Part shown: positions 1 through 64,000 of the stretch, piece after piece | Layout of the letters: each line of letters opens with the position of its first letter | Numbering within the stretch: position 1 is the first letter of the stretch | Assembly (NCBI GenBank): GCA_028707125.1 | Contig: JAQTUX010000002.1 | Span: forward strand, 80,355 to 144,354 | Length of the DNA stretch: 64,000 nucleotides | Direction of reading: 5' to 3' | DNA from: Candidatus Omnitrophota bacterium | Lineage (GTDB): Bacteria; Omnitrophota; Gorgyraeia; Gygaellales; JAQTUX01 | The notes under the pieces: generated by a model | Told to the model about the DNA's origin: nothing | The model's database searches: none | Seen by the model: only the letters and a program-made list of their open reading frames with translations | Made by a program: the position numbers and the translations under genes

Positions 1-1145
1 ATCCCGTCTTTTTCTACGCAGAGCACATCCAGGAAGACCTCCAGATCTTTATAAAAAGGATGACCAAGCATAACAAGATCATCATCCTTTACGGATAATA
101 CCTGCGAAGGGCTGATGTTGATAGCTGAGTTTACCCTTGCTACCGCCCTGTCATTAATATCCCTCTCTGTATCTCCTTTTTGGATAATGCTAATGATCTC
201 CGGGGCTATCTCGGAGAATTTAACCCGCAAGGATACCCATTTCTCTTTAACGGGGGTGACCACCTCAAAGGTCTTGGCCACAACCGCATTTACCTCATAT
301 TTGTTTGTCTTAAAGTGAAAGGGTGTATTATATAATATTTCTTCTTCCTTGAAGTACAGCCTGCTGCCCTTTAACTCGCACTTCAACCTCATCTTTACAG
401 CTGCCTGCTTCTTGCCGCTGACCTCTCCTGTTATAAAATTATCCCCGCCCACATTCAAATCGAGAAAGTTGCCTTCTACCTTACCTACGTTCAAGATCTC
501 AGCAATAACATTTCCGCTGTCATCCATATCCTTATCACCGACAGCAATTTTACTCAAAATATCTTCGTCTAACTCTTTCAGCGTGACATAAAGATCTATC
601 GTCCTTTCTATAACCGCTCCCTCTACCGCTTCCCTTCTCAGGGGAATGGCGGTAACGGCATATTTACCGGTCTTGAATTCTAAAGGCAGGCCCAGTCCCA
701 CTATATCATTTTTATACAATAGCCTGTCATCATCTATGGTATGTTTCAGCCCTTTTCGTATCTCTGCTTTTAATCTAAGCTTTGCCTCAATCTGCCTCAA
801 AACTACATCTTTTTTAGTTATGGCCTGCCCCTCGCCGATGTTGAACTTATATACATAGGGCTCGTCATCACCAAGTTCGACTACTTCCCCTATCGGGTGC
901 CCATCGTTATCAAATTCCTTATCGCCTATCGAAATGACCTTTGCGACTTCGGGCCGCAATTTTATAAATCTGACATCTATCATTATTTCAATAAATTCTT
1001 TCGCCTCTGTATCTATCGGCTCTTGGGTAAACACCTTATATCCGAGATAAAATATCGGCAGCAAACAAACTAAGAAAACAAGGGCTAAAAAATCAATGAT
1101 ATTGATTTTTCCGAATAATCTGCCTTTATCGTCTATGACTTTCAT
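1..1145 (-). CDS. Hypothetical membrane-anchored repeat protein (partial; C-terminus lies beyond the window start)
   Basis: Minus-strand ATG at 1145..1143 preceded by AGGAGGA. The open frame runs to the window edge, which is why it is absent from the ORF track. N-terminal TM helix (IIDFLALVFLVCLLPIFYLGY) followed by at least three ~100-aa repeats each containing I(S/A)(I/V)GDK-D-DG-IGEV-like motifs. No recognisable catalytic family. Confidence 0.55.
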   Translation of the reverse strand, partial: MKVIDDKGRLFGKINIIDFLALVFLVCLLPIFYLGYKVFTQEPIDTEAKEFIEIMIDVRFIKLRPEVAKVISIGDKEFDNDGHPIGEVVELGDDEPYVYKFNIGEGQAITKKDVVLRQIEAKLRLKAEIRKGLKHTIDDDRLLYKNDIVGLGLPLEFKTGKYAVTAIPLRREAVEGAVIERTIDLYVTLKELDEDILSKIAVGDKDMDDSGNVIAEILNVGKVEGNFLDLNVGGDNFITGEVSGKKQAAVKMRLKCELKGSRLYFKEEEILYNTPFHFKTNKYEVNAVVAKTFEVVTPVKEKWVSLRVKFSEIAPEIISIIQKGDTERDINDRAVARVNSAINISPSQVLSVKDDDLVMLGHPFYKDLEVFLDVLCVEKDG

Positions 1146-1154
1146 CTCTTCCTC

Positions 1155-3002
1155 CTAAATGTATCCCTTCCACCAGTAGTAGAGAATACCTAAATATTCA
1201 TGCAATATCGCCTTGATCTGCTCTAATCTTGACCCTGACCTTCGATTATAGAATTGAGGGTTGGGGACAGGCGTATATGACACTTTAATCCCGGCCGCTA
1301 TCTTCCGGTAGACCAAAGACGCCCTGGCCATATTATAAGGCGAACTGACCAGCAGAATACTGTCCCATCCCTGCCTGTCCAATATTTCTGCCGTGAATTT
1401 TACATTCTCATATGTATTATTGCCGTTCTTATCCAGAGTTATATCATCCCGCGGAACGCCTTCCGATAAAGCAAAGAGCATCATATTTTCCGCGTCGTTA
1501 TAGTTATAAGTATACCCCGCGGAAAAGACTATTTTATCGGCGTATTGCTGCTTATAAAGCCCTGCCGCGTATCTTGCCCTTTCAATCGTGCTTTTGCCCG
1601 GGCTGCCCGTCTCGCCCACCCCGCCTCCGAATACGACGATCGCGTCTGCCTTCCGCGGCCCGTCCGAGATCTTAAGCGGGCCGGCAACGAACCAGATAAA
1701 GGGCGACTTGAACAAAATGACATAAATGAGAAGGCAAACAATACCGAATATCACTGTCCTCCTCCGCGCCTTCTTATAAAAACGGCTCAGCTTGGCCATC
1801 CACTGACTATCAATATTCAATCTTTGCTTTTCTAATAGGCTATCTTCTATTAGCCCGTTCATACGGACTATGGAATTACTCCAGCTGTTTTCCCGGGCGA
1901 TATCTATGCGCCTTTGCGCCAGGCTGCTGTTATCCTCTCTGAGGGCTCGCTCTATGGCCCCTGTAAACCCTTCTGCCCCTTCTGCCGTATACACCATGTT
2001 ATTATGCCGCTCATTAAAGGAGATTATTTCCGGAAGCCCGGTAGAAACAACGGGCTTACCCATGGCAAAATATTCATTCAGCTTGGTCGGGTACACATTT
2101 TTTGTGTAATCGGTCAGAGAATAGGGGATTATACATACGTCAAACGACTTTATAAAACAAGGCAATCTGTCATGCTCCTTCTTGCCTAAGAAATGGACAT
2201 TATCCAAATCCGACAACGAGGAAATATCATCCTGGATAGGGCCGACAAATACGAAAGACAGATCACCGCGCCTCCGGGCAACCGCTCTTATTAACGGCTG
2301 GTCAACCCATTTGTGCATGCCGCCTACGTATCCTACTATGGGCTTATTTATATTTCCTAATTCAGCCGGCGCGGCGGATTCATTCAACCTGATATTCTCA
2401 AATTTCTCATAGCTTACCGCGAAAGGAAAAAAATGCACATTTTTATTGTATCTTGAACAATATCTATGCAATTCATTAGAAGTAACAAAAACCAGATCCG
2501 CTTTTTTTAACAAATCCGCCTCTGATCTTTCTATCCTGCGTGCCGATGCGGAACTCGCCCTGAAATTATCAATACAGTAATAAACAGTGAGCTTCTTTAC
2601 CAGGTTGTCTATTATATCGGAACTCAAGGGCGTGGGCAGAAATGTCCATACAATAGGATCCCCGAAATTCATCACCTTGAACCACTTATCCAACACGGAA
2701 AATACCAAATGGCAATTAACCCATCGCGCAAAGCGTGAATAAGGAAACGGCAGGACCAGCGGCGAATATATATATAAATTCTTACCCTCCTGCCTTATGC
2801 CCTTTACCCCTTTTAACCAATTTTTCACCCTTCGCTGGATCCTGGGTATGTCTCTTATACCCGGATGGCGCACCCCGGTATTCTCAATAAAAAGCACGCG
2901 GTTTCCCGCCTTAGCCAGGGCGGACATTATCTCCTGATGCCCCTGCCAGATAAAATCCCAATCAATGGAAGATATGCAGATAATATCCTGGTGTTCCAGC
3001 AT
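1155..3002 (-). CDS. GT4-family (GT-B) glycosyltransferase fused via a TM helix to a DUF218 (YdcF/SanA/ElyC-like) domain
   Basis: N-terminal ~360 aa with GT-B/GT4 signature (GYVGGMHKWVDQPLI...FDVCIIPY...EYFAMGKPVVSTGLPEI). Central hydrophobic helix (VIFGIVCLLIYVILF). C-terminal DUF218 signature (ADAIVVFGGGVGETGSP...YTYNYNDAENMM...NTYEN). Confidence 0.7.
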   Translation of the reverse strand: MLEHQDIICISSIDWDFIWQGHQEIMSALAKAGNRVLFIENTGVRHPGIRDIPRIQRRVKNWLKGVKGIRQEGKNLYIYSPLVLPFPYSRFARWVNCHLVFSVLDKWFKVMNFGDPIVWTFLPTPLSSDIIDNLVKKLTVYYCIDNFRASSASARRIERSEADLLKKADLVFVTSNELHRYCSRYNKNVHFFPFAVSYEKFENIRLNESAAPAELGNINKPIVGYVGGMHKWVDQPLIRAVARRRGDLSFVFVGPIQDDISSLSDLDNVHFLGKKEHDRLPCFIKSFDVCIIPYSLTDYTKNVYPTKLNEYFAMGKPVVSTGLPEIISFNERHNNMVYTAEGAEGFTGAIERALREDNSSLAQRRIDIARENSWSNSIVRMNGLIEDSLLEKQRLNIDSQWMAKLSRFYKKARRRTVIFGIVCLLIYVILFKSPFIWFVAGPLKISDGPRKADAIVVFGGGVGETGSPGKSTIERARYAAGLYKQQYADKIVFSAGYTYNYNDAENMMLFALSEGVPRDDITLDKNGNNTYENVKFTAEILDRQGWDSILLVSSPYNMARASLVYRKIAAGIKVSYTPVPNPQFYNRRSGSRLEQIKAILHEYLGILYYWWKGYI

Positions 3003-3007
3003 AATTA

Positions 3008-4138
3008 TTAAGAATCCCCTCTTGACCTATACCACAAATTAATTAAAGGCCTTATTTTCTTCAATCCGGCTTTTATATGCTTTGCGTAACAATCCTTTGC
3101 TGCCCGATAAATCAGCCCGGGATACCTTAAGGACTTCCGCGCGCTATAATAATAAATGCTGTAAAGCGGCCTGCGGGATTGGGTCCAGGCCATTTTATAA
3201 GGCTCCTGCCCTCTTAAGAAATCAAACTCCTCCAATCCTTCCCTGGCTGACCTCTCTAACATTTTCATGATCAGGACCTTTGAAGGCGAATACGCGGCAA
3301 ATTCAGGGTCAAAAGCAGGCATATAATAATAGAGTTTATTATTATACCTGAAACCAAAATGGCACGCTATCAATTTTTTATCAAACTCCAGGCAGCTGAA
3401 ATCAAGCCAGCCCCTCTGCGCCAGCGCGGACGACAGAGTAGATACGAAATCCCGCCAACGCGCGTATTGAAACTGGCTATATTTATTCCCATAATGTTTC
3501 CATCTTTTGATATGTAACTCAAAATACGCGTCCAGCGCCCCCCTGGAAGGCGGCCCCTCAAGATGACTTTTGAATATCAAATCGCCTTTCTGGCGCATCT
3601 TTTTCTCGCTATTATAAACTTCACGCTTTAATTTATTCTTAAGCCCGCCTTCGATCTCCTGCCATCCGCTTTTTAATACGACGTAAGGGCAGTAATCGAT
3701 CCGGCAAATCCTGCGGTGCTCCGTTATCGGTTTATTAAGGACCCTTGAGCCCTCAGGAATATACCTGAGGCCTATTTCTAAAAAACCCAGATTTGATAAA
3801 TACTCGGAGATCTTTAATAAATAAGCGTCGTAATTCCTATGGCCGATAATAAAATCCATATAATCGCAGATATCATCTCCGATAAATTGTATTACCGGCC
3901 TGTTAAGAAACGGCGACCTCGTGATCATAAGAGGCGCTATCGCCGTTATAAAACCGGCGTCCTCAACCGCAAGCACTAATAATTGCCTGCCGCTGTTGCC
4001 CCGGCCGAAACAACCCCACCATGAATGTATAAATTCGTATGTCTGGAATATATAACTCTGCCCTGATGATCTCAAGGCCTGAGACCATGCATCCCTGCCG
4101 ATATCCTCTAATTTTTCTATTCTCTTTATCTTAACCAT
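3008..4138 (-). CDS. GNAT-superfamily N-acyltransferase, FemAB/CelD(BcsL)-like
   Basis: 376 aa; C-terminal half shows the FemAB/Acetyltransf_6-like pattern (WLDFSCLEFDKKLIACHFGFRYNNKLYYYMPAFDPEF...FDFLRG). Located in a glycan cluster. Confidence 0.55.
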   Translation of the reverse strand: MVKIKRIEKLEDIGRDAWSQALRSSGQSYIFQTYEFIHSWWGCFGRGNSGRQLLVLAVEDAGFITAIAPLMITRSPFLNRPVIQFIGDDICDYMDFIIGHRNYDAYLLKISEYLSNLGFLEIGLRYIPEGSRVLNKPITEHRRICRIDYCPYVVLKSGWQEIEGGLKNKLKREVYNSEKKMRQKGDLIFKSHLEGPPSRGALDAYFELHIKRWKHYGNKYSQFQYARWRDFVSTLSSALAQRGWLDFSCLEFDKKLIACHFGFRYNNKLYYYMPAFDPEFAAYSPSKVLIMKMLERSAREGLEEFDFLRGQEPYKMAWTQSRRPLYSIYYYSARKSLRYPGLIYRAAKDCYAKHIKAGLKKIRPLINLWYRSRGDS

Positions 4139-4958
4139 GCATCCTCAAGAATCCCAGCCAGTCATAGCATCCGGACATTTTCTTCGCGAATTTGAAATCG
4201 GTATCATCAAAGGCGCTCAACTCGGTTCTCCTCAGGGCAAAAATATCAGTGCCCGCGTCGTTGAGCCCCTCAATACTGGAACAGGAACAGATAAACTTAC
4301 TCCTTCTAACGGCATCTTTGACATTTTTATTGAATATGCCGTGAGGATAGCTGAACGTATTAACCTGGCCCCCTACATGGCTCTCGATCAGGCCTTTGGA
4401 CTTTAAGACCTCATATTCAAGCTCCTGCTCATTCATCTCGGTAAGGCGCCTGTGGCTTAAGGCGTGCGAACCTATGGACAGTCCCGCCTCACGCAGCCCT
4501 TTGACATCATCCCAACTAAGCATATCCCAGTCATGCCAGTACAAGCCGGCGGGAACCTTATTTTCAATAAAGGATATATTGACGAACAGCGTGGCTGGAA
4601 AACCGAATTCTTTTAACACCGGCAACGCGTTTGTCAGAACGCTTTTATAACCGTCGTCAAAGGTGATCACTGCCGATTTGCCGGGGACCCGACGGTTATG
4701 AATAATAATGTCGACTAATTCCGTAAGCCCCAGGACAAGAAAACTATTCTCCTTCAAGTATTTCATCTGCATATAGAATGTGCCGTTCGGAACCGCCAGG
4801 CCCATCTTATCCTTTTTGGGATCATGCCTCTGGATGGAATGGTACAAAAGGATCCTGCATTTCCCTTCCGCGGATAACCCGGCGCCCCTGCCCTTCCTGT
4901 AAGAATACAGGCAGTCAGAAATTTTGTCTTTGATGGCTCTCTTTACGGGCATAATCAC
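4131..4958 (-). CDS. Polysaccharide deacetylase (NodB / CE4 family)
   Basis: NodB-homology motifs (AVITFDDGYKSV...LKEFGFPATLFV...IGSHALSHRRL). Confidence 0.75.
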   Translation of the reverse strand: MIMPVKRAIKDKISDCLYSYRKGRGAGLSAEGKCRILLYHSIQRHDPKKDKMGLAVPNGTFYMQMKYLKENSFLVLGLTELVDIIIHNRRVPGKSAVITFDDGYKSVLTNALPVLKEFGFPATLFVNISFIENKVPAGLYWHDWDMLSWDDVKGLREAGLSIGSHALSHRRLTEMNEQELEYEVLKSKGLIESHVGGQVNTFSYPHGIFNKNVKDAVRRSKFICSCSSIEGLNDAGTDIFALRRTELSAFDDTDFKFAKKMSGCYDWLGFLRMHG

Positions 4959-6454
4959 CTGAATGAATCAAACCCTGCGAAGATATTGAATCTGGTCTTC
5001 AACCTGTAAAACATCTTTATCGCCGCCCACTCTAAAGGCATAATAAAGAAATCGTACTTGACCCGTAAGGCGGCTATCCGGCGCAGCATTCTATAGAAGA
5101 AACCCTTATAGCCATTACTGAACCTGCGTTCCAGTGACTTTGAAGGAAAGGCCAACGGATAAAGGTATTTAACACACATATTGATCTTATCCAGATACGC
5201 GTTGTTTACCCAGGGGGTATTCACCGTAAGGATACTCCAATCCTGCCAATCTTCCAGCTTCTCCGGGACCCTGAGGCCTTTTTTAATAGACAGATCTAAA
5301 AGCGGAGTGCCGGGATAAGGCGTATAGAGAAAAGGCGTGAACTGATGGTCGGGAAAACGTGATTTTATATCCTTGATCAGTTTCAAACTGCGCTGAAGGT
5401 CTTTCTCCGGGTCAAGAGGAAACCCCGCGATCATAAAAAACTCGGATACGATCCTGTGTTTATCCAGTATTTCAGCGGCCTTGACAATATCTCCGGGCCT
5501 TATCTTTTTATCTATAAGATCCAACACATCTTCATCCCCTGTTTCGGCGCCTATATATAATTTGGCGCAGCCGCTCTCTTCCAGTAAAGATATCAAGCTT
5601 TCCGGAAAGCGGTTGATCTGATCCACCCTGGCATCGGTAGCCCATTTGATCCTGATACCGCTGTCAATTATCTTACGGCAAATATCCTCCGCCCGTTTAA
5701 GGTCCACGAAAAAGTTATCTTCGGCGAATGTGATGCCGTCTATCTTATACCTTTTGACCAGCGTATTTATCTGAGCTGATAAGTTATCCGCGCTGAGTCC
5801 GCTCCATCTGCGCTTATAAACCTCCGGCGTGCTGCAAAATCCGCACGCGTAGGGACAGCCCTGGGAAGAATTCCAAAATATTGTCCTGCCGCCTAAAGGG
5901 GTCGTAAATATATATTTCTCAAAATCAAACAGGTCAAATGCCGCGGGGCCGAATTCATTGATATCCCGGAATTGACGCTGATCATTACGCACAACCCTGC
6001 CCTGCCTCTTATATGCTATGCCGTCGACAGACTCCAGGCCCAAACCATGGCTCAAGGCATATGGCAATTCCTTGATGGTCGCCTCTCCCTGGCCTATTAC
6101 TACAATGTCGATATTCTCATTTGCCAATGTCTCCTCCGGTAATATGGACGGATGCCACCCTCCCCAGACCACCGGCAATTCCCCGTTTATTTTTTTTACT
6201 AATGATGAGGCCCTTAGCCCGCCGGCTATCTGATATCCGGTCATGGAACTTACGCCGAAGAATAACGCCTCGGGCAACGCCTGCTTTAAACCATCGATAT
6301 AGTTCTCTTCCATGCGCTCGTCTATAATGACGACTTTATATCCCGCGTTTTTCAGCTCTGAGCCGATCTTAAGCAAAGGAAGCGGGATATTCTTGTTTAT
6401 ATTATCCCTTTCTGTCTTAGGGTAAAATAAGATAATGGTATGCTTGCGGCTCAT
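4955..6454 (-). CDS. B12-binding domain-containing radical SAM protein
   Basis: N-terminal cobalamin-binding Rossmann region (VVWGGWHPS...IDIVVIGQGEATI) followed by CxxxCxxC (GCPYACGFCST). Confidence 0.85.
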   Translation of the reverse strand: MSRKHTIILFYPKTERDNINKNIPLPLLKIGSELKNAGYKVVIIDERMEENYIDGLKQALPEALFFGVSSMTGYQIAGGLRASSLVKKINGELPVVWGGWHPSILPEETLANENIDIVVIGQGEATIKELPYALSHGLGLESVDGIAYKRQGRVVRNDQRQFRDINEFGPAAFDLFDFEKYIFTTPLGGRTIFWNSSQGCPYACGFCSTPEVYKRRWSGLSADNLSAQINTLVKRYKIDGITFAEDNFFVDLKRAEDICRKIIDSGIRIKWATDARVDQINRFPESLISLLEESGCAKLYIGAETGDEDVLDLIDKKIRPGDIVKAAEILDKHRIVSEFFMIAGFPLDPEKDLQRSLKLIKDIKSRFPDHQFTPFLYTPYPGTPLLDLSIKKGLRVPEKLEDWQDWSILTVNTPWVNNAYLDKINMCVKYLYPLAFPSKSLERRFSNGYKGFFYRMLRRIAALRVKYDFFIMPLEWAAIKMFYRLKTRFNIFAGFDSFR

Positions 6455-7335
6455 TTTAAGCTCTCAAGAAAACCAGCCAGATTTCCTCTTGCCCTTAGTT
6501 TATATCTGCTGTCAAACCCAAGCAACCCCTTAATAATGTTATTAAGGAATATCCCGAATAATGCCCAATAACATAAGGGGACCGACAGATCCGGGTTCTT
6601 CTTCACGAAATATACGCGGTTAACTACTTCCATTTTACCCAGGGCAGAACTGTATCCCACATTCTCCAGCTTTACAAAATGCTTTATTTTCGCGTCTGCC
6701 ACAACAAACATCTTGTATTTCTTTCCGACGCTGTAACTGAAATCCACGTCTTCATAACGCGCGTAACCTGAAAACTTCTCGTCAAACATAAATTCTTCAA
6801 AGACCTTCCTTCGGAAGACCATGGCGCATCCGATAAGCCAATCAATCCGCATCGTCCTGTCCACGGCGCAAGGTATGCTCTGAAACCCGGAAGGCAGGAT
6901 CCTTCCGGGTATATCGGCATTCACCAAAAAGACCTTCTCAAGGAATGCCGGCCTCCTGAATGGCTCCGACATATTATTAAAACAGGCGCCGGCCGTATCC
7001 AAAGAAGCTGCCTCCCAGAACTTCATCATATTTTTCAGGCTGTCTGTCTCTAACGCGACGTCATCGTCAAGGAAAGCCACAAGCGATACCCCGTCCCTGA
7101 CCATCTTAATACCGGCGTTTCTCTGAGCCGTTAAGGACGGCGGGGTCTTCCTGACATAATCTATATTGAGGCCGCTGAAACTATCCACTACGCCGCTTAC
7201 GGCCCGGCTGCCGCCATCCACAATGATGATCTGCGCCGGCTTAAAACCCTGGTCTTCTATGCTTTCCAGGCAGCGCCTCAGTTCTTCCGGCCTGTCCTTC
7301 GTAGGGATAATAACGGCTAATTTTTCGTTAAACAT
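6451..7335 (-). CDS. Glycosyltransferase family 2
   Basis: GT-A N-terminus (LAVIIPTKDRPEELRRCLESIEDQ...IIIVDGGS...LDDD). Confidence 0.8.
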   Translation of the reverse strand: MFNEKLAVIIPTKDRPEELRRCLESIEDQGFKPAQIIIVDGGSRAVSGVVDSFSGLNIDYVRKTPPSLTAQRNAGIKMVRDGVSLVAFLDDDVALETDSLKNMMKFWEAASLDTAGACFNNMSEPFRRPAFLEKVFLVNADIPGRILPSGFQSIPCAVDRTMRIDWLIGCAMVFRRKVFEEFMFDEKFSGYARYEDVDFSYSVGKKYKMFVVADAKIKHFVKLENVGYSSALGKMEVVNRVYFVKKNPDLSVPLCYWALFGIFLNNIIKGLLGFDSRYKLRARGNLAGFLESLK

Positions 7336-7337
7336 TC

Positions 7338-8444
7338 TTATTTATTCTGGAATGAAAGATCGATACGCTTGATAGCATCCTTAAGAATGAGAGGAAGGAA
7401 CATCCGTGTGTTGAACAAATATCCGCAGGAACATCCGGCGCAATCCTTATAGAACATGCCCCTCTTCGCCTTCATATACCTCTGCGCCTTCCTTAATTCG
7501 CCAAACGGCCTTTCCTTAAGGTTGCCGAAAGTCCCCATTGACATGCAGCCGCCCATCAAATTACCGTATGGGTCGATGATCACCCTGTCCTGTGAGCTCA
7601 CGCATGGCACTCGGTGCTGACGGGGGTCCTTAAAATAATCTTCTATAAAATCTATCGCCGGAAAATTGATTATTAAAGAACGCGGCCTTCTTGATCTTTC
7701 ATCTCTTAGAAAATCCAGCGCTTCCCGCAGAGATCCAAAATCCTTATCGCTCTTCACCCAGAGATCCCTGCCGTTCTCCTCCAGATCAAATAGGAAAGAC
7801 CCTTTATCTATTATATTGATGGCCAGCGGCAGGCCAAGCTCATCCGCGAACCTCTTCACGCCTTTCAACTCGCCTATGGTCGCCTTCATCAGGGTAAAAT
7901 TAATATACGCGTCTATCTTGCGCCTTTTCCTGACCTCGGACAGCGCGGCCAGGTTCTCTCTCAATTTCATAAAAGAACCCGGCAGGCCGCGTATGGCGTC
8001 ATATTTTTCTCCGATCGCGTCCATTGATACGGCTATGGACCTTAAGCCCGAAGCGACAAGTTTCTCTAAGATTTCTCTGGTAGCCAGCATGCCGTTGGTA
8101 GTCAATCCTACCGTAAAACCGTTATTGCTGCCATAAAAAACTATCCCGGTAATATCTTCGCGCAGCAGCGGCTCCCCGCCGGTCAAATGCATGTTCCTTA
8201 TGCCGCTTCTTTTCAAATCCAGAATAATGCCCTTCCATTCTTCAGTCGACAACTCCTTAGCCACAGGCGTCCTCCACTGCCTGCACATTACGCATTTAAG
8301 ATTGCATCTATTTGTGATCATGATGGTGCAGGAACTGGGCCTAATCTCTAAAAAACGATACAAAAACGGCATTAAAGATAAGGAATCTGTTTTTAAAACA
8401 ATTGTTATATACCTGCCGGCCTTTTTAATCCGTTTCAATATCAA
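7338..8444 (-). CDS. Radical SAM / SPASM-domain protein
   Basis: CxxxCxxC (ITNRCNLKCVMCRQW). Cys-rich C-terminal region (CVSSQ...GGCMSMG...CAGCSCG) typical of SPASM/twitch auxiliary clusters. Confidence 0.7.
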   Translation of the reverse strand: MILKRIKKAGRYITIVLKTDSLSLMPFLYRFLEIRPSSCTIMITNRCNLKCVMCRQWRTPVAKELSTEEWKGIILDLKRSGIRNMHLTGGEPLLREDITGIVFYGSNNGFTVGLTTNGMLATREILEKLVASGLRSIAVSMDAIGEKYDAIRGLPGSFMKLRENLAALSEVRKRRKIDAYINFTLMKATIGELKGVKRFADELGLPLAINIIDKGSFLFDLEENGRDLWVKSDKDFGSLREALDFLRDERSRRPRSLIINFPAIDFIEDYFKDPRQHRVPCVSSQDRVIIDPYGNLMGGCMSMGTFGNLKERPFGELRKAQRYMKAKRGMFYKDCAGCSCGYLFNTRMFLPLILKDAIKRIDLSFQNK

Positions 8445-10294
8445 TTTAACACCTTATACAGCACAAACCTGGCGTTTGGCTTCCTCTGATAGTAATATTC
8501 TGAATTATTGAACTCCTTCATCAATAATACCCTTTTATTGGGCAATAACTCCTGAATAGGCGGCCATGGGTTATCCCGTTCATTTGCATTATAATATAGA
8601 TATTCGGCATTATGCTCGCTAACAAGAGAAGCCAGCCTTTTGGTCCGGTCTTGCTCTCCAAATGCCAAAGATCTGATATTGAGATACTTCGGCGGCACGT
8701 ATACATTCGTATGCTGATCGCTAACTATACGTGAATCTAAAGGAATATGTTCATACATCCAATCCGCTATCTCGAAAGCGATATCTTCACGCTGTCGGTA
8801 TTGATATATCCGAGACCCTGCCAGCCGATAGGCATTCAGATAGATATCAACCGTAAACAATGAAACCAATACCATGATAAACAGATATTTCAGTAATCCT
8901 CTGCCCCTATAATCCGATATAAACATATACAAACTCCGAACACATAAAATGCAAATAGCCACAAAGAAAGGCAACATATGATGCTCTGTGAATCTTCCGA
9001 TTGAGAAAAAAGATAAAAAGAAAGGCAATAGAAAAACGAGTATGACCATTCTTTTATAAAAAGCAGCCTTCTCAATCCTGCGATCCCGGAATTTCGGAGA
9101 GAATTCAACAAACAAGTAAAATACAAATAAGATGAGGATCAATATATCAAACGACCTCATTTTATACACAAAAGAATGCAGGAATGCGCTGAATATGCTG
9201 CGTTCCCCTAGTCCTTTCACTGCAGCTATACCTGTAAAATCAAATAAATTATAGGAATGGGTAATGAGAAAATTTTCAAGCGAAAACAGCCAGCGCATGC
9301 CAAAGACCAATAGAAAGACAAAGAACAGGCCACCGGCAATAAATACATACGAGTTTATTTCATTGAGCTTAGCGATTATATCCCTTCTTTTCTGTCTTCC
9401 ACGCTTACTAAAGATCGATAACAGTAAGGGTAAAAATGTAAGGACCGATCCAGCAATAATAACAAAAATCGCTGCCTTGTATTTAAACAGGCTCCCTAAA
9501 ATCCCATATTCCTGATAGAATGTGGCCCCTGTCGACTTACGTACATACAAGAGAATATATACTACCGGCAACAGTATCATAGCTATGCCAATGAGAGATT
9601 CAAAAAACCACGATTTCTTAATAACAGGAAATACGGGATTGTAATTTGTATTCGCTATTCTCTGGTTGTGCTGTCCAAAATACATGGCAGCTATAATCGC
9701 CGGCAATAGGAATACACCGGCATACTTTATATGAAAAGCAAACACAGCATACAATATAGCAATCAAAAGAACCCTCCAGGAAGGTTTATCAATTACTCTC
9801 AACGTATAATTAAGCCCTACTACCATTAATAACAACACAAGCGGCTCGGGCTTAAGATTATTCAAAAGGTAATCAAAGCTAGGCCTGACAGCCAGCAATA
9901 GGACCACCAGAATTTGTTGACTGCCGCTTGCAAAGTGATACCCTATTAAATACCACAACGCTATAAGGGCGGCGATCCAAGACAACAAATGAATCCAACG
10001 CAATACTAAAACAAATCTACCGGGAGTAAAATCTACAAACTTAGAGAACAAGGTATGCGCCAAATCTGAAACAAGCATCCCTTCCAGGCCATAATCAACA
10101 TCCATCTGATAACTCGGCCTTTTTTCTCCGTTGTAATAATACCAGACAAGATCCATCAAATAACCTTCATCACTATTAAAGTAAGTAATTAGATTGGGGT
10201 TATCTATATTATTCTTAATGGTAGGCACCGCCAATATAAAGCTCGCGCAACAAATCACGGCCAGGATTATAATGTTTATTGTTCCGCCTTTCAT
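8441..10294 (-). CDS. Polytopic integral membrane protein, putative GT-C-type glycosyltransferase / polymerase
   Basis: 617 aa with more than 12 predicted hydrophobic helices. No soluble catalytic motif. Sits next to polyprenol-P-sugar synthase-like GT2 genes. Confidence 0.45.
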   Translation of the reverse strand: MKGGTINIIILAVICCASFILAVPTIKNNIDNPNLITYFNSDEGYLMDLVWYYYNGEKRPSYQMDVDYGLEGMLVSDLAHTLFSKFVDFTPGRFVLVLRWIHLLSWIAALIALWYLIGYHFASGSQQILVVLLLAVRPSFDYLLNNLKPEPLVLLLMVVGLNYTLRVIDKPSWRVLLIAILYAVFAFHIKYAGVFLLPAIIAAMYFGQHNQRIANTNYNPVFPVIKKSWFFESLIGIAMILLPVVYILLYVRKSTGATFYQEYGILGSLFKYKAAIFVIIAGSVLTFLPLLLSIFSKRGRQKRRDIIAKLNEINSYVFIAGGLFFVFLLVFGMRWLFSLENFLITHSYNLFDFTGIAAVKGLGERSIFSAFLHSFVYKMRSFDILILILFVFYLFVEFSPKFRDRRIEKAAFYKRMVILVFLLPFFLSFFSIGRFTEHHMLPFFVAICILCVRSLYMFISDYRGRGLLKYLFIMVLVSLFTVDIYLNAYRLAGSRIYQYRQREDIAFEIADWMYEHIPLDSRIVSDQHTNVYVPPKYLNIRSLAFGEQDRTKRLASLVSEHNAEYLYYNANERDNPWPPIQELLPNKRVLLMKEFNNSEYYYQRKPNARFVLYKVLN

Positions 10295-10308
10295 AAGGCC
10301 TGTCCCTG

Positions 10309-12294
10309 TTAATAAAGTTTAGGAATTAAATCTATTTGGGCGAGTACTTCATCAAGGTTGAAACCTATCAAATAGCTGAAATATTCCAATACTTCGTAGC
10401 GAGGTTGATTATCGATCCCTACTAATCTCAACGCCTCATCTCTAGTAAGCAGGCCCTCTCTGATCTGATTAGACCGGAAGTTATCAAATTCTGAGAATCC
10501 GGCAACTGTATAGTAGATATAGTTTGTAAAGGCGGTCTGTCCATCCCCCATCCTCCATTGATTCGGGCCATAGGCTTCATAGACCTGCCAATTATATTCC
10601 CTTCTCAGGACATCTTCCATCTGCCTTTCATTCCACGGCAGATACTCATAGAGATATAAAAAGTCGTCCTTCTGTATAAAGGTAGTAAAATATGACCTTA
10701 CGCTGTCGAGAAATGACTCATTTATATAGCGGGGATTCTTAAGGTATTGGAGCATATAATACAGCGCCAATCGCAATTTTACAGTTGTGCTATAGTGATA
10801 TGTCCTGGCAGTCCTTGAAGTGTTCGCGTTAGCGTCTACTCCGCAAAAACCCACAAAGAATTCCCTTTGTTCCAGAAGATATCCAGAGCAAAAAACAGTC
10901 AATCCTGCATTGATCTCGCGGCGCAACTGCCGCCCAAAATGGTAAAAGTCTTTATCGCCAGCCATAAATAGGGGGACAATACCGAGCTGCGGATCTTTTA
11001 ACCACGCATAAATATTCTTTCTTATATGGCGCCTCTTCTTCTGCAGGTCAGGTGACCTGATAATATGTTCAATCCCAAGTTTACCGCAGATCCTTGCTTG
11101 ATTACGGCGGGATGCATCAGTGGTAAGACCCCAATCATAAGTATAGGCTATCGGATTCATACCATACTTTGTCTTGAGGATATGAAGACCGTAGCAACTG
11201 TCTCTTCCCCCGCTTAAGCCGACCAGGCAATCGGGGCTCCCGTCTTTTGAACGGTATTTCTCAAGAACTCTTTCCAGCTCTTCACTGCCTTTAAATCTCT
11301 GCCTTTCATACCTCCTGCAGAAATTACAGACACCGTCTTCATCAAATGAAATAAAAGGGTATGTGGAAGGAAGGACGCACTTCGTGCATCGCCTTAAACC
11401 TGCGGTATCAGGCCTGGTCTCACGGATATAGAATATACTCCCCCTGGCCTCCGGCTGGTTACCCGGAGCATTGATTTGCTCATTTAACCTGAACTTCTTT
11501 ATTGTACCATCTTCAATTTGCGCCCCGTATCCCGCCTTAATCTGTAATATATTCGAACTCAATGAAGAATCAAATATATCGCTTTTCTTCATAAAATCCA
11601 TTAATATTCTATTCTCGGAAGCGAATACAACGTTCCCGGACTCAATGTCCTCCAGGTAATAGAGCGAACCGGTATTAGTGGCAATGACAAGATTCCTTTC
11701 TGAATTGCACATAAGCGCGAGGGAAGCCGAGCCCTCGATTTCGCCAAATACTTGTGAAACAGAAGATACAAAATTGCCCGTTTGCTGATAGACGGCATCA
11801 AGCCGCGATAGAAATAATCTTGTATCACTCTGAACCAATCCTCCTTCTGCGCTGATAGAGAGCCTGCCCTTAGAACTGTTTTTAAGATTATATTCGTCTT
11901 TGACTAAATTTTCTGCATTTGAAATGAGTCCGTTATGAACGCCTACAAAACTCCCCGACCTCACAGGTTGATTATTGTCGTAAATAGCATGGGAGCCATT
12001 GGTCACGAGGCGGCATTGGCCGATTACCGCTAAAGATAGTCGCATTCCTGCGGGATTATTATGGTCAAAATATGCGGATTTGAGCGTGTTTCTGAATTCG
12101 GGCATTTTCAAGAAAACGGACGGTTTTACTACCCTGCGAAAAATCCGGATCTCATCATGCGAGAGCACGGCCATTCCCGCTGAATCCTGGCCACGGACCT
12201 CGGAAAGCCGAAATAACAACTTGATGTCATGCTCCAATGTATCATGAGTACTCGACTTCTTATCTCTTATAGTTATACCGAATATACCGCACAT
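10309..12294 (-). CDS. Class-II glutamine amidotransferase fused to N-acetyl-sugar amidotransferase (PseA/WbuX-like PP-loop ATP pyrophosphatase)
   Basis: Starts MCGIFGI (Ntn Cys2). Central zinc-ribbon (CTKCVLPSTYPFISFDEDGVCNFCRRYE) followed by PP-loop SGGRDS (LVGLSGGRDSCYGLHIL). This matches the LPS / flagellin-glycan amidotransferase family architecture. Confidence 0.7.
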   Translation of the reverse strand: MCGIFGITIRDKKSSTHDTLEHDIKLLFRLSEVRGQDSAGMAVLSHDEIRIFRRVVKPSVFLKMPEFRNTLKSAYFDHNNPAGMRLSLAVIGQCRLVTNGSHAIYDNNQPVRSGSFVGVHNGLISNAENLVKDEYNLKNSSKGRLSISAEGGLVQSDTRLFLSRLDAVYQQTGNFVSSVSQVFGEIEGSASLALMCNSERNLVIATNTGSLYYLEDIESGNVVFASENRILMDFMKKSDIFDSSLSSNILQIKAGYGAQIEDGTIKKFRLNEQINAPGNQPEARGSIFYIRETRPDTAGLRRCTKCVLPSTYPFISFDEDGVCNFCRRYERQRFKGSEELERVLEKYRSKDGSPDCLVGLSGGRDSCYGLHILKTKYGMNPIAYTYDWGLTTDASRRNQARICGKLGIEHIIRSPDLQKKRRHIRKNIYAWLKDPQLGIVPLFMAGDKDFYHFGRQLRREINAGLTVFCSGYLLEQREFFVGFCGVDANANTSRTARTYHYSTTVKLRLALYYMLQYLKNPRYINESFLDSVRSYFTTFIQKDDFLYLYEYLPWNERQMEDVLRREYNWQVYEAYGPNQWRMGDGQTAFTNYIYYTVAGFSEFDNFRSNQIREGLLTRDEALRLVGIDNQPRYEVLEYFSYLIGFNLDEVLAQIDLIPKLY

Positions 12295-12327
12295 CTTACA
12301 ACCTCCAGTGGTTAATTTTAAGAGCGA

Positions 12328-13173
12328 CTAACGCCTACGGGCTATAACATACATTACATCAAACAGATTTAAATAAAATCTAACCCTGGTTAAACCGTAT
12401 TTACGCAACAGATTATAAATTAAGGAGTTCCCCTTATTCAATACAAACATTCTGTAAGCCATATAATCAATACCGCGATAAAATCCGCAGTAACTATTAT
12501 AAACTACATCAAATCCGAACCTGTCCAGCATTCTAGTTAAAGTCTTACTGGAAAAAAAATGTATATGCGTCGGTGGATGTATCATGCGCCATCCTCCTCT
12601 TCTCAATCGCGCATTAAAACTATCTATGTCTCCTGTGGTCAGGGCGACCAATGAGCCGCTTTTCGTATTATTGCTGATTTTTTCCAAATACAGATCTGGA
12701 CTGGACAAGTGTTCGATAGTGTCCCACATACAAACTACATCAAATCTACGACCCTTTAAATCATATTTTAGAAAATCCGCCTTAACAGCATCTACCTTTA
12801 ACTGTTCGCGGGCATAGAGAACTCCGTCTCCAGATATGTCGAGACCTAAGACTGTATCAAACTGCTTTCTTACCAACTCAAGGAAAAAACCGTAAGCACA
12901 ACCGATCTCAAGAAGGTGCCTATGGCGGTTTGGTTCCATAAAGGCCTGCAGCATTCTTAGACGTAGCCCGAAGTTTTTCTGCAAGATCTCTTTGTCCGCT
13001 AAGTAGTTGTTATATTCACTGCCCAAAAAATATTCTTTACTATAAATTGCGGATGTATCATTGTCACTCAAATGTAAATCGAAAAAAACATGGCCGCACT
13101 CCTGGCATTTTTTTAACCCGGAGTATAAAGATTTACTGTCTCTGCTATGACAGACACAGCATGCACTCGACAT
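12328..13173 (-). CDS. Class I SAM-dependent methyltransferase with N-terminal zinc ribbon
   Basis: CCVCHS...CQECGH zinc ribbon. SAM motif I (LLEIGCAYGFFLEL) and acidic motif II. Confidence 0.75.
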   Translation of the reverse strand: MSSACCVCHSRDSKSLYSGLKKCQECGHVFFDLHLSDNDTSAIYSKEYFLGSEYNNYLADKEILQKNFGLRLRMLQAFMEPNRHRHLLEIGCAYGFFLELVRKQFDTVLGLDISGDGVLYAREQLKVDAVKADFLKYDLKGRRFDVVCMWDTIEHLSSPDLYLEKISNNTKSGSLVALTTGDIDSFNARLRRGGWRMIHPPTHIHFFSSKTLTRMLDRFGFDVVYNSYCGFYRGIDYMAYRMFVLNKGNSLIYNLLRKYGLTRVRFYLNLFDVMYVIARRR

Positions 13174-13203
13174 AGATCAATCCCTCTTTATGTATCTGCT
13201 TCT

Positions 13204-14070
13204 CTAAGATAAGCGCACCACTTCCATAAGTCCATTATCCAACGCGATCTCCGGGCTCCAACCCAGGGTTTTTCTCGTATTTTTTAAATCAGCAATTATA
13301 TAACTCCTCTTATGGTCGCTATTATTGACTCTATCGATCTTATACTTTACCCCTTTAAGCAAAGCTAATCTTTTTGCCAGGCCATAAACACTCAAGCCCT
13401 TGCCTGAACCGATATTCAAGGCCAGAAAACCTTTGAACTTTAAAGCGCAAGACAGAACGAAGGCGTTAACTACATCAGAAATATACACGAAGTCTCTGAC
13501 TGCCATAGGAGATTTCAATACTACCGGTTGTCTTCTGGATAATTGCCTCAGGACATACGGTATCAAGAATGGGGCTTTTTGTCCCGGTCCGTACATATTA
13601 AATATGCGAAACGCAATAACGCCGAGCCCAAAGTTCTTTGCGTGATATTCGCAGATATCTTCGGCAAGCATTTTGCTGACTCCGTATAAGGATTGGGGGA
13701 TAATGGGGGAATGTTCGCTTAGCCATTCCTTCTGCCTAGCCGGCTTATAGACGGCAGATGAAGAGGCAAATAAGCATCTCGCTCCATTACGAAGACAATA
13801 GCGCATTACAGACAGGGTCCCATTTGTATTAATTTCAAATAGCTCGCCGATTCCTCCGCTAAGAACTGTCTTATTAACAGCTGCGAGATGGCAGACTAAA
13901 TCGTATCTTTCCCTGAAATTACCTATATCTCTCACATCTCCATTGTACAGAGAAACCCGTCTGCACATCTGTCTTAAACGGCGAAAAAGATAACCCCCGA
14001 GAAAACCGCCTCCACCGGTAATCAAGATACTGCGGTCTTGCAACTGTCTTATTAATCTGTTTCCTGGCAT
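13204..14070 (-). CDS. NAD(P)-dependent sugar epimerase/reductase (extended SDR family)
   Basis: ILITGGGGFLGGYL Rossmann motif and YxxxK-type region (YGVSKMLAE). Confidence 0.7.
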   Translation of the reverse strand: MPGNRLIRQLQDRSILITGGGGFLGGYLFRRLRQMCRRVSLYNGDVRDIGNFRERYDLVCHLAAVNKTVLSGGIGELFEINTNGTLSVMRYCLRNGARCLFASSSAVYKPARQKEWLSEHSPIIPQSLYGVSKMLAEDICEYHAKNFGLGVIAFRIFNMYGPGQKAPFLIPYVLRQLSRRQPVVLKSPMAVRDFVYISDVVNAFVLSCALKFKGFLALNIGSGKGLSVYGLAKRLALLKGVKYKIDRVNNSDHKRSYIIADLKNTRKTLGWSPEIALDNGLMEVVRLS

Positions 14071-15047
14071 AATCGATATAATGGAGAATCTGTTTCAAAA
14101 AACAGGTGATTGAATTTCTGGTACCACTCAATCGTCTTAATCAAACCGTCTTCAAAACTGATCCTCGGCTCCCACCCCAATATCATTTTGGCCTTTTTAT
14201 TTGAGGCAGCCATCCTCCATATCTCTGTTGGCCTGTACGATATCTTGCCTATACACAAACGTGAACGGGAAGAGGTAAGTTTATGTATCTTTCTCACCAG
14301 AAGCCTGATGGGCATCTCCTGACCGGTTCCGATATTGATAGTCTCTCCTATAGCTTCCTTTTTAATCCCGGCCATAATAAATGCGTCTACTAAATTTTCT
14401 ATGTAATTGAATTCTCGCGTCTGAATACCTTCAGTAGTTATAACATCCTCTCCTTTCAGGCACTTAATGATGATCTCGGCGATAACCGCCCTTGGGCTCT
14501 GGAATGGGCCGAAGGCATTAAAGGGCCTTAATATAACTACGGGTTTCTTATAGACACGTGATTTCATCCTTACATATAATTCACCTGAATATTTCCCTAC
14601 AGAATAAGGGGAGACGGGAAACGGCACCATATCCTCTGAAAAAGGCACGCATTTCTGAAAACCGTATACCTCCGAAGACGATATGTAGACAAATCTCTCG
14701 TAGTCCTCATAAGCATCAATTACATTCACTGTGCCTTTAGAATTTACGTCAATGGCCTCAGAAATATTCATGAAGCTGTCGCCTACATGATTATATGCCG
14801 CGAAATGATAAATTAAATCCGGCCTAATGCTTTTGATCTGCCTCAATGAGTCGGGATTGCGTATATCACCCTCAACCATTGTTATCTTATCCCATATGTT
14901 CACAATACGGATGTTATCAATAATGCTATTATATTTCGTCAAGATAAAAAGCCTCGCCCCATTCTCTACCAGCCTCCTGCATAAATGAGAAGCTATGAAA
15001 CCACTGCCTCCGGTTACCAGTACCCTCTTATTTTTAAATCGCTCCAT
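14052..15047 (-). CDS. NAD-dependent NDP-sugar epimerase/dehydratase (extended SDR)
   Basis: VLVTGGSGFIASHLCRRL Rossmann motif and YSVGKYSGE catalytic YxxxK. Lies directly downstream of a sugar-1-P nucleotidyltransferase, as in CDP/dTDP-deoxyhexose pathways. Confidence 0.7.
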   Translation of the reverse strand: MERFKNKRVLVTGGSGFIASHLCRRLVENGARLFILTKYNSIIDNIRIVNIWDKITMVEGDIRNPDSLRQIKSIRPDLIYHFAAYNHVGDSFMNISEAIDVNSKGTVNVIDAYEDYERFVYISSSEVYGFQKCVPFSEDMVPFPVSPYSVGKYSGELYVRMKSRVYKKPVVILRPFNAFGPFQSPRAVIAEIIIKCLKGEDVITTEGIQTREFNYIENLVDAFIMAGIKKEAIGETINIGTGQEMPIRLLVRKIHKLTSSRSRLCIGKISYRPTEIWRMAASNKKAKMILGWEPRISFEDGLIKTIEWYQKFNHLFFETDSPLYRLCQETD

Positions 15048-15049
15048 CT

Positions 15050-15766
15050 CTATCCTTCCTCTTGTGTGAAGAATTTAATAAAATCCTCTTCTGCCTTTGC
15101 CCATTCCTGCGCAGTATTGAAGGTAATATTAAATCCTTTGTGTTTATAAGCAGTCAATTCCCCTTTATCAATCAAATTATTAAAGAGCCCTATTAAGCCT
15201 TCTCCATCCGGCAAAGAAATAAGGTTATTATCAAGATCCTCCAAGACGGCTTTATCCGTAATAAAATTGCCGATATAATACGAAAAGAGAGGCTTTTCTT
15301 CAAAAAGAGTAACGCGCTGCTCTCTGTCGTACTTGACGATGCCAAAAGGGCTTCGTATATCTGCTATTGTAATGGTTAAGTTCTTCCTGCTTTTTATATG
15401 CCATTTTAATACCAGGTTCGGGTCCATGTTGACAAAGGTATCTCCGTAGGTCACTATTGCCCTATTCCCTATCAGGTCTTTTACCAAAAATAGCCTTTTA
15501 AGCATGCCCGCATCTTCTCCGGCATTAGAAATTTCAATTTTGGCGCCAAGATTACCGCGGGAGATAAACGCCTCTATGGACTCCGACAAATAACCGGTGC
15601 ACAAAATAAATTCCCTGAAACCATGACTCATATAGAATTCAACAATATGCTGGAGAATTGGTTTCTCCCCTAGCGGTATCAACGGCTTTGGCAATGCCCT
15701 GCTTAATTTACCCAACCTTCTTCCTCTGCCGCCGCATAAAATAACTACCTTATCTTTATTCATCAA
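15050..15766 (-). CDS. Sugar-1-phosphate nucleotidyltransferase (glucose-1-phosphate cytidylyltransferase-like)
   Basis: VVILCGGRGRRLGKLSRALPKPLIPLGEKPILQHIVEFY...FILCTGY parallels the RfbF-type signature (ILAGGLGTRL...KPMVEIGGKPILWHIM...FIICCGY). Confidence 0.6.
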   Translation of the reverse strand: MMNKDKVVILCGGRGRRLGKLSRALPKPLIPLGEKPILQHIVEFYMSHGFREFILCTGYLSESIEAFISRGNLGAKIEISNAGEDAGMLKRLFLVKDLIGNRAIVTYGDTFVNMDPNLVLKWHIKSRKNLTITIADIRSPFGIVKYDREQRVTLFEEKPLFSYYIGNFITDKAVLEDLDNNLISLPDGEGLIGLFNNLIDKGELTAYKHKGFNITFNTAQEWAKAEEDFIKFFTQEEG

Positions 15767-16728
15767 TTATGCCTCTCACCAGATATCTCACGGACGATAA
15801 ATACGGGTCTCCCCTTAACCTGATCATAAACTCTGCCGATATATTCGCCTAAAATACCCATTGCCGCCAGCTGTAAACTACTCAAGAAAAATACCGCGAC
15901 TACCAAAGTCGCCCAACCCGGAAGTAAAACGATATTCATCGCGATACCAAACCTTTGCAGTAACCATAGTACCATAACAAATAGAATATAAGAAAATGAC
16001 AAAGCCGATATTATGACACCGGCCAAAGTTATTAAACGCAGCGGGTTTCTGGAGAAAGCAAAAATACCGTCCAATGCAAAAGACAGTAGATCCTTGTATG
16101 AGAATTTGGATTGCCCGCTATATCGCCCATCAACATTATAGAACAGGTATTTCTGCTTAAAGCCTACCCACTCTACCTGGCCCCTTAAGAATTTATGATA
16201 TTCCGGGATCTTGAGAAGCGCCTCCAGGGCTTTTTTATCAAGCAGGCGAAAATCGGACTGTCCGAAATTGAGATTTAATCCGGATATCTTGGATATCAAC
16301 CAGTAAAACCCTTTAACAAAAAGTCGCCTCTGCCCCTTAAGATTGGGATCTTTTTTTATAGTATAGACTACCTCTGCCCCCTCGCTCCAGAATTTAAGCA
16401 TCTCGGGTATCAGCGATGGCGGATGCTGAAGGTCGGCATCCATAGTAATAACCGCATCGCCGTTTGCATAAGTCATACCGGCAAAGAGGGCGCCCTGGTG
16501 GCCGAAATTGCGGGAAAGTGAAATATAACGGACTTTATTATCCCGCTTATTGAGATCCTTTAATATTACCAGTGAATTATCGCTGCTACCGTTATCAACA
16601 AACACCATCTCATAATTGATACCGTGTTGAATACATACAGACCTCACTTCCTCATATAACTTTTCCAAGTTGCCCTCTTCGTTAAATACCGGGAACACTA
16701 CGGAAATTAAACGACTTTCATTTTGCAT
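15763..16728 (-). CDS. GT2 polyprenol-phosphate glycosyltransferase (GtrB/ArnC/Dpm1-like)
   Basis: GT-A N-terminus (ISVVFPVFNEEGNL...VFVDNGSSDNS...DADLQHPP). Two C-terminal TM helices characteristic of polyisoprenyl-phosphate sugar synthases. Confidence 0.8.
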   Translation of the reverse strand: MQNESRLISVVFPVFNEEGNLEKLYEEVRSVCIQHGINYEMVFVDNGSSDNSLVILKDLNKRDNKVRYISLSRNFGHQGALFAGMTYANGDAVITMDADLQHPPSLIPEMLKFWSEGAEVVYTIKKDPNLKGQRRLFVKGFYWLISKISGLNLNFGQSDFRLLDKKALEALLKIPEYHKFLRGQVEWVGFKQKYLFYNVDGRYSGQSKFSYKDLLSFALDGIFAFSRNPLRLITLAGVIISALSFSYILFVMVLWLLQRFGIAMNIVLLPGWATLVVAVFFLSSLQLAAMGILGEYIGRVYDQVKGRPVFIVREISGERHN

Positions 16729-16747
16729 GTCATACCTCGCATTGTTA

Positions 16748-18364
16748 TCAATTTATAAATCGCAGGTTTCGTAAAACCGGATCTTTTAAAGCCAGCGCGC
16801 TATTATACTTAAGGCGCGAAATTAGATATCTGATATTAAAAATCAAGGCTCCATTTTCAGTTAAATTAAGCGCGTTAAGCCTTCGCAAGGATTCCGTTGA
16901 CTTGAATTCACCGCAAAGGCTGCTCATCAGCATATCCGCCTCATCCTTCATGCCGGAATCAAGATAACACCAGTATAAAAGCACAGCGTAATCAAGGAAT
17001 CTCGACCTCTCCATGACGGGGGGAAAATCTATTAACCACTCCCTGTCCCGACGACTAAGCCTGTCACGATTCAGATAGCGCGATTTAACCCATAAACTCT
17101 GAATTAACCATTCCCGATAGCCGTTCCCCGCCCACTCTCTTAGGGCGGGTAAATCTTCCCGCCCGTCCCTGCAGCGCACCAAACTATGGGCCTTGCCGAT
17201 AAAATCCTTATCGGCACAACCGCCCTCTGCCTGAAACAGGGTTTTTTCGGCATAGGAAGCGTAACCCATCCAGGCCCAGAAAAATGCCAGTTCTATCAGG
17301 CGTTCTTCAGGCCTGTATAATTCCTCTCCGGCGGCAATCCGGATAATGCATGAAACGACTCTTTCAAGGGATTCTCTCGGGGAAAATGACGATATGTTAT
17401 CGCGTACCGCCGTATATAAATCCCTGCTGTTCATCTCTATCTTCTTTAATAATCTCTCCAGATCTCTGTGGTCATTAATTATCGCCTCGTCCAATAAACC
17501 ATGGAAAAATGTCTTCCTGCCTAAAGGGATAACGGCTACGGGAATATCTCTCTGCAAAGCATCAATAATTACCTGGGAATTCCCGCGGTTAAGCAATATA
17601 TCCGTGATATCCAGTATCTCATCAATAGGCATGCGCGAATCGGCAATCTTGGCGCGCGGAGAGTGCCGCCTTAGCGAAACGGCAAAATCATCCTTACGGT
17701 CTTCAGGGTGCGGCTTGATAAGCAACTCGTAACTTTCCGGCAACCCCTGAGTTACGCAGGCAATTAATTTACTGCATACTTCCCCAGCGTTTGCATCGGA
17801 AGATATGGCATCGAGGCACAACGTAGCAGTATGTTTACGGTTGGATAGACCAAATATGCCTTTTAATTTATTCAGCTGGCTTGGCGGCTTACGCCTGCTA
17901 TATCCGGAAATGCATCCAGTGGTTTCTATTGTCTCGGGAGCAATGCCTGTCTCAATAAACTTCAACCTTTCATAATCAGAAGCCACGAGAAGACGATCCA
18001 CCGGCAAAAGATAATTATTCAACAAGCCCTGGTGCAGCATCATCTGATACACCTCTTCAATCGCTATAACCGGGATCCTTCTCAGCGTCGCCTCTTGTAT
18101 TAAATGGCACGGCGGGATACGCGGCTGGGAAGTAAAAAGCACCAGGGCAGAAACCCCATCAAAAACACCCTGCGGCAACTTGGGAAAATACCTTCCCTTA
18201 AAATAAAAAACCTCATCGGCAGAACCCCTGTCCATATCGGAGAACCAGGGTAGTCTGCGGTTGTAAATACATCTTATCGTCCAATCCGGAAGGAATTCTC
18301 TGAATATCCCCATATTTCTTGCATGCACAATGCTCACCGGATTAAAAAGCAAGACCTTGCCCAT
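16748..18364 (-). CDS. Hypothetical protein; possible GT-B-like (TagF/KpsS-like) sugar/polyol-phosphate transferase domain
   Basis: 538 aa, no TM. Weak GT-B-like C-terminal pattern (KPHPEDRKD...DILLNRGNSQVIIDALQRDIPVAVIPLGR). Family not identified. Confidence 0.35.
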   Translation of the reverse strand: MGKVLLFNPVSIVHARNMGIFREFLPDWTIRCIYNRRLPWFSDMDRGSADEVFYFKGRYFPKLPQGVFDGVSALVLFTSQPRIPPCHLIQEATLRRIPVIAIEEVYQMMLHQGLLNNYLLPVDRLLVASDYERLKFIETGIAPETIETTGCISGYSRRKPPSQLNKLKGIFGLSNRKHTATLCLDAISSDANAGEVCSKLIACVTQGLPESYELLIKPHPEDRKDDFAVSLRRHSPRAKIADSRMPIDEILDITDILLNRGNSQVIIDALQRDIPVAVIPLGRKTFFHGLLDEAIINDHRDLERLLKKIEMNSRDLYTAVRDNISSFSPRESLERVVSCIIRIAAGEELYRPEERLIELAFFWAWMGYASYAEKTLFQAEGGCADKDFIGKAHSLVRCRDGREDLPALREWAGNGYREWLIQSLWVKSRYLNRDRLSRRDREWLIDFPPVMERSRFLDYAVLLYWCYLDSGMKDEADMLMSSLCGEFKSTESLRRLNALNLTENGALIFNIRYLISRLKYNSALALKDPVLRNLRFIN

Positions 18365-19402
18365 CTAAGATATTCCTTTAATCTTATCAAACATCTTTTC
18401 TATCTTCTTTACTGCGCTCTGCGTGTAGTCAGAAACCTTTGATAACTCATCATCGCTAAAACTGTCATATTGAGAAATCATCCGCTCGTTTAGACTCTCG
18501 AAATTTACAAGCCTGTTATTGTTTAAACCGATATCTTGCATTATACCTTCAATCTTATGCGAATTTGAGCTCAAGGCCAAGAAAGGCGTCTCTGTCGTCA
18601 GGGCAAAACAAAGCGCATGGAATCTTGCAGTTATCAGCATCCTTAAATTGCCGACTATTTCAATATAGTCCTTCCAAGAATTAACATAATAGAGCCTCCT
18701 TTCATAAGCATGGTCCAAAGCATATCCTAAAACCCTGTTTTGTAGAAAAGTCATTGCATTTCGCCCTTCATACTTTATTTTTTGAAAAAGTTTCATAGGA
18801 TTAAATACCCCTTCCAATCTGTAGGGCCTTACTAAAGGCAGATAAACAAAACGCTTTGACCTCTTGGAATAATTGTACATCTTTTGAGAAAGGTGTATAT
18901 AAGCGCTATCTGTAAATCCTATTCTGTCCGACCTTCTTCTCTGGGGGGCATCTTTTGCATCGCTGAAGAGCGTCATATCGGGGACTATCTCGCTATTAAC
19001 GCCTAATCTATCCAATTCTCTCTTACTTAAACTCTCTCGGACAAATATCAAATCAAAATTCTTCATATATCCCGCACACTCTTCATTGTTAGCATGATAT
19101 ACGGCATTTATCAATACTACGGGAATGTTTAATTTCTTACAATATTCGCTGACCTTAACCAAATACAACCCTTCTTTCTGGTTATGATGAATGGTCCCTT
19201 CGCCGTTAACTATCACAATATCGCTTTTCCTGACATTCCTGATAAATCTCGTATTGCATTCCCAATTTACGCCTACTGGATTTGTATCTATAACATCAAT
19301 ATTCTTTTTATGTAATAAATATCTGATATTCTTCATCACAAGCCGGCATCCATGCTCCATTTCAAAAAAAGTATCATTTAATATTACAGCCCTCTTTTTC
19401 AT
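18365..19402 (-). CDS. Polysaccharide pyruvyl transferase family protein
   Basis: C-terminal motif LITARFHALCFALTTETPFLALSSNSHKIEGIMQDIGL resembles the conserved RxHAxI...P...SY..K...F core of CsaB/WcaK-type pyruvyl transferases. Confidence 0.5.
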   Translation of the reverse strand: MKKRAVILNDTFFEMEHGCRLVMKNIRYLLHKKNIDVIDTNPVGVNWECNTRFIRNVRKSDIVIVNGEGTIHHNQKEGLYLVKVSEYCKKLNIPVVLINAVYHANNEECAGYMKNFDLIFVRESLSKRELDRLGVNSEIVPDMTLFSDAKDAPQRRRSDRIGFTDSAYIHLSQKMYNYSKRSKRFVYLPLVRPYRLEGVFNPMKLFQKIKYEGRNAMTFLQNRVLGYALDHAYERRLYYVNSWKDYIEIVGNLRMLITARFHALCFALTTETPFLALSSNSHKIEGIMQDIGLNNNRLVNFESLNERMISQYDSFSDDELSKVSDYTQSAVKKIEKMFDKIKGIS

Positions 19403-19431
19403 AATTTCCCTGCGCCGATATTCATCCCGCC

Positions 19432-21219
19432 CTAAATCCTGAACTGGATATCATATAGCCTTCTGTATAACCCGTTTCTCTCCAGCAGTTCCGCGTGCCT
19501 TCCGGACTCTGCCACCTTGCCCTCTTCTAAAACAATAATATTATCCGCGTGCACTATGGTTGAAAGCCTGTGCGCGATGGCTATGACCGTACGTTCTCTT
19601 GCCAGCTCGTCAATCGCCTCCTTAATTAATCTTTCCGTCTCGGTATCAAGGGAACTGGTGGCCTCGTCTAAAATCAATACCTCAGGATTATGTATTATTG
19701 CCCTTGCGATGGAAATCCTTTGTTTCTGTCCGCCGGACAACCGGACGCCTCTTTCTCCCAGTACGGTATCATAGCCGCTGGGAAGCCCTGTTATAAATTC
19801 ATGTGCATTAGCCGCCCTTGCGGCCCTGAATATTTCCGTATCAGGTATGCCATCATGCCCATATGCTATATTATCCTTAACGCTGGCATTGAAAATAAAG
19901 GTGTCCTGAGACACAAAACCGATTTTTCTCCTCCAAACCCTCAGATCAAGCGCTTTCAGATTCACTCCGTCAACCAGTATCTGCCCCAACTCCACATCGT
20001 AGAATCTGACGATCAAATTAATTATGGTGCTTTTACCTGCGCCTGAAACCCCCACGAATGCGGTCATTTTTCCCATGGGAATCTTGATGTTCAGTTTATT
20101 TAAAACATATCTATCCGCATTATCGTAAGAAAAATAGACATCCCTGAATTCTATGGAATCACGCACCTTATCAATCTTCTTCTGTCCGCTGATTATCGTT
20201 CTTTTTCCCTCCCTATCATACATATCTTCGTAATTTTCGAAAGCCGCCAGCCTGCTTATCGCCGTAGAACGGTATGTATTCAAGCTGTTTAATTGAGTTA
20301 GCATCCTCGCGAGAACTAGCAAATATGTGGCAATAAAAGGGAATGATCGCGCCATATCAATCTTTATTACATTGATAAGCGCAAGGAAACATAAGAAGAT
20401 CAGTCCAAAAATTAGCGCTTCGGATAAAGGTATGATGAGATGTATGTTTTTATTGGTCTGATAGTGTAAAAGATACAGCTTCCTGGTCGCATTATTAAAT
20501 CTGCCCTTCTCCAGATCTTCTGTGCTGCAGCTCTTTATCAGCGCCATGCCTCCCAATATCTCCATTAACTTATGATTATACTCTTTGATTGACTCTGATA
20601 TGCTTCTTCCGATCCGCTTAATGTTCTTCATAATTAATTCAATGGGCATTAAAACGGCTGCGGTCAAAAGAAAAACTATTATACTTGCCCTCCACGATAT
20701 CAAGAACAAAATAATCACATATGCCAGTATTCTGGCAAGAACCGCAACGAAGGTAAGCACGGCCAATATAAAATCACCCATACGCTCTGTTTCGGCATTA
20801 ATGACCCCTATGATATTGCCCGTCTTTACGCCGTGGAAAAATTGTATATCGTACTCTATGAGATTACCCATAAGGTTTATTCTAAGATCCCTGATGGTGC
20901 TAAATCTTAATTTAGCGATCAGTATATTCGAAAGATATAAAAAGACATTTTTCATAACCAGCATCAGAAATATAAATATGAAAATCAGCAGTATTGCGTC
21001 TGACTGATTTAAGGACGCAAATGATATAACTGATCCTTTTAAAAATGGCAATTCTTGAAATAAACCTGTTTTATTGCTTATCATGCTCTGAATAAGGGGG
21101 ATAAGCATGCCGAAGCTGGCGCCTTCAAAGAAGGACGATGCCATAATTGAGAATAGGGCGCTCCAACTCAATAAAGGATATCTTCTTAGATATTTTAATG
21201 TGATGGATAAGAACTTCAT
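19432..21219 (-). CDS. ABC transporter permease/ATP-binding protein (MsbA-like exporter)
   Basis: Six-helix TMD followed by Walker A (GVSGAGKST), ABC signature (LSGGQKQRISIARA) and Walker B (ILDEATSSLD). Confidence 0.85.
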   Translation of the reverse strand: MKFLSITLKYLRRYPLLSWSALFSIMASSFFEGASFGMLIPLIQSMISNKTGLFQELPFLKGSVISFASLNQSDAILLIFIFIFLMLVMKNVFLYLSNILIAKLRFSTIRDLRINLMGNLIEYDIQFFHGVKTGNIIGVINAETERMGDFILAVLTFVAVLARILAYVIILFLISWRASIIVFLLTAAVLMPIELIMKNIKRIGRSISESIKEYNHKLMEILGGMALIKSCSTEDLEKGRFNNATRKLYLLHYQTNKNIHLIIPLSEALIFGLIFLCFLALINVIKIDMARSFPFIATYLLVLARMLTQLNSLNTYRSTAISRLAAFENYEDMYDREGKRTIISGQKKIDKVRDSIEFRDVYFSYDNADRYVLNKLNIKIPMGKMTAFVGVSGAGKSTIINLIVRFYDVELGQILVDGVNLKALDLRVWRRKIGFVSQDTFIFNASVKDNIAYGHDGIPDTEIFRAARAANAHEFITGLPSGYDTVLGERGVRLSGGQKQRISIARAIIHNPEVLILDEATSSLDTETERLIKEAIDELARERTVIAIAHRLSTIVHADNIIVLEEGKVAESGRHAELLERNGLYRRLYDIQFRI

Positions 21220-22748
21220 GATAATCTCTTAATGATAAAACCTTTGATTTTGGACAATTTCTCAAATACCGCTCTCTCTAAAGAGATAAAGAGAAAGAAA
21301 TTGAAGCGCATTCTAAACGAAGATACTATCTCCCTTATCCTCCCTTTAAAACTGGGATTATAGAAGGCGATCTGCCTATAGGCATATACCATTGCATTCA
21401 ATCTGCGGGGATTATCGATCCATTTATAATTATCAAATGATTCATAACCAAAGCTATCTACAAATTCCCTTTCAGAAAGCTTTGCCCACTCTTTAAGGCT
21501 GCGAGGCGGAGAATAGCCGTAATTATCCACGATTTCCTTATAAAGCGGTGACCCTGGGTATGGCCTGAAAGGAGTAACAGAAACACAGCTTATCTTTACC
21601 ATGTTCCTGATTTTCAATGCAAGACGATAAGTATTTTCAATATCCCTTTCTGTCTCTCCGGGAAGCCCGACCATAAAATTCATTTTAGGAATGATGTTGG
21701 CTCTGGACAGCATCTCAGCCGCTTTAATAATTTGCTCAACCTTAAGATTTTTTTTCAATTTATCCAGCATTGACTGTGAGGCGCTCTCCACTCCCATCGC
21801 CGCAACAACCATGCCTGAACGGCTTAATCTCTTTACTGTCTCAAAATCGACATAATTATCGCTGAAATAATCCGCCCTTGTCTGAGGCCGCCACTTGATA
21901 TTCAAATTTTCCTTCTCTAACAGATCAAGGAATTCAAATGTTCTTTTCCTGTCAACAAAGAAGTTTTCATCTAATGGCTGGATGAAATCAGCGCCGTAAT
22001 TGCTCTTGAGAAATTTAATCCTCTCTACGATCTCTCCCGCCTCGCGAAAACAGCATTTCTTTCTGACTATCACGTTAATACAAAAGGTGCATTGGTAAGG
22101 GCACCCCAACGCGGTTACAATGGGATAGGCCCTGGTATCTTTGTACTGCCCGCTATAGAAATCCTCGATAGCAACGCTATTCCTTCTGGAGTATCGTTCA
22201 TGGTCTAGTAATGAAAAATCAATAAAAGGGGTGTTACTAAAATCGTCCTTGCATTTATTTTCTTCATTTGCTTTTATGCGCCTGCCTGTTTTATAAAATA
22301 TCCCGGGGACGCAAGAGAGATCATCTCCGCGGGAAATGGTTTCACCCAATTTAACAATGGTAGCAGCGGCATCGTTGACAACGGCTATGTCAACCGCAGG
22401 GTCTTCGACTGTCTGCTCGGGGAAAAGTGTCGGATGCACCCCTCCCCAGGCAACCGCTGCATCGGGGAACTTTGCCTTTATGGCCCGTGATACAAAATAC
22501 GACCAAGGCAGTTGTATCGTCATCACGGAAAAACCTACAAACGCCAGGTTTTCATCAATCTCGGACAGTATAGCTTTTGTCGCATCCCCAATATCCAGAT
22601 AAGTGCCGTCAATCACCTTGACCTGAAATCCGGCCCTGTCCAGAATAGTAGCCAATATCATTATTGCCGTATTCGGATAAAGGCCGTAATCCGGACGCCT
22701 GTGAAAATGAATTCCAGGATTAACTAAAATAACCTTGTTTTTTCGCAT
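21216..22748 (-). CDS. B12-binding domain-containing radical SAM protein
   Basis: B12-binding N-terminus (AWGGVHPTL...DIAVVNDAAATI). CxxxCxxC (GCPYQCTFCIN). Confidence 0.85.
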   Translation of the reverse strand: MRKNKVILVNPGIHFHRRPDYGLYPNTAIMILATILDRAGFQVKVIDGTYLDIGDATKAILSEIDENLAFVGFSVMTIQLPWSYFVSRAIKAKFPDAAVAWGGVHPTLFPEQTVEDPAVDIAVVNDAAATIVKLGETISRGDDLSCVPGIFYKTGRRIKANEENKCKDDFSNTPFIDFSLLDHERYSRRNSVAIEDFYSGQYKDTRAYPIVTALGCPYQCTFCINVIVRKKCCFREAGEIVERIKFLKSNYGADFIQPLDENFFVDRKRTFEFLDLLEKENLNIKWRPQTRADYFSDNYVDFETVKRLSRSGMVVAAMGVESASQSMLDKLKKNLKVEQIIKAAEMLSRANIIPKMNFMVGLPGETERDIENTYRLALKIRNMVKISCVSVTPFRPYPGSPLYKEIVDNYGYSPPRSLKEWAKLSEREFVDSFGYESFDNYKWIDNPRRLNAMVYAYRQIAFYNPSFKGRIREIVSSFRMRFNFFLFISLERAVFEKLSKIKGFIIKRLS

Positions 22749-24639
22749 ATGAATTAATTAAATCAAAAATGGACTGCCGTTCATTCTCCGTATAAATATA
22801 CTGATCAAATAAATGACTGTCCCGCTCCCTGTCCATACTTAAATTAAGAATATTACTTATTGCGTATTCTAAATCCCTGCTTTCCTTAACATGATAAAGC
22901 GCCCTGCGCGGTAAATGGCTGCCCGATTCTATTGCATAGGCCGGGATATGCTGATAGCGCCCCATTCCGCCATACAGCAGGACCGGGATCCTATTCTGCA
23001 ATGCCTCCTCAATAGTTGTAGACGAAAAACTTACCAATAAATCGGCTATCCCCAGAATATCAATAAATCTTCCCTCAGTACTCAAGATAACTTTTTCTGA
23101 AAAAGGCACTATACTTTTAATGGTATCCAGGGTAATCTCAAAAGACGGACGAATCCTTATTATAAGGACCGTATCCGGTATTTTCTCCACACTGGCGGCC
23201 AGATCGACTAATGATTGAAGGTATTCGTCGCCTGTTTCATACACATAGAACCGCGAGTATATTTTTGAGGTACCGGCGTGCAAAACAATCCTTGTTTTCT
23301 TACGATCATATTTCTTACTGAACATGCCTTCATATAGTGCTCTACTTTTAGCTGGATCCACCGGAGTTCCCCATATTAAGGGGCCGCTTCTTATGATTTT
23401 ACTTTCCGAAGGAAAGACCTTAAGGTATCCTTCTGCGAGCGGGGTTTGTAAGGCGAGCAAAGAAAAGGGAGCGCTTAAAAACATCCTGCCCTGCTCTCCC
23501 CATTCAATCATCTCATAATCATTCTTCGGCTGCACATGAGAACCATGGCTGATGAAAATAAGCGGGATATTATTACTATCGGCCATCTCGGCAAGGGCAA
23601 CATCATCAGGACGATTCCCGCAGCTTAAGATTGCGATCGGCTTTGCTGGCTTAATAAAGTTGTTCAGTCTTACTAACCAAACAAAAAGATAGATAATATA
23701 ATTCATAATATTATTCCGGGGATCTTGAGCCAAGAAAACACCCAGCATGATTCCTCTGTATGAAAATAGCGCAGAATCAGCATTGATTTTCTTAACTAAC
23801 TCATTGAATGACTTCCTTTGATCCTTAATGATTGTTCTCAATTTATTATTTAACATACGAATAATAAAATCCGGTAAACAGCAATCAGGTATCGCGGGAT
23901 CATTCAGAAAGAATAATCTGTTCTTTCCGTATTCACCCTTGATCTTCTCAGCGAGTTTATCCATATTATAATGTTTCGTAGTCAATAAAATAAAACTCCT
24001 GTTATTCAGCAGATTTTCTAATAGCCGTTTTCTTGACCATAATGAAAATTCAAACCATCTGAATAAAAATCTGGACAGGTTTTTAGCATTGTGCTTTATC
24101 CGCGCAAAGCTGCCATCTTTATAATCGCCGATCTCTTCAAACCGTAAAGATTTTTCCTGGCTGACTGATTTAACGATCTGGCCTGCATAATTCTCCGGGA
24201 AACTGTTCATTTCATCCGGGTAATATTTTTTCTCAGAAAGGCTGGCCGCAATGACCGTAGGGTGGTGAACATCAACGGCATTATAAACTATCTCTATTAA
24301 TTTTAATGAATAGTGCATCCTCAGACGGGATAAGAAAACAAACGCTTCCCTGCAGGCATGCTGATGGCCGAATTCAGACTCGGCGATCTTTACGTTTTCC
24401 CGCAGCCAACCTGTCAGGGCCCTGGACTTATCCAGCACTCTTTTGTGGGATTCGGTTGTAAAATATGGGAGTGTATTGTGCGCGGGAATATTCAACCGCT
24501 TCAGATATGAGTAAACAGCCGGACTCAGGGCAATAAATAAAATACCCCTACCGGCTAAACCGTTGTCTTGCAGGTCACTATGCAGATACCTGTCAACCTG
24601 TGAATTCTTACTGACAAAAATCAGCTTCTGCATTATCAA
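22720..24639 (-). CDS. Hypothetical large protein with GT-B-like C-terminal half (possible glycosyl-/phosphotransferase)
   Basis: 639 aa soluble. C-terminal Rossmann-like pattern (IAILSCGNRPDD...STTIEEALQNRIPVLLYGG). Family not identified. Confidence 0.35.
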   Translation of the reverse strand: MIMQKLIFVSKNSQVDRYLHSDLQDNGLAGRGILFIALSPAVYSYLKRLNIPAHNTLPYFTTESHKRVLDKSRALTGWLRENVKIAESEFGHQHACREAFVFLSRLRMHYSLKLIEIVYNAVDVHHPTVIAASLSEKKYYPDEMNSFPENYAGQIVKSVSQEKSLRFEEIGDYKDGSFARIKHNAKNLSRFLFRWFEFSLWSRKRLLENLLNNRSFILLTTKHYNMDKLAEKIKGEYGKNRLFFLNDPAIPDCCLPDFIIRMLNNKLRTIIKDQRKSFNELVKKINADSALFSYRGIMLGVFLAQDPRNNIMNYIIYLFVWLVRLNNFIKPAKPIAILSCGNRPDDVALAEMADSNNIPLIFISHGSHVQPKNDYEMIEWGEQGRMFLSAPFSLLALQTPLAEGYLKVFPSESKIIRSGPLIWGTPVDPAKSRALYEGMFSKKYDRKKTRIVLHAGTSKIYSRFYVYETGDEYLQSLVDLAASVEKIPDTVLIIRIRPSFEITLDTIKSIVPFSEKVILSTEGRFIDILGIADLLVSFSSTTIEEALQNRIPVLLYGGMGRYQHIPAYAIESGSHLPRRALYHVKESRDLEYAISNILNLSMDRERDSHLFDQYIYTENERQSIFDLINSYAKKQGYFS

Positions 24640-24648
24640 TTCCCGCTC

Positions 24649-26004
24649 CTATTTCCACCACGTGTTAATTAAAAGAGAGGCCAATCCAAAATCCTCCTTA
24701 TTCCTTACCTCTAAATGAGAATAAGGGTCGTTAAGCTCATAAATGCCGATCTTCTTCCCTAAAAGGTTTCCCTGCCTGATAAATTCCGGATGTGTGACAC
24801 AGGCGACTCCTTTAAGTTCCATAAATGTGGGGTCTTTAAATTCTCTGGGGGTAAGCCCTTCGACAATTTGCTGTATACTGCCCTCTTTCTGGTGCCACAT
24901 TGCTTTATTCTCTCTTCTTGCGGCTATCACGCTATCAAGGCCATCCTGCACAAGCTGCAAGATCATATCGTCTATCAGGCCTTTTGGGCGGAAGGGGAAG
25001 GTGATCTCGAGGCATACAACTATATCAGGGAGTATTTTTAAATCTTCAATTTTATTCAAAGAGTATTGATATACTTTAGCCAAATCAACGGACTCCTTGG
25101 AAAAAGAGGCGTCTCTGATAAACGGTGCCTCGGCGCCTAAATCTTTGGCTAAATCAGCCAACTGGATATTATCCGTAGAAACGATTGTTTTCTTAATATA
25201 TTTTGATTCAAATGCCCTTTTTAAAGTATAGGACAAAAGAGGTTTATTATCTAAGTACTGAGCCGGACCCTTGACAGGAATCAATGCCGCAATATTAAGT
25301 TTATCTACGTCAATCGACTTATAAGTATAATCCGAATGCAAAGATTTCAATACCCGCACTACATTCGTGCATCTTTCCGCATCGCCGTTCTGATGTATAC
25401 CGTGGTAATGATACACGCTGGCCTCTGGTTCGTATATGACCTTAAATCCCTTCTGCAATATATTCTGCGCCCAAACCCTGTCTTCTATATTAGTTATACC
25501 CTCATCAAATGGAGCCTCATGCCAGATATCTCTGCGGATCATACTATTGGCATTGTGAAAGAGACTGTCCTTCAGCTGGACCTTGCGGTCAAGCCCGAAT
25601 ACCAAAGCCAGGTCCCTCTTGTCGGCGTCAGAGGTGAAATCCAATGCCTCCTGCCTGCCGTAAACCCCCGCTACCTTAGGATCGTCAAAATTAAGCAAAA
25701 GCTTATTCAGCCATTGGTCATTTACCGGTATGCAATGGCCGGCCAAAGACACGATATATTCCCCTTCTGCCTCCCTTATACCCATATTAAGGGCTTTGCC
25801 GGGCCGGTAATCCCTGCAGGTAACAACCCTCTTAACGGGGTATTGCCTGACCTTCTCCAGCGTCTTATCGCTGCTTTCATTATCCACTATAATAACCTCA
25901 AAATTCTTATGTTTTTGACTGAAAACCGCATTTAGGCAAGAGACAATCCAACGCTCCTCGTTCTTGGTCCTTACAATTACGGAGACCTTCTTATCACTCA
26001 ACAT
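24649..26004 (-). CDS. Bifunctional GT2 glycosyltransferase / CMP-sugar-synthetase-like cytidylyltransferase fusion
   Basis: N-terminal GT-A (VSVIVRTKNEERWIVSCLNAV...EVIIVDNESSDKT). C-terminal CTP_transf_3-like (IAALIPVKGPAQYLDNKPLLSYTLKRAFESKYIKKTIVSTDN). Confidence 0.65.
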   Translation of the reverse strand: MLSDKKVSVIVRTKNEERWIVSCLNAVFSQKHKNFEVIIVDNESSDKTLEKVRQYPVKRVVTCRDYRPGKALNMGIREAEGEYIVSLAGHCIPVNDQWLNKLLLNFDDPKVAGVYGRQEALDFTSDADKRDLALVFGLDRKVQLKDSLFHNANSMIRRDIWHEAPFDEGITNIEDRVWAQNILQKGFKVIYEPEASVYHYHGIHQNGDAERCTNVVRVLKSLHSDYTYKSIDVDKLNIAALIPVKGPAQYLDNKPLLSYTLKRAFESKYIKKTIVSTDNIQLADLAKDLGAEAPFIRDASFSKESVDLAKVYQYSLNKIEDLKILPDIVVCLEITFPFRPKGLIDDMILQLVQDGLDSVIAARRENKAMWHQKEGSIQQIVEGLTPREFKDPTFMELKGVACVTHPEFIRQGNLLGKKIGIYELNDPYSHLEVRNKEDFGLASLLINTWWK

Positions 26005-26962
26005 AAAGATTTACCCTTTCATGATTATTGTTCAGACAATTAACCGCATTTTCCAAGGCGCGCTTAGTCATATTAATGGCGGTAATCTTATCCAGGGCTG
26101 CTATATGTGGCGAACAGACAACATTGGGATGCCCGGCTAATTCTCTTGAGATATCAGAAACCGGCTCATTAGAAAAAACATCGGTAGCGTAGCCTGCGAT
26201 CTCGCCCCTTTTTAAGGCCTCTAACAACAGGCCCTCATCAACCAATCCTCCCCGGGCCGTATTAACTAAATATTTACCGGCCAGTTCTCTTAATATATCT
26301 CCGGATATGATATTGCTGGTTTCTGCCGTCAATGGTAAATGCAGAGATATGATATCGGAAAGCTTTATTATCTCTTCTAAGCCATGGGCGCATGGATATT
26401 TATCCGTTTTTGTGGTCCGGTTATACAATAAGATTTTAAAACCCAGCATGGCGGCTAAATCTGCCAATGCCTGGCCGATCCTGCCAAAACCAACAACGCC
26501 AAGAGTAATAGCCTCTTCGGAGATATTGGGCTTTCGCAGCCAGAGCCCTTTCTTAAGATTTCTGTCGTTTTCCGTTATGCGATGGGTTAAAGACAGAATA
26601 AGGGCGAGCGTATGCCTGGCAACAGCAGTAGAGCTTACTGCCCTGGTCCTGGTAACCCTTACCCCAAATCTCCTCGCAGATTCCAGATCGATAGAATCGC
26701 AGCCTTCTCCAAATCTTGAAATTACCTTAAGGCCGCGGCAAGATTCAAGCATACCGGATGTGATCGGTTCAAGGTCAAGGACCACCGCGTCTTTGTCTTG
26801 AAGAAAACTGATAAGTTTTCCCGGTTCATCCACGCGCCCATAAGTAGACGTGAGATCAATATCTTCCAGCAGTGAATCCGGCAAGCGACTTAATGATTCG
26901 CAGGCCTCTTTAGGCGTAATCAGGATCCTGTATTTCGTAAAAGCTTTCGATCTTTTATTCAA
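25994..26962 (-). CDS. D-isomer-specific 2-hydroxyacid dehydrogenase (PGDH/GHPR-like)
   Basis: NAD-binding motif GVVGFGRIGQALADLAAMLGFKILLYNR. Catalytic Arg/Glu/His region (NTARGGLVDE...SPHIA). Confidence 0.8.
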   Translation of the reverse strand: MNKRSKAFTKYRILITPKEACESLSRLPDSLLEDIDLTSTYGRVDEPGKLISFLQDKDAVVLDLEPITSGMLESCRGLKVISRFGEGCDSIDLESARRFGVRVTRTRAVSSTAVARHTLALILSLTHRITENDRNLKKGLWLRKPNISEEAITLGVVGFGRIGQALADLAAMLGFKILLYNRTTKTDKYPCAHGLEEIIKLSDIISLHLPLTAETSNIISGDILRELAGKYLVNTARGGLVDEGLLLEALKRGEIAGYATDVFSNEPVSDISRELAGHPNVVCSPHIAALDKITAINMTKRALENAVNCLNNNHERVNLYVE

Positions 26963-27743
26963 GCGTCCTGCCTCCGTCTACAACTATATTTTGTCCGGTA
27001 ACGTAAGTTAAGGGCCCCACCAAAGAAAACACCGCGTTGGCAGTATCTTCGCAGGCACCCAACCTGCCTAAAGGGGTCCTTTTTATTTGTTCGGCTTTAT
27101 AATCTTTCCAATCTTTGATCAACGCGGTCTCCGTCAGGCCCGGACTTATTGCGTTTACCCGTATATCCGGAGCCAACGCCCTCGCCAGAGATTTAGTCAT
27201 GTTGACTATTCCTGCCTTCATGGCGCAATAGGCGATATTACTCCCTACGGCTGTGATCGCCGCGATAGAAGCAATGTTAACTATTGAGGCTTCTTTGGAT
27301 TTACGCAATAAGGGCAACGCCTTCTGTATGCAAAGAAAATAACCGCGCAAATGTAACTCATACATTTCATCGAAGATATCCTCTGTCAGCTCATCCACTT
27401 TATGATGTTCAATGAAATGCGTTGACCCTGCATTGTTGACGAGGATGTCGAGGCGGCCGTATTGCGCCTCAATCTGTCCCATCATCTCGCAGACCTGGGC
27501 TGAGGACCTTATATCGGCCCGTATATAGCGGTGGCGCTGTCCTTTATCCGCCGGCAGCTGCGACAATACCTCTTCTGCCTCCCTATCCGACTTAGAGGCG
27601 TTTATAATAATATCCGCGCCTTCTACGGCAAGGCGCAGAGCGATCGCCCTGCCTATGCCCCTGCTTGAACCAGTTACCAGGACTACCTTATCCTCCAGAT
27701 TCATTCCTTTTCTTCCTTTCGCTTGAATGACCTGTTTATCCAA
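26955..27743 (-). CDS. SDR-family oxidoreductase (3-oxoacyl-ACP-reductase-like)
   Basis: VVLVTGSSRGIGRAIA Rossmann motif, NNAG, and YCAMKAG catalytic YxxxK. Confidence 0.85.
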   Translation of the reverse strand: MDKQVIQAKGRKGMNLEDKVVLVTGSSRGIGRAIALRLAVEGADIIINASKSDREAEEVLSQLPADKGQRHRYIRADIRSSAQVCEMMGQIEAQYGRLDILVNNAGSTHFIEHHKVDELTEDIFDEMYELHLRGYFLCIQKALPLLRKSKEASIVNIASIAAITAVGSNIAYCAMKAGIVNMTKSLARALAPDIRVNAISPGLTETALIKDWKDYKAEQIKRTPLGRLGACEDTANAVFSLVGPLTYVTGQNIVVDGGRTLE

Positions 27744-28714
27744 TTATGGGCATCGATCAGACTCCCGCTATTTACTTCTTTCCACAATTTGCTTACGGCC
27801 GGGTATCCGGAGCTGCCTTCCTTATCCAAGTCCTTTGCAAATTTTCCGCTCTTTATCCTGCTGATAATCTTTCGCGCCTTCTTTTCGGCTTCTTTGCCTA
27901 TTGCCGTATCAAAATAAGCGGCGATCCCATACTGGCATGTAGGAGATGCGTTTTCCTGAAACACCTTTCCGATACCCGCCTCTGAAGCCATCCTGATGAC
28001 CTCTGCGAGCTCGCCTGAAGCATATAACTCCATAAGCGCCGCTGCCGGCTGATAATGCATTTCATCCACCAAAACCTTAAAACCTGTATGAATGGCCTTA
28101 ACTATAGCGGATACGAGAAATTGTTCGATAAAGAGGTCCAGCTCTGCCTCGGTCTTGTAGTCCACCTTCATGACACCTGCCCTGGTAAATCCGGCTGCCC
28201 TGGACAGCGCAAGCAATATCTGCCAGGCAGAACCGGTCTCATTCCGGGCAACATCTACGAAGGCCGGGACCCCGCGCCCTCTTAAAAAGTAATCCCTGAT
28301 TTGACGCCCCGGCATACGCGGCGCGAGCATTGCTACATCAATACCACTGGGAAGTTTTATGGTCTTAAAACGCAAGGCATACCCGTGGGCAAATACAATC
28401 ATGCTTTTTGGCTTTAAGTAATCCTTTATATGCCTGTTAAATACATGGGCCTGCGCTTGATCGGGGATCAGAAACAAGATAACATCCGATCTACTCACTA
28501 ATTCATTAAACTTATGTATTTTAAAACCGTCCTGAATTGCCTGTTTGGCGTAACGGTCTTTACGATTTGCGACCAATACCTTGATACCCGAATCCCTGAT
28601 ATTCAACGCCTGTGCGCGGCCCTGAATACCGTAGCCGATGATACCTACTGTCTTATTCTTCAGCCATTTTAGGTCCGCGTCTTTATCGTAATATATCTTT
28701 CCCATATTAAACAC
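27701..28714 (-). CDS. Ketol-acid reductoisomerase (KARI, IlvC family) homologue
   Basis: Class-I KARI N-terminus (LKNKTVGIIGYGIQGRAQALNIRDSGIKVLVANRK) and length 337 aa. Embedded in a glycan locus rather than an ilv operon. Confidence 0.7.
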   Translation of the reverse strand: MFNMGKIYYDKDADLKWLKNKTVGIIGYGIQGRAQALNIRDSGIKVLVANRKDRYAKQAIQDGFKIHKFNELVSRSDVILFLIPDQAQAHVFNRHIKDYLKPKSMIVFAHGYALRFKTIKLPSGIDVAMLAPRMPGRQIRDYFLRGRGVPAFVDVARNETGSAWQILLALSRAAGFTRAGVMKVDYKTEAELDLFIEQFLVSAIVKAIHTGFKVLVDEMHYQPAAALMELYASGELAEVIRMASEAGIGKVFQENASPTCQYGIAAYFDTAIGKEAEKKARKIISRIKSGKFAKDLDKEGSSGYPAVSKLWKEVNSGSLIDAHNWINRSFKRKEEKE

Positions 28715-47611: not shown

Positions 47612-48289
47612 TCATCTCTCTGTCTTTTGGGATAAGAATGCGCAAAGCATGGTCTTTGATCTTCCCCTGAGAAAAGGGGGCGCGAATTTGTTCAGTCCCG
47701 TAAAAGGAAGAATACGCCCATAAAGAAATTGTAGCCCTTCGGGCAACCTCCATATATATGGCGATTTATTTACCGTCCACAGGCCAACGAACGCTTTCTT
47801 AAAATCAAAAGAATCCATCAGCCAGACAATATTTCTGGGATTATAGGGCCTTACGTGAGTATGGTCATCAAAAAAACCGAACTTAACCTGGTCAATGTTA
47901 GGAGTTATAATGACAACAATGCCGTTATTTACCAGGACCCTTTTTATCTCACCTAATAGGTTTGAGGGGTCGCTTATATGCTCCAGAACGGAATATAGGA
48001 AGGCGATATCAAATTGTCCGTCTTCGTAAGGAAGCTTATCATGTTCAAAATTGACATCGTCGTTTATATCAATTCCCGCCGCCTCAATACCCGCCCTTTG
48101 ACAACATTTAACAAAACTGCCGTCCCCTTGCCCCACATCAAGTATCTTCCCCCGAAACTTACGGTGAAGGACAAAATCAAAGAAAATCTCCATCGTAGAG
48201 AAGACCCTCTGATTCAAAGACATATTGTCGCCTTTGGCCTTCTCTTTGATCCATTTCTTATGATAAATGACCTTCAAATCCCGGCTCAC
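47612..48289 (-). CDS. Class I SAM-dependent methyltransferase
   Basis: ILDVGQGDGSFV motif I and DIAFLYSVLEHI motif II/III. Confidence 0.75.
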   Translation of the reverse strand: MSRDLKVIYHKKWIKEKAKGDNMSLNQRVFSTMEIFFDFVLHRKFRGKILDVGQGDGSFVKCCQRAGIEAAGIDINDDVNFEHDKLPYEDGQFDIAFLYSVLEHISDPSNLLGEIKRVLVNNGIVVIITPNIDQVKFGFFDDHTHVRPYNPRNIVWLMDSFDFKKAFVGLWTVNKSPYIWRLPEGLQFLYGRILPFTGLNKFAPPFLRGRSKTMLCAFLSQKTER

Positions 48290-48323
48290 TTCAGACCCCC
48301 CCGGCCTATTTAGCGCTGTTAGA

Positions 48324-48914
48324 TTAGGTCTGGATAACCAGACTTTCTTCTTCTGTATCCTTATTACTGCCTCTTTGTGAAGCTAGGGCGTTGCTCAGCA
48401 ATCCCGAGTTAAATAAGTCAAACAGATTCTGTGCCTTCTCTTTAATACCCTTGAGCTCTACCAGCCGCTGCTTGAAGATCTTTGCCGACTCCTCATCTCC
48501 ATTATTGCCATCCGGGCCGGCCGACTCAAACACACTGTCTGCTGAACCTATCATATCTTCCACTTCTGATAAGCGGCCCTGCACTAATGACCTCACTCTT
48601 TCCATGATCACCTTATAAATATCACTCTCAGCCTCATAATAGTCCTTCCTTGAACCCCTCATCCAGACCCTCTTTACCGCCCCGTATCTTTCAAGCGCCC
48701 GTATATTAACGCTGACGCTCCCCTTGCTGATCTTCAGGGCCTCTGCCATCTCATCAAGAGACATTACCCTGCCGTTAAGATAAAGAAGCGCGTAAAGCTG
48801 TGCCATTATATTATTCAGCCCAAATTTACTGCATATCTGGTTTATCTTATTCATGAAAACATTCTGCGCCTGCGTCAACTTATCTTCCATAATATTCTCC
48901 TTTATATTGTTCAT
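48324..48914 (-). CDS. GbsR/MarR-family winged-helix transcriptional regulator
   Basis: LYALLYLNGRVMSLDEMAEALKISKGSVSVNIRALERYGAVKRVWMRGSRKDYYEA closely parallels the GbsR signature (YAYLYL..PMSLD..A..L..SKGAVS...L...V.KVW.KGSRKD.YEA). Has an acidic C-terminal tail. Confidence 0.8.
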   Translation of the reverse strand: MNNIKENIMEDKLTQAQNVFMNKINQICSKFGLNNIMAQLYALLYLNGRVMSLDEMAEALKISKGSVSVNIRALERYGAVKRVWMRGSRKDYYEAESDIYKVIMERVRSLVQGRLSEVEDMIGSADSVFESAGPDGNNGDEESAKIFKQRLVELKGIKEKAQNLFDLFNSGLLSNALASQRGSNKDTEEESLVIQT

Positions 48915-48938
48915 TTAGAACGTTTAGAATGTTCTAAA
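48914..48938 (-). promoter_or_regulatory. Palindromic putative operator (TTTAGAAC-N9-GTTCTAAA, with nested TTTAGAA-TG-TTCTAAA) overlapping the regulator start codon
   Basis: Read directly from the sequence atTTAGAACgTTTAGAAtGTTCTAAAta. The 8-bp arms are perfect inverted repeats. Confidence 0.45.
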
Positions 48939-48965
48939 TATAGCACATAACTGCCCTACTGTCAA
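48937..48965 (-). promoter_or_regulatory. Sigma70-like promoter: -35 TTGACA, 17-bp spacer, -10 TATATT (minus strand)
   Basis: Minus-strand reading gives ...TTTGACAgtagggcagttatgtgcTATATTtagaac.... The -10 hexamer lies about 22 nt upstream of the regulator ATG, with no Shine-Dalgarno between them. Confidence 0.45.
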
Positions 48966-48982
48966 ATACTTACTTCTCTGAT

Positions 48983-50275
48983 TTATACTTTGTTTGTTAG
49001 TTCTCTCCGCCATAGGCCTAAGGCGGATAGCAGGAAAAACAAGGGCATAACTGCAAGGCGGTAACGTATCATTGCGGGGATAAAGGAGTGCAGGACAACA
49101 AAAGAAATAATAAATACGGCGACTAAGAGCGCCGGCTCACTTCTCTTTCTTATGGCGGTGTAAATCCCTATTAAGAAAAACGGCAGCATTGCGGCGTATA
49201 ATATCATGTCATTTACGCGGCAGAAATAAACCGGTAGATTATTCCAGGCCAGATTACCTGTCTTGCCTATAACCCGCTCATTCGGATAGCCTACCCTCCA
49301 CATATTCCAGAGGGTCGCGGGAACCGCCCTCAAGAAATGCCCGGGGTGGCTTTTGATAAACTGGACTGCATGTTTCATATAGGCCCTGCCCTGCAAGTAT
49401 TCGGTAAGCACGTGTGACTCTGTTGGGTTAATCTTTAATTCTGATAATAACGCATCGATACCGGGATAATCCTCGCTGATAAATCCGGGGTCTCTTTTAT
49501 AGAGCGCGAAGTCCCGGCTGTGGGCGTTATAAAGCAAAAGGGCATGATATCCGCCGTTTGTGCTGGTCAGAAAAAAACGGCCTGACCGCAGATAATTTCT
49601 CATACCCCAGGGCGCCAGGATCAAGGCCGCCCCCACCGCAAAGGCAAACGCCCCCCTGAACGACTTCTTCTGCTTAAGAAATATGAAGAGATATAAAGGA
49701 ATGACCGGCAGGACAACCGACTTTATAAGGGAGGCCGCGCCCGCGCTCAGGCCCGCCCAAAACCCGCTGCCCGCGTAATGGCCGCTGTTAAACCATCTGA
49801 TAAGGGCATGGATAAACAAAAGGATCAGGAAAACCATCAATGTTTCTCTCATCAGGGTGCCCGCGCTATACCAAAAGGGATAATAAAATATGGAGAACAC
49901 ATACGCGGTCATAGCCGCCTTCCGCGAACCGATCTGCCTACCAATGCCATAGACAAGCAGCGTTGAAAAAGCGCTTATCATCGCCTGAATGTATAAGACA
50001 AGAGTTAGATCGTCTCCGAACACGCTGAAAATCCCGGCTAAAAATAAAGGATATACGGGCGGTTTGTCTGCGGTCGGCTGCGGATTCAGATAAGAGCCGC
50101 GCTGTAAACTTTTCGCCAGATTAACATAGTCGGCCCTATTGCCCACAAGGTTCTCATAGGGATCATATCGCGCGTCGTGCGCCATTACCACCACTGTAGA
50201 TATGCGGACCACGCAGGCAACAATAAAAAGCAGCAATATTATTAAATTAAGGTTATACCTGTATTTTTTTTCCAT
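48983..50275 (-). CDS. GT-C-type membrane glycosyltransferase (ArnT/PMT/GT39-GT83-like)
   Basis: 430 aa, at least 10 TM helices, N-terminal periplasmic-loop region (DARYDPYENLVGNRADYVNLAKSL) typical of PMT_2/ArnT-like proteins. Lies directly upstream of a GT2. Confidence 0.55.
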   Translation of the reverse strand: MEKKYRYNLNLIILLLFIVACVVRISTVVVMAHDARYDPYENLVGNRADYVNLAKSLQRGSYLNPQPTADKPPVYPLFLAGIFSVFGDDLTLVLYIQAMISAFSTLLVYGIGRQIGSRKAAMTAYVFSIFYYPFWYSAGTLMRETLMVFLILLFIHALIRWFNSGHYAGSGFWAGLSAGAASLIKSVVLPVIPLYLFIFLKQKKSFRGAFAFAVGAALILAPWGMRNYLRSGRFFLTSTNGGYHALLLYNAHSRDFALYKRDPGFISEDYPGIDALLSELKINPTESHVLTEYLQGRAYMKHAVQFIKSHPGHFLRAVPATLWNMWRVGYPNERVIGKTGNLAWNNLPVYFCRVNDMILYAAMLPFFLIGIYTAIRKRSEPALLVAVFIISFVVLHSFIPAMIRYRLAVMPLFFLLSALGLWRRELTNKV

Positions 50276-51014
50276 CGGGATTAAATATCGGGAATTTGGC
50301 TATTTTGGATCTCTGCAGCGATAACTTTAAGGCAGTTGCTATTACACCAATACCGTAAACAATGCTCCTTCTAAAATTAATAGAAGATGAATCCTTGCTG
50401 TACATTGAGGGGGAGCTTATCTCCCCTATCCTGCAACCAAAATATATCGCCTGCGCCAGGATCTGGTTATCAAACACAAAATCATCCGAGTTTTCCAGTA
50501 TAGGCAGCATCAGAAGAACCTCTCTGGTAAAGGCGCGGAAACCGGTATGATATTCAGAGAGCTTAGCGCCCAAAAATACATTTTCTATGAAGGTAAGCGC
50601 CCTATTGGAGATATATTTGTATAGAGGCATGCCTCCTTTCAAGGCATATCCTCCCAATATGCGGGAACCCAACACTATATCAAACATACCCGAGGTCAAT
50701 AAACCGGCCATTGCGGGTATAAGCTTGGGAGAATATTGATAATCCGGATGCAGCATTATGATGATATCGGCATTCCGCCTTAAGGCCTCTGCATAGCAGG
50801 TCTTTTGATTGGAGCCATAACCTCTGTTTTCACCGTGCACATAAACATCCAGGTTCAATTTCTTTACCGTCTCCACGGTGTCATCCTGGCTGTGGTCATC
50901 AACAACGAGGACCTCATCTACTATATCTTTCGGGATCTCCCTGTATGTCTTCTCTATCGTCATGCCGGCATTATATGCCGGCATAACTACAACGATCTTC
51001 TTATTCATTAACAT
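50253..51014 (-). CDS. Glycosyltransferase family 2 (polyprenol-phosphate sugar synthase-like, soluble)
   Basis: IVVVMPAYNAGMTIEKTYREIP...VLVVDDHSQDDT GT-A N-terminus. Similar to the Dpm1/ArnC catalytic domain. Confidence 0.8.
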   Translation of the reverse strand: MLMNKKIVVVMPAYNAGMTIEKTYREIPKDIVDEVLVVDDHSQDDTVETVKKLNLDVYVHGENRGYGSNQKTCYAEALRRNADIIIMLHPDYQYSPKLIPAMAGLLTSGMFDIVLGSRILGGYALKGGMPLYKYISNRALTFIENVFLGAKLSEYHTGFRAFTREVLLMLPILENSDDFVFDNQILAQAIYFGCRIGEISSPSMYSKDSSSINFRRSIVYGIGVIATALKLSLQRSKIAKFPIFNPDGKKIQV

Positions 51015-51159
51015 ATCATTACCCCGCCGGAATTCCCCTGATGTATTTCTCTAATATCCCCGCGACAAACCCATGCCCATAAGGTGCCCTCTTCGTTAAT
51101 CTTGAAAATGTTGGAATATATGTTATCCTGAATGTCATTTACTTTGAAATATTGAATAA

Positions 51160-52407
51160 TTACCGAGTCTTTCTACGCAGATTCACAAGTTGGAAGAAAA
51201 TATGGATACCGTATGCCGATATCATCATTGTCAATGGCTCTATCATCCAGCGATGCCTTATCTCTATATAAAAAATGCTGTTGGCAAGCGATACTGTCAT
51301 AAAGAAAAGAAACAGAAAAACAAGAGGGGCGGGATCTATGTTATTCCTTCTGATAAAGTATATCCCGATCAGGAAGAATGACGACATAACGCCGTATAAA
51401 ATCTGATACGGCAGAAGCCATTCTCCCGGGTAAAGCACGCCTGTCTGCGGCGCGAAAGACCAAAAGTAGATGAATTTCTTAACAGTATTCTTAAAAAACA
51501 GCGCGGGATCATTCTTAATGTATCTTAATGCCTCGGATTTAAATAGATCGCGCTGCCCTATCTCATCGAGGCCTGAAAGCCTTCTCTGAAAATCTGCTCC
51601 CGACAGCTCAATCATGTTCCTGCCGTCTATATCTAATGATGTCCCTGAGGAAAGAGGGCTATTGCCTCTCCAGAGATGTTCCGCGGAGGTCGTAGTCACA
51701 AAGATAAAACGATCATAGATCTTATACCCGCGATATACCCAGGGAGATATGCAGACCACAACAGATAAAACTATCGTCAAGGACCTGGCAATGATCCTGG
51801 ATAAATGCTCTCTCTTCACAAGAAGATAGACAGCATAACACGGGATAATAAAAATCATGGTGGGGCGCAATAATACCCCTAACCCTGTCAAAATACTCGC
51901 GGCGAAAAAATGTCCGGGTTTATGGACACAACAAGTCAACAGATACATGATAATGACAATAAAGAGCACCACTAATGACAACTCATGAATTTTTGTAGCA
52001 TAGACAATAAGCCCGGGATGAAGACAATATAACAACCCGGCAATTGTTGCCGTCTTCTCATTAAACAGGTATTTCGCTAAATTGAACAGCGGGATAATAA
52101 CCAGGGAAGCTACGGCGGCTTGCACCAACTCCAATATAAAATAATTGGAGTTGGTAAGGTAATGGATCAATAATTCAAAATAAACATAAAGAGGCGATGA
52201 GCCGAAAAAGTAATGGTCTGTCCCCAGGTAATTAAATACATGCCCTTTACCTGAAAGGATATTCAGCGCCATCACATCGTATTCCCATGCCTCAGGGTTA
52301 ATGTGACGGCCTAAAATCAATATGGCCGCGACCCGCGGAATGAAGGCCAAAACCGCCAGAATGGCTATTTTCCCGGGTATATCTTTTCTGATTTTGATAA
52401 TCTCCAT
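51160..52407 (-). CDS. GT-C-type membrane glycosyltransferase (GT39/ArnT-like), second copy
   Basis: 415 aa polytopic protein. First loop (RHINPEAWEYDVMALNILSGKGHVF) and TM layout resemble ArnT/PMT-family proteins. Confidence 0.55.
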   Translation of the reverse strand: MEIIKIRKDIPGKIAILAVLAFIPRVAAILILGRHINPEAWEYDVMALNILSGKGHVFNYLGTDHYFFGSSPLYVYFELLIHYLTNSNYFILELVQAAVASLVIIPLFNLAKYLFNEKTATIAGLLYCLHPGLIVYATKIHELSLVVLFIVIIMYLLTCCVHKPGHFFAASILTGLGVLLRPTMIFIIPCYAVYLLVKREHLSRIIARSLTIVLSVVVCISPWVYRGYKIYDRFIFVTTTSAEHLWRGNSPLSSGTSLDIDGRNMIELSGADFQRRLSGLDEIGQRDLFKSEALRYIKNDPALFFKNTVKKFIYFWSFAPQTGVLYPGEWLLPYQILYGVMSSFFLIGIYFIRRNNIDPAPLVFLFLFFMTVSLANSIFYIEIRHRWMIEPLTMMISAYGIHIFFQLVNLRRKTR

Positions 52408-53075
52408 ATCCCTTTGACCGTTCTAATTATATCCCATAACCTCACTTTGGATTTACCTTGCATCCGGCGAAAATGAGAGACCGGGACCTCTTTAACACGT
52501 AAACCAAGCTTATGCATCTTGACAAAAATCTCCAGATTTACCACATAATCCTTAGATGTAATCTGGACTTTATCAAAAATCCTCTTATGAAAAAGCTTAA
52601 AGGCGCAATTAATATCTTTTACGGAAACCTTAAAGATTCTGCGCGCGATCATGCCGTATATGGCGGCTGTAATCTTTCTGAGAACGGGGTCGGACCGCTT
52701 CTCCCTGTACCCTACTACCGCTTCATAATCGTCAATATATTCAAGCAGGCCGCTTAACTCCCTCATATCAAACTGCATATCGGCATCGGAGAAGAACACA
52801 AGGTCAAAAGAGGCGCTTTTAATCCCGTCCCTTAAGGCATAACCATATCCTTCATTTTTCTTTTTAGATATAACCTTGACTTTATCGAATTCATTTTGCA
52901 GTTCATGGCAGATCTTGGCAGTTGAATCCGTAGAGCCGTCATTTACAATGATTATCTCAAAAGACCTCAGTATTCTATTGAGTGTATTATGGGCATTGCT
53001 GACGCAGGCCCTGATATTGCCTTCTTCGTTGTATGCCGGAAATATAACCGAGGCCTTATTCACGACTTTTTCCAT
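52365..53075 (-). CDS. Glycosyltransferase family 2 (polyprenol-phosphate sugar synthase-like)
   Basis: ASVIFPAYNEEGNIRACV...IIIVNDGSTDST...SDADMQ GT-A motifs. Confidence 0.8.
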   Translation of the reverse strand: MEKVVNKASVIFPAYNEEGNIRACVSNAHNTLNRILRSFEIIIVNDGSTDSTAKICHELQNEFDKVKVISKKKNEGYGYALRDGIKSASFDLVFFSDADMQFDMRELSGLLEYIDDYEAVVGYREKRSDPVLRKITAAIYGMIARRIFKVSVKDINCAFKLFHKRIFDKVQITSKDYVVNLEIFVKMHKLGLRVKEVPVSHFRRMQGKSKVRLWDIIRTVKGIWRLSKSEKIYPGK

Positions 53076-53769
53076 TGCCCGCCCATTTTTGTATCTGATA
53101 CTTCAACCGGTTCATCGGCGATTGAATATTGGCCCTTGTGAATCCCACGCTCTCCGGATATGGAAAGTTGCGGAAAAGTTCCGAATAATCCAGGCCTGGC
53201 AGCTCCTTTAAATATACAATATTACAATCAAGAGATTTTAATGTATCGATATCCGCGATGTTGCCGTTACCGTCCTTAAAATAAACTCCGCGGTATGGGT
53301 CAAATACGCGCCATTTATTATCCAATTTGACAAAGGACAAAGCAATCCTCCTTGGGCCCACCCCCATAAAGAATGCGTCAAGATTGAGATAATTACAGAG
53401 CGTGGTAAAAACATCCGATGCCTGATCCGATGCGCCGTAGCCCCTTACAATAATATGCCAGACATGGTCGTCTATGACAGGGAGCCCTTCCGGAACCTTC
53501 AGAATATTATTATACGTCCATTCGAATAATCTAAGGGCTTTTTCTTTATCGCTATATGCATCCCCGGCCACCCTGTCGGCTAACCACTTATAATTATAAT
53601 GCCTGTCATAAAAATCCAGGATTTTAAGATACAACGGGACCTTAATAAGTTTTACCTCTCCATTAATCCCCTGTTTACTGCCGACCTTTATATTAAGAAA
53701 GATAAACAGGCATATAAGAATAATGGAGAAAGCGGTAAGAATAATTAACTTTGATTTATATTTCCTCAT
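53056..53769 (-). CDS. Hypothetical membrane-anchored protein (possible degenerate transglutaminase-like fold)
   Basis: N-terminal TM helix. The region ALRLFEWTYNNI...RGYGASDQASDVFTTLCNYLNLDAFFMGV...WRVFDPYRG is reminiscent of a transglutaminase-like core but lacks the Cys/His catalytic residues. Confidence 0.35.
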   Translation of the reverse strand: MRKYKSKLIILTAFSIILICLFIFLNIKVGSKQGINGEVKLIKVPLYLKILDFYDRHYNYKWLADRVAGDAYSDKEKALRLFEWTYNNILKVPEGLPVIDDHVWHIIVRGYGASDQASDVFTTLCNYLNLDAFFMGVGPRRIALSFVKLDNKWRVFDPYRGVYFKDGNGNIADIDTLKSLDCNIVYLKELPGLDYSELFRNFPYPESVGFTRANIQSPMNRLKYQIQKWAGNGKSRE

Positions 53770-55665
53770 CTAATCTATGAATTGACGATGCCAAAGCTCA
53801 AGCATCAGCAAAGACCAGAGTTGAAATGCGTAATCTTTTTTCTGATTAATATGCGCGTCAACCATATCTTTAATCGCTTCTGGCCTGAAATACCCTCTTT
53901 TAAATGACGACGGAGATAACAACGTCTCCTTAAGAAACCTCTTCAGCTCTCCCCTGAACCATTTTCCCACCGGCAGGCCGAAGCCCATCTTACTCCTATG
54001 GATGTTTTCCCGGGGGATCACGCCGCCTATCGCCTTCTTTAATATGTATTTTTTAGTAAATCTTCTTATTTTGTATTGCTCCGGTAATTTAGCCGCAAAC
54101 TCCATTAGTTTATGATCCAGGAACGGCGAACGCGCCTCTAAAGAATTTGCCATGCTTGCTATATCCATCTTAACAAGAAGATCTTCGGGAAGATAGGTAT
54201 TGACATCGGCCATCAACAGCCTGTCGATGAACCCCGCGCTGTTGGCGCCGCCTATATATGACTCGATTAATTTGATGGGGTTGTCGGTCCTGACCATATT
54301 TAGAAAATCATCTGAACAGGTTGTTTTTTTCAGGCCATCATCAAATACGCTTACCCAGCGCAGGTAGCGCCTGCCGGCAGATAACGGCGCCGCATCAAGA
54401 AACCGCCTGATCCGCCTTATTTTATTTTTATGGCTTAGTGAGTCCGGCAGGAAAGCGGCTACCGCCCCGACCGCATATTTAACGGCTCCCGGCATTGCCT
54501 GATAGGCCTGCGCTGCCAGCATTGCCTGATAGCGTTCATAACCCGCGAAGGACTCATCCCCCCCGTCTCCGCTCAGGGCAACGGTAACATACTGCCTTGT
54601 ATCCCGGGAGACATAATACGTCGGGATACAGGAAGAATCGGCATACGGCTCGCCGTACCGCTCCACCAGCAACGGCAGCACATCCAACGCCTTCGGTTTC
54701 ACAATGAATTCGTTGTGATCGGTAGAAAATCGCTCCGCGATGCGCCTGGCGTATTTTAGTTCATCGTAATCCCCTTCTTCAAAACCGACGGAGAATGTCT
54801 TGACCTTCCTGTCCGACAATTGACTCATTAAGGCCACAACCGTGCTGGAATCTATCCCCCCGCTTAAAAACGCCCCTAACGGAACATCGCTGCGCAGCCT
54901 TATATCTACCGCCTCCCTGAGAAGCCTTATGACTTCATCCTGAGCGTCTTCTTCGGATATGCTGATCTTCTCTGAATAGTCGAGCTGCCAATACCGCTTA
55001 ATCCGCATATCGTTATCCCTTAAGGTAAGAATGTGTGCCGGCGGCAGTTTAAAAACATCCTTATACACCGTCAAAGGGGACGGTATATAGCCAAAGGTCA
55101 GGTAGTAATTGATCGCCTCATAATTAACTTCCCTTGTTATCATCCCGCTCTCCAGAATAGAGCGAAATTCAGAGGCAAAACAGAATCTTCCGTTCTTATT
55201 GTAATAAAGCAACGGCTTCTTGCCCAGACGGTCTCTGGCCAGCAAAAGCTGCCTGCGGCTGTTATCCCATATCGCAAAAGCAAACATACCGCGCAGGTAC
55301 CGCACGCAATCCTCGCCGTACTCCTCATATAAATACAAAAGGCTCTCGGTGTCTGACTGCGACCTGAATCTATACCCTTTCTTCTCTAACGCGGCCCTTA
55401 ACTCTCTATAATTATAAATCTCTCCGTTAAAAACAGTCCAAACGGTTCCACTTTCATTTGACATTGGCTGATGCCCCGTGGATGAAAGGTCAATAATGCT
55501 AAGCCGCCTGTGCCCCAGGCCCAGAGAGACCTTGTCTCCGTTATTTATGAATATACCGGCATCATCCGGCCCTCTATGCCGCATTGCATCGCGCATCTTC
55601 TCCAGGACCGGCCTGTCCACGCCTTCCCCTGCATTATATTTTATAATTCCGCAAATACCGCACAT
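53770..55665 (-). CDS. Asparagine synthetase B-like glutamine-dependent amidotransferase (second paralogue)
   Basis: MCGICGII start and FLSGGIDSS PP-loop. Confidence 0.85.
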   Translation of the reverse strand: MCGICGIIKYNAGEGVDRPVLEKMRDAMRHRGPDDAGIFINNGDKVSLGLGHRRLSIIDLSSTGHQPMSNESGTVWTVFNGEIYNYRELRAALEKKGYRFRSQSDTESLLYLYEEYGEDCVRYLRGMFAFAIWDNSRRQLLLARDRLGKKPLLYYNKNGRFCFASEFRSILESGMITREVNYEAINYYLTFGYIPSPLTVYKDVFKLPPAHILTLRDNDMRIKRYWQLDYSEKISISEEDAQDEVIRLLREAVDIRLRSDVPLGAFLSGGIDSSTVVALMSQLSDRKVKTFSVGFEEGDYDELKYARRIAERFSTDHNEFIVKPKALDVLPLLVERYGEPYADSSCIPTYYVSRDTRQYVTVALSGDGGDESFAGYERYQAMLAAQAYQAMPGAVKYAVGAVAAFLPDSLSHKNKIRRIRRFLDAAPLSAGRRYLRWVSVFDDGLKKTTCSDDFLNMVRTDNPIKLIESYIGGANSAGFIDRLLMADVNTYLPEDLLVKMDIASMANSLEARSPFLDHKLMEFAAKLPEQYKIRRFTKKYILKKAIGGVIPRENIHRSKMGFGLPVGKWFRGELKRFLKETLLSPSSFKRGYFRPEAIKDMVDAHINQKKDYAFQLWSLLMLELWHRQFID

Positions 55666-55666
55666 C

Positions 55667-64000: not shown

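What the first reader, a model, noticed from the sequence alone, without database searches (positions are those of the whole stretch)
10309..12294. Glutaminase domain fused to a PseA/WbuX-like N-acetyl-sugar amidotransferase
PP-loop amidotransferases of the WbuX/PseA family make acetamidino sugars. They normally obtain ammonia from separate HisH/HisF-like partners (WbuY/WbuZ) or from free ammonia. Here a class-II Ntn glutaminase (MCGIFGI...) is fused in cis to the zinc-ribbon + SGGRDS PP-loop module. This is a different solution to ammonia delivery, and it predicts an acetamidino (amidine) sugar in the product.
Basis: partly seen in the sequence, partly recalled or inferred. Interest (0 to 1): 0.6.

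Follow-up and report, generated by a model that had tools for sequence, protein, structure and literature searches.

The report
Glutaminase fused to amidino-sugar synthase
This gene joins a glutamine-splitting domain to a WbuX/PseA-type sugar amidotransferase in one protein; it belongs to a large, widespread family that is unstudied and mislabelled in databases, and it appears to replace the separate HisH/HisF ammonia-supplying proteins that such enzymes normally use.

Summary
The ORF at 10309-12294 (minus strand, 661 aa) starts MCGIFG. It has a class-II (Ntn) glutaminase domain (aa 1-270, GlmS-like) and a WbuX/NASAT-like module (aa 299-661) with a four-Cys zinc ribbon and an SGGRDS PP-loop.

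The catalytic residues of both halves are invariant in 36 aligned homologues, and the motifs are retained in about 250 family members. The C-module aligns with a bona fide WbuX over 322 columns (hhalign probability 99.4%). Its best structural match is the Legionella NASAT 8WEX. It is not an Asn_synthase domain. It is a divergent clade, though: it scores 142 bits against TIGR03573, below the curated cutoff of 203.

The fusion is not a one-off. At least 562 species genomes from more than 10 phyla encode relatives, including three cultured strains. About 143 of the 150 best cluster representatives of this PP-loop clade are fused.

HisH/HisF genes lie within 5 kb in 43 of 55 canonical WbuX loci, but in only 1 of 89 fusion loci. 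That one locus also holds a canonical WbuX triad.

Databases call the protein "hypothetical" or GlmS, and I found no paper describing it.

Most likely function: a self-contained, glutamine-dependent acetamidino-sugar synthase. The substrate is unknown. The tight linkage to a Wzx-like flippase and large membrane proteins is unexplained.

Verdict: new variant of a known kind, moderate interest.

The parts
10309..12294 (-). Complete CDS of the fusion protein (661 aa plus stop)
   Evidence: ORF. (100% identical NCBI protein P0001, and more than 120 full-length homologues).
12302..12306 (-). Shine-Dalgarno GGAGG, 7 nt upstream of the ATG
   Evidence: sequence read directly. It supports the start codon that places Cys at position 2.
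12289..12291 (-). Codon for Cys2, the N-terminal nucleophile once Met1 is removed
   Evidence: Invariant in alignment A1. Every family member with an intact N-terminus starts M-C.
11485..12294 (-). Class-II (Ntn) glutaminase domain, aa 1-270, GlmS-like
   Evidence: Pfam GATase_6/7. GlmS N-domain at E 1e-11. The family profile hits GlmS/GFAT1 PDB chains at 3e-13 and PurF at 7e-7. Foldseek TM 0.79 to 1XFF. Invariant C2, R34, R95, N121, G122, D157.
11401..11484 (-). Variable inter-domain linker, aa 271-298
   Evidence: Low conservation and length variation in A1. pLDDT falls to 62-75 here.
10312..11400 (-). WbuX/NASAT-like PP-loop synthase module, aa 299-661
   Evidence: TIGR03573 at E 3.4e-41, but 141.8 bits against a cutoff of 203.2. 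hhalign against a canonical WbuX: probability 99.4%, 322 columns. 8WEX is the top hit by sequence and by fold.
11317..11388 (-). Tetracysteine zinc ribbon CTKC-x16-CNFC (C303, C306, C323, C326)
   Evidence: Invariant in A1. The motif and its bound Zn are shown for LpNASAT in PMC10607449.
11197..11214 (-). PP-loop SGGRDS (aa 361-366), the ATP pyrophosphatase signature
   Evidence: Invariant in A1. SGGxDS is present in 253 of 253 full-length members.
12328..13173 (-). Upstream neighbour: 281-aa SAM methyltransferase with an N-terminal Cys-rich motif. Co-occurs with the fusion in 14-16 loci.
   Evidence: Pfam Methyltransf_23. Neighbour cluster present in 14 loci at a median distance of 500 nt. 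Its role (N-methylation of the amidine, as with PtmH) is inferred only.
8441..10294 (-). Downstream neighbour (14-nt gap): 617-aa, 11-TM, PMT_2/GT-C-like membrane protein
   Evidence: Pfam PMT_2 at 29.1 bits, cutoff 26.1. TM count. A large multi-pass membrane protein lies next to the fusion in most loci.
15763..16728 (-). GT2 of the polyprenyl-phosphate sugar synthase type (PgfS/ArnC-like, 2 TM)
   Evidence: NCBIfam end-to-end matches to PgfS (282.6 bits) and ArnC (169.3 bits), both below the equivalog cutoffs. The GT2 neighbour cluster is present in 44 of 89 loci.
13204..15766 (-). NDP-sugar genes of the same operon: NTP-transferase (15050-15766), LegB-like 4,6-dehydratase (14052-15047) and SDR epimerase/reductase (13204-14070)
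   Evidence: The same gene order occurs in a Brocadiaceae homologue locus, L003/L004.

Best explanation
The gene encodes a single-polypeptide, glutamine-dependent amidotransferase of the N-acetyl-sugar amidotransferase (NASAT: WbuX/WbpG/PseA/PtmG) type.

Proposed mechanism:
1. Met1 is removed, leaving Cys2 as the N-terminal nucleophile of a GlmS-like Ntn glutaminase. This domain hydrolyses glutamine to glutamate and ammonia.
2. The C-terminal module uses its zinc ribbon and SGGRDS PP-loop to bind ATP. It adenylates the carbonyl oxygen of a sugar N-acetyl group and releases PPi.
3. Ammonia passed from the N-domain displaces AMP, producing an acetamidino (amidine) group.

The cis-fused Ntn glutaminase takes over the job that the separate HisH/HisF-like pair (WbuY/WbuZ, HisH2/HisF2, AglY/AglZ) does for canonical NASATs.

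In this window the likely substrate is an NDP-activated or polyprenyl-phosphate-linked (6-deoxy)HexNAc made by the co-transcribed genes: an NTP-transferase, a LegB-like dehydratase, an SDR and an ArnC/PgfS-like GT2. The neighbouring methyltransferase may then modify the product.

Shown here: the domain architecture, invariance of the catalytic residues, homology and fold, family size, and the complementary distribution with HisH/HisF.

Inferred: glutaminase activity, ammonia transfer between the domains, the amidine chemistry, and the identity of the substrate.
For: Architecture and residues.

N-domain is GlmS-like by sequence and by fold (TM 0.79 to 1XFF).

C-module is homologous to a bona fide WbuX over its whole length. 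Its best PDB match is NASAT 8WEX, by sequence and by fold. It is not Asn_synthase.

The AF2 model is confident, with pLDDT 86.5 and pTM 0.84, which is consistent with a defined two-domain assembly.

The fusion is the rule in this clade: about 143 of the best 150 cluster representatives at 50% identity have at least 200 residues N-terminal to the PP-loop module. Most of the short exceptions are truncated ORFs.

Complementary distribution: HisH/HisF lie within 5 kb in 43 of 55 canonical WbuX loci (12 of 14 with good flanks), against 1 of 89 fusion loci (1 of 59). The single exception, L085, carries a complete canonical HisH-WbuZ-WbuX triad right next to the fusion.

No HisH/HisF gene was found anywhere in the 64-kb window.

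Literature: NASATs are genetically linked to acetamidino groups (PMC10607449; PMC3766260; PMC2952790). HisH2/HisF2 are proposed to deliver ammonia to WbpG, and the WbpG-HisF2 interaction was validated by co-IP (PMC11445079).

The genomic context is glycan biosynthesis throughout.
Against: The C-module falls below NCBIfam's curated WbuX cutoff (141.8 vs 203.2 bits). Single-sequence and HMM hits to 8WEX cover mainly aa 303-387. It is therefore a divergent clade whose substrate chemistry could differ.

No NASAT has been reconstituted in vitro in the papers I could read, so even the reference chemistry rests on genetics.

No aminotransferase or obvious N-acetyl-sugar pathway is conserved next to the fusion. 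In Rhodospirillales-type loci the neighbours are housekeeping genes.

The genomic context differs from canonical WbuX loci: a Wzx-like gene is adjacent in 54 of 89 fusion loci but 0 of 55 canonical loci.

The control set represents one clade of canonical WbuX only.

Confidence: 0.65

Rival explanations
1. Same architecture, different chemistry. The divergent WbuX-like module adenylates a different carbonyl, for example a uronic or nonulosonic acid carboxylate, giving a carboxamide (like the AsnB-type WbpS). Or it acts on a non-sugar envelope substrate, so no amidino sugar is made.
For: TIGR03573 score is below cutoff. The central region, roughly aa 430-560, is poorly matched to 8WEX by sequence. 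No amino-sugar or N-acetylation genes are conserved nearby, and type I loci sit among housekeeping genes. The context is distinct from canonical WbuX loci. PP-loop enzymes as a class act on carboxylates, ureido groups and ring carbonyls (established knowledge).
Against: Full-length profile homology to a bona fide WbuX, including the tetracysteine motif and the C-terminal helices. The window already holds three true AsnB-type amidotransferases that could do carboxylate amidation. A LegB-like HexNAc dehydratase is co-transcribed.
Confidence: 0.2
2. The N-terminal domain is a degenerate or regulatory remnant, as in beta-lactam synthetase and other AsnB relatives that lost glutaminase activity. 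The enzyme then uses free ammonia or an unlinked donor.
For: The Pfam GATase_6/7 scores only just exceed their cutoffs. The domain alone finds no PDB chain by phmmer at E <= 0.01.
Against: Cys2, R34, R95, N121-G122 and D157 are invariant across sequences as low as 45% identical and are retained in about 250 members. The profile matches the GlmS glutaminase at 3e-13 and the fold matches at TM 0.79. HisH/HisF are missing from fusion loci, as expected if the domain is the working nitrogen donor.
Confidence: 0.05
3. It is simply a mis-split or mis-named member of a known enzyme: asparagine synthetase B or GlmS, as some databases call it.
For: UniRef and JGI name homologues as GlmS or AsnB. Foldseek also lists AsnB and GlmS chains.
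Against: There is no Asn_synthase (PF00733) hit and no SIS-domain hit. The GlmS and AsnB models match only aa 1-253. The window's AsnB paralog aligns only to aa 1-266. The AsnB structural alignments have an rmsd of about 27 A.
Confidence: 0.02

Closest known systems
Canonical NASAT systems: WbuX+WbuY/WbuZ (E. coli O145), WbpG+HisH2/HisF2 (P. aeruginosa O5), PseA and PtmG (Campylobacter), AglX/Y/Z (Methanococcus), LpNASAT (PDB 8WEX)
   Same: Tetracysteine zinc ribbon, SGGxDS PP-loop and full-length homology of the synthase module. Fold. Setting in glycan gene clusters. Presumed ATP-dependent conversion of N-acetyl to acetamidino.
   Different: The nitrogen donor is a cis-fused class-II Ntn glutaminase instead of a trans-acting class-I HisH plus a HisF barrel. 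The fused clade scores below the TIGR03573 cutoff. HisH/HisF are absent from its loci, and a Wzx-like flippase is adjacent instead.
Asparagine synthetase B (AsnB) and AsnB-like sugar amidotransferases (e.g. WbpS)
   Same: The same overall logic and domain order: an N-terminal Ntn glutaminase starting at Cys, followed by a C-terminal PP-loop ATP pyrophosphatase that adenylates a carbonyl which ammonia then attacks.
   Different: The synthase domain is not PF00733. The glutaminase is closer to GlmS than to AsnB. The substrate is presumed to be an amide carbonyl (giving an amidine) rather than a carboxylate (giving an amide). This is an independent assembly of the same two superfamilies.
GlmS / GFAT glutaminase domain (PDB 1XFF, 2J6H, 6R4E)
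   Same: Closest relative of the N-domain by sequence profile (3e-13) and by fold (TM 0.79). The catalytic residues are equivalent.
   Different: There is no SIS isomerase domain. The position of GlmS Trp74, the channel gate, is an invariant Leu (L96) in this family.
Other glutamine-dependent PP-loop or amidine-forming enzymes: GMP synthetase, Gln-dependent NAD synthetase, FGAM synthetase (PurL/PurQ)
   Same: A glutaminase coupled to ATP-activated replacement of a carbonyl oxygen by nitrogen. FGAM synthetase also converts an amide to an amidine (established knowledge).
   Different: Those enzymes use class-I triad or nitrilase-type glutaminases and unrelated or only distantly related synthase domains. 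None acts on sugar N-acetyl groups.

Membership tests
NASAT / WbuX family (TIGR03573) | Tetracysteine motif CXXCXn[GN]XCXXC (Zn site) | tested here: met
   C303-x2-C306 ... G321-V-C323-x2-C326. Invariant in 36 sequences. The motif definition comes from PMC10607449.
NASAT / WbuX family (TIGR03573) | PP-loop SGGXDS | tested here: met
   SGGRDS at aa 361-366. Present in 253 of 253 full-length members.
NASAT / WbuX family (TIGR03573) | Score at or above NCBIfam's curated cutoff for TIGR03573 (203.2 bits) | tested here: not met
   141.8 bits. The L085 fusion scores 143.4 bits, whereas the canonical WbuX next to it scores 325.3 bits.
NASAT / WbuX family (TIGR03573) | Homology across the whole synthase module, and the same fold | tested here: met
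   hhalign probability 99.4%, E 9e-22, aa 299-661 against residues 5-350 of a 376-aa canonical WbuX. Foldseek top hit is 8WEX: E 2.8e-13, TM 0.57 normalised to the target, 395 columns.
NASAT / WbuX family (TIGR03573) | HisH-like and HisF-like (WbuY/WbuZ) partner genes nearby | tested here: not met
   None in the 64-kb window. Found in 1 of 89 fusion loci against 43 of 55 canonical loci.
NASAT / WbuX family (TIGR03573) | Catalyses N-acetyl to acetamidino conversion on a sugar | not testable with these tools
   Needs enzymology or glycan MS/NMR.
Class-II (Ntn) glutamine amidotransferases | Cys directly after the initiator Met | tested here: met
   ATG-TGC with an SD sequence upstream. Invariant.
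Class-II (Ntn) glutamine amidotransferases | Glutamine-binding and oxyanion residues (GlmS R26, R73, N98-G99, D123) | tested here: met
   R34, R95, N121-G122 and D157 are invariant and align to the GlmS/GFAT1 motifs RGYDSAG, HTRWATHG, HNGII and ETDTE.
Class-II (Ntn) glutamine amidotransferases | Pfam GATase_6/GATase_7 above gathering score, and the Ntn fold | tested here: met
   28.5 bits against 27, and 28.4 bits against 25. TM 0.79 to the GlmS glutaminase domain 1XFF.
Class-II (Ntn) glutamine amidotransferases | Intramolecular ammonia channel to the synthase site | not testable with these tools
The pTM of 0.84 only suggests a fixed domain arrangement.
Asparagine synthetase B | Asn_synthase domain (PF00733) C-terminal to the glutaminase | tested here: not met
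   No PF00733 hit. The window's AsnB paralog aligns only to aa 1-266.
GlmS (glutamine--fructose-6-phosphate transaminase) | Two SIS isomerase domains C-terminal to the glutaminase | tested here: not met
   The GlmS models match only aa 1-243 at 41-44 bits against cutoffs of 381-418. No SIS domain in Pfam.

The most novel reading that the evidence does not exclude
The fusion may be the cytoplasmic enzyme of a previously unrecognised, self-contained envelope-decoration module. The module would comprise the fusion, a Wzx-like flippase (median gap 12 nt) and a large multi-pass membrane protein (GT-C-like, or an unknown 11-TM family), with an ArnC/PgfS-like GT2 and a methyltransferase added in some lineages.

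In this reading a polyprenyl-phosphate-linked N-acetyl sugar is turned into a cationic acetamidino sugar on the inner face of the membrane, which is the logic of ArnD in the Arn pathway. It is then flipped and transferred to the cell surface.

The module is common in marine Rhodospirillales, SAR11, Bdellovibrionota, Planctomycetota and Omnitrophota.
Probability: 0.2. Interest if true: 0.75.

Novelty: new variant of a known kind. Interest (0 to 1): 0.55.

Why it matters
Acetamidino sugars are immunodominant, charge-altering decorations of O-antigens, flagellins and archaeal glycans. Yet in the papers I could find, the enzymes that make them (NASATs) have no in-vitro biochemistry, and their nitrogen donor has only been inferred.

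A natural fusion of an Ntn glutaminase to the NASAT module, mutually exclusive with HisH/HisF in gene neighbourhoods, is strong comparative evidence for two points. First, the reaction runs on glutamine-derived ammonia. Second, two unrelated glutaminase solutions have evolved for it.

The fusion also offers a single-polypeptide system for enzymology and structural work on ammonia channelling, and it is present in culturable strains: Pseudomonas abietaniphila ATCC 700689, Legionella londiniensis ATCC 49505 and Oceanibacterium hippocampi CECT 7691.

It adds another synthase partner to the Ntn amidotransferases, whose classical members are PurF, GlmS, AsnB and GltS.

It also corrects the annotation of a family found in at least 562 species genomes. 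That family is currently labelled hypothetical, GlmS or AsnB, and some RefSeq start calls cut off the catalytic cysteine.

Tried and rejected
- phmmer of the N-domain alone against the PDB found nothing at E <= 0.01. A family profile was needed.
- A literature search for WbuX/WbuY/WbuZ together returned nothing from the held library. Searches for the fusion or for NASAT's nitrogen donor found no description of this architecture. The AglX/Y/Z paper is not in the library.
- I tested whether the Rhodospirillales 11-TM partner family (A2) is the same as the window's PMT_2-like protein. It is not (hhalign probability 1.6%). A2 has no Pfam hit, and neither protein has a PDB hit by sequence.
- One Pfam call failed because of a bad coordinate guess and was repeated.
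- AsnB and GlmS identities were considered and rejected.
- An inactive glutaminase was considered and rejected on residue invariance.
- A TtuA/LarE-type sulfur transferase was considered, since those are weak PP-loop hits. It was rejected because of the fused glutaminase and the far stronger WbuX homology.
- I could not test whether the neighbouring methyltransferase is a PtmH homologue, because no PtmH sequence was available.
- I could not measure the Cys2 to PP-loop distance or look for a tunnel, because model coordinates are not exposed.
Full report
**Observation**

The ORF at 10309-12294 on the minus strand is real. It is 661 aa and begins MCGIFGI. A GGAGG Shine-Dalgarno lies 7 nt upstream of the ATG, and the second codon is TGC. 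It sits 33 nt downstream of a methyltransferase gene and 14 nt upstream of a membrane-protein gene, inside a 64-kb array of glycan genes that are all on the minus strand. The identical protein is deposited as a "hypothetical protein" from a Candidatus Omnitrophica MAG.

**Domain content**

Pfam detects GATase_6 and GATase_7, both just above their gathering scores, and a weak PP-loop. NCBIfam detects TIGR03573 (WbuX, N-acetyl sugar amidotransferase) at E 3.4e-41. It also detects the N-terminal glutaminase part of GlmS (E 1e-11), ahead of PurF, AsnB and EgtC. No Asn_synthase or SIS domain is present.

**Catalytic residues**

I aligned 36 full-length homologues at 45-65% identity.
- In the N-domain, C2, G3, G6, R34, G35, R95, L96, G100, N108, P110, H120, N121, G122 and D157 are invariant. 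A family profile aligns these to the GlmS/GFAT1 motifs containing C1, R26, R73, N98-G99 and D123. GlmS/GFAT1 chains score E 3e-13 and PurF 7e-7, and no AsnB chain passes 0.01.
- In the C-module, the four Cys, SGGRDS and many further residues are invariant.
- Of 253 retrieved members of at least 600 aa, 253 have SGGxDS, 249 have the zinc ribbon and 248 have HNG. Every member with an intact N-terminus begins M-C.

**Is the PP-loop module WbuX-like or AsnB-like?**

- A profile comparison with a bona fide WbuX gives probability 99.4% and E 9e-22 over 322 columns, matching aa 299-661 to residues 5-350 of 376. That WbuX is L085:8842-9969, which scores 325 bits on TIGR03573 against a cutoff of 203.
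- The window's own AsnB paralog (53770-55665) aligns only with the glutaminase part, aa 1-266.
- The closest solved structure, by sequence and by fold, is the Legionella N-acetyl sugar amidotransferase 8WEX. The fold match has E 2.8e-13, about 395 columns and TM 0.57 normalised to the target.
- The N-domain superposes on the GlmS glutaminase domain 1XFF at TM 0.79.
- The AF2 model is confident, with pLDDT 86.5 and pTM 0.84.

One caveat is that the fused module scores 142 bits on TIGR03573, below the curated cutoff. It is a distinct, divergent clade of the NASAT family.

**How common is the fusion?**

Searching 1.84 billion cluster representatives with the C-module alone gave 371 hits at E <= 1e-30. 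About 143 of the best 150 carry at least 200 residues N-terminal to the match, so they are fused.

The exceptions are:
- mostly 5'-truncated ORFs that still carry part of the glutaminase;
- one apparent stand-alone protein (P0220);
- one protein in which the module is fused to a "flippase-like" membrane domain instead (P0185, TIGR00374).

In species-representative genomes, at least 562 loci encode relatives. They come from Rhodospirillales, SAR11 single-cell genomes, Bdellovibrionota, Planctomycetota, Omnitrophota, Myxococcota, Acidobacteriota, Chloroflexota, Nitrospinota, Bacillota, a Methanoperedens archaeon, and three cultured strains: Pseudomonas abietaniphila ATCC 700689, Oceanibacterium hippocampi CECT 7691 and Legionella londiniensis ATCC 49505.

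RefSeq names these proteins "hypothetical protein". UniRef and JGI call them GlmS or AsnB. Some RefSeq start calls remove the MCGIFG N-terminus altogether.

**Does the fused glutaminase replace HisH/HisF?**

No HisH or HisF homologue occurs in any ORF of 150 aa or more in the window. I ran one ORF and phmmer pipeline on 89 fusion loci and on 55 loci of canonical stand-alone WbuX proteins fetched from metagenomes.

| Feature within 5 kb | Canonical WbuX loci | Fusion loci |
|---|---|---|
| HisH/HisF, all loci | 43 of 55 | 1 of 89 |
| HisH/HisF, loci with at least 3 kb on both sides | 12 of 14 | 1 of 59 |
| Wzx-like flippase | 0 of 55 | 54 of 89 |

The single fusion locus with HisH/HisF (L085, a Bacillota MAG) contains a complete canonical triad directly upstream of the fusion. 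The triad is HisH, WbuZ/"AglZ-HisF2 acetamidino modification protein" and WbuX, and all three score above their curated cutoffs. That pair is therefore accounted for by the canonical enzyme.

The literature agrees with the canonical picture. HisH2/HisF2 were proposed to deliver ammonia to WbpG, and the WbpG-HisF2 interaction has been validated by co-IP (PMC11445079). NASAT homologues are genetically required for acetamidino groups in Legionella, Campylobacter and Methanococcus. The control covers only one clade of canonical WbuX, which is a limitation.

**Genomic context**

Neighbour clustering shows two recurrent arrangements.

- Type II, which includes the window and a Brocadiaceae homologue with the same gene order, reads: (NTP-transferase, LegB-like dehydratase, SDR), GT2, 281-aa methyltransferase, fusion, then a Wzx-like flippase and/or a large PMT_2-type membrane protein.
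  - The window's GT2 (15763-16728) matches PgfS and ArnC end to end, although below their equivalog cutoffs. That makes it a polyprenyl-phosphate sugar synthase type.
- Type I, mostly in Rhodospirillales, is a compact island: a divergently transcribed ~620-aa, 11-TM protein of unknown family, the fusion, then a Wzx-like gene at a median gap of 12 nt.
  - The island is flanked by housekeeping genes: a helicase, a dehydrogenase and GroEL.
  - The 11-TM family has no Pfam or PDB match and is not detectably related to the window's PMT_2-like protein.

This tight, fusion-specific link to membrane proteins is not explained by the simple "NDP-sugar amidotransferase" reading, and it is the basis of the novel case.

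**Mechanism**

Shown:
- the architecture;
- invariant catalytic residues in both halves;
- homology and fold;
- the complementary distribution with HisH/HisF.

Inferred from established Ntn-amidotransferase and PP-loop chemistry, and from NASAT genetics:
- Cys2 hydrolyses glutamine.
- Ammonia passes to the PP-loop site.
- ATP adenylates the N-acetyl carbonyl and releases PPi.
- Ammonia displaces AMP to give the amidine.

The co-transcribed NTP-transferase, LegB-like 4,6-dehydratase and SDR suggest a 6-deoxy-HexNAc substrate in this organism. The adjacent methyltransferase, present in 14-16 loci, could N-methylate the amidine, as PtmH does after PtmG (PMC3766260). Both points are speculative.

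**Comparison with known systems, and novelty**

Functionally this is a NASAT. Architecturally it mirrors AsnB (an Ntn glutaminase followed by a PP-loop synthase), but it is built from a GlmS-like glutaminase and a WbuX-like synthase, so it is an independent assembly.

It meets the structural hallmarks of the NASAT family. It fails two features that were tested: the curated TIGR03573 score and the presence of HisH/HisF partners. I therefore file it as a new variant of the NASAT kind, and as an additional type of class-II amidotransferase, rather than as a plain member.

I found no publication describing it.

Interest is moderate, at 0.55. The chemistry is expected, but several things raise its value:
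- The family is large, ecologically widespread and mis-annotated.
- It gives comparative evidence on the nitrogen donor of amidino-sugar synthesis.
- It offers a tractable single-protein system.
- It has an unexplained, conserved coupling to flippase-like and unknown membrane proteins.

Noticed in passing
window 39816-41669, 53770-55665, 60082-61992 (all minus strand): Three bona fide AsnB-type amidotransferases (GATase_7 plus Asn_synthase, E down to 1e-104) lie in the same glycan array as the fusion. The locus therefore encodes four Ntn-glutaminase amidotransferases of two different synthase types.
   Followed up: partly
window 4955-6454, 21216-22748, 30398-32101, 33165-34691, and 7338-8444: Four B12-binding radical SAM enzymes and one NirJ/SPASM-like radical SAM enzyme are embedded in the glycan cluster. 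Radical SAM genes also recur near the fusion in other genomes (10 loci with the B12 type, 9 with the 368-aa type). Their role, for example C-methylation of sugars, is unknown.
   Followed up: partly
window 24649-39825: An unusual gene set: a short NeuB-like gene (236 aa, 39115-39825), two GT2::cytidylyltransferase fusions (24649-26004, 37742-39112), further CTP_transf_3 genes, KARI (27701-28714), two 2-hydroxyacid dehydrogenases and Ldh_2 (32085-33158). No DegT-type aminotransferase was seen among the ORFs of 150 aa or more that were scanned. This may be an undescribed keto- or nonulosonic-acid pathway.
   Followed up: no
window 16748-18364, 22720-24639, 35872-37716, 53056-53769: Four sizeable ORFs (538, 639, 614 and 237 aa) inside the operon have no Pfam match. 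The 538-aa ORF also has no NCBIfam match.
   Followed up: no
window 1-64000: Every ORF of 150 aa or more that looks like a gene is on the minus strand, and GC skew is negative throughout. The window is one very long co-directional glycan gene array.
   Followed up: no
L085:7421-11974: A Bacillota MAG carries a canonical HisH-WbuZ-WbuX triad immediately upstream of a glutaminase::WbuX-like fusion. The two systems coexist and presumably act on different N-acetyl groups or substrates.
   Followed up: yes
P0185 (756 aa, metagenomic): A member of the fused clade's PP-loop module lacks the glutaminase. It carries a C-terminal multi-pass 'flippase-like domain' (TIGR00374, 76 bits) instead, which links the module physically to the membrane.
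   Followed up: partly
L014:7917-9848, L041:8030-9871 and 13 others (alignment A2): An uncharacterised ~620-aa, 11-TM protein family is transcribed divergently from the fusion in about 21 Rhodospirillales-type loci. It has no Pfam or PDB match. Its invariant motifs include SQWDEF and KKG.
   Followed up: partly
P0269, P0272, P0273 (RefSeq WP_176244901.1, WP_160149083.1, WP_165474513.1): RefSeq start-site calls for the Oceanibacterium and Legionella londiniensis orthologues are 19-26 residues too short and remove the catalytic MCGIFG N-terminus. The longer forms, present in the original submissions, retain it.
   Followed up: yes
L005, L026, L030, L052, L059, L065, L078: A NodU/CmcH-type carbamoyltransferase (~605 aa) lies next to the fusion in seven loci, which suggests further modification of the same sugar.
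   Followed up: no
window aa 96 of the fusion (codon at 12007-12009): The position equivalent to GlmS Trp74, the residue that gates the GlmS ammonia channel, is an invariant Leu in this family.
   Followed up: no

What the first reader, a model, noticed from the sequence alone, without database searches (positions are those of the whole stretch)
24649..26004. GT2 glycosyltransferase fused to a CMP-sugar-synthetase-like cytidylyltransferase domain (copy 1)
A single polypeptide combines an N-terminal GT-A domain with a C-terminal CTP_transf_3 (CMP-Kdo/NeuAc synthetase-like) domain. This would couple nucleotide activation of an acidic sugar directly to its transfer. It recurs at 37742..39112, which argues against a chance mis-assembly.
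Basis: partly seen in the sequence, partly recalled or inferred. Interest (0 to 1): 0.6.

Follow-up and report, generated by a model that had tools for sequence, protein, structure and literature searches.

The report
Glycosyltransferase fused to a degenerate CMP-sugar synthetase
Both genes really do encode a family-2 glycosyltransferase fused to a CMP-sugar-synthetase-like domain, an uncharacterised architecture seen here in species of well over a dozen bacterial phyla, but that domain has lost the loop and acidic residues needed to use CTP, so sugar activation is probably done by separate, intact synthetases encoded nearby.

Summary
ORF A (24649..26004, minus, 451 aa) and ORF B (37742..39112, minus, 456 aa) are uninterrupted GT2 + CTP_transf_3-like proteins. 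They are old paralogs (23% identity) from two separate families. Each family has about 2,000 to 2,900 metagenomic relatives. Family A was found in 172 species genomes (Omnitrophota, Planctomycetota including anammox bacteria, Patescibacteria, Desulfobacterota, SAR11, Legionellaceae, Roseibium and others).

The C-terminal domain has a NeuA fold (TM about 0.8 to CMP-Neu5Ac, CMP-Pse and CMP-Kdn synthetases). It keeps the cytosine-reading Arg and the STD and TxPFR motifs. Family A has deleted 8 residues of the CTP-binding P-loop, including the Lys21 and Asn22 equivalents. Family B has replaced those residues. Both lack the two Mg-binding Asp. None of 224 + 120 fused domains has a canonical P-loop, whereas all 10 stand-alone synthetases checked do.

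Intact stand-alone cytidylyltransferases lie nearby (29728..30444, 41694..42422; 66 of 80 related loci). The C-domain also diverges faster than the GT domain.

Most likely this is a GT-A enzyme of a CMP-ulosonic-acid glycan pathway. Its pseudo-synthetase domain would bind a cytidine-linked ligand or dock the real synthetase. No characterised member was found. Interest is moderate.

The parts
24649..26004 (-). ORF A (451 aa): GT2 domain + NeuA-like domain, family A
   Evidence: ORF; Pfam and NCBIfam; AF2; Foldseek; 100% identical NCBI protein from a Ca. Omnitrophica MAG.
25390..26004 (-). ORF A N-terminal GT-A (GT2) domain, aa 1-205. The DXD position is replaced by S-[G/A]-H-C (H90, C91). FHNANS, E174-D175-R and YHxHG are invariant.
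   Evidence: Column frequencies over 225 family members; alignment against ORF B, where the same columns read D-A-D-D.
24652..25299 (-). ORF A C-terminal NeuA-like (CTP_transf_3) domain, aa 236-451. The P-loop is truncated and the Mg-binding Asp pair is absent.
   Evidence: Pfam match starts at profile position 20. MAFFT map onto NmCSS/1eyr. 0 of 224 members have a canonical P-loop. Fold match TM about 0.8.
37742..39112 (-). ORF B (456 aa): GT2 domain with canonical DADD + NeuA-like domain, family B
37745..38416 (-). ORF B C-terminal NeuA-like domain, aa 233-456. Loop length is kept, but S15/K16/K21/N22 equivalents are Y/D/L/W, and D209/D211 equivalents are hydrophobic.
   Evidence: Family consensus 'IPCR.nyD..pdlW'; map onto NmCSS; 0 true P-loops in 120 members.
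29728..30444 (-). Stand-alone cytidylyltransferase (238 aa) with an intact P-loop (VREGSSRIKDKN), upstream of ORF A in the same operon-like array
   Evidence: Pfam CTP_transf_3 1.2e-12; sequence; NCBIfam PseF/KdsB partial.
41694..42422 (-). Stand-alone SpsF/KdsB-like cytidylyltransferase (242 aa) with an intact P-loop (ARMSSRRFPKK); part of the family-B cassette
   Evidence: Pfam 4e-24 over the full profile; PDB 6oew 1e-21; the cassette is conserved in L004, L005, L086, L087, L088.
39816..41669 (-). AsnB-type glutamine amidotransferase (617 aa), member of the family-B cassette
   Evidence: Pfam; NCBIfam; conserved next to family-B fusions.
39115..39825 (-). NeuB-type synthase lacking the SAF domain (236 aa), member of the family-B cassette
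   Evidence: Pfam NeuB 5.8e-52; NCBIfam NeuB/PseI partial; same short form in L004, L005, L086, L088.
22720..24639 (-). U639: 639-aa protein with no Pfam family, directly downstream of ORF A. GT-B fold; candidate CMP-sugar transferase or NeuC-like enzyme.
   Evidence: Directly downstream of the fusion in 33 of 80 related loci. AF2 pLDDT 88. Foldseek best hits are UDP-GlcNAc 2-epimerases including NeuC. Weak BFO_1060-family hit.
35872..37716 (-). U614: 614-aa protein with no Pfam family, directly downstream of ORF B. Co-occurs with the family-A module in other phyla.
   Evidence: No Pfam hit. 44% identical homolog in the Brocadiaceae locus L001. Hits in 15 of 80 loci. Weak TIGR04417 hit.
34684..35868 (-). 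GFO/IDH/MocA oxidoreductase, the most conserved neighbour of family-A fusions
   Evidence: 58 of 80 loci, median 376 bits.
32085..33158 (-). Ldh_2-family 2-hydroxyacid/2-ketoacid dehydrogenase, conserved neighbour of family-A fusions
   Evidence: 49-52 of 80 loci, median 427 bits; Pfam 8e-109.
19432..21219 (-). Fused ABC exporter (membrane + ATPase domains), frequent downstream neighbour (order FUS-U639-ABC)
   Evidence: Pfam; 19-20 of 80 loci.

Best explanation
ORF A and ORF B are cytoplasmic two-domain enzymes of a pathway that builds a glycan containing CMP-activated ulosonic or nonulosonic-type acids.

The N-terminal GT-A (GT2) domain is the conserved catalytic part. The C-terminal domain descends from a NeuA-type CMP-sugar synthetase but is no longer a synthetase. 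It keeps the fold, the Arg that reads cytosine and the STD and TxPFR core motifs. In family A it also keeps the domain-swapped Arg of the dimerisation arm. It has lost the P-loop that binds the CTP phosphates and ribose, and it has lost the Mg2+-binding Asp pair.

CMP-sugar is therefore made by the separately encoded, intact cytidylyltransferases. The degenerate domain most likely acts as an adaptor. It could bind the CMP-linked sugar (or CMP), or pair with the real synthetase through the NeuA-type dimer interface. Either way, a labile CMP-sugar would be handed to, or acted on by, the attached GT-A domain.

Shown: the architecture, fold, distribution, motif loss, presence of separate synthetases and faster divergence of the C-domain. 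Inferred: loss of synthetase activity, ligand binding or docking, and the nature of the sugar.
For: 1. Architecture and fold.

2. Motif loss. The Pfam match to ORF A begins at profile position 20. MAFFT mapping onto NmCSS, whose sequence was verified identical to PDB 1eyr, shows an 8-residue deletion in family A. It removes the K16-L23 equivalents. S15 becomes A/V, and D209/D211 become L/E and V/R. Family B has the conserved substitutions Y, D, L, W at S15, K16, K21, N22 and hydrophobic residues at D209/D211.

3. Counts. A canonical P-loop is present in 0 of 224 family-A and 0 of 120 family-B fused domains; two regex hits were false and lay in the linker. It matches the regex in 9 of 10 stand-alone cytidylyltransferases, and the tenth (VREGSSRIKDKN) is canonical on inspection.

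4. Published mutagenesis. K21 and R12 are needed for CTP binding. R165A and D209A are inactive. D211A lowers kcat 15,000-fold (PMC2901514). Arg71 reads cytosine, Asn22 the ribose, and R12/G14/S15/K16/K21 the phosphates (PMC6580227).

5. Retained features. D278, R297 (the Arg71 equivalent), P337 and F338 are invariant across both families. The P-R-Q motif matching NmCSS P164-R165-Q166 is kept in family A.

6. Separate intact synthetases. They lie at 29728..30444 and 41694..42422. At least one stand-alone CT lies within 8 kb in 66 of 80 family-A loci. One is adjacent in every family-B locus examined.

7. Relaxed constraint on the C-domain. Mean pairwise identity of GT versus C-domain is 72/66% (close family A), 52/22% (family A at 50% clustering) and 63/49% (family B). 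Further relatives carry even more degenerate CT-like tails.

8. Link of the family-A GT domain to ulosonic-acid chemistry. The same 'SxHC' GT domain is found fused to NeuB-like/SAF modules (P0267, P0229). Its neighbourhoods hold NeuB, DAHP-synthase-like enzymes or HpcH aldolases plus cytidylyltransferases.
Against: No biochemical test was possible.

The close family-A C-domain is still 66% conserved, with many invariant charged residues (E365, N366, W370, R387, K390, R410, E432, R434). That fits a ligand pocket, but it could also fit a non-canonical catalytic site.

The stand-alone synthetase type that most often accompanies family A (L001_9263 type, 48-53 of 80 loci) has an intact P-loop but also lacks the D209/D211 pair ('IIIKT'). 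So absence of those Asp alone is not proof of inactivity.

Heterodimerisation with the stand-alone synthetase was not tested. Only 15 of 80 loci had the stand-alone gene immediately adjacent in my count.

The donor and acceptor of the GT domains are unknown.
Confidence: 0.5

Rival explanations
1. One reading: a truly bifunctional enzyme. The C-terminal domain makes the CMP-sugar from CTP, and the N-terminal GT-A domain transfers it, all within one polypeptide.
For: Significant CTP_transf_3 and PseF hits. Whole-domain structural match to CMP-sugar synthetases. Strong conservation of the C-domain within close family A (66%). Retained Arg12-like K/R, Arg71-like R297 and Arg165-like R387. In family A the GT domain lacks DXD, which is also true of CMP-sugar-using sialyltransferases (general knowledge; PMC5420450 discussion).
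Against: The P-loop is deleted or substituted in every one of 344 fused domains, and the Mg ligands are absent. Those residues are essential in characterised enzymes (PMC2901514, PMC6580227). Intact stand-alone synthetases are co-encoded, which would be redundant. The C-domain evolves much faster than the GT domain in the wider family.
Confidence: 0.1
2. A nucleotide-sugar tailoring or biosynthetic enzyme rather than a glycan-building transferase. In one version the degenerate NeuA-like domain holds the CMP-ulosonate as substrate, and the GT-A domain modifies it by adding a sugar at the CMP-sugar level. In another version the GT-A domain acts as an NDP-sugar hydrolase, a GT-A counterpart of PseG/NeuC, that feeds the NeuB-type condensation step.
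For: Family A is unusually conserved for a glycan GT (47-76% identity across phyla). It travels with equally conserved small-molecule enzymes: GFO/IDH/MocA in 58 of 80 loci and Ldh_2 in 49-52 of 80. Its GT domain is also found fused to NeuB-like/SAF modules. No PseG homolog was detected in the window, and no sequence-level NeuC homolog either; U639 resembles NeuC only by fold. Separate GT-B candidates for the actual CMP-sugar transfer exist (U639, U614). There is precedent for a CTP_transf_3 domain fused to a tailoring enzyme: EpaA (CTP_transf_3 + aldo-keto reductase) converts Pse to 8ePse (PMC12053666).
Against: No direct evidence for any substrate. U639 itself resembles NeuC-type 2-epimerases by fold, so it could fill the hydrolase role. 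Family B keeps a canonical DXD and looks like an ordinary NDP-sugar GT2.
Confidence: 0.25
3. The NeuA-like domain is only a structural or oligomerisation module (a homodimerisation handle) with no nucleotide or sugar binding. The protein is an ordinary GT2 unrelated to CMP-sugars.
For: The C-domain diverges quickly in the wider family, and some relatives have barely recognisable tails. Family B has also lost the Arg165-like motif.
Against: The cytosine-reading Arg and the STD and TxPFR core are invariant across both families. Linkage to cytidylyltransferases and ulosonic-acid synthases is persistent across well over a dozen phyla. The GT domain has independent fusions to NeuB-like modules.
Confidence: 0.15

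Closest known systems
CMP-nonulosonate / CMP-Kdo synthetases (Pfam CTP_transf_3: NeuA, PseF, LegF, KdsB; PDB 1eyr, 6ifd, 1qwj, 9ftc, 9t4z)
   Same: Same fold over the whole domain, including the dimerisation arm (TM 0.74-0.84). Shared STD motif, cytosine-reading Arg (Arg71 = R297) and TxP(L/F)R motif. Arg165-like PRQ in family A.
   Different: The P-loop is deleted (A) or substituted (B). The Asn22 ribose contact is lost and the Asp209/Asp211 Mg ligands are lost. The domain is fused behind a GT-A domain. It evolves faster than its partner domain.
Family-2 GT-A glycosyltransferases (SpsA, K4CP, heparosan synthase, WrtF, RmlT, PcManGT)
   Same: Pfam PF00535 well above cut-off. GT-A fold. DxSxD nucleotide-binding motif and ED(R) candidate base. 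ORF B has a canonical DADD.
   Different: Family A has S-[G/A]-H-C where DXD should be (H90 100%, C91 99%), plus invariant FHNANS and YHxHG. Both families carry the NeuA-like tail.
Multidomain cytidylyltransferase fusions: EpaA of A. baumannii prophages (CTP_transf_3 + aldo-keto reductase; PMC12053666) and NeuA of E. coli K1 / group B Streptococcus (synthetase + O-acetyl esterase; from general knowledge)
   Same: A NeuA-type domain is joined to an enzyme that acts on the same nonulosonic acid, so the CMP-sugar chemistry and a second activity are tethered.
   Different: In those proteins the cytidylyltransferase domain is N-terminal. In NeuA it is catalytically intact. Here it is C-terminal, degenerate, and partnered with a GT-A domain.
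DXD-less, metal-independent CMP-sugar transferases of GT-A-like fold (GT42 CstII, GT29) - resemblance recalled from knowledge and from the discussion in PMC5420450
   Same: Family A's GT domain lacks DXD and has invariant histidines, as expected for a donor with a monophosphate leaving group.
   Different: No detectable sequence relationship was tested or found. Family A is clearly GT2 by sequence. This is a lead, not a membership.
Tannerella forsythia Pse/Leg transferases (BFO_1060 / Tanf_01245 family; PMC5420450) - relevant to neighbour U639, not to the fusion
   Same: U639 is a GT-B-fold protein encoded directly next to CMP-sugar genes. It has a weak match to the nucleotide-binding part of this family.
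   Different: 19 bits against a cut-off of 200. The best structural matches of U639 are UDP-GlcNAc 2-epimerases. Not a member.

Membership tests
GT2 glycosyltransferase (Pfam PF00535, GT-A fold) | Profile match above the curated cut-off | tested here: met
   ORF A 88.5 bits and ORF B 89.6 bits, against a cut-off of 23.3.
GT2 glycosyltransferase (Pfam PF00535, GT-A fold) | GT-A Rossmann-like fold | tested here: met
   AF2 model of ORF A (pLDDT 90.8) matches K4CP, heparosan synthase, PcManGT, WrtF, RmlT and CgT. ORF B was not modelled.
GT2 glycosyltransferase (Pfam PF00535, GT-A fold) | DXD metal/diphosphate-binding motif | tested here: not met
   Family A has S-[G/A]-H-C in these columns (H90 100%, C91 99% of 225 sequences). 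ORF B and family B have LD(A)DD, so the feature is met for B.
GT2 glycosyltransferase (Pfam PF00535, GT-A fold) | Glycosyl transfer activity with a defined donor and acceptor | not testable with these tools
   Needs enzymology.
CMP-sugar synthetase (CTP_transf_3; NeuA/PseF/LegF/KdsB) | Profile match above the curated cut-off | tested here: inconclusive
   ORF A 37.2 bits (cut-off 22.6) but only profile positions 20-120 of 217. ORF B 21.5 bits, below the cut-off. No NCBIfam equivalog cut-off is reached (PseF 55 and 33 bits against 205.7).
CMP-sugar synthetase (CTP_transf_3; NeuA/PseF/LegF/KdsB) | NeuA fold with dimerisation arm | tested here: met
   TM (target-normalised) 0.74-0.84 and rmsd 2.3-3.9 A (4.8 A for the apo 9ftb entry) to 6ifd, 1qwj, 9t4z, 9ftc and 1eyr, for ORF A.
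CMP-sugar synthetase (CTP_transf_3; NeuA/PseF/LegF/KdsB) | P-loop after strand 1 (Arg12, Ser15, Lys16, Lys21, Asn22 in NmCSS) binding the CTP phosphates and ribose | tested here: not met
   Family A has an 8-residue deletion and keeps only the Arg12-like K/R. Family B has Y, D, L, W at S15, K16, K21, N22. 0 of 344 fused domains have the motif, against 9 of 10 controls by regex and 10 of 10 on inspection.
CMP-sugar synthetase (CTP_transf_3; NeuA/PseF/LegF/KdsB) | Mg2+ ligands (Asp209, Asp211; Gln104) | tested here: not met
   A: L/E and V/R (E432, R434), with E333 at the Gln104 position. B: hydrophobic residues. Caveat: the partner stand-alone L001_9263-type enzymes also lack this Asp pair.
CMP-sugar synthetase (CTP_transf_3; NeuA/PseF/LegF/KdsB) | Cytosine-specific Arg (Arg71) and STD / TSP(L)R core motifs | tested here: met
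   D278, R297, P337 and F338 are invariant over 104 sequences of both families.
CMP-sugar synthetase (CTP_transf_3; NeuA/PseF/LegF/KdsB) | CTP + sugar -> CMP-sugar + PPi activity | not testable with these tools
   Needs enzymology. Predicted absent.

The most novel reading that the evidence does not exclude
Family A defines a previously unrecognised, DXD-less 'SxHC' GT-A enzyme dedicated to CMP-ulosonic-acid chemistry. Its built-in pseudo-synthetase domain captures the CMP-sugar, or pairs with the true synthetase as a pseudo-dimer, forming a channelling complex for a labile CMP-sugar. Together with a GFO/IDH/MocA oxidoreductase, an Ldh_2 dehydrogenase, a P-loop-bearing but Asp-less cytidylyltransferase and two large GT-B-like proteins (U639, U614), it would form a conserved, horizontally mobile module. 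That module would make an undescribed acidic surface sugar in SAR11, anammox bacteria, Omnitrophota, Patescibacteria and Legionellaceae.
Probability: 0.25. Interest if true: 0.65.

Novelty: new variant of a known kind. Interest (0 to 1): 0.45.

Why it matters
Enzymes that transfer bacterial nonulosonic and related acidic sugars are poorly known, and CMP-sugars are labile. A conserved glycosyltransferase with a degenerate synthetase domain would be a clear example of a pseudoenzyme recruited as a substrate-handling or docking module in glycan synthesis. It would also flag a whole conserved gene module, present in abundant environmental bacteria (SAR11, anammox bacteria, Omnitrophota), whose sugar product is unknown.

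There is a practical point too. Automatic annotations such as 'CMP-N-acetylneuraminic acid synthetase/GT2 glycosyltransferase' probably over-call a synthetase activity for thousands of database proteins.

Tried and rejected
1. I tested whether the two large proteins downstream of the fusions (22720..24639 and 35872..37716) are paralogs, which would indicate a duplicated module. BLASTP found nothing. They belong to separate families, though both recur with family A elsewhere.

2. A regex count first suggested 2 of 120 family-B members with an intact P-loop. Inspection showed both matches lie in the linker ('ARRQIK'), so the true count is 0.

3. A genome scan with the mixed A+B alignment failed because no conserved stretch was found. 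It was repeated with the smaller alignment. As a result, the genome-wide distribution was obtained for family A only.

5. Literature searches found no characterised GT2-cytidylyltransferase fusion. I searched domain names, 'bifunctional' and Omnitrophota. Absence from this open-access library is not proof of absence.

6. No NCBIfam equivalog covers either protein.

7. Rfam found no RNA family in the window.

8. My count of synthetase genes immediately adjacent to the fusion (8 upstream, 7 downstream of 80) is probably an underestimate, because overlapping ORFs were filtered out. I rely on the count within 8 kb instead.

9. The heterodimer idea could not be tested.
Full report
**1. What is in the sequence**

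The window is one continuous array of about 55 genes, all on the minus strand. Almost all of them have glycan-biosynthesis domains.

ORF A (24649..26004, 451 aa) and ORF B (37742..39112, 456 aa) are uninterrupted reading frames.

- Both score strongly as family-2 glycosyltransferases (Pfam PF00535, E about 1e-25).
- ORF A also passes the Pfam cut-off for CTP_transf_3 (37.2 bits against 22.6). The match covers only profile positions 20-120 of 217.
- ORF B falls just short (21.5 bits).
- Both have partial hits to the PseF model.
- The two proteins align over their full length at 23% identity. They are ancient paralogs, not recent copies.

ORF A is 100% identical to an NCBI protein from a Candidatus Omnitrophica MAG on a 510-kb contig.

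**2. Structure**

An AlphaFold2 model of ORF A, built on 104 homologs, is confident (pLDDT 90.8, pTM 0.87).

Foldseek against the PDB gave two kinds of match:

- The C-terminal domain matches entire chains of CMP-Neu5Ac, CMP-Pse and CMP-Kdn synthetases. These are 6ifd, 1qwj, 9t4z, 9ftc and 1eyr, with target-normalised TM 0.74-0.84 and 17-22% identity.
- The N-terminal domain matches GT-A enzymes (K4CP, heparosan synthase, PcManGT, WrtF, RmlT).

**3. The fusion is old and widespread**

- ORF A has more than 2,800 relatives in the 90%-clustered protein collection. The top 120 are all full length at 64-76% identity.
- In the 50%-clustered library, 499 representatives score below 1e-30. About 100 of the best 150 span both domains.
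- ORF B has about 2,000 relatives.

A pattern scan of one genome per species confirmed family A in 172 genomes. The groups include:

- Omnitrophota
- Planctomycetota, including Scalindua; a Brocadiaceae member came from the protein search
- Patescibacteria
- Thermodesulfovibrionales
- Desulfobacterota
- Margulisiibacteriota, Saganbacteria and Lindowbacteria
- Cyanobacteria
- Acidobacteriota
- Bacteriovoracaceae
- Legionellaceae
- Pelagibacteraceae
- Rhodospirillales
- a cultured Roseibium

Family B occurs in Omnitrophota, Deltaproteobacteria, Calditrichota and Candidatus Methylopumilus.

This rules out chance or mis-assembly. It also means the architecture is already catalogued in databases, where some records are auto-named 'CMP-N-acetylneuraminic acid synthetase/GT2 family glycosyltransferase'. 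I found no characterised member in three places:

- the PDB by sequence
- NCBIfam
- the searchable literature

**4. The synthetase-like domain is degenerate**

I verified that my reference sequence for the N. meningitidis enzyme is identical to PDB 1eyr. I then aligned it with stand-alone cytidylyltransferases from the window and related loci, and with fused domains of both families.

Family A:
- It lacks 8 residues of the loop after strand 1. The deletion corresponds to NmCSS K16-L23 and removes Lys21 and Asn22.
- Ser15 is replaced by A/V.
- Only the Arg12-like K/R survives.

Family B:
- It keeps the loop length.
- It has conserved Tyr, Asp, Leu and Trp at the positions of Ser15, Lys16, Lys21 and Asn22. 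The consensus reads 'IPCR.nyD..pdlW'.

At the Asp209/Asp211 Mg2+ site, family A has L/E and V/R (E432, R434) and family B has hydrophobic residues.

A regex for the canonical loop matched 9 of 10 stand-alone enzymes, and the tenth, VREGSSRIKDKN, is canonical on inspection. It matched 0 of 224 family-A domains and, after removing two false matches in the linker, 0 of 120 family-B domains.

Published work shows these residues matter:
- Lys21 and Arg12 are needed for nucleotide binding.
- R165A and D209A are inactive.
- D211A lowers kcat 15,000-fold (PMC2901514).
- The P-loop residues contact the phosphates, Asn22 the ribose and Arg71 the cytosine (PMC6580227).

Not everything is lost. D278 (STD motif), R297 (the Arg71 equivalent), P337 and F338 (the TxPFR motif) are invariant across both families. 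Family A also keeps a P-R-Q motif matching P164-R165-Q166 of the dimerisation arm.

**5. Further signs that the domain is an accessory**

The C-domain diverges faster than the GT domain. Mean pairwise identities, GT domain versus C-domain, are:

| Set | GT domain | C-domain |
|---|---|---|
| Family A, close relatives | 72% | 66% |
| Family A, 50%-cluster representatives | 52% | 22% |
| Family B | 63% | 49% |

Relatives that first looked like 'GT plus unknown tail' turned out to carry still more degenerate versions of the same domain (hmmsearch E 1e-14 to 1e-7).

Intact synthetases are encoded separately:

- In the window they are at 29728..30444 and 41694..42422. The latter matches a Leptospira cytidylyltransferase structure, 6oew, at 1e-21.
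- Of 80 family-A loci, 66 hold at least one stand-alone cytidylyltransferase within 8 kb.
- Every family-B locus examined has one beside the fusion.

**6. Genomic context**

Family A travels with a recognisable module. Counts over 80 loci:

| Neighbour | Loci | Note |
|---|---|---|
| GFO/IDH/MocA oxidoreductase | 58 | median 376 bits |
| Ldh_2-family dehydrogenase | 49-52 | median 427 bits |
| NeuA-like synthetase of one particular type | 48-53 | |
| U639-type protein | 33 | directly downstream of the fusion |
| B12-binding radical SAM enzymes | 24-27 | |
| ABC exporter | 19-20 | |

The usual gene order is GFO-Ldh2-(rSAM)-CT-fusion-U639-ABC.

The carbon-carbon bond-forming enzyme varies between loci:
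- DAHP-synthase-like, 14 loci
- HpcH aldolase, 9
- HMGL-like, 9
- NeuB, 8

This suggests a family of related ulosonic acids rather than one sugar.

Family B belongs to a compact cassette of fusion, SpsF-like synthetase, AsnB-type amidotransferase and a NeuB lacking its SAF domain. In one genome the cassette sits beside a relaxase and an integrase. In another it is reduced to three genes among housekeeping genes.

U639 has no Pfam family, but it models confidently as a GT-B fold. Its closest structures are UDP-GlcNAc 2-epimerases, including NeuC. It has a sub-threshold match to the BFO_1060 family, which contains the genetically validated Pse/Leg transferases of Tannerella forsythia (PMC5420450). 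So the module has other candidates for the CMP-sugar transfer step.

**7. The GT domains**

Family B has a canonical DADD motif. Family A does not. The same columns read S-[G/A]-H-C, with His90 in 100% and Cys91 in 99% of 225 sequences. Also invariant are:

- FHNANS
- E174-D175-R, the usual position of the catalytic base
- YHxHG

Loss of DXD is known from CMP-sugar-using sialyltransferases; that is general knowledge, also discussed in PMC5420450. It is therefore compatible with a CMP-linked donor, but this is a lead and not a test.

The same 'SxHC' GT domain also occurs fused behind NeuB-like/SAF modules (P0267, P0229). That ties it independently to ulosonic-acid chemistry.

Family A is conserved at 47-76% identity across very distant phyla. 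This is unusual for a glycan-specific GT. It is why I keep a biosynthetic or tailoring role as the main rival.

**8. Conclusion**

The best-supported reading is a GT-A enzyme of a CMP-ulosonic-acid pathway. Its NeuA-derived domain has become a non-catalytic adaptor that binds a cytidine-linked ligand or docks the true synthetase. I give this a confidence of about 0.5.

The rivals, with my confidence in each:
- A tailoring or hydrolase role at the nucleotide-sugar level, about 0.25. The precedent is EpaA, a CTP_transf_3 + aldo-keto reductase fusion (PMC12053666).
- A purely structural tail, about 0.15.

There is one main caveat. The partner synthetase type most often found with family A also lacks the Asp209/Asp211 pair. 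The case for inactivity therefore rests mainly on the missing P-loop.

None of these readings can be settled without enzymology. The cultured Roseibium carrier offers a route to genetics.

Noticed in passing
window 1..64000: All ~55 genes longer than 150 aa lie on the minus strand, often with overlapping stop and start codons. GC skew is negative in every 2-kb bin. The whole 64-kb window is a single co-directional glycan-biosynthesis island from a Ca. Omnitrophica MAG.
   Followed up: partly
window 44475..47607: An FkbH-like protein (45817..47607) is followed by a 79-aa acyl carrier protein (45581..45820), a 141-aa MaoC-type hot-dog dehydratase (45181..45606) and an SDR (44475..45191). This looks like a glyceryl-ACP-derived acyl side-chain pathway embedded in the sugar cluster. 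The two small genes were missed by the 150-aa ORF list.
   Followed up: partly
window 25994..29726: A block of two D-2-hydroxyacid dehydrogenases, an SDR and a ketol-acid reductoisomerase (IlvC-like, 27701..28714) sits between the stand-alone cytidylyltransferase and ORF A. Homologs of these genes are rare near family-A fusions elsewhere (2-6 of 80 loci). The block seems to be a lineage-specific insertion, perhaps supplying a branched hydroxy-acid substituent.
   Followed up: partly
window 4955..6454, 21216..22748, 30398..32101, 33165..34691: There are four B12-binding radical SAM proteins in one cluster. Homologs recur next to family-A fusions in 24-27 of 80 loci, including Brocadiaceae and Planctomycetota.
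   Followed up: partly
window 39816..41669, 53770..55665, 60082..61992, 10309..12294: There are three canonical AsnB-type glutamine amidotransferases. A fourth, divergent protein has only weak GATase and PP-loop matches. One of the three belongs to the conserved family-B cassette.
   Followed up: partly
window 39115..39825; loci L004, L005, L086, L088: The NeuB-type synthase is consistently short (232-236 aa, no SAF domain) in the family-B cassette. It overlaps the preceding AsnB gene by 10 nt in the window. In L086 the four-gene cassette lies next to a relaxase and a phage-type integrase, which suggests mobility.
   Followed up: partly
window 22720..24639: U639 has no Pfam family. It models as a GT-B fold with long helical insertions. 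Its best structural matches are UDP-GlcNAc 2-epimerases (WecB, NeuC, MnaA), and it has a sub-threshold hit to the BFO_1060 (Tannerella Pse/Leg transferase) family. Whether it is a transferase or an epimerase/hydrolase is open.
   Followed up: partly
window 35872..37716 and 16748..18364: Two more large proteins have no Pfam family. They have only weak NCBIfam hints: TIGR04417 'PFTS motif' polysaccharide protein and TIGR04326 surface carbohydrate biosynthesis protein. The 614-aa one recurs with family-A modules in Brocadiaceae, SAR11 and Legionellaceae.
   Followed up: partly
loci L001 9263..10000, L003 9278..9994 and 48-53 of 80 family-A loci: The stand-alone NeuA-like cytidylyltransferase that usually accompanies family A has an intact P-loop. 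At the Asp209/Asp211 position it reads 'S-I-I-I-K-T', with no acidic residue, so its metal binding must differ from that of characterised enzymes.
   Followed up: no
proteins P0267 and P0229: The family-A type GT domain (SxHC, FHNANS) also occurs fused behind a NeuB-like barrel plus SAF domain, or behind a SAF domain alone, without any NeuA-like tail.
   Followed up: partly
window 42419..44482: A 687-aa protein combines an aminoglycoside 3-N-acetyltransferase-like domain, DUF4910/DUF2172 and a C-terminal winged helix. It lies directly upstream of the family-B cassette.
   Followed up: no
window 48983..53075: There are two consecutive pairs of a small GT2 (50253..51014, 52365..53075) and a PMT_2-type GT-C membrane protein (48983..50275, 51160..52407). 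They resemble ArnC/ArnT-like polyprenyl-phosphate-sugar synthase/transferase pairs. Two further PMT_2 proteins are at 8441..10294 and 57977..59476.
   Followed up: no

What the first reader, a model, noticed from the sequence alone, without database searches (positions are those of the whole stretch)
48914..48982. Near-consensus promoter plus palindromic operator driving an embedded GbsR-family regulator
This 69-nt gap is one of only two sizeable non-coding stretches in 64 kb. On the minus strand it contains TTGACA-N17-TATATT, followed directly by the inverted repeat TTTAGAAC-N9-GTTCTAAA (with a nested TTTAGAA-TG-TTCTAAA). The repeat abuts the regulator's ATG, and there is no Shine-Dalgarno sequence.

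GbsR-type repressors are known to sense choline and related metabolites. Here the regulator heads the acyl-ACP / nonulosonic sub-operon. The operator position, overlapping the +1 site and the start codon, predicts autorepression and a small-molecule-responsive switch controlling surface glycan decoration.
Basis: seen in the sequence. Interest (0 to 1): 0.6.

Follow-up and report, generated by a model that had tools for sequence, protein, structure and literature searches.

The report
Self-regulated promoter-operator inside a glycan cluster
This gap holds a real internal promoter overlapped by a palindromic binding site, conserved upstream of the same GbsR/MarR-type regulator in many uncultured bacteria; it is an ordinary self-repressing switch, here placed ahead of surface-sugar genes, with no sign that it senses choline.

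Summary
TTGACA-N17-TATATT lies at 48965-48937 on the minus strand. It is followed by TTTAGAA-ca-TTCTAAA-cg-TTCTAAA at 48938-48914.

The regulator starts at ATG 48890, not 48914. That start has an AAGGAG Shine-Dalgarno sequence (48902-48897). The repeat therefore does not abut the start codon, and the gene is not leaderless.

Comparative data make the element convincing. About half of 87 homologous regulator genes, from Omnitrophota, Elusimicrobia, Anaerolineae and Clostridia, carry cGTTTAGAAcGTTcTAAACg. It usually sits 2 nt after a TTGACA-N17-TATAAT promoter. Six of seven exact copies of that 20-mer in metagenome contigs lie directly upstream of such a gene.

The N9 repeat is that core plus an accessory half-site one 9-bp step further on.

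The regulator has the Mj223/GbsR fold but lacks the aromatic cage of the choline-sensing subgroup. In Omnitrophota it sits inside one-strand glycan clusters, typically ahead of NeuB, cytidylyltransferase or sugar-modifying genes.

Best reading: an autorepressor gating an internal promoter for the downstream acyl-ACP/nonulosonic genes, with an unknown ligand. It is a new member of a known kind, of moderate interest.

The parts
48960..48965 (-). -35 hexamer TTGACA of the internal promoter
   Evidence: TTGACA at the equivalent position in most of 43 orthologous upstream regions.
48937..48942 (-). -10 hexamer TATATT, 17-nt spacer, with TG two bases upstream. Its last two bases are the first two bases of operator half-site 1.
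   Evidence: In most orthologues the -10 box ends 2-3 nt before the palindrome; here it overlaps it by 2 nt.
48923..48938 (.). Core operator: palindrome TTTAGAA-ca-TTCTAAA. Half-site 1 is 48938-48932 and half-site 2 is 48929-48923. It spans roughly -8 to +8 around the predicted transcription start near 48930.
   Evidence: Exact match. Scores 28.2 of a maximum 35.5 bits on a position weight matrix built from orthologous sites, and is the only strong site in the window. Family consensus is cGTTTAGAAcGTTtTAAACg. The transcription start position is inferred, not measured.
48914..48920 (-). Accessory third half-site TTCTAAA, a direct repeat of half-site 2 exactly 9 bp downstream.
   Evidence: A third half-site at exactly +9 occurs in 15 of 43 orthologous sites, against 0-3 at other offsets.
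48897..48902 (-). Shine-Dalgarno sequence AAGGAG, 6 nt before the true start codon
   Evidence: Similar purine-rich (GGAG-like) runs precede the aligned start in many orthologues.
48324..48890 (-). Regulator gene (188 aa), GbsR/MarR family, Mj223-like fold
   Evidence: Identical to an NCBI Candidatus Omnitrophica protein of 188 aa. 1ku9 is the best PDB hit by sequence (E 3e-17) and by fold (Foldseek E 2.7e-9, model pLDDT 83). Start codon fixed by the alignment.
42419..48289 (-). Tightly packed downstream genes: methyltransferase, FkbH-domain protein, acyl carrier protein, MaoC dehydratase, short-chain dehydrogenase, and an AAC(3)-like acetyltransferase fused to DUF4910
   Evidence: Gaps of 34 nt or less, or overlaps, and no terminator-like site between the regulator and the next gene on the minus strand. 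Co-transcription is inferred.
37742..42422 (-). Nonulosonic-acid module: cytidylyltransferase, asparagine-synthase-like protein, NeuB, family-2 glycosyltransferase
   Evidence: In L025 the same four genes (50-69% identity) directly follow the orthologous regulator.
48983..50275 (-). Upstream co-directional PMT_2-type glycosyltransferase. No terminator-like site lies between it and the promoter, so read-through into the operator is possible.

Best explanation
The gap 48891-48982 contains an internal sigma-70-type promoter whose -10 box and start region are covered by the cognate operator of the regulator encoded just downstream.

The regulator is a dimeric GbsR/Mj223-type winged-helix (MarR-superfamily) protein. 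Its recognition helix (SKGSVSVNIRALE) and wing (GSRKDYYEA) are highly conserved. Two such DNA-reading heads would bind the two 7-bp half-sites TTTAGAA / TTCTAAA, whose centres lie 9 bp apart. An accessory third half-site 9 bp further on could recruit or stabilise a second dimer.

Bound at about -8 to +17, the protein would block open-complex formation or promoter escape. It would also act as a roadblock to read-through from the upstream glycosyltransferase genes. The result is repression of its own gene and of the co-directional methyltransferase / FkbH / ACP / nonulosonic-acid genes behind it. Release by an unidentified signal would de-repress this part of the glycan cluster.

Shown: motif presence, conservation of the motif and of its position, co-occurrence with the regulator gene, the fold, and the gene context. 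Inferred: binding, the sign of regulation, co-transcription, and the existence of a ligand.
For: 1. Promoter and palindrome are present at the stated coordinates.
2. In 42 of 87 homologous regulator genes, a match of at least 12 of 14 bases to TTTAGAANNTTCTAAA lies within 250 nt upstream. It is usually preceded by TTGACA-N16-18-TATAAT ending 2-3 nt before it. Nucleotide-level conservation gives the consensus cGTTTAGAAcGTTtTAAACg.
3. Across 777 kb of loci there are 66 sites scoring at least 14 bits.
   - 45 lie within 260 nt upstream of a regulator start, and 3 more lie at the start.
   - 13 lie 0.76-3.3 kb upstream of a regulator gene in the same orientation. In the loci I inspected (L058, L069, L011, L007) they head an operon that contains the regulator.
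   - Only 3 lie just downstream of the regulator gene.
4. Independent test: the exact 20-mer CGTTTAGAACGTTCTAAACG occurs 7 times in metagenome contigs. Six of these are immediately upstream of a regulator homologue or its 5' end.
5. The recognition helix and wing are conserved in the same set of proteins across phyla, which parallels conservation of the operator.
6. The fold matches Mj223, the GbsR template.
7. GbsR and OpcR are experimentally shown repressors. They bind AT-rich inverted repeats at or just downstream of promoters and autoregulate (PMC7396694).
8. Only one operator exists in the 64-kb window, consistent with a local switch.
9. The regulator is embedded in co-directional glycan clusters across Omnitrophota.
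Against: - There is no experimental transcription start site, binding or expression data for any member of this clade.
- About half of the homologues show no operator within 250 nt. In several of them the operator lies further upstream; in others the flank was short or an upstream ORF appears to abut the regulator gene.
- The position weight matrix was trained on the same loci it scored. The loci were also chosen for containing the regulator, so only the positional specificity and the 20-mer scan are unbiased.
- In this window the palindrome sits 4 nt closer to the promoter than in most orthologues.
- No ligand pocket has been identified, so the 'small-molecule switch' is conjecture.
- With no terminator upstream, downstream genes may be expressed mainly by read-through.
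Confidence: 0.7

Rival explanations
1. Same protein-operator pair, but the regulator acts as an activator or dual regulator of the internal promoter, or only buffers its own level with no ligand. It would then not be an inducible repressor of the glycan genes.
For: No ligand site was identified. MarR-family proteins include activators (general knowledge). The accessory half-site arrays in L081, L047 and L037 could serve more complex modes of regulation.
Against: The site covers the -10 box and the start region in the window. In most of the other loci with a site it begins 2-3 nt after the -10 box. That is a repressor position, whereas activator sites normally lie upstream of the -35 box. The promoter is already near consensus, so it has little need of activation.
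Confidence: 0.12
2. The palindrome is recognised by a different, possibly global, DNA-binding protein. Its association with the regulator gene would be incidental to promoters of glycan clusters.
For: Binding was not tested. Three sites (L043, L059, L063) lie downstream of the regulator gene and one 20-mer hit (L083) has no regulator nearby.
Against: Sites track the regulator gene across unrelated cargo: glycan genes in Omnitrophota and an ABC transporter operon in Syntrophomonadaceae. They also track it across phyla. Six of seven exact 20-mers are next to the regulator gene. There are no other copies at other gaps in the 64-kb window.
Confidence: 0.06
3. The repeat acts at the RNA level, as a leader hairpin, attenuator, or terminator for the upstream gene.
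For: The N9 arms can form a 10-bp hairpin of -7.7 kcal/mol.
Against: The z-score is only -1.78, and 9 of 200 shuffles fold as well. The 5' arm overlaps the -10 box, so it would be absent from transcripts that start here. No U-run follows the hairpin. Rfam gives no match even at E up to 1. Orthologues conserve the half-site sequence itself rather than showing compensatory changes, and most lack the third half-site needed for the hairpin.
Confidence: 0.04
4. Chance AT-rich matches in a short gap, with no function.
For: Each motif with 1-2 mismatches is expected about 0.6 times per 64 kb.
Against: The motifs are exact, adjacent and correctly oriented in one of only two gaps. The same arrangement is conserved in dozens of loci from several phyla. 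The N9 repeat is expected 0.02 times by chance at up to 2 mismatches.
Confidence: 0.01

Closest known systems
GbsR of Bacillus subtilis (choline-responsive MarR-type repressor of gbsAB and opuB)
   Same: Same protein family and the same Mj223-type fold template. Both use an AT-rich inverted-repeat operator at the promoter-proximal transcribed region, repress, and autoregulate (PMC7396694, PMC6207618).
   Different: The GbsR half-sites are separated by 4 bp and lie downstream of the transcription start, giving a pure roadblock. Here two heptamers are separated by 2 bp and overlap the -10 box and start site, and some loci have extra half-sites in 9-bp phase. There is no aromatic cage. The targets are glycan/nonulosonic genes, not osmoprotectant genes. 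The CudC model scores 81 bits against a cut-off of 218.
OpcR and OpuAR (GbsR-family repressors of opuB/opuC and opuA)
   Same: Family membership. OpcR also blocks RNA polymerase access by steric hindrance at the promoter (PMC7396694).
   Different: The OpcR operator overlaps the -35 box and has a different spacer. OpuAR responds to choline and glycine betaine through aromatic residues W93 and Y94 (PMC6207618), which have no conserved counterpart here.
CydE-type GbsR-family regulators next to cydAB (sulfate-responsive)
   Same: A precedent for a GbsR-family subgroup without an aromatic cage that uses a non-osmolyte inducer (PMC6207618). The plasmid or chromid GbsR/MarR genes of Ralstonia and Rhizobium are about 29% identical to this protein; I did not check whether they lie next to cydAB.
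   Different: Different gene context and low identity. No evidence that sulfate is the signal here.
Mj223 of Methanocaldococcus jannaschii (PDB 1ku9)
   Same: Closest solved structure by sequence (E 3e-17) and by fold. The helix-turn-helix and wing motifs are shared.
   Different: The function and operator of Mj223 are unknown. The protein here carries a longer C-terminal helical region (helices 133-161 and 164-174).
Classical MarR-family autorepressors (MarR, MepR, OhrR)
   Same: A dimeric winged-helix repressor binds a 16-20 bp palindrome overlapping its own promoter. The fold search returns MepR, NadR and ZitR at E around 1e-4.
   Different: These matches are much weaker than to the Mj223 group (rmsd 16-20 Å against 4.5 Å), because the dimerisation helices are arranged differently.

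Membership tests
GbsR/MarR family (Mj223-like; COG1510-type) | Sequence homology to family members | tested here: met
   PDB 1ku9 at E 3.2e-17 over residues 7-104. Homologues are named 'GbsR (MarR family)' by JGI and 'GbsR/MarR family' by NCBI. Best NCBIfam hit is CudC at E 9e-23.
GbsR/MarR family (Mj223-like; COG1510-type) | Fold: N-terminal helix, winged helix-turn-helix, long C-terminal dimerisation helices | tested here: met
   AlphaFold2 model with pLDDT 83: H2-23, H28-39, H45-52, H56-68, two-strand wing 72-87, H91-123, H133-161. Top Foldseek hit is 1ku9 at E 2.7e-9.
GbsR/MarR family (Mj223-like; COG1510-type) | Binds an AT-rich inverted repeat at its target promoter and represses | not testable with these tools
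   Only the conserved position and co-occurrence were shown. EMSA or reporter assays are needed.
Osmoprotectant-sensing subgroup (GbsR, OpuAR, OpcR, YvaV, CudC) | Cluster of aromatic residues ('aromatic cage') after the wing, near the linker | tested here: not met
   Residues 88-100 read ESDIYKVIMERVR. The only aromatic residue, Y92, varies among orthologues (S, A, T, G, K, N). The positions were taken from OpuAR W93/Y94/N96/R100 in PMC6207618. This is an alignment by position only, because no GbsR sequence was available.
Osmoprotectant-sensing subgroup (GbsR, OpuAR, OpcR, YvaV, CudC) | Reaches the equivalog score of the choline regulator model | tested here: not met
   CudC scores 81 bits against a cut-off of 218.
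Osmoprotectant-sensing subgroup (GbsR, OpuAR, OpcR, YvaV, CudC) | Gene neighbourhood of opu, gbsAB or betaine genes | tested here: not met
   Neighbours are glycosyltransferases, NeuB, cytidylyltransferases, sugar dehydratases and aminotransferases, radical SAM enzymes and ABC-2 exporters.
Sigma-70-type promoter | -35 and -10 hexamers with 16-18 nt spacing, conserved in orthologous positions | tested here: met
   11 of 12 bases match with a 17-nt spacer. TTGACA-N17-TATxAT is found in most orthologous upstream regions.
Sigma-70-type promoter | Mapped transcription start | not testable with these tools
   A start near 48930 is inferred from the usual distance of 7 nt after the -10 box.
Cis-regulatory RNA (riboswitch or leader) | Match to a known RNA family, or a significantly stable and covarying structure | tested here: not met
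   No Rfam match at E up to 1. MFE -7.7 kcal/mol with z -1.78. The sequence is conserved without compensatory change.

The most novel reading that the evidence does not exclude
This regulator and operator define an undescribed subfamily of GbsR-type regulators that spans several phyla and shares one DNA code, GTTTAGAAC/GTTCTAAAC. In Omnitrophota, a phylum of uncultured bacteria, the subfamily has become the dedicated gate of nonulosonic-acid surface-glycan modules. It would respond to a pathway intermediate or an envelope cue rather than to an osmolyte. Several paralogues per genome use the same operator, which would couple separate glycan clusters. Arrays of half-sites in 9-bp phase would allow graded binding by more than one dimer.
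Probability: 0.2. Interest if true: 0.55.

Novelty: new member of a known kind. Interest (0 to 1): 0.33.

Why it matters
This gives a concrete, testable regulatory handle in a phylum with almost no experimental genetics:
- a defined promoter;
- a 16-20 bp operator consensus backed by dozens of orthologous sites;
- the cognate 188-aa protein, which could be expressed in E. coli for EMSA and ligand screening.

It extends the GbsR family beyond osmoprotectant and cytochrome bd control to surface-glycan (nonulosonic acid) clusters. It also corrects a gene start. The mechanism itself, a MarR-type autorepressor on a palindrome at its own promoter, is textbook.

Tried and rejected
1. RNA element. Rfam gave nothing for 48700-49200 at E up to 1. 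The fold is weak at z -1.78. Rejected.
2. Choline or betaine sensing. The aromatic cage is absent and the CudC score is far below its cut-off (PMC6207618). Rejected.
3. Redox sensing through Cys20. The cysteine is invariant among the 34 close homologues. It is replaced by Ala or other residues in L022, L024, L025, L027 and in all distant operator-bearing homologues. Downgraded to a weak lead.
4. Additional operators in the window. A position-weight-matrix scan found only the known site, its overlapping register, and a 10.9-bit hit inside a coding region at 55425. There is no local regulon beyond this promoter.
5. A second regulator copy in the window. There is none.
6. Plasmid collection. It holds only distant GbsR/MarR genes (up to 31% identity), mostly from Ralstonia, Rhizobium and haloarchaea. 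This was not informative, and no osmoprotectant-type GbsR sequence was recovered for a direct alignment.
7. Literature. No paper in the held library links GbsR with Omnitrophota. None of the ten top-ranked hits of a combined GbsR / nonulosonic / polysaccharide search contained 'GbsR'; the co-occurrence of GbsR with those terms was not searched directly.
8. The second gap, 51015-51159. It was inspected and holds no operator and no good minus-strand promoter match. Left unexplained.

Full report
**What is in the sequence**

Read on the minus strand, the stop codon of a PMT_2-type glycosyltransferase (48983-50275) comes first. It is followed by:

...TTGACA(48965-48960)-gtagggcagttatgtgc-TATATT(48942-48937)TAGAAcaTTCTAAAcgTTCTAAAtgaacaatataAAGGAGaatattATG(48890)

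.

- The promoter-like site is the best in 44000-54000, matching 11 of 12 bases with a TG two bases before the -10 box.
- It is the only match with at most 1 mismatch in the whole window.
- TTTAGAA-NN-TTCTAAA (48938-48923) and TTTAGAAC-N9-GTTCTAAA (48938-14) are both exact.
- All large ORFs lie on the minus strand. Only two intergenic gaps exceed 60 nt.

The ORF finder extends the regulator to ATG 48914, giving 196 aa. However, 33 homologues all begin at the position of ATG 48890, with the pattern MxxxL. NCBI's copy of the identical protein is 188 aa. AAGGAG lies 6 nt upstream of 48890.

The gene therefore has a normal Shine-Dalgarno sequence. The gap is 92 nt (48891-48982). The repeat ends 23 nt before the start codon. 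The ATG at 48914 is simply the last A of the third half-site plus TG.

**The regulator**

- Pfam gives only generic winged-helix hits: HTH_24, MarR_2 and TrmB.
- The best NCBIfam hit is the choline regulator CudC, at 81 bits against a cut-off of 218.
- The best solved structure is Mj223 (1ku9), at E 3e-17. Mj223 is the template used in the literature to model GbsR-type proteins (PMC6207618, PMC7396694).
- An AlphaFold2 model (pLDDT 83) shows an N-terminal helix, a helix-turn-helix, a two-strand wing and long C-terminal helices. Foldseek again ranks 1ku9 first, at E 2.7e-9.
- Sources name the homologues GbsR/MarR family.
- A full HMMER scan of 1.84 billion cluster representatives finds 2,097 relatives at E up to 1e-3 and 383 at E up to 1e-10.

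Family-level membership is therefore met. Membership of the osmoprotectant-sensing subgroup is not.

- According to PMC6207618, the aromatic cage lies just after the wing (OpuAR W93, Y94, N96, R100) and is present only in the osmostress-associated subgroup.
- Other subgroups lack it. CydE, for example, uses sulfate as its inducer.
- Here the equivalent stretch is ESDIYKVIMERVR. Its single aromatic residue is not conserved.

**Phylogenetic footprint**

This is the decisive evidence. A scan of GTDB species genomes returned 80 loci encoding relatives. L001-L037 are mostly Omnitrophota. The rest are Elusimicrobia, Anaerolineae, Clostridia, Syntrophomonadaceae and others.

- Upstream of 42 of 87 regulator genes lies a match of at least 12 of 14 bases to TTTAGAANNTTCTAAA.
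- The aligned consensus is cGTTTAGAAcGTTtTAAACg, a 20-bp palindrome with near-maximal information in the heptamers.
- In most loci it is preceded by TTGACA-N17-TATxAT ending 2-3 nt before the palindrome.
- The window follows this plan, except that the palindrome is 4 nt closer and overlaps the last two bases of the -10 box.

The N9 repeat is the core plus a third half-site. That accessory site is real. A TTNTAAA copy at exactly +9 from half-site 2 occurs in 15 of 43 sites (7 of them perfect), against 0-3 at neighbouring offsets. Some loci add direct copies upstream in the same 9-bp phase. L081 has five half-sites in a row.

**Is the regulator the cognate binder?**

Across 777 kb of fetched loci, a position weight matrix finds 66 sites of at least 14 bits:

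| Position of site | Number |
|---|---|
| Within 260 nt upstream of a regulator start | 45 |
| At the start itself (start-codon estimates off by a few bases) | 3 |
| 0.76-3.3 kb upstream of a regulator gene, same orientation | 13 |
| Just downstream of the regulator gene | 3 |
| L082 and L083 (see below) | 2 |

In the loci I inspected from the 13-site group, the site heads an operon that contains the regulator. One example is operator > ABC ATPase > membrane protein > regulator in Syntrophomonadaceae L058 and L069.

These loci were chosen for containing the regulator, so I ran an unbiased test. The exact 20-mer CGTTTAGAACGTTCTAAACG occurs in 7 metagenome contigs. Five are immediately upstream of a regulator homologue. 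One (L082) is upstream of a truncated regulator 5' end. One (L083) is unrelated AT-rich DNA.

The recognition helix and wing (SKGxxSxNIRxLE ... GSRKDYYEA) are conserved across all these proteins, which parallels the conserved half-site. In the 64-kb window the operator is unique.

**Context**

The window is one long single-strand glycan cluster. It contains GT2, GT1 and PMT_2 transferases, sugar epimerases and dehydratases, four B12-binding radical SAM paralogues, three asparagine-synthase-like genes, an ABC exporter, NeuB and cytidylyltransferases.

Behind the regulator come the following genes:
- a methyltransferase;
- an FkbH-domain protein;
- an acyl carrier protein;
- a MaoC dehydratase;
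- a short-chain dehydrogenase;
- an AAC(3)-like acetyltransferase fused to DUF4910;
- then a cytidylyltransferase, an AsnS-like gene, NeuB and a GT2.

In other Omnitrophota loci the regulator is likewise embedded co-directionally. The first downstream gene is one of:
- NeuB (7 loci);
- a sugar 4,6-dehydratase;
- a cytidylyl- or nucleotidyltransferase;
- a DegT aminotransferase;
- a PseB-like Polysacc_synt_2 protein;
- UDP-GlcNAc 2-epimerase;
- a UDP-sugar dehydrogenase;
- an ABC-2 exporter permease;
- a radical SAM/SPASM enzyme;
- sulfate-activation enzymes.

L025 has regulator > cytidylyltransferase > AsnS > NeuB > GT2, at 50-69% identity to the window genes. The window's six-gene acyl-ACP block therefore looks like an insertion between the regulator and a conserved nonulosonic module.

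**Mechanism**

Taking the start as 7 nt after the -10 box (about 48930, inferred), half-site 1 spans -8 to -2, half-site 2 spans +2 to +8, and half-site 3 spans +11 to +17. A dimer bound there would prevent open-complex formation or promoter escape. No terminator-like site separates the upstream gene from the gap, so the bound protein would also obstruct read-through.

This lies between the two experimentally described modes in the family. OpcR occludes the -35 box, and GbsR acts as a roadblock downstream of +1. Both autoregulate (PMC7396694).

I therefore commit to the following reading, with confidence about 0.7: negative autoregulation, plus repression of the downstream glycan genes from an internal promoter, relieved by an unknown signal. 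The ligand is unknown and choline-type ligands are unlikely.

**Rivals**

- An RNA-level role is unlikely. There is no Rfam hit. The hairpin is weak and partly untranscribed, with z -1.78. The sequence is conserved without covariation.
- A different binding protein is unlikely given the co-occurrence data.
- Chance is excluded by conservation.
- An activator or purely homeostatic role cannot be excluded without experiments.

**Novelty**

Within the held library, no paper links GbsR with Omnitrophota. None of the ten top-ranked hits of a combined GbsR/nonulosonic/polysaccharide search contained 'GbsR'. PMC6207618 lists osmoprotectant, cydAB and "no consistent context" subgroups.

This is therefore an uncharacterised subfamily with a newly defined operator consensus and a new target pathway, working by a well-known mechanism. 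It is a new member of a known kind, with interest about 0.33.

Noticed in passing
window 42419-48289, compared with L025 6001-~11500: L025 has regulator > cytidylyltransferase > AsnS-like > NeuB > GT2, at 50-69% identity to window 41694-42422, 39816-41669, 39115-39825 and 37742-39112. The window's methyltransferase-FkbH-ACP-MaoC-SDR-AAC(3)/DUF4910 block therefore looks like a six-gene insertion between the regulator and a conserved nonulosonic-acid module.
   Followed up: partly
window 4955-6454, 21216-22748, 30398-32101, 33165-34691: Four paralogous B12-binding radical SAM genes sit in one glycan cluster. Homologues recur next to the regulator in 16 other loci. Their substrates are unknown.
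   Followed up: no
window 39816-41669, 53770-55665, 60082-61992 (and 10309-12294): Three full asparagine-synthase-like paralogues, plus a GATase-only relative, lie in the cluster. AsnS-like genes also recur beside the regulator elsewhere. They presumably amidate sugars.
   Followed up: no
window 51015-51159: The only other sizeable gap (145 nt) has no operator copy and no good minus-strand promoter match. The promoter-like hits there are on the plus strand. Its role is unexplained.
   Followed up: partly
L081 1290-1350; L047, L037: Arrays of half-sites in strict 9-bp phase. L081 has four direct CGTTTAnAA copies plus one inverted copy, directly abutting the Shine-Dalgarno sequence. This suggests binding by several dimers or cooperative binding in some relatives.
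   Followed up: partly
L058 and L069, 2985-6510: In Syntrophomonadaceae the same operator heads a different operon: an ABC ATPase, a large membrane protein, then the regulator. The operator code is shared across phyla with unrelated cargo.
   Followed up: partly
L007 6559-8343; L014 934-3114; L015 6505-7545: In some Omnitrophota loci the regulator is followed by ATP sulfurylase/APS kinase fusions or by an NMT1-type binding protein, hinting at sulfated glycans. The sulfate-responsive family member CydE makes this a tenuous lead for the ligand.
   Followed up: no
L015 and L023 (same MAG, CAYHAE01); L001 ~230-790 and 3012-3545: Several regulator paralogues occur per genome. In L001 two occur in one locus, and only the first has the operator. 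Cross-regulation between glycan clusters is possible.
   Followed up: no
window 42419-44482: An unusual fusion protein of 687 aa: an AAC(3)-like N-acetyltransferase, DUF4910/DUF2172 (peptidase-like), and a C-terminal HTH_47 winged helix.
   Followed up: no
window 39115-39825: NeuB here is only 236 aa; its Pfam match covers only the NeuB domain. The NeuB-like ORFs called in other loci are 294-357 aa, up to 550 in L006, and 232 in L025. It may lack the C-terminal domain present in those longer homologues.
   Followed up: no
L082 330-~380: A perfect operator is followed by a regulator 5' end (MNEKLIKAQDVFLEKV) that then diverges into unrelated sequence. This is probably a chimeric assembly or a disrupted gene.
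   Followed up: partly
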